The position numbers and the translations under genes were made by a program. This document shows, piece by piece, positions 1-32,000 of a stretch of 32,000 bases of DNA; position 1 is the first letter of the stretch, and each line of letters opens with the position of its first letter. The notes beneath the pieces were generated by a model. It saw only the letters and a list, made by a program, of their open reading frames with translations. It was not told where the DNA came from and ran no database searches. Where the stretch lies: positions 810,001 to 842,000 of the forward strand of contig JBJLBP010000001.1 of NCBI GenBank assembly GCA_045568075.1, read 5' to 3'. The DNA is from Candidatus Thalassarchaeaceae archaeon (GTDB taxonomy: Archaea > Thermoplasmatota > Poseidoniia > Poseidoniales > Thalassarchaeaceae).

Positions 1-566
1 GTGGTAAGTGGGTGCCCGATAAGCTTGGGTTGGAGAATCATAAGATTGACGGAGGACGGGTGCACACTGACGGAAATCGTATGTTGGGCGATGGAAAATC
101 TTGGGAGGGTCTTTTTGGTGGAGCATTTTTTTCTGGAATTTTAGTTGTAATCGCACATTGGCTGTGGGCAGGGAATACCGGCCCCTCAGATCGCCCTTTT
201 ATCGATCCAATTTTGACTGCAGATTCAACTGATTGGTTCTGGATTGGTGGAGAATGGAGTGCCGCATTTATTCTTGGCTTCACTCTAGGATTTGCTTGCA
301 TGTTAGGTGATATGGCCGGGTCATTTGTCAAGCGCAGACAGGGCTTGAAGCGAGAGGGAGAGGTAAGCTCGAAGGCACCTTTGCTGGATACACTGCCATT
401 TGCAATTTTCATCTTCCTAGCTGCAGCTATTTTGTTCAACGACCAAGTCATAATGCACTCGCATCTAGCGCCTTCAATAATTACGATAATTATTCTAACT
501 CCAATAATCCATCGCTCATTCAATATCCTGGGTTATCGCTTGGGGCTGAAATCAGTTCCATACTGA
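1..566 (+). CDS. carS: CDP-archaeol synthase (CarS/DUF46 family), 5' end outside the window
   Basis: The frame is open from nt 3 to the TGA at 564-566, so the listed GTG-12 start is probably internal. The translation has the CarS core in order: 'DGNRMLGDGKSWEG', 'MLGDMAGSFVKRRQGLKREG', 'APLLDTLPF' and C-terminal 'LGYRLGLKSVPY', plus hydrophobic helices. This parallels Archaeoglobus CarS as I recall it (DGKRILGDGKTWRG / GDLCGSFIKRR / YRLNLKEVPW). Roughly 30-40 N-terminal residues are missing. Confidence 0.8.
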   Translation, partial: GKWVPDKLGLENHKIDGGRVHTDGNRMLGDGKSWEGLFGGAFFSGILVVIAHWLWAGNTGPSDRPFIDPILTADSTDWFWIGGEWSAAFILGFTLGFACMLGDMAGSFVKRRQGLKREGEVSSKAPLLDTLPFAIFIFLAAAILFNDQVIMHSHLAPSIITIIILTPIIHRSFNILGYRLGLKSVPY

Positions 567-646
567 GATTTGGTTCAGAATTGACTTCTGTAAGTCAGAT
601 ATCTCAGCGGAATGCATTATCTCCTTCGCGCACGGGCTGTAATGAT

Positions 647-1915
647 ATGGCCGGAATGACTGTGCTCATCGTTGGCGGCGGCGGCCGCGAGCACGCGTTG
701 GCGATTGGGCTGGCTGAGAGTGAGTCAGTCGGCGCAGTCCATACTTGTCCAGGGAATGCTGGAACATCCCTTGTTGGGACCAACCACCCGGTTTCAGCGA
801 CCGATGTTGAAGGCGTGGTTTCGCTCGCCGGCGAACTGGCCGCGGACCTTGTTGTGGTCGGACCTGAGGCGCCTCTCGTAGCCGGCCTGTCCGACTCTCT
901 CCGTGCGGTTGGAATTGCCAGTTTCGGTCCTCATTCAGAGGGTGCGGAGTTAGAGGGTTCGAAATTGCACGCCAAGAAAGTCATGGAGGATTTGGGAATC
1001 CCAACAGGTGGCGTGCAAATTCTTGATTCTGATTCTGATATCTCTGCCGCAATGGCTCGCTATTCTCCACCATGGGTCATCAAACGCGATGTTCTTGCGG
1101 CTGGTAAAGGCGTCGTCGTCACCGAGGACGCCGATGAGGCCGCCGCATTCATCTCAGATTCAATCGCTAGCGATGGATTCGTCTTGTTGGAAGAATTCCT
1201 TGCTGGAGAGGAGGCTTCTATGCTAGTTCTGATGGACGAATCAGGTTACATCTGCCTCCCGGCGAGTCAAGATCACAAGCGGGTCGGCGAGGGAGATTCG
1301 GGTCCTAATACAGGAGGGATGGGCGCATATGCACCAGCTCCCGTCGTCACAGGAGCGGTTCGACAACGCGCCATCGATGAAATCATCGAACCGATGCACC
1401 ACTATCTTCGAAATCAATCAACACCCTATCGTGGTGTACTCTATGTCGGCTTGATGGTCGATGAGAATGGTGCGCCGAGCGTCGTGGAATACAATGTTCG
1501 CTTCGGCGATCCGGAAACTCAAGTAACGATCCCACTAATCGAAAACGACCTCGGTATGATGCTTCTGGCAGCCGCCGAAGGTAGGATCATCGGGATCGAA
1601 CCGAAGTTCGCTAACAAGTCCGCAGTCACCGTTGTAGTGGCATCTGAAGGATATCCTGGACCCTCTAATACGGGTAGGTCAATCAGCGGTGCTAACACTA
1701 GAATAGACGAGGGAGAAATCAGCGCATTTGTACATCTGGCAGGGGCTAATTTCGATCAGAACGGGAATCTTGTTTCAAGTGGAGGAAGAGTACTTTCAGC
1801 GACCGCTTTAGCCAATGATCTTTCGACATCTGTGGCGGCTGCCTACGCGGTCATAGATGAGATTCAACTCGAGGGTTCACACCATCGTCGTGACATCGCT
1901 TATCGGGCTCTCTGA
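647..1915 (+). CDS. purD: Phosphoribosylamine--glycine ligase (GAR synthetase)
   Basis: N-terminal signature 'VLIVGGGGREHALA'. ATP-grasp core 'VIKRDVLAAGKGVVV', 'EEFLAGEEAS', 'HKRVGEGDSGPNTGGMGAY', 'VEYNVRFGDPETQ'. C-domain 'SSGGRVLS'. The ORF opens at TTG 581, but ATG 647 (or 656) puts the Met just before the GGGGREHA loop, as in known PurD. Confidence 0.9.
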   Translation: MAGMTVLIVGGGGREHALAIGLAESESVGAVHTCPGNAGTSLVGTNHPVSATDVEGVVSLAGELAADLVVVGPEAPLVAGLSDSLRAVGIASFGPHSEGAELEGSKLHAKKVMEDLGIPTGGVQILDSDSDISAAMARYSPPWVIKRDVLAAGKGVVVTEDADEAAAFISDSIASDGFVLLEEFLAGEEASMLVLMDESGYICLPASQDHKRVGEGDSGPNTGGMGAYAPAPVVTGAVRQRAIDEIIEPMHHYLRNQSTPYRGVLYVGLMVDENGAPSVVEYNVRFGDPETQVTIPLIENDLGMMLLAAAEGRIIGIEPKFANKSAVTVVVASEGYPGPSNTGRSISGANTRIDEGEISAFVHLAGANFDQNGNLVSSGGRVLSATALANDLSTSVAAAYAVIDEIQLEGSHHRRDIAYRAL

Positions 1916-1927
1916 CTCCTCTAATCT

Positions 1928-1933
1928 TGATAC
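1928..1933. promoter_or_regulatory. TGATAC hexamer, same half-site as the 12972-12983 palindrome
   Basis: 'cttGATACtag'. It lies 6 nt upstream of the 1940-1954 hairpin, mirroring the arrangement upstream of the 13058 gene. A single 6-mer could be chance. Confidence 0.15.
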
Positions 1934-1939
1934 TAGTGC

Positions 1940-1954
1940 CGCTACTACGTAGCG
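1940..1954. other. Intergenic mini-hairpin CGCTAC-TAC-GTAGCG (6-bp stem, 3-nt loop)
   Basis: Perfect inverted repeat read directly. It starts 25 nt after the purD stop and ends 17 nt before a TTATAA box. It could be a purD terminator or an operator for the giant gene. Confidence 0.3.
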
Positions 1955-1970
1955 TGGCTTCCGAGAACGG

Positions 1971-1976
1971 TTATAA
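1971..1976 (+). promoter_or_regulatory. TATA-like box (TTATAA) upstream of the giant aglB-fusion gene
   Basis: This is the only AT-rich hexamer in the 121-bp purD-aglB spacer. It sits ~61 nt upstream of ATG 2037, which is compatible with a TSS near 2000 and a short leader carrying the SD at 2025-2030. Confidence 0.25.
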
Positions 1977-2024
1977 CAGAACTTTTGGTCGCCGCGACGC
2001 TGAGCCTTCAGGCTGCATTTAGAC

Positions 2025-2030
2025 GGTGAT
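2025..2030 (+). promoter_or_regulatory. Shine-Dalgarno-like GGTGAT
   Basis: 'gacGGTGATgaaacaATG'. GGTGAT is complementary to the conserved archaeal 16S 3' end (..GAUCACCUCC). It lies 6 nt before ATG 2037. Confidence 0.45.
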
Positions 2031-2036
2031 GAAACA

Positions 2037-3086
2037 ATGTCTTACGAAAACGGGAATGCGAGGGACGTCGGACAGACCTTAGGTCTGGCTTCGACCCCAG
2101 TGGTACTTGCAGGATTACTCCTGCTCTTCATGACTGCCACATCCCTTGCTGACGAAGCGATGATTGACCAAGGAAAGTTAGTCATCCTTCCCGTAGCAGC
2201 CGCATTAGCGGCTGTTCTGGGAAGGATTTGGGTATCTGCTCTGCCAGATGATTCCTTCGCAAGCCGCACTCCAGTTGTCGCATTGCTCTTCGCAGTGGTG
2301 CCCATCATCGTTGAGTCTCTGGGCTTTATCGATTCAATCGTAGCTACAACATTCGCTTTCATGGCGATTGCTACGCTATTTTTGGTCAAGTCTAACCGAA
2401 GCGAGGAGGCAACAGTCCTCTTCTCGATGGTTGCTGGATTCCACATGGCTGTGGCTTATGCAGCTGCGATGCCGGAATTGGTTATCGCAGAGGGTGCTTC
2501 ACTACAGTCTCAATTGATCGATGTTCAGCGAGCTGGCCTCGCTGCCAACTTCTTCGCGTTCTGGGCCGCTTCGATGGTCCTCGGGACGTTCCTGGCAATC
2601 GCCTTCCGCGGCTCACTCATGACTCCTGGGTCGGGAGCTTTGTTCGCTAGATTGCCTTCGAAGATCGATGTTTCAGAACACCGAGACTTGGTCGTTACAG
2701 GAGTTGTTATTCTTCTTGTGAACTTGATTCCATTGCTATGGTTGGCAGGAATATCCGACGCGGCGATTTTCGAATCCCACCTTTATCTTGGAAGTGTCTG
2801 GGCAATGGCGACCTCGGTCATCATCATGTTCGTCGCCTTCTGCCGCGCTGAGCGCTGGCATGTGCTGGGTGCTATTGTCGCAGTCAATTGGATAATCTAC
2901 AGCTTTGCTCACTTGGTTGAGATCGGCAATGAGTTGCCTGAAGGAATCGACTTCCTATCTGGTAGTGATTTCATCGGAGCATTTTCATGGTTATTCATCA
3001 CATTCTGGTTGAATGTGCTGGCATTGATGCTGGCGGCTCGTGGTTACTTCGGTGATATCGCGCCTCGCCGCGAAGCGAGTAATTTC
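2037..3086 (+). other. N-terminal accessory membrane module (~350 aa, about 10 hydrophobic helices by eye), no recognised family
   Basis: Hydrophobic stretches include 'PVVLAGLLLLFMTATSLA', 'LVILPVAAALAAVLGRIWV', 'VVALLFAVVPIIVESLGFI', 'FFAFWAASMVLGTFLAIAF', 'VVTGVVILLVNLIPLLWLAGI', 'VWAMATSVIIMFVAFC', 'LGAIVAVNWIIYSFAHLV' and 'AFSWLFITFWLNVLALMLAA'. All precede the helix equivalent to AglB TM1. Confidence 0.55.
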
Positions 3087-6000
3087 CGCCTCTGGTGGCA
3101 GGAAAATTCCTACTCGATTCTTGTCGGTTCGGCAGTTGTGTTCGGATTTATGATTCGAACCGGATGGAATGTTCTACCAGCGATGAATGCGAATGTCACT
3201 GGACTTTGGGACATGACTGGAGGTTCCGACCCTTGGTACATGAAGCGAGTTGTCGATTACATCGTCGCTGAGCGAGCCCACTTCATCTTCGATGCAGATA
3301 GGGCCTACCCAGCTGGTGGAATCAATCCTCGACCTCCGCTTTTCTCGTGGTGTCTAGCCCTCGGTGGCTTGGCTCTGGAATGGCTCACTGGAATTCCTGC
3401 TGATGAGGTAATATGGTGGTCAGTCGCTGGATTCCCTGCTATCTTCGGAGCACTAATCGTTCTGCCAGTCGCTGGTATTGCAGCACGTCTGCACAGCACT
3501 CAGGCAGGCGTTATCGCCGCTTGGCTCATGGCTTTGATGCCAGGTCACATCAGCCACTCGACCTTTGGTCTGGCTGACCACGACTCGTTTGCGTTGCTAT
3601 TCCTAACGATGGCATTCTACTTCTGGGTACGAGCGGTTCACGATATTGGTAGTGAGCGCATGTTCCGCAATCCAGGCCCAAATCCACTCTATCTCATCGC
3701 AGGAATGCGCGAGATGTGGAAGAGGAGCCCGGTTGTCATGTCCTACGCGACCTTGGCGGGAATCAGCTTCTCGACGGTCGCACTCGGTTGGAAGGGATTC
3801 GTCTACGGACCTGGAATTCTCTTCCTTGCTTTCGCAGCTCAAATCATTGTCAACATGTTCCGTCGCCGTGACAGCTTACCCCTGACTTCGGCGACACTAC
3901 AGATGATGTTCACTACATTCTTGATTCCACTGCCGTTTTACATCTGGCCAGGTCTCAACCTGCTTTGGGCACCTAGTGGATTCCAGCCGATGTTCTACAT
4001 TGTTGGATTCACTTTTGCTCTCGGTTGGGTTGCTTCGAGCTTCCGCGACAAGCCTTGGCTGCTTGTTCTTGGAAGCGGTGGCGTGTTGTTCGGAGGAATC
4101 CTTGCGATACTTTGGATACTCCAATCGGCCGAGATTTACGATGGATGGGACATCCTATTCACTGGTGGATTCTACTTCTCGAAGAACAAGATCTTCGGAA
4201 CGATTGGTGAGGCTCAGGCCCCGAGTCGTGGCGTTCTCTTCGCCTCGTATGGGCCGATTGTCACGCTCATCGCCCTTGGATACGCGTTCATTCTGCTATG
4301 GCGTGGTGCACGCGATGAGAAGCAAGGTCAGTCCCTAGCTGGAATTTGGGTGCTCATTGCAGCATACATGGCTTGGACTGCTGGGCGTTTCATCTTCAAC
4401 GCGACACCGCCGATGGCTGTTGTCGGTGCTATCGGAATCGCCGCTCTTTGGAAGATGGCTGATTTCCAGACCTTCACCAAGGAATGGCGTCGTTCGGGAA
4501 TCGGTACTCCTCGTGCACGTTTCCGTGCAATTCGCCCGGCGAGTGCTAAGCGACCTCTAATTCCAGTTCTCATGCTAGTCTTCATGTTAGTCGCCTCTCA
4601 GCACGTCACTTACGGTGTTGATTCTGGTATTCCTCGCGGAGAGACAGCGGCCGGAGATATCGACCAAACAATCTACGACATTACACCAGATATTCTCAGG
4701 TTTGATGTCGCTGGACTTTCAGTCCTTGATAGTAGCACATACACTCCTTCGACGACCTGCAGTAATGGCTGCTGGTACATGGGAACCTTTGGTCCCGGAT
4801 TCAATGGTGGAGGATGGAATATGGCCTACGAATGGCTAGCAGAACAAGATGCTGACGAGCCATTCGGTCATCGACCAGCCTTCGTTTCATGGTGGGACTA
4901 CGGATTCCAAGCCCTCGACTCAGGAGAGCATCCAACGGTCGCTGACAACTTCCAATCAGGTATTCCTAACAGCGGAGCTATGCTGCTTTCGTCTGGTCAG
5001 GACGATACTTTGGCTATGTTCATCGCGACACTGGCTCAGGGTGACCGCAGGTATTCTTCTGACAGTGAGTTTACTGAAGAATTCTCGAATGTGCTCAACG
5101 ACCACTTCACTGAGGATCAGGTCTCTGAATTCTACCAGATAATGTCCTTCGGTCCAGGAGACAAGTCATTCGTAGAGGACCGATCACTAGCTCTCTACGC
5201 CTCCGATGTGCAGGAGGAGTACCTCGACAGTATGCTCTTCTCTCACACCACTGAACTGCTGTACGGTTCCACCCTTGGAGAGGATGGACTTCCGCTTGAG
5301 CAGATGTGGTATGTCATGTATGATGGCGAGCAGGTTGGCAATGGTACAAATGACCCATCCGTAGCTAGCACTTTGTTCGATGATACGCGAGGAGTTCTCA
5401 GTGGACAACCCCCTACCAGCATCGAAGATGCGATTGTCAGTCATTACGAAATCGGTGAATATCGATATACTGCGGACTTGATCGAAGACTTCGATGACGT
5501 CTCGACTAACCTCCACAGAGTCAATGCAAAGCTCGGTCTCGCCCGAGCATTCCTCACCTCTGCTCTCTCAACTGAACAGTTGGTAGATCTCTATCACGAT
5601 ATCAGTACATCGATGGAGTACGAGGTTCAGGATTACGAGGGAAGCCTCGGTCAGACCATAATGCGAAACAACGAGATTCGATACTTTGCAATCGATGACA
5701 GGTTGTATCCTCTCGGTGGTGCATATTACGCAGATCAGAGTTATCACCGTGGCCAAACTACAGGGATTTTCTACGCGCCTACAACACTCTCTGGATTGGA
5801 CCCTAATCATTACATCGAGTCGATTTACGAGACTCAACAAAAAGGTCAAACAAAATACATGAGTGCTGAACAGTATGAACTCGAATACATGAACGATGTC
5901 GTCAAACAGCAATCTGGAGCAATGGACGATCCAGCTGATATGATTCAACTAATCGACATCAAGTATCAGCAGACAGAGTCTTTCTTTGAGACAATGGTAG

Positions 6001-9000
6001 CACGAATCTACGTTGGATATGGCACAACAAGTCTTGGTCTTGATGTAGATCCAGCACAACCAGGCCCCACTTGGGCGATTAGTGGAACTCCGAATTCACC
6101 TCTTGAGAATGCCTTCCCGCTACCAGGGGCTATGATGAACCACTTCGTAGTCGCCAATTGGTACAACGACGGAACGGCATCTCCTGATGAGAATAACAAC
6201 AGTGTCCCAGACATCTTCGATGGTGGATATGCGGCAATCGGTCGCGCTAACACCAATGTGAAGGTCGTCAAATACTACAGCGGTGCGACCATAGAAGGTA
6301 CCGTCGAACTCGACGGTGTAGGCCCAGTTCCGAACGCTCGAATCCTAATTGAGCGTGACGCGTTCAGTGGCGAGGAAGTCGCGGATGAGAACGGAACGAT
6401 CATCGATCGTGATCAGCGAACTTACTGGATTCCGATTGGAACTGTCGATGCTGATGAGAATGGAGACTACTCTTTCATAGTGCCCGCGGGAAGAATCCGC
6501 GTCAGTGCTTTCTTCGGAGAGCCAGACCTAGATACTGCTCGCCAATTGTTGCTCTCCGGTTCTGGTGGAATGTTACAGGATGTTGCTACTGAATCTACGG
6601 TAGGTCAGCGTAATGTCAACCCCATTACTGGAATTCTTGGAAATGTCTCAGGTTCACAATGGCTCGCCGAGACCATTGTCAATGTGTCTGGTGAAGATGG
6701 ACACTCCAATGGAGAAGCTCACCTTACAGCAGACCTCTCAGTCGAGGCATCATTCTCCACCGGACGTCTTATCTGGACTGGAGATGAATTATTCGATGCT
6801 GAGGCGATTACTGACGCAGTAGTCGAGTTGAGTCCATCTTGGGATGCAATTCAGATGCAGCCGATTTCCCTCGAAACATCGACAGGTTCGGTCAGTGGAA
6901 CCGACTTGGCCTTCCAAGGAATTGGTGAGGTCACATTCACTGGCGAGGGACAGGTTACGAGCACCGGTATGCTGACTGTCAGTGATTTCGTCGGAACGCA
7001 TACTCAGACTATCCTAAATGGCCACAGTCTCGCAGGTTCCGGTGAATTCACCGGCCGCGGAACAATCTCAGGTATCATTGATGGCTCTGACGTCGTCGAT
7101 GGAGAATGTAACGAGAATGGCACTATGCCTGAGAACTTCTCAGTGTGCAGTCTAGCCGATGGAGATTTCCTCCTCGATGGTGCTGTCAACGCGACTGGTC
7201 GATTCACATCGAATGGAACCGCATCCTTCTCTCAGATTCACAACGGTTCCTCGTTGTCCGGATCAGGTATTTTCATAATTGATGCATCAAATCCAGACCT
7301 TGAGTCCTACGGGACTCTGAACGGCACTGGAACTTACACTGGAGATGGTGAGTTTAGTGGACCAATGGTTCAGGCAGGAACCTTCCATCTGACTAACGCT
7401 ATTCCTGGAGATTACGATGTTACAGTAGTCTTCTCAGATGGAACCCGCGTCGAGATTGATGATGGATTCAATGTCCCATTCAAGGGCGTTGCATCTCTGC
7501 ATCCAATCGATGTTTACGGCGGTTTGATTAGTGGCAAATTACTCGATTCAAACGAGAACCCACTAACTGGAGAAGTACAACTGAGTTTCCTGGATGAAGA
7601 GAACTCCACTTCGCAGGGAGAGTGCAGCGAAGTCATGTATGCACCGTGTCATATCACACCCGATGAGAATGGGTCGTTCACCTTTGGACCGGTTGTCCCT
7701 GGTAGTTATCTGGCTGAACTCGATATGGATGGCGACGGCTTCAACGAAGCACAGATCATCCATATCTTCGAAGCCGAATCCGATTCAGTGATGGAATTCC
7801 CAACACCGATTCCAACTACCTACGATCTTACTTTCACGCTCTCTCGTACTGTAAACGGTACAGAAACCGGCGTCAGTGACCTGAATCTCACCTTGCTCAG
7901 CACGGATACCTCGATCGCACCGGTCGATGCAGTATACGATGCAGAGAAGGGTGAATACATGGTTGAATTGAGACAAGGCGAGTGGATTCTAAGTCACACC
8001 TTTTCGGAATCTGAGCAATTGTGGGAACAGATCGAAGTAGATGCGGATATCAATACATCTTTCGTCTTCAGAGAATCAATGACCGTCTATGGTGTCGTGT
8101 ATTATGATACGAAGTCTCAGGGGTCAGGAGCCATCGGCGAGCCCGAACTCGACGAGGATGGCAACCCAGTGCTCGACGCTGAGGGCAACATAACCATCTT
8201 TACGCCCGAGGCTGTACAGTTCGGTGTAGTAGTCTTCCATTGGGAAGGATTCTCGACGACAGCTAATACTGATGGAGATGGAGTATTTTCAGTTGTTCTG
8301 CCAATTGGAGCAGAAGTCGATGCAACAGTCAGTGCAGGCGTGATGAACGTCGTCAACGGAACTCGCTTCGTAGTGACCGAGGACATGGAAGATGTCACTA
8401 TGATTGCACGTCCGGGCAGTGAGGTAAGTGGTGCTCTCAACATCAACAGATTGGGTAATTACTACAATTCGAACCTTGGAGGCTGGGAGCCAGTCACCGT
8501 CTATGCTACTCACGAGAGTATCGATGCGGTTTGGCACCTCGATGTTACCGAGATGGGAACCTTCGCAACAGTCCTCCCACAGGGTAATTGGACATTCACG
8601 ACCGACCTCACTTGGTTGAACGCGAATGAGACAGTTCTGGATGTCGATGGTAAGAATGACACCGTCAACATGTACCTCAGCCCTGATTCATCATTCGTAG
8701 AAATCGACTTCTTCCTTGATCATAACAACGACAATGATCCAGCGAATGGCACACCGGTAGAATACAGATTCTCGATTGTTCCAGTCGATAACTTCGCAGG
8801 AATGAGCGTCGATGTGGAAGCCGATGGCTCTGAGTGGACCTCAGCCGGCCATGCAGTGGTTCCGGTCGAGGCTGGCTCCTACCGCATCGATGTCGAAATC
8901 TCTGACGCGCGCGCAGGAGACTTGTTCGGTACGCGTATCATGACAGGGGACAGTTACTTCGAAGTCGGATTTGGCGGAGAAGTCGTGACTAGAAGCATCG

Positions 9001-11636
9001 GGTTTGACCCGGAGTGGAAGGTCGACTTGATCTTCACTAACGAGAGTGGTGGGCCACTTGTGGACCAGAATGTGAAATTCATCGATACCGGTAATCGAAA
9101 TGACATCATTTCGAGAACAACTGATGCCAATGGAACTATTGTCGATCACCTGCCAGCAAGTACTTGGGTTGTAGTGATTGATTCGGTCAACGCTGGCGAT
9201 GGTGTGGTAGAGGGTGTTAGAACCCTCATCGAGGTCTCGGAGGCTAACGCTAACGATGCACACACGATTTCTACAAGTGAATTGGGAACATTCTCAGTTC
9301 GCGTGCTAGACGAATCCGGTTCCCCATTGCAGGGAATGGATCTAGTAATCACATCCAACGAGGACTTGGGTAGAGTCCATCTCGACTTCACAGACGCTTC
9401 TGGAGATTCGGAAGGTTCTCTCAGCGCCGGCTCATGGAATATCGAGTTGAATCATACTGAGGTCCGCACGCGTTACGTAATTGACAACGTTGAACTCCTA
9501 GATGGCGGACTTGTGTCCGGTGATAACGGTCTGATTCAGATTGTCGCTACAACCTATGTCGAAATGTCTGGAGTCATCTTCTGGGACCACGACGATGATG
9601 ACGATGCTGATGTTGGGGAAGGAGTCCCTGATGTTGAAGTCATGATGACCAGTGAAGGCGAAGATAACATTTCTATCACTACCGATTCTACTGGAGAGTG
9701 GAATGTCTTTGTTCCATTGAATTCATCTTGGCATATCTCAACCCATAGGGATGGATTTGCTCAAGAGAATGAATCCGTGGCGATGAACGCACCGAACTCG
9801 ATTGAGATCGAACTCACAGCTGGATACGTCCCAGTCTGGGGTAACATCACTCACTCAAATCTCGCCACTATCGGCGATGATGTCGAATTGGTATTGATAC
9901 CAACCGAAGACATGGTGAGAGACCGCGTCACACCCGAGAAGATCTACGAAGATGGTGTTTGGACCGGAGAATGGTCGGCATCGGTCGAACCAGGCAATTG
10001 GATCATCAGAGCAACCCTTGAGGAATCAAACCTCGTTGCGATGGCAATGGTGAATGCTGATATCTCGGATGGAGGAAATGCTGAAGCCGCCCTCGTTTAT
10101 GGTGGATGGCTATATCTCTCCACACAGTGGCTTGATTTCGATGGTAATGCACACGATTTGTCTGAGACTGATCTAGAAGGCGCAGATATCGTAGATGAAC
10201 CAAAGTTCACGATTTCTACTGGTGCTGGTGTAGAGTGGGACGCTGTCCTCTCAGATGATGGTGGGATATCGATTCTCTTACCAAGCGGAACCATTTCTGT
10301 AGAGAGTGAGTTCTCAGTGGATCAGATGGACCGAACAATGGATTACACTTCTTCTAAGAACATCAACATTCCATCATCTGGAACGGATTTGATCGCTTCA
10401 GTGACACAGGAATTATCCTTCAATCGTGCCGTTAACCACACAATCGAATCAACAATTACCGCTGTCAGCGGTGGCGAATTGACAGTTGAAGGAGAACTCG
10501 ATGATGTCCTAGCATCAATGGGTGAGGATGATGAATACACTCCAATCGAGTTCACTTTGTCACTAGATTACCTTGGACACGAATCAGTCTCCACCTACAC
10601 CGTCGTCGGTAATGTCGTCGGTGCAGATGGACAATATTGGATGGTTGAGGCTTGGGATTCTTCGATTGAGAACTGGACTACATCGTTTTCCTTTGAGTTC
10701 GGACTAGATAGCAATAACACCACGACTTACGACAATCTCAGGCTACGAGTGTCACCCGCTAACGGCTCGACTGCTCAATCCTTTGAGGACGGTCACACGG
10801 TGGCTTTGATATTCGCAGGAACGGATGGATATCAACACGATGATGAGGTAAAGGTACGAATTCCTCAGATTCACGGCTTTGAGTTGCGTGAGGAAATGCA
10901 AGAAGTCTATGGAATCCGACCTGGAGAAGATCTCTCGATTCCAATTCTCTTCACTAATACTGGAAACGGAGATGAGCGATACACCTTCGAATTCGACGAT
11001 TCTCAGGTCCCAGATAACTGGGAACGAACCGGAGCAACCTCTCACACAATGGGTCCATTCGTCGATACGACTCACACCTTGATGGTGTTCGCACCTGCGA
11101 ACGCCACTGGTGATGAGGAATTCACTGTCACTGTCACTGTTACCGACAAGAATAACGGCAGCTACCAACCGATTGCGGTTAAGGTGAAGACCTCTCTACC
11201 GGTTCTTGAAATCAAAGAGGTATTCTCCTCGTCTGATCCGGTCTCCGACACGATACACACATTCACAGTTGTAGTTGAGAATACAGGATTAGTCGATGCT
11301 CAGCAGGTCACTTTGAATGCAACTCTACGCGGAACAGATATTCATTCTAACGCCACAAATGATGTACCTGCGGGAGAGGAAGTAACCTACATCATCGATG
11401 TAGATCTGAGAGGAATAGCACCGAGTCAACAGTGGTTCGACTTCGTGATTTCTCCAGAAGGTCAGGAGTTCATTGAACAGCCTGAAGAGATGAACAAGCG
11501 ATACACTCTGAAGACACCTCCAGTCGAGGACACTACTCCAACTACAGTCCTTGGTTTGGTGCTCATCGTGTTGCTGGCTTTGGTTATGTGGTACTTCACA
11601 AGATCTGGATCCCGTAGGCCCGGAGCTCCGTTCTGA
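2037..11636 (+). CDS. aglB: Giant (3,199 aa) membrane protein: accessory polytopic module + AglB/STT3-type oligosaccharyltransferase core + ~1,800-aa extracellular beta-sandwich array + C-terminal TM anchor
   Basis: Uninterrupted 9.6-kb ORF with an SD-led ATG. OST hallmarks appear in canonical order: 'SDPWYMKR' (D at 3228), 'ADHDS' (3576-3584), 'TIGE' = TIXE motif (4200-4211) and 'WWDYG' (4890-4904). See the sub-features. Confidence 0.9.
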   Translation: MSYENGNARDVGQTLGLASTPVVLAGLLLLFMTATSLADEAMIDQGKLVILPVAAALAAVLGRIWVSALPDDSFASRTPVVALLFAVVPIIVESLGFIDSIVATTFAFMAIATLFLVKSNRSEEATVLFSMVAGFHMAVAYAAAMPELVIAEGASLQSQLIDVQRAGLAANFFAFWAASMVLGTFLAIAFRGSLMTPGSGALFARLPSKIDVSEHRDLVVTGVVILLVNLIPLLWLAGISDAAIFESHLYLGSVWAMATSVIIMFVAFCRAERWHVLGAIVAVNWIIYSFAHLVEIGNELPEGIDFLSGSDFIGAFSWLFITFWLNVLALMLAARGYFGDIAPRREASNFRLWWQENSYSILVGSAVVFGFMIRTGWNVLPAMNANVTGLWDMTGGSDPWYMKRVVDYIVAERAHFIFDADRAYPAGGINPRPPLFSWCLALGGLALEWLTGIPADEVIWWSVAGFPAIFGALIVLPVAGIAARLHSTQAGVIAAWLMALMPGHISHSTFGLADHDSFALLFLTMAFYFWVRAVHDIGSERMFRNPGPNPLYLIAGMREMWKRSPVVMSYATLAGISFSTVALGWKGFVYGPGILFLAFAAQIIVNMFRRRDSLPLTSATLQMMFTTFLIPLPFYIWPGLNLLWAPSGFQPMFYIVGFTFALGWVASSFRDKPWLLVLGSGGVLFGGILAILWILQSAEIYDGWDILFTGGFYFSKNKIFGTIGEAQAPSRGVLFASYGPIVTLIALGYAFILLWRGARDEKQGQSLAGIWVLIAAYMAWTAGRFIFNATPPMAVVGAIGIAALWKMADFQTFTKEWRRSGIGTPRARFRAIRPASAKRPLIPVLMLVFMLVASQHVTYGVDSGIPRGETAAGDIDQTIYDITPDILRFDVAGLSVLDSSTYTPSTTCSNGCWYMGTFGPGFNGGGWNMAYEWLAEQDADEPFGHRPAFVSWWDYGFQALDSGEHPTVADNFQSGIPNSGAMLLSSGQDDTLAMFIATLAQGDRRYSSDSEFTEEFSNVLNDHFTEDQVSEFYQIMSFGPGDKSFVEDRSLALYASDVQEEYLDSMLFSHTTELLYGSTLGEDGLPLEQMWYVMYDGEQVGNGTNDPSVASTLFDDTRGVLSGQPPTSIEDAIVSHYEIGEYRYTADLIEDFDDVSTNLHRVNAKLGLARAFLTSALSTEQLVDLYHDISTSMEYEVQDYEGSLGQTIMRNNEIRYFAIDDRLYPLGGAYYADQSYHRGQTTGIFYAPTTLSGLDPNHYIESIYETQQKGQTKYMSAEQYELEYMNDVVKQQSGAMDDPADMIQLIDIKYQQTESFFETMVARIYVGYGTTSLGLDVDPAQPGPTWAISGTPNSPLENAFPLPGAMMNHFVVANWYNDGTASPDENNNSVPDIFDGGYAAIGRANTNVKVVKYYSGATIEGTVELDGVGPVPNARILIERDAFSGEEVADENGTIIDRDQRTYWIPIGTVDADENGDYSFIVPAGRIRVSAFFGEPDLDTARQLLLSGSGGMLQDVATESTVGQRNVNPITGILGNVSGSQWLAETIVNVSGEDGHSNGEAHLTADLSVEASFSTGRLIWTGDELFDAEAITDAVVELSPSWDAIQMQPISLETSTGSVSGTDLAFQGIGEVTFTGEGQVTSTGMLTVSDFVGTHTQTILNGHSLAGSGEFTGRGTISGIIDGSDVVDGECNENGTMPENFSVCSLADGDFLLDGAVNATGRFTSNGTASFSQIHNGSSLSGSGIFIIDASNPDLESYGTLNGTGTYTGDGEFSGPMVQAGTFHLTNAIPGDYDVTVVFSDGTRVEIDDGFNVPFKGVASLHPIDVYGGLISGKLLDSNENPLTGEVQLSFLDEENSTSQGECSEVMYAPCHITPDENGSFTFGPVVPGSYLAELDMDGDGFNEAQIIHIFEAESDSVMEFPTPIPTTYDLTFTLSRTVNGTETGVSDLNLTLLSTDTSIAPVDAVYDAEKGEYMVELRQGEWILSHTFSESEQLWEQIEVDADINTSFVFRESMTVYGVVYYDTKSQGSGAIGEPELDEDGNPVLDAEGNITIFTPEAVQFGVVVFHWEGFSTTANTDGDGVFSVVLPIGAEVDATVSAGVMNVVNGTRFVVTEDMEDVTMIARPGSEVSGALNINRLGNYYNSNLGGWEPVTVYATHESIDAVWHLDVTEMGTFATVLPQGNWTFTTDLTWLNANETVLDVDGKNDTVNMYLSPDSSFVEIDFFLDHNNDNDPANGTPVEYRFSIVPVDNFAGMSVDVEADGSEWTSAGHAVVPVEAGSYRIDVEISDARAGDLFGTRIMTGDSYFEVGFGGEVVTRSIGFDPEWKVDLIFTNESGGPLVDQNVKFIDTGNRNDIISRTTDANGTIVDHLPASTWVVVIDSVNAGDGVVEGVRTLIEVSEANANDAHTISTSELGTFSVRVLDESGSPLQGMDLVITSNEDLGRVHLDFTDASGDSEGSLSAGSWNIELNHTEVRTRYVIDNVELLDGGLVSGDNGLIQIVATTYVEMSGVIFWDHDDDDDADVGEGVPDVEVMMTSEGEDNISITTDSTGEWNVFVPLNSSWHISTHRDGFAQENESVAMNAPNSIEIELTAGYVPVWGNITHSNLATIGDDVELVLIPTEDMVRDRVTPEKIYEDGVWTGEWSASVEPGNWIIRATLEESNLVAMAMVNADISDGGNAEAALVYGGWLYLSTQWLDFDGNAHDLSETDLEGADIVDEPKFTISTGAGVEWDAVLSDDGGISILLPSGTISVESEFSVDQMDRTMDYTSSKNINIPSSGTDLIASVTQELSFNRAVNHTIESTITAVSGGELTVEGELDDVLASMGEDDEYTPIEFTLSLDYLGHESVSTYTVVGNVVGADGQYWMVEAWDSSIENWTTSFSFEFGLDSNNTTTYDNLRLRVSPANGSTAQSFEDGHTVALIFAGTDGYQHDDEVKVRIPQIHGFELREEMQEVYGIRPGEDLSIPILFTNTGNGDERYTFEFDDSQVPDNWERTGATSHTMGPFVDTTHTLMVFAPANATGDEEFTVTVTVTDKNNGSYQPIAVKVKTSLPVLEIKEVFSSSDPVSDTIHTFTVVVENTGLVDAQQVTLNATLRGTDIHSNATNDVPAGEEVTYIIDVDLRGIAPSQQWFDFVISPEGQEFIEQPEEMNKRYTLKTPPVEDTTPTTVLGLVLIVLLALVMWYFTRSGSRRPGAPF
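3099..6260 (+). other. AglB/STT3 oligosaccharyltransferase core (polytopic TM domain plus external catalytic domain)
   Basis: TM1 'YSILVGSAVVFGFMIRTGW' is followed by the EL1 acidic motif 'GGSDPWYMKRVVDY' (compare eukaryotic STT3 'DPYFNYR'). The second acidic motif is 'GLADHDSFALLF'. The EL5 motif is 'GTIGEAQ' (TIXE), followed by 'FVSWWDYGFQALDSGEHPTVADNFQ'. The domain ends are approximate. Confidence 0.85.
4890..4904 (+). other. WWDYG catalytic signature of STT3/AglB/PglB
   Basis: Codons tgg tgg gac tac gga are in frame with ATG 2037 (aa 952-956). Confidence 0.95.
6265..10860 (+). other. Array of prealbumin/CarboxypepD_reg-like and other beta-sandwich modules (extracellular)
   Basis: Recurrent pattern [G-x-V/L ... 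P-L/V-x-G/N-A ... T-D-x-N/D-G-x-F/Y ... P-x-G-x-Y/W]. Examples: 'IEGTVELDGVGPVPNARILIERD..DENGDYSFIVPAGRIRV', 'ISGKLLDSNENPLTGEVQLSF..DENGSFTFGPVVPGSYLAEL', 'VRVLDESGSPLQGMDLVITS..DASGDSEGSLSAGSWNIEL' and 'GVIFWDHDDDDDADVGEGVPDVEVMMTS..TDSTGEWNVFVPLNSSWHI'. Fold assignment is by motif resemblance only. Confidence 0.6.
10864..11410 (+). other. Two CARDB/DUF11-like modules typical of archaeal surface proteins
   Basis: 'IRPGEDLSIPILFTNTGNGDERYTFEFDD...EEFTVTVTVTDKN' and 'IHTFTVVVENTGLVDAQQVTLNATL...PAGEEVTYIIDVDL'. Confidence 0.45.
11541..11597 (+). other. C-terminal TM anchor followed by a short basic tail
   Basis: 'PVEDTTPTT' linker, then 'VLGLVLIVLLALVMWYF', then 'TRSGSRRPGAPF' and stop. Confidence 0.8.
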
Positions 11637-11720
11637 TACGTGTATTCGACTCGGTTTTGCCGCGATTGTAAACAGTTCTTCATAGGCTGACCGAGACGAG
11701 GCGACATTGGTGGATGACTC

Positions 11721-12956
11721 ATGGCTCTTGAAAAACTAGAGTTGATGCCCGAGCCAGAGGACTCACGAATACTCACGGCAGTTGACTCGGAAGCACCCGG
11801 TTATTCCGGGGCGGATTACGGCTTGACCGATCAAGAGGCTAGGGAATTACGTTGGCCACTAGGGCCTATGAAGAAGTTCCTTTGGCCCTGGGGCGGGGTG
11901 AGTTTCGCCATCGGTACGGTTCTGTTGCTGATTAGTTGGCATTCCATCCAAGCTTACCTTTGGCCCTTCTTACCCGATTCCGAATGGGCCTTTGAGAGCA
12001 CGGGAATTCGTGAACTCCAAGATGAGGGTTACTTCGGTTCCGGAGTTCACGTCTGTATCGTCGATACCGGAATCGATGGCGATCACCCGGACTTTGAGAA
12101 CCTAAATCTCGTTGGCTTCCGTGATTTCTACGACGGTAACGATGCAGACATACGAGATGTCGGTAATGATTACCATGGAACGCTAATGGCCGGTCTCTTA
12201 GTTGCCAACGGTACCTATACTGGCGCGGCTCCTGAAGTTGATCTCTCAGTGGCTATTGCCCTCGGTCCCGAAGGAAAATCAGGACAGGCCGACCGTGTTG
12301 CACTAGCCATTAGATGGTGTCGAATCACTCAGGAAGCGGACATTATCAGCTTGAGTTTAGGAGGCGATCCTGGGGGCGGAATGAGCAGCCTTCAATCCGA
12401 AACCGTCGAAGCGGTCAATGAGGCGCTTGATGCAGGAATATTTGTCATCGCAGCAGCCGGAAACAACGGAATGAAGGCTGGTGTCAATGATGTATCAATT
12501 CCAGCCAACATCCCTGGAGTAATTGCTGTCGGAGCGTCGACAATTAACGGTGGCGTCTGGTTGAATAGTTCCGTAGGTTCCACAATTGACCCATATTCAG
12601 GAGAGGAACGATCCTTCCCGAATCAGAAGCCAGAGGTTCGAGCTCCAGGAGTGAAAATGTTCTCCACCGCGTCAACTGATATTCAACCACCATACGCCTA
12701 TTCGACGGGCAGCTCCGATTCAACAGTAATCGTAGTCGGTGCCCTTTCTTTAATCCTCGAAATTCATGGCGAGGAAATGAGGGGAGATGACGGAGTTTTC
12801 GATGCCGGAGAAATGGAGCAGGTCAAGCGCGCTTTGGCCACATCGTCTTTGGTTTCACAGGAAGAAGAAGCATCTCATCACAATAAGAGAGGGTATGGTA
12901 ATCTAGATGCTGTCGAATGGTTGAAACAGGTCGAATTCGAATTCAATATAACCTAA
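11721..12956 (+). CDS. Membrane-anchored subtilisin-like serine protease (peptidase S8)
   Basis: Asp 'VCIVDTGIDGDHPDF', His 'DYHGTLMAGLL', oxyanion Asn 'AAAGNNG'. The Ser region 'STGSSDSTVIVVGALSLIL' aligns to GTSMAxPHVAGAAALIL. N-terminal 'MKKFLWPWGGVSFAIGTVLLLISW' is a signal-anchor. 'GGTGGAT' lies 6 nt upstream of the ATG. Confidence 0.85.
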   Translation: MALEKLELMPEPEDSRILTAVDSEAPGYSGADYGLTDQEARELRWPLGPMKKFLWPWGGVSFAIGTVLLLISWHSIQAYLWPFLPDSEWAFESTGIRELQDEGYFGSGVHVCIVDTGIDGDHPDFENLNLVGFRDFYDGNDADIRDVGNDYHGTLMAGLLVANGTYTGAAPEVDLSVAIALGPEGKSGQADRVALAIRWCRITQEADIISLSLGGDPGGGMSSLQSETVEAVNEALDAGIFVIAAAGNNGMKAGVNDVSIPANIPGVIAVGASTINGGVWLNSSVGSTIDPYSGEERSFPNQKPEVRAPGVKMFSTASTDIQPPYAYSTGSSDSTVIVVGALSLILEIHGEEMRGDDGVFDAGEMEQVKRALATSSLVSQEEEASHHNKRGYGNLDAVEWLKQVEFEFNIT

Positions 12957-12971
12957 ATTCGGTCTGATGAC

Positions 12972-12983
12972 GTATCATGATAC
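12972..12983. promoter_or_regulatory. Perfect 12-bp palindrome GTATCATGATAC (candidate operator)
   Basis: Read directly from the sequence. A third half-site GTATCA lies at 12992-12997 and a GATAC at 13053-13057 abuts the start codon. All are in the 101-bp spacer upstream of the 13058 gene. Confidence 0.35.
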
Positions 12984-12999
12984 CCTAATCCGTATCAAC

Positions 13000-13014
13000 C
13001 GAGCCTACGGCTCG
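13000..13014. other. Intergenic mini-hairpin CGAGCC-TAC-GGCTCG (6-bp stem, 3-nt loop)
   Basis: Perfect inverted repeat. It starts 44 nt after the S8 stop and ends 14 nt before the TATA-like box. It has the same stem length and the same TAC loop as the hairpin at 1940-1954. Confidence 0.3.
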
Positions 13015-13027
13015 ATTCAACCCTATG

Positions 13028-13034
13028 ATTAAAT
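13028..13034 (+). promoter_or_regulatory. TATA-like box ATTAAAT, spaced for a leaderless transcript
   Basis: Centred ~27 nt upstream of ATG 13058. No SD-like sequence precedes the ATG ('ccccacgatacATGATG'). Confidence 0.4.
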
Positions 13035-13057
13035 CAGTTTGATGAACCCCACGATAC

Positions 13058-16000
13058 ATGATGAGCGAGCGAGCAAGAAGTCACTTCCTAGTGATGTTGA
13101 TGCTGATGAGCACCACAGTGGCTCTGATTGGGCCAGCAACACCAGTCTCAGCGACCAATGAGACAACCGGTGGGACAATCACTGGAACCGAGACTTGGAG
13201 TGGATCTCACCAGATAACTGACGATGTCTCAGTGGCCGCTGGAGCTAAGCTAATTATCGAACCTGGAACTACAATCACTTTCCCAAATGGGACCATGCTA
13301 GATGTTCGGGGTAATCTTTGTGCAGGTGTCTCGGCTTGTGGAGCCAGCGGCAACGCCGGTGCGAATAATCCAATCACTCTGACATGGACAGAACCTGCGG
13401 TTTCTAACGCAACAGGTGAATGCTACGGACTTGGGTCTGGGAACTCCAAGATTTGGATTCGCGATTCTTCTTGTGGAGAAGGAGTGATTCTGCGAGATTC
13501 GATGGATCTTTCAGAATCCGGAATGAGAAACATGCATTTCAACGGTGCTTGGGGAATTCCCTTCTACGTCCAACTCGAGTACGAATATCGCTATGGAGCG
13601 TTGGTTATAGACGGTGCTAGCCCTACGCTCCGTGGAATGAAATTCAATGATATCAACACGACTAGCGTCCTCGCCACCAATCTTGCTCAACCTACTTTCA
13701 TCGGTGGCGAGTATGTTGCTGGCAACGATGAGCGAAGTGGAGTCACGGGCCAAGCGGTCCAAGTTTATGGTGGAGGAACTCCGATATCGCCGATGATTTT
13801 TGAAGGTGCATCGTTCCAATCAACCAACAAGGGCTGTGGGAATCGCGACGGTGGTCGCTCGGCAATCTGGGCTTCGCAGACTTTCATTCGTATCGACGAT
13901 TCAGAAGTGACCAATGGTGATTTCGGATTCAGTATCCGAAACTCTGCTGGAAAGATTACTAATTCATCCCTCACGGTTGATTGTAATGGAATCGATGTCA
14001 ACAGTCTCAAGGCGGTTGGAGATACAGAATACAACGTCGAAATTGCCTTCAACACGATTTCAACCACTGAAAAGACCCCAATAACAGTCTACGCTGGAGC
14101 GGATGTCGATATTCACGACAATGTTTTGGAAGGAGCTGGTGATGGCTCGGGAATTGCAGTCTATTCCGCAAAGGCAGCGATTCACAACAACGTAATTGGC
14201 CCCATCGGCGGTTGGAACGGTCTCTGGCTTCTAGGATCCTACGATGTGATTGCTGAGAATAATACCATCTTCGACACCGCCAAGGAACCTGTGCTGGCTG
14301 GTGAGTATGGTTCTCAAGCCCCTAATCCTACTACAGCACGCCTCTACCTCGCCAACAATTCGATTTCCACGGCTGGGGCTGGAGCATGCTCTTCCAACAC
14401 CTGGTGGGATGGTCCATTCACTTGTCCGGCTATTATGGCTCACAGGGCTGGCGTCACCATCGTCGACAACATCATCGACGCCGGAGGGAATGCTGACGGC
14501 ATCCGTTCAACAGGAAGTCTCCTCGATGTCCGTCGAAATACCTTCAATGTGCAAGCAACTGGTGCGGTTATCCAACATTATGAACGAGGAGACACTTCAC
14601 AGCAATATGGAAGCCTCGCTTTCTTCAGCAACAATGTCTGGAACGGAGTCGAAGTCACGTACAATATCTCAAAGTCCTCGGTTACAGTTCAATCCGAGTA
14701 CATCCCGAGCCCTCCTCCTGGCCAATTCCCTGTGATTCTCAGTTGGGATGACCAGGAGGCATGGTATCAGAATGAGTGGCAGAATGGGGTCATTGCTCAC
14801 GAAGTCAGGGCTTGCCCTTCCTGTGATGACTACACTCCCCGCAACTTCCCTCTAGCGTTGAATATGGACAATAATTCGACAATATTCACCTTCTCTAACT
14901 TGTCGAATCTCGATCTATCTAAGGTGAAGATCAACACACAACCTACTCATTATGCGGTTCAGGTTCAGCGTGCTGAGTTGGTGCGCTTCCAGACTCTCGT
15001 CAATGGTCAGCGAGTGGAAAATGTGAATGTGTTGATTGAAGACGCGCACGGAAATGATTTGTACAGTCTTGAGACTGATGCTGATGGTTACACTCCGTGG
15101 TTCTCTTTGGCTTCGAATTTCCATCTCGATTTCAGAGGCTTAGCTGGTGGAGACAATCCAGACGGCTTTGCAGATGATGAATACGAAGATTCGTGTTCCG
15201 ACGGAGAGGACAATGACGGTGACCTTCTTTTCGATACTGAAGATCCAGATTGCGATTACTCCACCGGAACTCGCGAACTTTCCCTCTACCGATATACAGC
15301 GTATCGTTTCGGGTATGGAATTGACTCTGGAGAATTTACTCTAACCGATACGACTTACCAAGACACACTTTTCCTCGAAAACGCGGCTCCTTCAGTCTCT
15401 GTTATCCAAGAGGATGGGCACTCTTTCCGACGCGTGTTGAACCTCACTGGTTCAGCCTTTGACGGAACTTGGGCTGGAATTTATGAGAGTGATGAATTGG
15501 CTCAATGGGACCAGAAGGGCTACGTTCACGCTGTCGAGATTAAGGATCCATTCACCAGCGATTGGAGCGGTGCTGGTCACGCGACAGATGCAAGTGGAGC
15601 TGCACCTGAATATGTCTCTCGCAATAATCATCCATTCAGCAACTGGTACTACAATTTCGACATGTCCGGTCGTCAAGAGGGTGACTACACATTCGAGTTC
15701 CGCTCATTCGACGGCCTCGAGTATTCACCAATCATCACTCGTACAATCAAGGTCAATACCGAGGCTCCTTCAGTGAGTGTGACCTCACCGAGCTCATATT
15801 CGACCCATTCTGATGGGACGGTGACCTTCGAAGGGAGTGCCCATGACCCGTATGGCTGCCCCTTCGATTGCGGTTCTGACATAGATCAAATATACATCCA
15901 GATAGATGGACCAAATTACAACGTTGTCACCTCTACTGAAGGCTCTAACGAGTGGTCATGGACGTGGGATTTCAGTGGGTTACCCCGCGAACTCGCGACT

Positions 16001-17296
16001 TACACATTCACAATCTGGGCCTCAGACTCTGACTTCTGCAATGGAGAATTAGATGAGTGCGAGCCGGCAGTGCTCGACCTTGAAATCGATAACCAGAATG
16101 CTAGACCATTTGTCAGCCTCACCACACCTCAAAGTGGACAGATATACGAGGTGAGTGAAGAGTCCATCATCAGCGGAGTCGCTCGAGATAATGATGGAGC
16201 AATTACGCGTGTCGATGTCGAGGTACTCGACGTCGCTAATGGTTACATCAACATCTACACAGGAACAGTCACTGACATCGCTCAGAATGGTTATTGGGAA
16301 TTGGAATGGAATTCCAATGTCATGATGCACAATATGCAGTATCTCATCAAGGCCCGCTCCTACGATGGAATCGATTTCAGCGACTGGTTAGAAGTCCAAG
16401 TCGTCGCCGACAATCCTCCGAATGCAGATAACAATCGTCCAACATTCGATGGCAGCTCTTGGGCTTCCGAAGTAAGCCTCTATTGTGAGGTGGACACTAC
16501 CTCCCAAAATCCATGCACGAAAGCCGAGATTCATTTATTGGATTACTTCGATGATGTTGATGGCGTGAATAATCTCATTCTCTCTGTCTATGATGACTCC
16601 GCTCGCTCATCCGACGACGAATTTGGTCTAGTAATCAACATCGGAATCGATGGCGTAGCAATCTACGACCCTAAGTCGATGGGATTCTACAACGAAGATA
16701 TAGAAACATGGTCACTGAGTAATGTCATCTTCGTCGCAACCGATCCTCATGGGTCGAAGGAAATCTCCACTCCGGTGTCATTCAATGTAATTCCAATCGA
16801 GTTCTATGTTGGAGATCCCGACCAGACTACCGCTGGAAAGGGTGAGGTGATTACTTTCACTGGAATTGGATTGCCTGGTAAGACGGTCCGTGTGACATTG
16901 GGCGGCACTCAGATTAATTCAACCGTGGTGTTAGAGGATTCGACTTGGGAGCTTGGTATACCTGGATCGATGATTAGCCGAACGATCAACCCAGTATTCA
17001 CAATCAGTGGCTCAGATCCGATTGAAGGAATTGCCATCTCTCCTCCTACTGAAGAAGGAGGTATGGGTGCTATGACGGTGATTCTCATCGTCGTTGTACT
17101 CCTCGCAGGTATCGGTGCAGCGCTTTTCTTCAGTGGAGTAGTATCCTTCGAAGAAGATGACGACAGCGATGATGAAAATTCTGAAGAAAATGCTAGTTCT
17201 TCAACTGGAGAATTGATGCGCAGCGACGAGCATCCAGGATGGCTCTGGGATCCGCAGAAGGAAGAATGGGTACCTGATCCAGACCACATCGCTTGA
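13058..17296 (+). CDS. Large surface protein (1,412 aa): signal peptide, right-handed beta-helix (PbH1/NosD-like) region, Ig-like modules, TM anchor, acidic cytoplasmic tail
   Basis: Signal peptide 'MMSERARSHFLVMLMLMSTTVALIGPATPVSA|TNE'. The beta-helix rungs are listed under the 13160-14740 sub-feature. Ig-like modules begin 'APSVSVIQEDG..LTGSAFDG', 'EAPSVSVTSPSS..VTFEGSAHDP' and 'ARPFVSLTTPQSGQ..ISGVARDNDGAITRVDVEV'. Confidence 0.85.
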   Translation: MMSERARSHFLVMLMLMSTTVALIGPATPVSATNETTGGTITGTETWSGSHQITDDVSVAAGAKLIIEPGTTITFPNGTMLDVRGNLCAGVSACGASGNAGANNPITLTWTEPAVSNATGECYGLGSGNSKIWIRDSSCGEGVILRDSMDLSESGMRNMHFNGAWGIPFYVQLEYEYRYGALVIDGASPTLRGMKFNDINTTSVLATNLAQPTFIGGEYVAGNDERSGVTGQAVQVYGGGTPISPMIFEGASFQSTNKGCGNRDGGRSAIWASQTFIRIDDSEVTNGDFGFSIRNSAGKITNSSLTVDCNGIDVNSLKAVGDTEYNVEIAFNTISTTEKTPITVYAGADVDIHDNVLEGAGDGSGIAVYSAKAAIHNNVIGPIGGWNGLWLLGSYDVIAENNTIFDTAKEPVLAGEYGSQAPNPTTARLYLANNSISTAGAGACSSNTWWDGPFTCPAIMAHRAGVTIVDNIIDAGGNADGIRSTGSLLDVRRNTFNVQATGAVIQHYERGDTSQQYGSLAFFSNNVWNGVEVTYNISKSSVTVQSEYIPSPPPGQFPVILSWDDQEAWYQNEWQNGVIAHEVRACPSCDDYTPRNFPLALNMDNNSTIFTFSNLSNLDLSKVKINTQPTHYAVQVQRAELVRFQTLVNGQRVENVNVLIEDAHGNDLYSLETDADGYTPWFSLASNFHLDFRGLAGGDNPDGFADDEYEDSCSDGEDNDGDLLFDTEDPDCDYSTGTRELSLYRYTAYRFGYGIDSGEFTLTDTTYQDTLFLENAAPSVSVIQEDGHSFRRVLNLTGSAFDGTWAGIYESDELAQWDQKGYVHAVEIKDPFTSDWSGAGHATDASGAAPEYVSRNNHPFSNWYYNFDMSGRQEGDYTFEFRSFDGLEYSPIITRTIKVNTEAPSVSVTSPSSYSTHSDGTVTFEGSAHDPYGCPFDCGSDIDQIYIQIDGPNYNVVTSTEGSNEWSWTWDFSGLPRELATYTFTIWASDSDFCNGELDECEPAVLDLEIDNQNARPFVSLTTPQSGQIYEVSEESIISGVARDNDGAITRVDVEVLDVANGYINIYTGTVTDIAQNGYWELEWNSNVMMHNMQYLIKARSYDGIDFSDWLEVQVVADNPPNADNNRPTFDGSSWASEVSLYCEVDTTSQNPCTKAEIHLLDYFDDVDGVNNLILSVYDDSARSSDDEFGLVINIGIDGVAIYDPKSMGFYNEDIETWSLSNVIFVATDPHGSKEISTPVSFNVIPIEFYVGDPDQTTAGKGEVITFTGIGLPGKTVRVTLGGTQINSTVVLEDSTWELGIPGSMISRTINPVFTISGSDPIEGIAISPPTEEGGMGAMTVILIVVVLLAGIGAALFFSGVVSFEEDDDSDDENSEENASSSTGELMRSDEHPGWLWDPQKEEWVPDPDHIA
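13160..14740 (+). other. Parallel beta-helix (PbH1 repeat) region
   Basis: Roughly 22-25-aa periodic rungs with N/D-N-x-I/V-x-G motifs: 'IHDNVLEGAGDGSGIAVYS', 'IHNNVIGPIGGWNGLWL', 'AENNTIFDT', 'LANNSISTAG', 'IVDNIIDAGGNADGIRS', 'VRRNTFNV' and 'FSNNVWNG'. Boundaries are approximate. Confidence 0.65.
15194..15253 (+). other. Cys-bracketed acidic loop 'CSDGEDNDGDLLFDTEDPDC' (DxDxDG Ca-binding-like)
   Basis: Read in frame. It is flanked by 'DDEYEDS' and 'DYS' and sits between the beta-helix and the Ig-like modules. Confidence 0.5.
17069..17293 (+). other. TM helix plus 50-aa strongly acidic, Trp-containing cytoplasmic tail
   Basis: 'AMTVILIVVVLLAGIGAALFFSGVV' followed by 'SFEEDDDSDDENSEENASSSTGELMRSDEHPGWLWDPQKEEWVPDPDHIA'. 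Confidence 0.75.
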
Positions 17297-17357
17297 TGAG
17301 TCAAGACGGTCCGCTCCGCGGATACTTTCTTGAGTGGCACGAATTGCTCACCGGTTA

Positions 17358-19886
17358 ATGGCAACCATGGCTGTTCCCCGACCGGGGGTTCAGGAGCGTA
17401 TCCTACTTCATCTGAGGGATTACGTCGATTATGCGGACAAGGTCGAGGTTCCATTCGCAATATCTCAGATGGGAATAGCTAATGCAGTTGCAATCGCAAG
17501 GTCGAATGTCCCGCGAGCAATCGCTGGTATGAAAGAATCAGGCCATCTCATCGAGAGGCAAGCCCACGTCTCTGGTGTATCTCGAAAGCGCAAGGCCTAC
17601 TTTCTCACATCGGATGGTGTCAATCTCGCCGACGACATTTGGGTGAAGGTCAGCGAACAACCTGTCCGACTTATCCACGCAGATGGCCGAGCAGAGAATC
17701 TTGACTTACGAGCCGCATTGGAGAGTACCGAATTACCCCTGAGGCACGTCGATATACTCCGATACCTCGATCATAGCGGCACGGTAGATCTCTCCACGCT
17801 ATCGCCTGATCTTATTGAGCGAGATCTCTCAAAGCATATTGAGAAACAATTGGTCAATTCTCTCAATGATTTACCGAGGACACGTCGATTCTTTGGGCGT
17901 GACCATGAAATCAGCCAAATGGCCGATATTCTTGAGGCTCAATCGACTACACTCCTAGTCCCGGGAATTGCTGGAATCGGTAAGACCGCTCTTGCCGCCA
18001 AGTTGCTAGAGCGATTTACTCACCGCAGGAATATGTTGTATCACAGGTGTCAAGATTGGGAGGGTTCGAGAGCCTTCCTTGAGGCCTGTGCTGAATGGCT
18101 CTCGATGATTGGGAATAATGATCTCAGTGATTACGTTTCATCGACACCAGTTCCTCAAGTAACTATGGCCGTCAATCTAATTGTTGAGGGTCTAGAGAAT
18201 TCTCCGGCACTCATCGTCATCGATGACTTGCACAAGGTCGCCGATGAAAATTTCGTTGCAATTCTTCGAGGCCTCACACTGCGAGTACCCGAATCGAATG
18301 AATTGGGTCTCGTTATGTTCTCCCGCTCATTCAGAATGGTTGTACCTGAAGCCGATTCAAGTGGAACAACGGTCACTCACTTCATCCCGCTCGAAGGACT
18401 TGACCAGGATTCGAGTCGACAAATTCTGACCGCAATGCCCGACATAGATCTGCAACAATTCTTGCACATCTACACATTATCGCGAGGCCACCCTCTAGTT
18501 TTGGAACTCATCAACAGAGGGAGCGTTGGTGAAACCTTCCACGCAACCCTTGAAGCATTCGTCGAGAAGGAGATTTTCAGTAAGTTATCCGGTCCTCAGA
18601 AGCGCTTACTTGGTGCAATCGCTGTATTCAGGGAACCGATGCCTCTAGAGTCTCTAATTGGTCTCAATGCTGACATAGATTTGCTTGATGATTTGGTAGA
18701 GAAGGGATTGGCTCGTAGAGTCGATACGGATTTCTATGATGTCCACGATTTGGTCAGAGAGTTCCTCGTCCGTTCGATGGATGAATCTCTCAAAGCGGAA
18801 CTTCACACGAATGCAGTTGAGTGGTATAGAACAAGGACCGAGACCGCTGCGGAAAAAATCGAATTCATCTATCACCTCAACGCATCGGGGGATTTGGAAA
18901 CCCTTGCTGAAGTACTCCAGAGAAGCGGTCGAGAGTTGGTCAAATCGGGTCATATCGAACTGTTGGGAATACTCAGAGGTCTCGAATCAGATGGATTCGA
19001 TGCAGTGCATTGGGGACTTATTCGTGAATTGCGGGGTGACATCCTCTCTCTCCAAGGACGCTGGGTCGAGGCTGAGGAGGAATATGCAGCTGCGATTCCG
19101 GTTGCTAGAAAGCACAAGCGAGCTACGAGCCTAGCTCGGCTGATGACTGCTCGCGCCGATATCGCAGTCAAGCGTGGTGCAATGGATGATGCACTCGAAC
19201 TTCATCGACAAGCGTTGGAAATACAGATTGCTGCGAGAGATGCCGTCGGTGCTGCACGCTCTTACATCAACATGGGCTACATCTTCCGTCGTCGCAGAGA
19301 TACAAGACATGCTCTCGAAGTTTACAGCAATGTCGAGGAACTACTCGATGCCGAAGATGATCCAGAATTGATGGATGCTAGAGTTCGCCTAGCAGCAGCA
19401 TTCCTCGAAATGGGAGAGCTCGACCGTGCCCGTGATCACGCCCTTGCTGCTCACGATGGTACCATCGACAAGGGTATGGATACACTACACGCCCGCAGCA
19501 GAGCGGTTTTGGGCCGGTATTATGCTAATGTCAAAGATAATGATCTTGCCTTGCTACACTATTCTGCAGCACTCGAGATTCTCTCTGAAGCGACAGACCC
19601 GCATAGCGCGGTCGAGGTGGAAATTCTTCTCGGCCAAGTCCTCAGCGATGCTGGCCGAAAAGCCGAGGCAGCCGAGCACTATCTAGACGGACTCTCCGTT
19701 GCGGAATCCAACGATTTCCGTCTCTTACAAGGAGAACTGCTTGCTCGCCTGGGCGAGGTCGAAACCGACCGTTCGGCGAGAATGAACTATCTCCAACGAT
19801 CTCTAACTGTATTCCGAGAGCTCGGAGCAGTTGACCGTATGCGTGATGTTCAGTCTGCGGTTCACCGAGCCATCATGGGCCACTGA
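17358..19886 (+). CDS. wHTH - STAND/AAA P-loop ATPase - TPR signal-transduction regulator
   Basis: N-terminal winged-helix-like 'QERILLHL...ISQMGIANAVAIARSNVPRAIAGMKESGHLIERQ...RKRKAYFLTSDG'. 'FFGRDHEISQM', then Walker A 'VPGIAGIGKTALA' (17964-17987) and Walker B 'ALIVIDDLH' (18210-18233). The C-terminal ~290 aa contains TPR-like helical repeats ('WVEAEEEYAAAI', 'MDDALELHRQALEI', 'GAARSYINMGYIF', 'LDRARDHALAA', 'NDLALLHYSAALEI', 'KAEAAEHYLDGL'). The ORF opens at TTG 17334; ATG 17358/17367 is the more likely start. Confidence 0.8.
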   Translation: MATMAVPRPGVQERILLHLRDYVDYADKVEVPFAISQMGIANAVAIARSNVPRAIAGMKESGHLIERQAHVSGVSRKRKAYFLTSDGVNLADDIWVKVSEQPVRLIHADGRAENLDLRAALESTELPLRHVDILRYLDHSGTVDLSTLSPDLIERDLSKHIEKQLVNSLNDLPRTRRFFGRDHEISQMADILEAQSTTLLVPGIAGIGKTALAAKLLERFTHRRNMLYHRCQDWEGSRAFLEACAEWLSMIGNNDLSDYVSSTPVPQVTMAVNLIVEGLENSPALIVIDDLHKVADENFVAILRGLTLRVPESNELGLVMFSRSFRMVVPEADSSGTTVTHFIPLEGLDQDSSRQILTAMPDIDLQQFLHIYTLSRGHPLVLELINRGSVGETFHATLEAFVEKEIFSKLSGPQKRLLGAIAVFREPMPLESLIGLNADIDLLDDLVEKGLARRVDTDFYDVHDLVREFLVRSMDESLKAELHTNAVEWYRTRTETAAEKIEFIYHLNASGDLETLAEVLQRSGRELVKSGHIELLGILRGLESDGFDAVHWGLIRELRGDILSLQGRWVEAEEEYAAAIPVARKHKRATSLARLMTARADIAVKRGAMDDALELHRQALEIQIAARDAVGAARSYINMGYIFRRRRDTRHALEVYSNVEELLDAEDDPELMDARVRLAAAFLEMGELDRARDHALAAHDGTIDKGMDTLHARSRAVLGRYYANVKDNDLALLHYSAALEILSEATDPHSAVEVEILLGQVLSDAGRKAEAAEHYLDGLSVAESNDFRLLQGELLARLGEVETDRSARMNYLQRSLTVFRELGAVDRMRDVQSAVHRAIMGH

Positions 19887-19908
19887 TTAGCAAAGTCAGA
19901 ACCCCGAG

Positions 19909-20718
19909 TCAAGTCGTATTACTAATGCGCTCAGGCTCGCTTTGACCGAGCCAATTGGAAAATTCGGGACCTTCTTGCCCACAAATTGAGAGCACACCAT
20001 CGAAGCGCTCACCAATTTGGTGCAAAACTTCTGATTCTGCCAAATGTGGAGCATTGTTTTTCTCGGACAAATGGCAAAGAACAACGCTTTGCAATCCAGG
20101 GTGCAGGACTTCGGTCAATATGTCTGCAGTCTGCTCATTTGAAAGGTGACCTCCCCTGCCTGAAATCCGCCTTTTCAACGAGGGAGGATAAGGCCCAGAG
20201 ATTAGCCGCCCCAAGTCGTAATTTGCCTCGATAGAAATGTGCTCACAACCGGAAAGATGCTTCATCAACTCAAGCGTCGGCTCACCTAAATCTGTTACAA
20301 TTGCAGCCCTCCGGCCATCTCCATTACTAGCGATAATTCCAACATTATCCGCATCATCATGAGGTACTGGTACTGGCAATAAACTCAGGTCATCGGCGAT
20401 GTGCAATCTCTCCAATCCTTCGAAAGTCCGAACTTCTGAAATCGGTTCCAATCCCAATCTCATCGTAGTCTCAAGATTAGCATACAAGCGTGCCCCCCAT
20501 TTCTTCGAAGCGCGTGCAGCCGATTTCGAGTGATCTGAGTGGTGATGACTCACAACGATGGCATTTACCGAGCTCCCCTCGACTCCTACCATAGCCAATC
20601 TCGCTTCCATCTGCTTTAGAGAGAATCCGCAGTCAACGATCACGCGAGTCTCACCCGTAGAAAGCAGTGTGGCGTTGCCTCGACTACCACTTCCCAGATG
20701 CGTTATCTCTAGACCCAT
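19909..20718 (-). CDS. MBL-fold metallo-hydrolase (YycJ/PhnP-like)
   Basis: 'LGSGSRGNATLL', 'VIVDCG', HxHxDH motif 'VVSHHHSDHS', 'IVTDLG' and the late 'GHLSNEQ' motif typical of this subfamily. It is convergent with the STAND gene, with a 22-bp gap. Confidence 0.8.
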   Translation of the reverse strand: MGLEITHLGSGSRGNATLLSTGETRVIVDCGFSLKQMEARLAMVGVEGSSVNAIVVSHHHSDHSKSAARASKKWGARLYANLETTMRLGLEPISEVRTFEGLERLHIADDLSLLPVPVPHDDADNVGIIASNGDGRRAAIVTDLGEPTLELMKHLSGCEHISIEANYDLGRLISGPYPPSLKRRISGRGGHLSNEQTADILTEVLHPGLQSVVLCHLSEKNNAPHLAESEVLHQIGERFDGVLSICGQEGPEFSNWLGQSEPERISNTT

Positions 20719-20809
20719 CGAACCATTTCAACCGGCGTCGCAGTCGGGTCTTCAATACGACCCCAACAAGCCCTTCATACACCCCGAACAGTCACCCCCT
20801 TCTCGCGCG

Positions 20810-20826
20810 CGACGGCGGAGCCGTCG
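20810..20826. other. Intergenic mini-hairpin CGACGGC-GGA-GCCGTCG (7-bp stem, 3-nt loop)
   Basis: Perfect inverted repeat in the divergent MBL / TSP3-giant spacer. It cannot be a terminator for either gene. Confidence 0.25.
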
Positions 20827-20906
20827 GCCAAGTGTCTCCCCCAGATGTCCGAACGACGCTCCATCATCGTCATAAGTCAAGCAAGAGCGCTCGCGATTGT
20901 CCAGAC

Positions 20907-20911
20907 GAGGT
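20907..20911 (+). promoter_or_regulatory. Shine-Dalgarno-like GAGGT
   Basis: 'acGAGGTcatatcATG', 6 nt before ATG 20918. This supports ATG 20918 over the TTG 20897 listed in the ORF track. Confidence 0.4.
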
Positions 20912-20917
20912 CATATC

Positions 20918-23900
20918 ATGCGACGCAAGCAAACCGCTTTCTTCGTGACCCTACTCATACTGAGTAGTCTCGTCTTCGTATCCCAGACTCGGCCACAGGC
21001 CCCCGTATCCTCAGTAGACCCTCCAGACCAACCAGGTTCTGGGCCGATGGCGGTGGACCAAGATGAGGATCTCATCCCAGATATCCACGAGGTGATATTC
21101 GGAGAGGCACGCCATATTGATACTCCATTTGGAATCATAGTCATCGATGGCCTCGATCCGATGAATGGCTCTGATAATATCACCGACTTCGATCGGGATG
21201 GGGCGAGCGCCCTGATGGAATATTGCTGGCCCTGGACGCTCGACACATGTTTCACCGAACGTCTTTCGTTGACAGGTAAATCCCCAGATGAAACGGAATC
21301 GGGTTTCCGAGAGTATCTCGACCCTCGTGAATCTGATAGTGATGGGGACGGACTGCCTGACGGTTTTGAGATTTACATGTGCACCGAGGGCGGTACAGGA
21401 TACCAAAACCAAGCGACCAGTGAATGGGTCTGCCTCTACTTCGACCCGCTTGACAGCTCGGATCTGGTCGAAGATGCCGATCTCTGTGTGGACCAAGCGA
21501 GCCAGTGGGGTTGCGGCGATGGATTCGACGTAAACCGTGACGGCGAGATAGATATCGGTGAAAGATACACAAATACTGAGGAATATTGGTTCGGCGCACC
21601 AGATGGTTGGCTGACCGAAAGGGATGGCTTGTGGTGCGCCGGTAAAATGCCGAATTTGCATGCTGACGCTTGTCAGACCGATGTTGAGCGTCCAACTGGA
21701 GATGATGGTTGGTTGGGCACCGATCCTCGAAGAATCGATTCTGACCATTACACTTGGAGCGAATTGATTCCAACCAGCCTCGCCGTACCAGGTGATGGAA
21801 TTCCTGATGGATGGGAAGCATATCACGGCCTCGATCCTCGAAATGCCAGCGATGCGGTAATCGATAGCGATTCAGATGGTTGGGATATCGATCGCGATGG
21901 TTTCATCATTCCAGATTCATCAATTGCCACCGCTCGATGGGGAGAGGCATTCAGTAATTTTGAGGAATACATGCTCCATCTCGATAGCGGCAATTGGGTT
22001 CGTCCAGGATTGAGGGCTTCGATGCTTACGGATGAGCCAGTAGAGACGATGTTCTTCGATCAGGGTACGGATCCTATGCTCGTCGATGGTCGAGTTCACA
22101 CAGTGATTCCCGACCAAGGTCGAGACCGTTTGATTATTGGCTCAGCCTATGGAATAACCACCATCGACCCATTCGAAGGTACCTCGTCAACAACTGAACT
22201 TCCCGAGGGAATGGAGATGTTTACGATGATGAGATGGAGCCCTGCATCAGAGGATTACCTCATCATAGGCACCAATCATGGCCTTCACGCTTTGATTCTC
22301 GAAAACGGTCTGCCACAGATCGATACGATGACTGAATCTGATCTTGGGACAGTTCGAGTCATCGAGAGGCTTCAGACCGGCAGTGGGGATCTCGACCTGT
22401 TCATTCTCGGTCAGGGCACAAATGTCTGGACGATGACACTCTCCGAACCTGCTTCGGGCCGAGGTACTCCTGATTTCACTACTCCAGTCTTCATTCAACC
22501 TCTTTCAGATCTCGTCGCCGATGCTGGTGCCTCTCTGACGGAAGTAATTCACGTGCCGATGTCTGGACGAGGTCCAATGCTCATCGTCGGAACTGACAGT
22601 GGAATGATTCGCTGGGACACGACCGATGGAACACCATCCATCGGCAGCCCTTTCTGGATTTACGATACTGACTCGGCGGAGGATTACGTGCAATTTGCCG
22701 ATCTTCTAAATTCCTCTAAATCTGCTGTTGTGAATGTGATGGAGCTCGCTGGCCCAGTCGCTGCCGATGGCTCGCTCGAAGAGGTCACAGGAGTCTGGCT
22801 AGGTACTCCTGGCGGCTTACATCTAATCGATCTCGACCTCTTCGTCGGTCTGCCAGAGCAGGCCTTCAACACCGATCGAATGTTCAACATTGAGCGATGG
22901 GAGGAAGGCGCTAACGACATTCACTCGATTATCGCCCTCCAAAAATGTGTCATCCTCGGTTCGAGGGATGGAACTTGGGCTCTCGAAGGTGGCTCGCATG
23001 GTATCCTTGGATATTTTGACAATCAGACGAGGATGCCTGGTTTAGTCACATCACTCACGACTTTCATCAATGATGGTAATGAGTATCTCTTCGCAGGAGT
23101 ATCACCTGGTCAATACATGAACATCATGCCAATCGACCCGCAGTCATCAGATTCTGACCTCGACGGGATGCCTGATGGTTGGGAATTTGTCTACGGCCTT
23201 GACCCAACTGACCCTTACGACCGTGAGCGTGATGCCGACGCTGACGGAGTTCACTTTGATGTCGCTGGGGTCGAATTCAGTCGCGATTGGAGCAATCTCG
23301 ACGAATACCGCTTTGTCAATACTAGCGAAGGTGGTTTCAACGGCACTGATCCTCGTAATATCGATACCGACGGCGACGGTCTGACCGACGGTCAGGAGTA
23401 TTGGGGATGGTTCGCAGAGTCGACGGAATTCTCTTGTCATTATCTGAATGACGAATACATTTGTGATGATGATGACGGCGAAGAAGCCCTCGACGTCCAC
23501 CTCTCTGGTTGGCTTAACTCCGGAGCTGGCGGAGGAACCGATGGTCCAACCGATCCGACGACTGCTGACAGCGACGGTGATGGAATGCCCGATGGTTGGG
23601 AGATTGAGCACCGTCGTTGGATTGGTGATGTTTACACCGGAGGTAACCTCTGGACTCTTGACCCTCGTGACCCGAGCGATGCGACCATGGATGCTGATGG
23701 AGACGGCCTCGACAACCTCTGTGAATACATGTGGGGCAACTTGCTGGAGACCGTCCTAATCGAAGGCTTACCGACTCATCGAGAGAATGCCAGCGCAGCT
23801 CTCAATTGGACCAAGACCGACCCCAATAACCCCGATTCCGATGGCGATTCTCTGCCTGACGGCTGGGAAGCCCGTTACCAGTGCACTTGGGGTCGTAATA

Positions 23901-26650
23901 ACCGCGGAATCAATCCCCTGAATGGCTCAGATGCCCTCAACAACCCAGATGGAGATGGATTCGACGTCAATCATGACGGTGTCCTCGACTTGAATGAGAG
24001 TTTGGTCAATTGGCTGGAATACCATCTCAAGGATCAGATTATCCAAACTGATACGACCGACACCGGCCTCGCATTCCCTGATAATTTCACCACACTGCTC
24101 GCCCACGAGTCATGGATAGGCTTCGCAGGAGCCTCCTTCGGCCTCGAAACCAGCAATTCATATCGCAGTCTGATTAATGGCACCACTAGCGACGACGTCG
24201 GTGCCTCCAACCCTCTAGATTCCGACTCTGACCGCGATGGCATCCCAGATGGATGGGAATTCTATCATGCGCGGTGGAGTCTGTATGATGAAGGTTGGAC
24301 TCTCAACCCCGTTGATGAAGGTGATCAGGTCGGTGATCCCGACGGTGATGGAATGAACAATTGGGAGGAGTACAATGTCATCGATGGCAATATGAGTGAA
24401 ATCGATGATATGACGACTGTTCCACAATTCTATCTCTTACAGGTAGGTGGTGAATTACTCGCTACACCCTGGCTCTCTGCTGAATCAACACTCTCGTTCG
24501 GAACATTCCTGAGCGCGGAGCAAATTTCTCTCACCGGCTATACCGCCGACCCTAACAATCCGGATACCGATGGTGATGGTCTTCTCGATGGAATCGAATT
24601 GATGTTCACTCGCTGGAATGCTAGCGATGAGGTCTGGACTCTCAATCCGTTGGTAGCCGGCGATGGAAATTACGACTCTGATCGAGACGGCATCACAGAC
24701 CTCGTTGAACTCAATCTCACAAACAAGAATCCTCAGAACGGTGGTCTATCGCCACCCGACGCTCCCCGACTCTGGGAAGAAGCCGAATCACTCGACCCAG
24801 ACGAAGCAGTCAACAGAGTCTATCGTATTCTCTTCAACAAGGAGGGTAGGGCCGAAATCGCCCTTGAGCAATTCGATGCGTGGCAGCTTGGTGAGCCCGC
24901 AAAGCCGCTACTCCAAGCCTTGTTGGGAATCACCGATCCGAATGCCGAGGACACTGACCGAGACGGCATGAGTGATGGATACGAGTATTGGTTCACTGAA
25001 TGGGATCTTGAAGCCAATATCTGGACGATGAACGCACTTACAGATATCGATATCCACGCAGATAGTGATGAGGATTCATTCGACTGCAATGGAGACGGAT
25101 ACATATCGGACTCGGAATCATACGATAACCTCGCCGAATACGATGCTCGCGTCTATGGGAAGCGTTCGGCCATCGACACCATCCCTAACGGAACCGGACT
25201 AGTGTCCTACGGTCTCGACACGATTACCGCTTACATGCAGGAGCAAAGCATGTCGGAGCAAGCTGCTGCTGACCAACTTTGGGTGATGTTCTCTACCAAG
25301 GACATAGTCTCGAGTGACCGTGCAGGTCTGATCAATTCCATCGACCCCGACAATTTCAATTTCAGTCTTGCAGGTGTCTCCGATCCAACACACGCAGATT
25401 CCGACAGCGATGGCATACCCGACGGTTGGGAATTCTGTTACTCGATTTACGGCCAATGGCTACCAGTCAACGAATACCGCTGGTCACTTAACCCGCTGAA
25501 CCCGCTCGACATCGAGTATGATCCTGATGCTGATGGCTGGTATGATCGAACAATCTTCGACAATCCTGCTACGCAAGGAGTTTGGGAGAACCGCGAATTC
25601 ACATCAGGACCAGCCAGTGATCAAATCATCCCATCTTACGCTGAACTCTACTTCACTAATTTGATGGAATACAATAACGGAACTCATCCTCTCGACATCG
25701 ATAGCGACGATGACTCTCAGATCATGGAGGTCACTCGAAGCGGCGGAAACGTCGTCGGATACGAGCAGAACATGAATCTCTCAGACGGCCGTGAGGTGTT
25801 CAAGTATGGAACAAATGCGCTTGACAACGACACAGACGGCGACATGATGCCTGACTTCTACGAGTATTACAGAGGTTGGAACGAGACCAATGACAATTGG
25901 TCTTCTTACTTACAGATCTCAGTCGTCTGGTATCAGGTGACGCCGAACGTCCTCAAGCCAGTGACCGTCAATGGTGGCACAATCGGACGCCCATTACTCG
26001 ATTGGACATGGTTCACACACGACGCGACCGACGCCAGCGATGCGGGACAGGATGCGGACAATGATGGAGGGTGGGATTGTAATGGAGGCAATTGTGTTTA
26101 CATTCCATACAACAATTTCCAAGAATACTACGGTGTCGTCAATGCGACTCTCTCCTCACCAACACTTGTTCGCCAAGCTAACCTCTTCGATTGTTCAGGA
26201 GGCACTGTTGAGGAATGGTGGCAACTGCGTGAGGCGCTGCTAGGGACATGTGGTGGAGCCGCAGCGCTTGAGACCAATTACTTCCGAATGTACAAAATAA
26301 ACAACGATGACACGCTCTACGCTTACATCGTCGACGACAACGATATCGATTACCAATTACTCGATGAATCCGATGATGAAATCCTCGTCAACGGAGCTTG
26401 GGCAGACATCTACGAACGCTTTGCTGGTGACCGATATCACTACCCTAACACCGGTTTGGGAGAATATGTCTGGGGCTGGTGGATGATTGATATCGATGGC
26501 GATCAAATTGCTGATGGTACAAATCCAGCGAACTGGGATAGCGATGGCGATTGGCTAAACGATTACTTCGAGATCGAGGACGATATGTTGGACGGTGTGC
26601 GGGGCAACTCCGGTTCACCGATTCGCTACGATGACCGGACTACAGAGTGA
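20918..26650 (+). CDS. Giant secreted protein (~1,910 aa) with thrombospondin type-3-like Ca-binding repeats and a central beta-propeller-like region
   Basis: N-terminal 'MRRKQTAFFVTLLILSSLVFVSQTRPQAP' is a signal peptide or signal anchor. There are many 'DSDGDG(L/M/I)PDGWE' repeats and paired Cys in the first ~260 aa. There is no C-terminal TM segment. Confidence 0.88.
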   Translation: MRRKQTAFFVTLLILSSLVFVSQTRPQAPVSSVDPPDQPGSGPMAVDQDEDLIPDIHEVIFGEARHIDTPFGIIVIDGLDPMNGSDNITDFDRDGASALMEYCWPWTLDTCFTERLSLTGKSPDETESGFREYLDPRESDSDGDGLPDGFEIYMCTEGGTGYQNQATSEWVCLYFDPLDSSDLVEDADLCVDQASQWGCGDGFDVNRDGEIDIGERYTNTEEYWFGAPDGWLTERDGLWCAGKMPNLHADACQTDVERPTGDDGWLGTDPRRIDSDHYTWSELIPTSLAVPGDGIPDGWEAYHGLDPRNASDAVIDSDSDGWDIDRDGFIIPDSSIATARWGEAFSNFEEYMLHLDSGNWVRPGLRASMLTDEPVETMFFDQGTDPMLVDGRVHTVIPDQGRDRLIIGSAYGITTIDPFEGTSSTTELPEGMEMFTMMRWSPASEDYLIIGTNHGLHALILENGLPQIDTMTESDLGTVRVIERLQTGSGDLDLFILGQGTNVWTMTLSEPASGRGTPDFTTPVFIQPLSDLVADAGASLTEVIHVPMSGRGPMLIVGTDSGMIRWDTTDGTPSIGSPFWIYDTDSAEDYVQFADLLNSSKSAVVNVMELAGPVAADGSLEEVTGVWLGTPGGLHLIDLDLFVGLPEQAFNTDRMFNIERWEEGANDIHSIIALQKCVILGSRDGTWALEGGSHGILGYFDNQTRMPGLVTSLTTFINDGNEYLFAGVSPGQYMNIMPIDPQSSDSDLDGMPDGWEFVYGLDPTDPYDRERDADADGVHFDVAGVEFSRDWSNLDEYRFVNTSEGGFNGTDPRNIDTDGDGLTDGQEYWGWFAESTEFSCHYLNDEYICDDDDGEEALDVHLSGWLNSGAGGGTDGPTDPTTADSDGDGMPDGWEIEHRRWIGDVYTGGNLWTLDPRDPSDATMDADGDGLDNLCEYMWGNLLETVLIEGLPTHRENASAALNWTKTDPNNPDSDGDSLPDGWEARYQCTWGRNNRGINPLNGSDALNNPDGDGFDVNHDGVLDLNESLVNWLEYHLKDQIIQTDTTDTGLAFPDNFTTLLAHESWIGFAGASFGLETSNSYRSLINGTTSDDVGASNPLDSDSDRDGIPDGWEFYHARWSLYDEGWTLNPVDEGDQVGDPDGDGMNNWEEYNVIDGNMSEIDDMTTVPQFYLLQVGGELLATPWLSAESTLSFGTFLSAEQISLTGYTADPNNPDTDGDGLLDGIELMFTRWNASDEVWTLNPLVAGDGNYDSDRDGITDLVELNLTNKNPQNGGLSPPDAPRLWEEAESLDPDEAVNRVYRILFNKEGRAEIALEQFDAWQLGEPAKPLLQALLGITDPNAEDTDRDGMSDGYEYWFTEWDLEANIWTMNALTDIDIHADSDEDSFDCNGDGYISDSESYDNLAEYDARVYGKRSAIDTIPNGTGLVSYGLDTITAYMQEQSMSEQAAADQLWVMFSTKDIVSSDRAGLINSIDPDNFNFSLAGVSDPTHADSDSDGIPDGWEFCYSIYGQWLPVNEYRWSLNPLNPLDIEYDPDADGWYDRTIFDNPATQGVWENREFTSGPASDQIIPSYAELYFTNLMEYNNGTHPLDIDSDDDSQIMEVTRSGGNVVGYEQNMNLSDGREVFKYGTNALDNDTDGDMMPDFYEYYRGWNETNDNWSSYLQISVVWYQVTPNVLKPVTVNGGTIGRPLLDWTWFTHDATDASDAGQDADNDGGWDCNGGNCVYIPYNNFQEYYGVVNATLSSPTLVRQANLFDCSGGTVEEWWQLREALLGTCGGAAALETNYFRMYKINNDDTLYAYIVDDNDIDYQLLDESDDEILVNGAWADIYERFAGDRYHYPNTGLGEYVWGWWMIDIDGDQIADGTNPANWDSDGDWLNDYFEIEDDMLDGVRGNSGSPIRYDDRTTE
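21332..26572 (+). repeat. Dispersed protein-level repeats D-x-D-x-D-G-x-x-D-x-x-E (TSP3-like), about 15 copies
   Basis: SDSDGDGLPDGFE (aa 146), VPGDGIPDGWE (297), SDSDLDGMPDGWE (751), IDTDGDGLTDGQE (822), ADSDGDGMPDGWE (890), DADGDGLDNLCE (932), PDSDGDSLPDGWE (979), DSDSDRDGIPDGWE (1108), DPDGDGMNNWEE (1147), PDTDGDGLLDGIE (1222), YDSDRDGITDLVE (1259), EDTDRDGMSDGYE (1351), ADSDSDGIPDGWE (1500), DNDTDGDMMPDFYE (1643), WDSDGDWLNDYFE (1880). The DNA copies differ at synonymous sites, so the repeats are old and not recent duplications. Confidence 0.8.
22079..23132 (+). other. Beta-propeller-like region (Reg_prop-like blades)
   Basis: A periodic motif recurs every ~45-60 aa: 'LIIGSAYGITTID', 'LIIGTNHGLHALI', 'LFILGQGTNVWTM', 'LIVGTDSGMIRWD', 'VWLGTPGGLHLID', 'VILGSRDGTWALE', 'LFAGVSPGQYMNI'. 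Fold is inferred from motif periodicity only. Confidence 0.5.
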
Positions 26651-26664
26651 TTCAGATAGCGAAT

Positions 26665-26684
26665 CGATAGGCGCGTTTCTATCG
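26665..26684. terminator. Hairpin CGATAG-(8 nt)-CTATCG just after the giant gene's stop
   Basis: A 6-bp stem with loop 'gcgcgttt', starting 15 nt after the TGA at 26648-26650. A weak candidate, since archaeal terminators are usually oligo-T tracts. Confidence 0.2.
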
Positions 26685-26722
26685 GACGGCTTCGGTTGAT
26701 TCTTGAGTAAGACACGCGAGGG

Positions 26723-27199
26723 TTGCCCGTGGACGAGGATGCGAAAATTCCCGGGCCGGATCAACCGGTAGAGGAGCGCCTGCTGTTTCTGCAGGAGAAT
26801 CTCGTCAACTTCGTCAAGCAGTATAGCCTTCCTGTAATCGAGGTAGCACTTGTCGTATCGAAGTACATCCGCATGCTTCTGACTTCATTGGAACAAGCCG
26901 CGGCAGAAAGCGGCGAAAAAATCCCTGCGAATATCGCCGAGCCTTGGCCAGTCGAGTTCGATGGGGTTGTACCAAGCATCGAATCATTCCCGCTGGACAA
27001 GTTACTCGGTACTCTAGATGAAGATCGAATGGACATTCTAGACACTATGATGCGGGTGATAATCAACGGGTCAGAGATTCCTTTCTCTTCCGCTCTCACC
27101 TTACTGCGTGACTGGGAGATGCGTCTGCGAGGACAGATGGCCGAGGCGACCAGTCCCGGTCACTTGTTCAGTCCTATGGATCTTCCAGATGGATTCTGA
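26723..27199 (+). CDS. Hypothetical acidic cytoplasmic protein (158 aa)
   Basis: ORF with no TM segment or signal peptide and no motif I recognise. 'GAGG' at 26717-26720 is better spaced for GTG 26729 than for TTG 26723. Same strand as the TSP3 giant and 72 bp downstream of it. Confidence 0.5.
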   Translation: MPVDEDAKIPGPDQPVEERLLFLQENLVNFVKQYSLPVIEVALVVSKYIRMLLTSLEQAAAESGEKIPANIAEPWPVEFDGVVPSIESFPLDKLLGTLDEDRMDILDTMMRVIINGSEIPFSSALTLLRDWEMRLRGQMAEATSPGHLFSPMDLPDGF

Positions 27200-27226
27200 T
27201 TTCCATTACAGAATCTTTGCGCAGAT

Positions 27227-27241
27227 AGGCCAAACTGGCCT
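27227..27241. terminator. Mini-hairpin AGGCCA-AAC-TGGCCT in a convergent spacer
   Basis: Perfect 6-bp stem and 3-nt loop between the stop of the 26723 ORF (27199) and the trhO stop (27241-27243). Confidence 0.25.
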
Positions 27242-28059
27242 CATGATTCAATGCAGTATGGACAAGATTTGGCAATCACGTACTGTTCGCTCTCCATTTC
27301 TTCCTCAGTCAATGGCTCACGGCAAGCCCAGCATACCTGCGTAGTCGTTTCCTCAAGCGCGGGGTCAAGAGCGACTCGGCGGTCGAAAACAAAGCAATCT
27401 CCATTCCAGTATTCTCCACCGACCTCCTCGAAGTATCCTAGAATCCCACCCTTGAGTTGACGAACGTCGGAATAGCCTTGATTCATCATCACCGCGCTAG
27501 CCTTCTCGCATCGTATGCCGCCGGTACAGAACATCACAATTGTCTGCTCCTTATCGATTCCAGATGTGCTTACAGCTTCTGGGAAGCTGCGGAACGAGGA
27601 TAAATTGAGGTCGATTGCTCCCTCAAAAGTTCCTAATTTGACTTCGTAATCATTACGTGTATCGAGGACGGTTATTTCACGCCCCTCGTCCATCCACTGC
27701 TTGAATTCAGCCGGCGAGACATTCTCGCCGGTGTGCTTAGATGGGCGAATTTCTTCAAGGCCGAGCGAAATTATTTCTTTCTTTAATCGGACATTCATTC
27801 TCCTGAACGACATCCTTTCGCTGTAAGACAACTTCACTGGGATGTCGACAAATCTCTCATCATTCTCAAGATATTCAACAAACTGATCGATGCCGGCCTG
27901 GCTGCCAGAGAGAAAGAAATTGATTCCTTCGTGACTCAGTAAAATTGTCCCAAGAAGTCCGGCTTCGTCGCACGCAGACTTGAACGGAGCGCGCAAGGCG
28001 TCGCGATCGGGTAGATCGACGAAGCGATATCCTGCGATATTGACGATCTGACCTTCCAC
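27241..28059 (-). CDS. trhO: Rhodanese-domain tRNA uridine(34) hydroxylase (TrhO/YceA, UPF0176)
   Basis: 'IVNIAGYRF', 'LLSHEGINFFLSG', exact rhodanese loop 'FCTGGIRCEKAS' as in E. coli YceA, 'NFVFD'-like 'CFVFDRRVA', and C-terminal Cys cluster 'CWACREP...CPYC'. The start is GTG. Confidence 0.88.
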   Translation of the reverse strand: MEGQIVNIAGYRFVDLPDRDALRAPFKSACDEAGLLGTILLSHEGINFFLSGSQAGIDQFVEYLENDERFVDIPVKLSYSERMSFRRMNVRLKKEIISLGLEEIRPSKHTGENVSPAEFKQWMDEGREITVLDTRNDYEVKLGTFEGAIDLNLSSFRSFPEAVSTSGIDKEQTIVMFCTGGIRCEKASAVMMNQGYSDVRQLKGGILGYFEEVGGEYWNGDCFVFDRRVALDPALEETTTQVCWACREPLTEEEMESEQYVIAKSCPYCIES

Positions 28060-28063
28060 TCAG

Positions 28064-28069
28064 CCCACC
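28064..28069 (-). promoter_or_regulatory. SD-like GGTGGG between the upstream ORF stop and the trhO GTG start
   Basis: The minus strand reads 'TAG GGTGGG ctga GTG'. The 10-bp gap implies co-transcription and coupled translation of the two genes. Confidence 0.4.
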
Positions 28070-28399
28070 CTATCCGGATTGAGCGCGCGCGACTATTCCG
28101 CTTGAAACCCACCATGCATCGCCGATAGACCAGATATAGAGTATAGGCCAAAGAACGATGGTCAGAATCAGTGGGAATTGTACGGCAAACCAGCCCGCAG
28201 CCTTGCGATGTTGCCGGTTGAAGTGCTGACCGATATAGAGGAATGGAACTAGGGCTAAAGCAATGGCAATCAGAGGTCTAAGAGCTCCCCATGGACCTAT
28301 TCCTCCACTGACCTCGTACCAGATGACTCGGACGACACCCAAGGGGCCTGGCCCCCCCTCGTCCTCTTCGACCACCTGTACGACATAATCGTCGCTCAT
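28070..28399 (-). CDS. Small hypothetical membrane protein (109 aa)
   Basis: Acidic N-terminus 'MSDDYVVQVVEEDEGGPGP', then two or three hydrophobic helices ('LRPLIAIALALVPFLYI', 'WFAVQFPLILTIVLWPILYIW'). It lies tightly upstream of trhO. Confidence 0.55.
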   Translation of the reverse strand: MSDDYVVQVVEEDEGGPGPLGVVRVIWYEVSGGIGPWGALRPLIAIALALVPFLYIGQHFNRQHRKAAGWFAVQFPLILTIVLWPILYIWSIGDAWWVSSGIVARAQSG

Positions 28400-28467
28400 C
28401 GATACCCCCTCGGGTCACTGGTGAATGAATCTGACGACGTGGCGGGCCGCGTAAAGCACAACTATCG

Positions 28468-29484
28468 ATGGCCTATGAGCGGGCCGTGACTCTCCGAGTC
28501 TTGCTCACGGGATTCCCTCCTTTTGGCGGCCATAGTGAGAATGTTTCAGACAAGATTCGGTGTAGGCTTGAGTCACTTGGAATTGCTGGGATTGAATTGC
28601 AGACATTACTGTTGACTTGTGACGAAGCGGGCTCGGGGCGTGTTGCTGCGCTGATTCGCGATGGAGATCGCTTCGATGCAATTGTTCATCTCGGATTAGC
28701 AGAATCTCGCACAACAATTTCTCTTGAGCGCTGTGGGCAGAATGAGTCAAAATTTCGCATGGCTGACAATTCTGGGCGAGTGGTGGAAGGGGAAGTCATC
28801 GAGGGTGGCCTTGCAAGGCTGGCGACGACCGCTTCGGTACATGTGTTGGATGAGGAATTCGAGCATGAGACAGATATTGCTTGGAGCGATTCCGCCGGAG
28901 CGTTTGTCTGTAATGAGACAATTTATCGTACTCTAGAAGCGATTGACTCTGTTGCTGCGAAGGCTTCAGATGGTCGGGTGCTTCCTGCGATTTTCATACA
29001 TCTTCCCCCTGAATCTGAGGTTTCTTTGGAAAGACAGGTAGAGGTTGTACGACGAGTCGTGTTGGCAGTGTCGAGTAAGCCACGACTCGAAGTCGTCGGC
29101 GCGCTAATCTTCGATGCTGAAGGTCGCATTCTCGCCTGCCGACGACCTCCTGAGGATGTCTGGGGTGGATGGTGGGAATTCCCTGGTGGCAAAGTCGATG
29201 CCGGCGAGGGGCAACGAGAAGCCTTAGTCCGTGAAATTGCCGAGGAATTGCAACTCGAAGTGGTGCCCGACCGCATCGTCGCATCGCTAAGTCATGAGTA
29301 TGATGATCGCCATGTATCTCTCGATATCTGGAATTGTGGCGTTATCGACCCGAAGTTGGTGAATCCTATCGAACATGATGAGGTGCGCTGGCTCGATAGA
29401 AGGTCTCTTGATTCAGTGAAATGGCTTCCAGCCGATGAACCCCTTATCCAAGAATGGATTGAATCCGGACTGCCTCAGTCCTGA
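28468..29484 (+). CDS. Fusion protein: pyroglutamyl-peptidase I (C15, Pcp) + MutT-like Nudix hydrolase
   Basis: Pcp half (aa 1-~205): 'VLLTGFPPFGGHSENVS', 'HLGLAESRTTISLERCGQNE' (Glu), 'SAGAFVCNETIYRTL' (Cys), 'AIFIHLPPE' (His). Nudix half (aa ~205-338): 'VVGALIFDAEGRILACRR', Nudix box 'GGWWEFPGGKVDAGEGQREALVREIAEELQLEV', 'YDDRHVSLDIW', 'LPADEPLIQEW' (compare E. coli MutT 'PPANEPVIAKL'). Confidence 0.85.
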   Translation: MAYERAVTLRVLLTGFPPFGGHSENVSDKIRCRLESLGIAGIELQTLLLTCDEAGSGRVAALIRDGDRFDAIVHLGLAESRTTISLERCGQNESKFRMADNSGRVVEGEVIEGGLARLATTASVHVLDEEFEHETDIAWSDSAGAFVCNETIYRTLEAIDSVAAKASDGRVLPAIFIHLPPESEVSLERQVEVVRRVVLAVSSKPRLEVVGALIFDAEGRILACRRPPEDVWGGWWEFPGGKVDAGEGQREALVREIAEELQLEVVPDRIVASLSHEYDDRHVSLDIWNCGVIDPKLVNPIEHDEVRWLDRRSLDSVKWLPADEPLIQEWIESGLPQS

Positions 29485-29993
29485 TCTTCGTTCATCGTTC
29501 GCCTGCCTCGATTATCGAACCACTCTGTTGGCATTCCATCGTCATGCATCTTGAGGTCATCACCCGCACTTCTTGGAATTGAATGACGCCCCTCGTGCCA
29601 AGTCTGCTGTTCCAACCAAAGGCCCAACTCCTCACCTGATAGATTAACATCCATGATGCCTCCAAATGGCCTCTCATCAACGACGAAGGCTACCTTGCCT
29701 ACGAAAGCGGCCTGCCTTGACAAAGAGAAAGTGGTGGTGTCACCTTCGAGGTCCTGAGTCATGGCATCGAAGGCGGTGTCGAGGATTCGATTCTTCTCCG
29801 CTTGATCCAAAACGTGGTCAAGTGAGGCTGCTCGTCCAGTTAATCTGTAAGACGAATCCTCGATTGGAAACTCTCTTTCTTGCGTCTCAAAATCACATTC
29901 CCATTGAGGGAAGACTCCGCGTACAGCTTCTATCACCCGTGCGGCGTCTTCGTGTGGCAGCACGGTGGTTGAGACGGTGATATCCGGCTCCAT
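29475..29993 (-). CDS. UPF0201/COG1931-like putative RNA-binding protein with a C-terminal extension
   Basis: 'ITVSTTVLPHEDAARVIEAVRGVFPQ', 'RILDTAFDAM', 'FSLSRQAAFVGKVAFV' and 'PFGGIMDVNL' match my recollection of the archaeal UPF0201 consensus (PTED..KV..A..N.FP / RILDTAR / LNKQAAFVG.VNF / PLG.I.V). The ORF opens at 30038, but ATG 29993 starts right at the conserved core. Its 3' end overlaps the pcp-mutT stop by 10 bp. Confidence 0.6.
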   Translation of the reverse strand: MEPDITVSTTVLPHEDAARVIEAVRGVFPQWECDFETQEREFPIEDSSYRLTGRAASLDHVLDQAEKNRILDTAFDAMTQDLEGDTTTFSLSRQAAFVGKVAFVVDERPFGGIMDVNLSGEELGLWLEQQTWHEGRHSIPRSAGDDLKMHDDGMPTEWFDNRGRRTMNEDQD

Positions 29994-30054
29994 GGCATCT
30001 CCACCCGGCGAAGGGTCATGATTCCTGTGGGTAACCACGCTCCCAGCACCACGA

Positions 30055-30963
30055 ATGATTCAAACGATGGATTCGGGAGCCCCTAGCATGACAGAGCGCT
30101 CTCCGCTGATTGGTGTGGCTCTTCTTCTCGCCCCGACCCTCTGCGTTGGCGCACTCAGATATGGTCTTCCAAATATCGAAACTCTACTCAAGGAGGACCT
30201 AATTGCTCAAGCAATAATTCACGGCTTAGCCATCCTACTAGGCATCGTCATGTTTCTTCGCTATCGCGTTGTCGAGGACCATGAGTACCATCGCTCGAGT
30301 GCCATCAAGAATCTCTCAAGCATGTATCGCCTTGAGGACAAAGGCTTGTGGAATCGAGGAGATGACGCCCTCGATCGCCTTGAGACCCAGGCCCACAATC
30401 AACCAAAGGGTCGCGCGGGCCTACGCTTTCAACAAAGGATGACTGGTAAGGTCTCAGATCTGAATAAGGAACAATCCGAACTAAATCTCGACCGTGATGA
30501 CTCACGTATGGAGGTCGATGTTCAGGTGGAGGGTATGGTCCCCGTCGTCGACTCGGAAGTCATCGACGAAACCGATCCCGGAAAACTCTCAGGCACGCTG
30601 GGAGCCAGCGCAGAGGCCTCAGCGCAGCGTCGCCTCAACAAGGAAATAGCTCGTCGCGAGAAAGACGCAATCCGCAGCGAGCGACAGTCTGCCAAACTCG
30701 CCGCCAAGGAAGCTAAGGCTGCTGCCAAGGCGGAGAAAGCGGCTGCGAAAGCCGAAGCCAAGGAGGCAGCACGGGCGGCGAAGGCGGCAAAGAAATCCGG
30801 CGGACGAGCTGCAGCTGAGGCGACGTGGGATGCTCCACCTGACGACCAGTGGTCGACCCCAGTACCATCTTCACTAGCAAAATCAGTCATATCTTGCCAG
30901 GAATGCGGCGCGGTCAATAGTAGCGGCACGGCTTACTGCAGCAGTTGCGGCGCTTTCCTCTGA
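30055..30963 (+). CDS. Hypothetical membrane protein with a Lys/Ala-rich low-complexity segment and a C-terminal zinc ribbon
   Basis: Two N-terminal helices ('LIGVALLLAPTLCVGAL', 'AIIHGLAILLGIVMFL'). 'AKLAAKEAKAAAKAEKAAAKAEAKEAARAAKAAKK' (nt 30691-30797). Terminal 'CQECGAVNSSGTAYCSSCGAFL'. Confidence 0.65.
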   Translation: MIQTMDSGAPSMTERSPLIGVALLLAPTLCVGALRYGLPNIETLLKEDLIAQAIIHGLAILLGIVMFLRYRVVEDHEYHRSSAIKNLSSMYRLEDKGLWNRGDDALDRLETQAHNQPKGRAGLRFQQRMTGKVSDLNKEQSELNLDRDDSRMEVDVQVEGMVPVVDSEVIDETDPGKLSGTLGASAEASAQRRLNKEIARREKDAIRSERQSAKLAAKEAKAAAKAEKAAAKAEAKEAARAAKAAKKSGGRAAAEATWDAPPDDQWSTPVPSSLAKSVISCQECGAVNSSGTAYCSSCGAFL

Positions 30964-31017
30964 GCACTCCGTTGGGTTGAAAACAGGCGTGTGGGAGCCG
31001 TTGAGCGTGGTGGTCCA

Positions 31018-32000
31018 GTGAGTCAGAAGCGGGATTACTACGAGGTTCTCGGTGTAAGCCGAAAAGCCTCGGATACGGAATTGAAAAAGGCATTCCGTTC
31101 GATGGCCCGAAAGTTCCATCCTGACAAGAATCCAGACGATGCTGAGGCCGAGTCTCGCTTCAAGGAAGTGCAGGAAGCATATGCGATTCTTTCGAACGCT
31201 GAAGAACGGCGAAAGTACGACATGTTCGGGCATGAGAGGCCTGGAGGTTCGCCCTGGGGTTCTGGTGGCTTCCAAGGTGTCAACATTAGTTTCGACGATA
31301 TTTTTGGAGGAGGCTTTGACTCGATATTCTCCTCTCTGTTCGGCGGTGGCTCACGCCAACGCTCGAGTCGTGGTGCAGACCTCCTCGTGCGGCATCTGGT
31401 AAGTTTTGAGGATGCCTTCAACGGAGTCGACGAAGAGCTTGAGATTGATGTGCTGAACCGCTGTTCTGGTTGTGAAGGGAGCGGTTCGGAGACCGCAGAT
31501 GGAATTCGAGTCTGTCCAACATGTGACGGTCGCGGGCGACTCACAAGGATTGAGCGAATTGGGCCATTCCATCAACAGGTCACTCAGGATTGTCGAGCTT
31601 GTGGCGGTGATGGTCGCATCATTCAGAATCCGTGTAAGGCTTGTTCGGGTGAGGGTAGGGCTGAACAATCGAAGAAGGTTCGATTCTCGGTGCCCGCTGG
31701 TATCGAGAGTGGTGCTAGACTGAGGCTAAGCGGGCATGGTGAATCATCACGATCGGAGAATGGTAGACCAGGAAATCTCTACATCGAAATCGAAGTGCAG
31801 GAGCACGAATGGTTCGAGCGCGATGGGCCTGATTTATTGATGGCTTTACCAGTCAGTTATGTCGATCTTGTTCTTGGTAATACTGTTGAGATTCCACATA
31901 TTGATGGTTCTCCGCTGAAGGTGCGAATCAAGGCTGGTTCAAAGCCCGGTGAGACGATTACTATTCTCGACAGAGGTCTGCCAATGGCGCGCGTAAGTCG
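31018..32000 (+). CDS. dnaJ: Type I DnaJ/Hsp40 co-chaperone, 3' end outside the window (not in the supplied ORF track)
   Basis: My own translation of frame 1 from GTG 31018: 'VSQKRDYYEVLGVSRKASDTELKKAFRSMARKFHPDKNPDDAEAESRFKEVQEAYAILSNAEERRKYD' (J domain with HPD). Then a G/F region 'GGFQGVNISFDDIFGGGFDSIFSSLFGGG'. Then four CxxCxGxG fingers ('CSGCEGSG', 'CPTCDGRG', 'CRACGGDG', 'CKACSGEG'). Then 'RLRLSGHGE..GRPGNLYIEI'. There is no stop before nt 32000. Confidence 0.9.
   Translation, partial: MSQKRDYYEVLGVSRKASDTELKKAFRSMARKFHPDKNPDDAEAESRFKEVQEAYAILSNAEERRKYDMFGHERPGGSPWGSGGFQGVNISFDDIFGGGFDSIFSSLFGGGSRQRSSRGADLLVRHLVSFEDAFNGVDEELEIDVLNRCSGCEGSGSETADGIRVCPTCDGRGRLTRIERIGPFHQQVTQDCRACGGDGRIIQNPCKACSGEGRAEQSKKVRFSVPAGIESGARLRLSGHGESSRSENGRPGNLYIEIEVQEHEWFERDGPDLLMALPVSYVDLVLGNTVEIPHIDGSPLKVRIKAGSKPGETITILDRGLPMARVS

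What the first reader, a model, noticed from the sequence alone, without database searches (positions are those of the whole stretch)
2037..11636. 3,199-aa AglB oligosaccharyltransferase fused to a ~1,800-aa surface array and re-anchored by a C-terminal TM helix
One uninterrupted 9.6-kb ORF carries the hallmarks of a catalytically competent STT3/AglB enzyme in canonical order: EL1 'SDPWYMKR', 'ADHDS', EL5 'TIGE' (TIXE motif) and 'WWDYG'. Characterised AglB/PglB/STT3 catalytic subunits are roughly 600-1,100 aa. Here the external domain runs on without a stop into many prealbumin/CarboxypepD_reg-like sandwiches and two CARDB-like modules. It ends in a Thr/Pro linker, a TM helix and a basic tail. 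The enzyme would therefore be pinned to the membrane at both ends with a giant extracellular loop. That suggests the OST is itself an envelope or S-layer-like structural component, or that it works on a built-in scaffold. I know of no described example of this architecture.
Basis: partly seen in the sequence, partly recalled or inferred. Interest (0 to 1): 0.8.

Follow-up and report, generated by a model that had tools for sequence, protein, structure and literature searches.

The report
Giant double-anchored archaeal oligosaccharyltransferase
This 9.6-kb gene of a marine group II archaeon encodes the enzyme that attaches sugar chains to surface proteins, fused to a long, re-anchored chain of beta-sandwich domains rich in glycosylation sites. 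The fusion is real and is the normal form of the enzyme in hundreds of related archaeal species, but I found no paper that describes it.

Summary
Window 2037..11636 (+) is one uninterrupted 3199-aa ORF with a significant STT3/AglB core (Pfam 63 bits; TIGR04154 161 bits; best solved relative A. fulgidus AglB-L). The catalytic motifs D398, D514-H-D516, T722-I-G-E725 and W952-WDYG are invariant in 112 full-length homologues. It is not an assembly artefact. More than 100 independent proteins of 3122-3338 aa from Marine Group II (Poseidoniales) share the whole architecture down to 40% identity, in conserved synteny. A shorter version (2000-2800 aa) occurs in at least 534 species-level Thermoplasmatota genomes.

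An AlphaFold model of aa 1401-2600 (pLDDT 86.6) is a string of prealbumin/CnaB-type beta-sandwiches. The array carries 36 sequons against about 16 expected. It ends in a TM helix and a basic tail with an invariant ...RRPxAPF end.

My best reading is an active AglB that carries its own heavily N-glycosylated, fixed-length surface arch. The function of the array is inferred, not shown. No paper describing this architecture was found, although database entries exist under automatic names. I rate it a new variant of a known kind, of moderate to high interest.

The parts
2037..11636 (+). Whole gene: 3199-aa giant AglB (stop codon included)
   Evidence: ORF list and translation. A near-identical protein, P0001, and more than 100 full-length homologues exist.
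2037..3071 (+). N-terminal extension, aa 1-345: 10-helix membrane bundle, MGII-specific, unknown function
   Evidence: Hydropathy. AF2 pLDDT 84.6, pTM 0.83, 10 helices. K+R count 13 inside against 1 outside. Invariant E123, R191, E272, W274, W285, G297 and F323. No Pfam hit at E<=10. No PDB fold match. Absent from non-MGII loci.
3099..4616 (+). STT3/AglB transmembrane catalytic domain, aa ~355-860
   Evidence: PF02516 63.1 bits. TIGR04154 160.6 bits over aa 362-986. Aligned to AfAglB-L residues 7-291.
3219..3248 (+). EL1 motif GGSDPWYMKR (aa 395-404), catalytic D398
   Evidence: Invariant in 112 homologues. Aligns to GGNDPWYYYR of AfAglB-L and to FDPWFNYR of yeast Stt3.
3576..3584 (+). Second acidic motif D514-H515-D516
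   Evidence: Invariant. Aligns to the NDHH motif of AfAglB-L and to the DNE motif of yeast Stt3.
4200..4211 (+). EL5 TIXE motif T722-I-G-E725
   Evidence: T, I and E are invariant and G is present in 111/112 homologues. Aligned to SVSE of yeast Stt3 in a low-scoring stretch.
4890..4904 (+). WWDYG motif aa 952-956, followed by the invariant TVADNFQSGIP
   Evidence: Invariant. Aligned to WWDYG of AfAglB-L, AfAglB-S2 (3vgp) and yeast Stt3.
4617..6266 (+). External AglB domain, aa 861-1410, with a poorly conserved acidic insert (aa ~1000-1200)
   Evidence: Weak AglB_core-like hit at aa 949-986. Conservation profile.
5676..5801 (+). Nearly invariant block aa 1214-1255, IRYFA(V/I)D(N/D)RL(Y/F)PLGG...D..YH.GQTTGIF.APT.LSGL: candidate position of the DK/MI-type Ser/Thr-pocket element
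   Evidence: Column counts. The same block is present in the consensus of non-MGII giants. The assignment is by inference only.
6267..11486 (+). Extracellular array aa 1411-3150: about 17 beta-sandwich-type domains, acidic, sequon-rich
   Evidence: AF2 model of aa 1401-2600 is all-beta, pLDDT 86.6. Foldseek matches the TIE protein, SpyCEP, Gram-positive pilins, SdrD B and alpha2-macroglobulin. The array has 36 sequons against 16.1+-3.4 expected. Weak internal similarity.
6285..6515 (+). First sandwich domain, aa ~1417-1493. Its 100-aa window (aa 1401-1500) is the best-conserved stretch outside the catalytic core (mean identity 0.76), and the domain is shared with non-MGII giants
   Evidence: Conservation profile. 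Model strands. Shared consensus LKYYxGA...G.V...G.P..G.RV.
6888..7475 (+). Gly/Ser/Thr-rich region aa ~1618-1813 with GxGxFxG-type repeats, modelled with very long strands (up to 42 residues); includes the invariant Cys pair C1691/C1704
   Evidence: AF2 secondary structure. Invariant columns of A1.
9615..9815 (+). CarboxypepD_reg domain aa 2527-2593 (the only array domain above the Pfam cutoff)
   Evidence: PF13620 41.6 bits against a cutoff of 32.3.
10833..11441 (+). Two CARDB-like modules aa ~2933-3135 (N.TGNGD and ENTGLVDA signatures)
   Evidence: Sub-threshold CARDB, DUF11 and choice_anch_T hits. CARDB is above cutoff at the equivalent position in P0152 and P0204.
11499..11633 (+). Thr/Pro linker (aa 3155-3168), TM helix (aa 3169-3187) and cytoplasmic basic tail TRSGSRRPGAPF with an invariant APF end
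   Evidence: Hydropathy. Tail conservation. No sorting-domain model hit.
11721..12956 (+). Neighbour: membrane-anchored (TM aa 53-71) subtilase S8, syntenic in MGII only
   Evidence: Pfam 118 bits. TM. Synteny. Absent beside non-MGII giants.
13058..17296 (+). Neighbour: 1412-aa secreted Beta_helix/Big_7 protein with a C-terminal TM and an acidic tail, syntenic in MGII

Best explanation
This is the AglB oligosaccharyltransferase of a Marine Group II (Poseidoniales) archaeon, in the giant form that is normal for that order.

Shown:
- An STT3/AglB core (aa ~355-1410) in which every catalytic motif tested is intact.
- It is preceded by an MGII-specific 10-helix membrane domain.
- It is followed, in the same polypeptide, by about 1,740 aa of prealbumin/CnaB-type beta-sandwich domains, a TM helix and a basic cytoplasmic tail.
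- The whole arrangement is conserved in length and order across more than 100 MGII lineages. Without the N-terminal domain, it is conserved across much of Thermoplasmatota.

Inferred:
- The core transfers glycans from a dolichol-phosphate-linked donor to Asn-X-Ser/Thr sites of exported proteins, as other AglBs do.
- The array lies outside the cell, tethered at both ends. It is itself heavily N-glycosylated, because its sequons are twice as frequent as its composition predicts.
- It acts as a fixed-length glycoprotein arch, that is, a built-in envelope or glycocalyx element that also keeps the enzyme inside the surface layer it glycosylates.
- The conserved C-terminal helix and its ...RRPxAPF tail most likely dock back onto the enzyme's own membrane domain or onto a cytoplasmic partner.
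For: - ORF and motifs.
- STT3 homology: PF02516 63 bits, TIGR04154 161 bits, AfAglB-L E=1.4e-12 and yeast/human STT3. D398, DHD514-516, T/I/E of TIGE and WWDYG are invariant in 112 homologues.
- Fusion conserved: 112 full-length proteins of 3122-3338 aa (median 3171, SD 47) down to 40% identity, from ENA, JGI, NCBI, Tara and fosmids.
- The junction window aa 1401-1500 is the best-conserved stretch outside the core, at 0.76 mean identity.
- Synteny is identical in L001 and L002.
- Wider family: dozens of 50%-identity clusters of 2000-2775 aa carry names such as Thermoplasmata, Methanomassiliicoccales and DHVE2. Of 60 complete loci, 56 have at least 1200 aa after WWDxG and 55 end in a TM helix plus basic tail. 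Apparent short relatives are mostly fragments or split genes: five of ten checked lie on contigs under 7 kb (two named 'partial'), and four share a cluster with a 2108-2201-aa protein.
- Array fold: AF2 pLDDT 86.6, all-beta, with Foldseek hits to the TIE protein, pilins, SdrD B and alpha2-macroglobulin. There is a weak NOMO2 hit.
- Extracellular character: a 2.2-fold sequon excess with 0 of 1000 shuffles reaching it, invariant Cys pairs and a DxDxDG loop, and an acidic composition.
- Topology: K+R 13 inside against 1 outside for the N-terminal domain, and a basic tail after the last helix.
- In situ transcription of an MGIIb aglB is reported (PMC9723583).
Against: - No experiment bears on activity, glycosylation of the array, or its structural role.
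- The DK/MI Ser/Thr-pocket motif could not be located with confidence.
- The score against the curated archaeal AglB model TIGR04154 (161 bits) is far below its 450-bit cutoff, so the core is a divergent branch.
- I could not test whether MGII genomes also carry a second, canonical-size AglB. If they do, the giant protein need not be the working OST.
- Nothing shows lattice formation or that the protein stays in one piece.
- Length conservation and sequon richness would also fit a scaffold or an adhesin.
Confidence: 0.55

Rival explanations
1. Built-in accessory subunit. The array and its C-terminal TM helix act in cis like the non-catalytic subunits of the eukaryotic OST (type I membrane proteins with lumenal beta-domains and one C-terminal helix). 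They would hold, shield or present nascent exported polypeptides to the active site, rather than serving as an envelope component.
For: The first sandwich domain directly after the AglB external domain lies in a window as conserved as the catalytic core (0.76), and it is shared with non-MGII giants. The C-terminal helix and tail are strongly conserved, with an invariant APF end. Domain number and length are fixed. The resemblance to eukaryotic OST subunits rests on my own knowledge of those structures, not on a test here.
Against: No Pfam hit to ribophorin, OST48 or Swp1 families was seen at E<=0.1. About 17 domains is far more than a substrate-handling module needs. The distal domains evolve faster (0.32-0.5 identity) and are sequon-rich, as expected of exposed surface protein.
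Confidence: 0.2
2. Polyprotein. The gene is translated as one chain so that the array is exported and glycosylated next to its own enzyme. The chain is then cut, by the neighbouring membrane-anchored subtilase or, in relatives, by an archaeosortase at the C-terminus. This would release or lipid-anchor a separate surface (S-layer-like) glycoprotein and leave a normal-sized AglB.
For: A type II-anchored S8 subtilase lies directly downstream and is syntenic in MGII. Some non-MGII homologues end in PGF-type signals that reach or approach the cutoffs of the Loki-CTERM, Heimdall-CTERM and PGF_CTERM models.
Against: The subtilase is not next to the gene in any of the 82 non-MGII loci examined. The window protein's C-terminus hits no sorting-domain model and has no PGF motif. 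No conserved linker or cleavage-like low-complexity segment lies at the junction; instead the junction window is the best-conserved stretch of the array. MGII gene order is conserved well beyond this cluster, including CarS and PurD upstream, so adjacency is weak evidence.
Confidence: 0.15
3. Adhesin or substrate-capture appendage. The array is a stalk for binding particles, polymers or other cells, as in Gram-positive pilins and MSCRAMMs, and is merely carried by the AglB membrane domain as an anchor.
For: The best fold matches are adhesin and pilin stalks. MGII loci are rich in giant secreted proteins.
Against: No recognisable binding head domain was found in the Pfam scan of the whole protein or in the modelled part, aa 1401-2600. 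Both ends are membrane-anchored, which is unusual for a reaching adhesin. Length and domain order are fixed across lineages, unlike typical variable-repeat adhesins.
Confidence: 0.08
4. Assembly or annotation artefact: a chimeric join or a missed stop or frameshift near nt 6.2 kb.
For: None found.
Against: More than 100 independent full-length homologues from different projects and assemblers share the junction. The junction window is highly conserved at the protein level. Synteny is identical in L001 and L002. Most complete loci in other Thermoplasmatota are also fused.
Confidence: 0.01

Closest known systems
Archaeoglobus fulgidus AglB-L (PDB 3WAJ/3WAK, 5GMY, 7E9S; 868-875 aa) and other characterised AglB/PglB/STT3 catalytic subunits
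   Same: Homologous membrane domain and WWDYG core (E=1.4e-12 with the family profile). The same metal and acceptor motifs are present: GG(S/N)DPWY, DH(D/H), TIXE and WWDYG. The layout is the same, a TM domain followed by an external domain. Variable peripheral units after the central core are a known feature of AglBs (PMC3703281).
   Different: Three to five times longer. It has about 1,740 extra residues of beta-sandwich domains, a second membrane anchor at the C-terminus and, in MGII, 10 extra TM helices at the N-terminus. The DK/MI motif was not identified. It scores below the cutoff of the curated archaeal model TIGR04154 (161 against 450 bits).
2000-2800-aa 'STT3 / carboxypeptidase regulatory-like domain-containing' proteins of Thermoplasmata, Methanomassiliicoccales, DHVE2 and MGIII MAGs (database entries only)
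   Same: Same family (30-37% identity over the core). They share the same motifs, the same first sandwich domain, the CarboxypepD_reg array, C-terminal CARDB modules and a TM helix plus basic tail.
   Different: They lack the 10-TM N-terminal extension. They are about 500-1100 aa shorter. Their tails lack the ...RRPxAPF end, and a minority carry PGF-type sorting signals. Their gene neighbourhood differs.
Eukaryotic NOMO (BOS complex subunit; PDB 9C7V)
   Same: A rod of tandem transthyretin/CarboxypepD_reg-like sandwiches on the non-cytoplasmic face, ending in a single C-terminal TM helix and a short tail. There is a weak profile hit (E=9e-4), and relatives give NOMO-family Pfam hits.
   Different: NOMO is a separate protein, not fused to an enzyme. 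The similarity is at the level of a widespread domain clan and does not show common ancestry of the architecture.
Gram-positive pilin and MSCRAMM stalks, and the B. anthracis TIE protein (CnaB/SdrD-B/prealbumin-like domain strings)
   Same: These are the best structural matches of the modelled array: tandem small beta-sandwiches forming an extended surface stalk.
   Different: Those are sortase-anchored bacterial wall proteins with binding heads, often with isopeptide bonds. Here both ends are in the membrane of an archaeon and no head domain is seen.
PGF-CTERM / archaeosortase A substrates such as haloarchaeal and methanogen S-layer glycoproteins
   Same: A large, acidic, sequon-rich extracellular glycoprotein ending in a Thr/Pro-rich linker, a hydrophobic helix and a basic tail. 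Some non-MGII homologues have a literal PGF motif.
   Different: The window protein has no PGF motif and no sorting-domain model hit. Its tail is longer and carries its own conserved motif. Lattice formation is unknown.

Membership tests
STT3/AglB/PglB oligosaccharyltransferase (GT-C, Pfam PF02516) | Significant match to the STT3 family model above the curated cutoff | tested here: met
   PF02516 63.1 bits against 24.5, aa 370-626. The same domain is precomputed in all 120 homologues listed by the homologue search.
STT3/AglB/PglB oligosaccharyltransferase | Catalytic acidic residue in external loop 1 (first DXD-type motif) | tested here: met
   D398 in GGSDPWYMKR aligns to GGNDPWYYYR of AfAglB-L and FDPWFNYR of yeast Stt3. 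It is invariant in 112 homologues.
STT3/AglB/PglB oligosaccharyltransferase | Second acidic (DXD/DXH/DXE) motif | tested here: met
   D514-H-D516 aligns to NDHH of AfAglB-L and DNE of yeast Stt3. It is invariant.
STT3/AglB/PglB oligosaccharyltransferase | TIXE/SVSE motif in external loop 5 | tested here: met
   T722-I-G-E725 has T, I and E invariant. It lies opposite SVSE of yeast Stt3 in a low-scoring alignment stretch.
STT3/AglB/PglB oligosaccharyltransferase | WWDXG motif in the external domain | tested here: met
   WWDYG at aa 952-956 is invariant. It aligns to WWDYG of AfAglB-L, AfAglB-S2 and Stt3.
STT3/AglB/PglB oligosaccharyltransferase | DK or MI motif on the kinked helix (Ser/Thr pocket) | tested here: inconclusive
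   No alignment reaches it. A nearly invariant block at aa 1214-1255 is a candidate. The motif is known to be hard to find without a structure (PMC3703281).
STT3/AglB/PglB oligosaccharyltransferase | 13-TM membrane domain, N-in, catalytic domain outside | tested here: inconclusive
   The hydropathy scan finds multiple hydrophobic segments in aa 355-860 but does not give a reliable count. The region was not modelled.
STT3/AglB/PglB oligosaccharyltransferase | Transfer of a lipid-linked glycan to Asn of a sequon | not testable with these tools
   Needs an enzyme assay or complementation.
TIGR04154 archaeo_STT3 (archaeosortase A system-associated AglB subfamily) | Score at or above the curated cutoff (450 bits) | tested here: not met
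   160.6 bits over model positions 3-571 of 831. The protein is related but is not a member of that subfamily.
PGF-CTERM / archaeosortase sorting signal | C-terminal PGF (or related) motif plus helix plus basic tail that matches a sorting-domain model | tested here: not met
   The window C-terminus gives 0 hits at E<=1 and has no PGF. Some non-MGII homologues reach Loki-CTERM (24.6 against 19.9) or Heimdall-CTERM (24.2 against 24) and approach PGF_CTERM (21.6 against 24.5).
CarboxypepD_reg / prealbumin-like beta-sandwich (PF13620) | Model match above cutoff, and the fold | tested here: met
   41.6 bits against 32.3 at aa 2527-2593. Relatives score up to 191 bits with 4 copies. The AF2 model and Foldseek matches agree.
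CARDB (PF07705) | Model match above cutoff | tested here: not met
   14 bits against 22.7 at aa 3055-3123. The cutoff is met at the equivalent position in P0152 (33.7 bits) and P0204 (24.4 bits), so the module is probably a divergent member.
S-layer protein | Self-assembly into a two-dimensional lattice covering the cell | not testable with these tools
   No sequence test exists. There was no hit to known S-layer families.

The most novel reading that the evidence does not exclude
In Poseidoniales, and in many other Thermoplasmatota whose envelope proteins are unknown, the giant AglB may itself be a principal envelope glycoprotein. In this reading the N-glycosylating enzyme, its main glycosylated product and a fixed-height surface spacer are one polypeptide. 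It is doubly anchored, and its C-terminal helix and MGII-specific 10-TM domain form a single membrane machine, possibly coupling glycan-donor supply to transfer. That would be an OST organisation unlike any described so far.
Probability: 0.15. Interest if true: 0.8.

Novelty: new variant of a known kind. Interest (0 to 1): 0.6.

Why it matters
AglB is the signature enzyme of archaeal N-glycosylation, and every characterised example is a protein of roughly 600-1,100 aa. Here the enzyme of the most abundant planktonic archaea in surface oceans, and of a large part of the phylum Thermoplasmatota, is a 2,000-3,300-aa protein. It carries its own glycosylation-site-rich surface array and a second membrane anchor. 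If the array is structural, it gives a first concrete candidate for the cell-surface architecture of these uncultured organisms. It would also be a likely target for their viruses and grazers. If the array assists catalysis, it is a single-chain counterpart of the multi-subunit eukaryotic OST. Either way it defines testable constructs: the core alone against the full-length protein. It also exposes an uncharacterised 10-TM domain tied to glycosylation.

Tried and rejected
1. Chimeric assembly or a hidden stop: rejected because of the conserved full-length homologues and the conserved junction.
2. N-terminal extension as a duplicated STT3 membrane domain: hhalign found nothing.
3. N-terminal extension as a known transporter or flippase: no Pfam hit at E<=10, no NCBIfam hit, and no PDB fold match (best E=1.1).
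4. N-terminal extension as a separate gene next to non-MGII giants: no hit in 5145 ORFs of 84 loci except the two MGII loci.
5. C-terminal anchor as a PGF-CTERM signal: no model hit for this protein.
6. Recently expanded tandem repeat array: internal similarity is only marginal and length is nearly fixed.
7. The subtilase and beta-helix genes as universal partners: they are MGII-only.
8. The same APF tail on other surface proteins nearby: none found.
9. Short (600-1300 aa) relatives as evidence for unfused orthologues: of ten checked, five lie on contigs under 7 kb (two named 'partial'), four share a cluster with a 2108-2201-aa protein, and one is visibly split into three pieces on a single contig.
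11. One literature search returned only noise.
12. The first N-terminal alignment was too large to submit for structure prediction and was rebuilt smaller.
Full report
**1. The observation**

The window contains one uninterrupted ORF at 2037..11636 on the + strand, 3199 aa with an ATG start. G+C stays at 0.47-0.53 across it, with no compositional break near the proposed junction.
- SDPWYMKR at aa 397-404
- ADHDS at aa 513-517
- TIGE at aa 722-725
- WWDYG at aa 952-956

Hydropathy shows many helices up to about aa 860, none from there to aa 3168, and a single strong helix at aa 3169-3187. That helix is preceded by TPPVEDTTPTT and followed by TRSGSRRPGAPF.

**2. Identity of the core**

Pfam STT3 scores 63.1 bits against a cutoff of 24.5 over aa 370-626. 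The NCBIfam archaeal AglB model TIGR04154 scores 160.6 bits over aa 362-986, which is well below its 450-bit subfamily cutoff. A profile of the family finds A. fulgidus AglB-L (3waj/5gmy) at E=1.4e-12, and also AfAglB-S2, yeast Stt3 and human STT3A/B.

In those alignments:
- GGSDPWYMKR lies on GGNDPWYYYR (AfAglB) and FDPWFNYR (yeast).
- DHD lies on DHH and DNE.
- TIGE lies on SVSE.
- WWDYG lies on WWDYG.

D398, D514-H-D516, T722/I723/E725 and WWDYG are invariant in 112 full-length homologues, as is the following TVADNFQSGIP. The DK/MI element of the Ser/Thr pocket could not be placed. Its authors note that it is hard to find without a structure (PMC3703281). A nearly invariant block at aa 1214-1255 is my candidate, by inference only.

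**3. The fusion is real and old**

A search of 5.8 billion proteins returned a near-identical protein and more than 100 full-length relatives. Their identity ranges from 76% down to 40% over 98-100% of the query. They come from ENA, JGI, NCBI, Tara and fosmid-derived UniRef entries, with names such as 'uncultured marine group II/III euryarchaeote' and 'Candidatus Poseidoniales archaeon'.

The 112 full-length proteins are 3122-3338 aa long, with a median of 3171 and an SD of 47. Every 100-residue window is conserved. The window aa 1401-1500, just after the supposed junction, has 0.76 mean identity, as high as the catalytic core.

Two distant members (41-44% identity) sit in identical gene order: CarS, PurD, giant AglB, S8 subtilase, a roughly 1420-aa beta-helix protein, a STAND/TPR ATPase, an MBL on the opposite strand, and a roughly 1900-aa protein. 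CDP-archaeol synthase upstream confirms an archaeon.

**4. The architecture extends far beyond MGII**

An exhaustive HMMER search with aa 341-1420 found 887 cluster representatives. After the MGII-type proteins come dozens of proteins of 2000-2775 aa at 30-37% identity, in which STT3 starts at the N-terminus. Their source names are Thermoplasmata or Ca. Thermoplasmatota MAGs, annotated 'carboxypeptidase regulatory-like domain-containing protein', 'GT family 39' or 'dolichyl-diphosphooligosaccharide-protein glycosyltransferase'.

A scan of one genome per species found at least 534 genomes encoding a relative. The top 80 include Methanomassiliicoccales, DHVE2, Ca. Halarchaeoplasma, Natronoplasma, Saliniplasma and Poseidoniia. 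Of 60 loci with a complete 3' end, 56 have at least 1200 aa after WWDxG and 55 end in a hydrophobic helix plus basic tail.

These proteins carry up to four strong CarboxypepD_reg domains (191 bits), SdrD_B, and a C-terminal CARDB domain above cutoff. They share with MGII the motifs, the aa 1214-1255 block and the first sandwich domain.

Apparent short relatives are mostly fragments or split genes. Of ten checked, five lie on contigs under 7 kb (two named 'partial'), and four share a 90%-identity cluster with a 2108-2201-aa protein. One is visibly split into three pieces on a single 1.48-Mb contig. MGIII entries are among them.

**5. The array**

AlphaFold2 with a 57-sequence alignment modelled aa 1401-2600 at mean pLDDT 86.6. 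The model is almost entirely beta, with about a dozen sandwich-sized units (my own count from the strand pattern). A Gly/Ser/Thr-rich stretch at aa ~1618-1813 has strands of up to 42 residues.

Foldseek against the PDB gives the B. anthracis TIE protein, SpyCEP, Gram-positive pilins (SpaA, RrgB, BcpA, PitA), SdrD B domains and alpha2-macroglobulin. All of these are strings of CnaB/prealbumin/MG-type sandwiches. The family profile also touches NOMO2 weakly (E=9e-4).

The domains are barely similar to one another. This is an old, fixed set, not an expanding repeat.

The array has invariant Cys pairs (C1691/C1704 and C1863/C1871) and an invariant DxDxDG loop (D1896, D1898, D1900, E1904). It is acidic. 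It holds 36 N-X-S/T sequons against 16.1+-3.4 in composition-preserving shuffles, and none of 1000 shuffles reached the observed number. The membrane part and the AglB external domain are not enriched. Homologues carry 33-63 sequons.

The two C-terminal CARDB-like modules are sub-threshold in this protein but are above threshold in relatives at the same position.

**6.

Residues 1-345 form an extra membrane domain.
- AF2 gives a compact 10-helix bundle, with pLDDT 84.6 and pTM 0.83.
- Lys and Arg fall 13 inside against 1 outside for an N-in/C-in topology, which delivers the chain correctly to STT3 TM1.
- E123, R191, E272, W274, W285, G297 and F323 are invariant down to 22% identity.
- It has no Pfam hit at E<=10, no NCBIfam hit and no PDB fold match (best E=1.1, TM<=0.22).
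- It has no similarity to the STT3 helices.
- It is absent from all non-MGII loci, including the 2 kb upstream of each.

Its function is unknown.

**7. The C-terminus**

In all MGII-type homologues the last helix is followed by (Y/L)(F/L)T(R/K)...RRPxAPF, with an invariant APF end. A deeper clade ends in ...PF or ...RF. The window protein's tail hits no sorting-domain model, and no other ORF in the window, L001 or L002 carries it.

A minority of non-MGII homologues have literal PGF or PSF motifs. Some of these tails reach the Loki-CTERM or Heimdall-CTERM cutoffs and approach the PGF_CTERM cutoff. In those lineages the anchor may be an archaeosortase signal. In this protein it is not demonstrably one.

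**8. How it most likely works**

Shown:
- a conserved single polypeptide made of a 10-TM domain, the STT3/AglB core, about 17 sandwiches, a TM helix and a basic tail
- intact catalytic motifs
- sequon enrichment confined to the array

Established knowledge: STT3-family enzymes have a cytoplasmic N-terminus and an external C-terminal domain, and they transfer lipid-linked glycans to Asn-X-Ser/Thr.

Inferred: the array is outside the cell, tethered at both ends, and N-glycosylated, by its own core or by neighbouring copies. It acts as a fixed-length glycoprotein arch within the cell surface. The conserved terminal helix and tail dock to the enzyme's own membrane domain or to a cytoplasmic partner.

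Rivals are a cis-acting accessory 'subunit', a polyprotein that is cleaved, and an adhesin stalk. The cleavage idea rests on the adjacent membrane-anchored subtilase, which is syntenic only in MGII.

An MGIIb aglB is transcribed and enriched in situ (PMC9723583, supplementary file 6). I could not verify that the gene in that study is the giant one.

**9. Comparison with the known, and novelty**

By its tested defining features the core is an AglB, of a divergent branch. The fused array with a second anchor, and the N-terminal bundle, are not features of any characterised AglB, PglB or STT3.

Nine full-text searches found no description. They combined AglB, STT3 or oligosaccharyltransferase with MGII, Poseidoniales, Thermoplasmatota, Methanomassiliicoccales, Aciduliprofundum, PGF-CTERM or domain names. 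A recent review of archaeal N-glycosylation does not mention such forms in the passages I searched. Subscription-only surveys of AglB diversity could not be searched.

The sequences themselves are public and automatically named. I therefore rate this a new variant of a known kind. It is widespread, conserved and apparently undescribed, with a role for the array and the extra membrane domain that remains to be shown.

**10. Limits**

- I did not model aa 346-1400 or aa 2601-3199.
- I did not count the STT3 helices.
- I could not test for a second AglB in MGII genomes.
- I had no raw reads.

Noticed in passing
window 2037-3071 (aa 1-345 of the same ORF): An MGII-specific 10-helix membrane domain sits in front of the STT3 domain. 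It is confidently modelled, has invariant charged residues (E123, R191, E272), and has no detectable sequence or PDB-fold relatives.
   Followed up: yes
window 11598-11633 (aa 3188-3199): The cytoplasmic tail TRSGSRRPGAPF has an APF end that is invariant in all 112 MGII-type homologues. It matches no known sorting-signal model and is not shared by neighbouring surface proteins.
   Followed up: partly
window 11721-12956: A subtilase S8 with a single TM helix at aa 53-71 (type II anchor, catalytic domain outside) lies directly downstream. It is syntenic in MGII loci L001 and L002 but is not found beside non-MGII giant AglBs.
   Followed up: partly
window 13058-17296 and 20897-26650: Two further giant secreted proteins are syntenic in MGII. 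One is a 1412-aa Beta_helix/Big_7 protein with a signal peptide, a C-terminal TM helix and an acidic tail. The other is a 1917-aa protein with no Pfam hit (weak CglD/TSP3-like similarity). NosD/Big_7 proteins also lie within 10 kb of the giant AglB in L003 and L004.
   Followed up: partly
window 17334-19886: An 850-aa STAND-type NTPase (AAA_16) with TPR repeats lies between the surface-protein genes. It is conserved at this position in L001 and L002. Its role is unknown.
   Followed up: no
L003 1-6512 and 6529-9762: In a Thermoplasmata MAG, an 8356-aa gene (running off the locus) and a 1077-aa PKD/Ig gene lie immediately upstream of the 2449-aa AglB, in the same orientation.
   Followed up: no
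window 28468-29484: A single 338-aa ORF combines pyroglutamyl peptidase (Peptidase_C15) and NUDIX domains, which is an unusual pairing.
   Followed up: no
P0252/P0321/P0322 (cluster): On a 1.48-Mb contig, the giant AglB of a Thermoplasmata genome is called as three consecutive pieces (954, 663 and 597 aa). This is probably a set of frameshift errors in a long-read assembly, and it warns that short 'AglB' entries in this clade are often fragments.
   Followed up: partly
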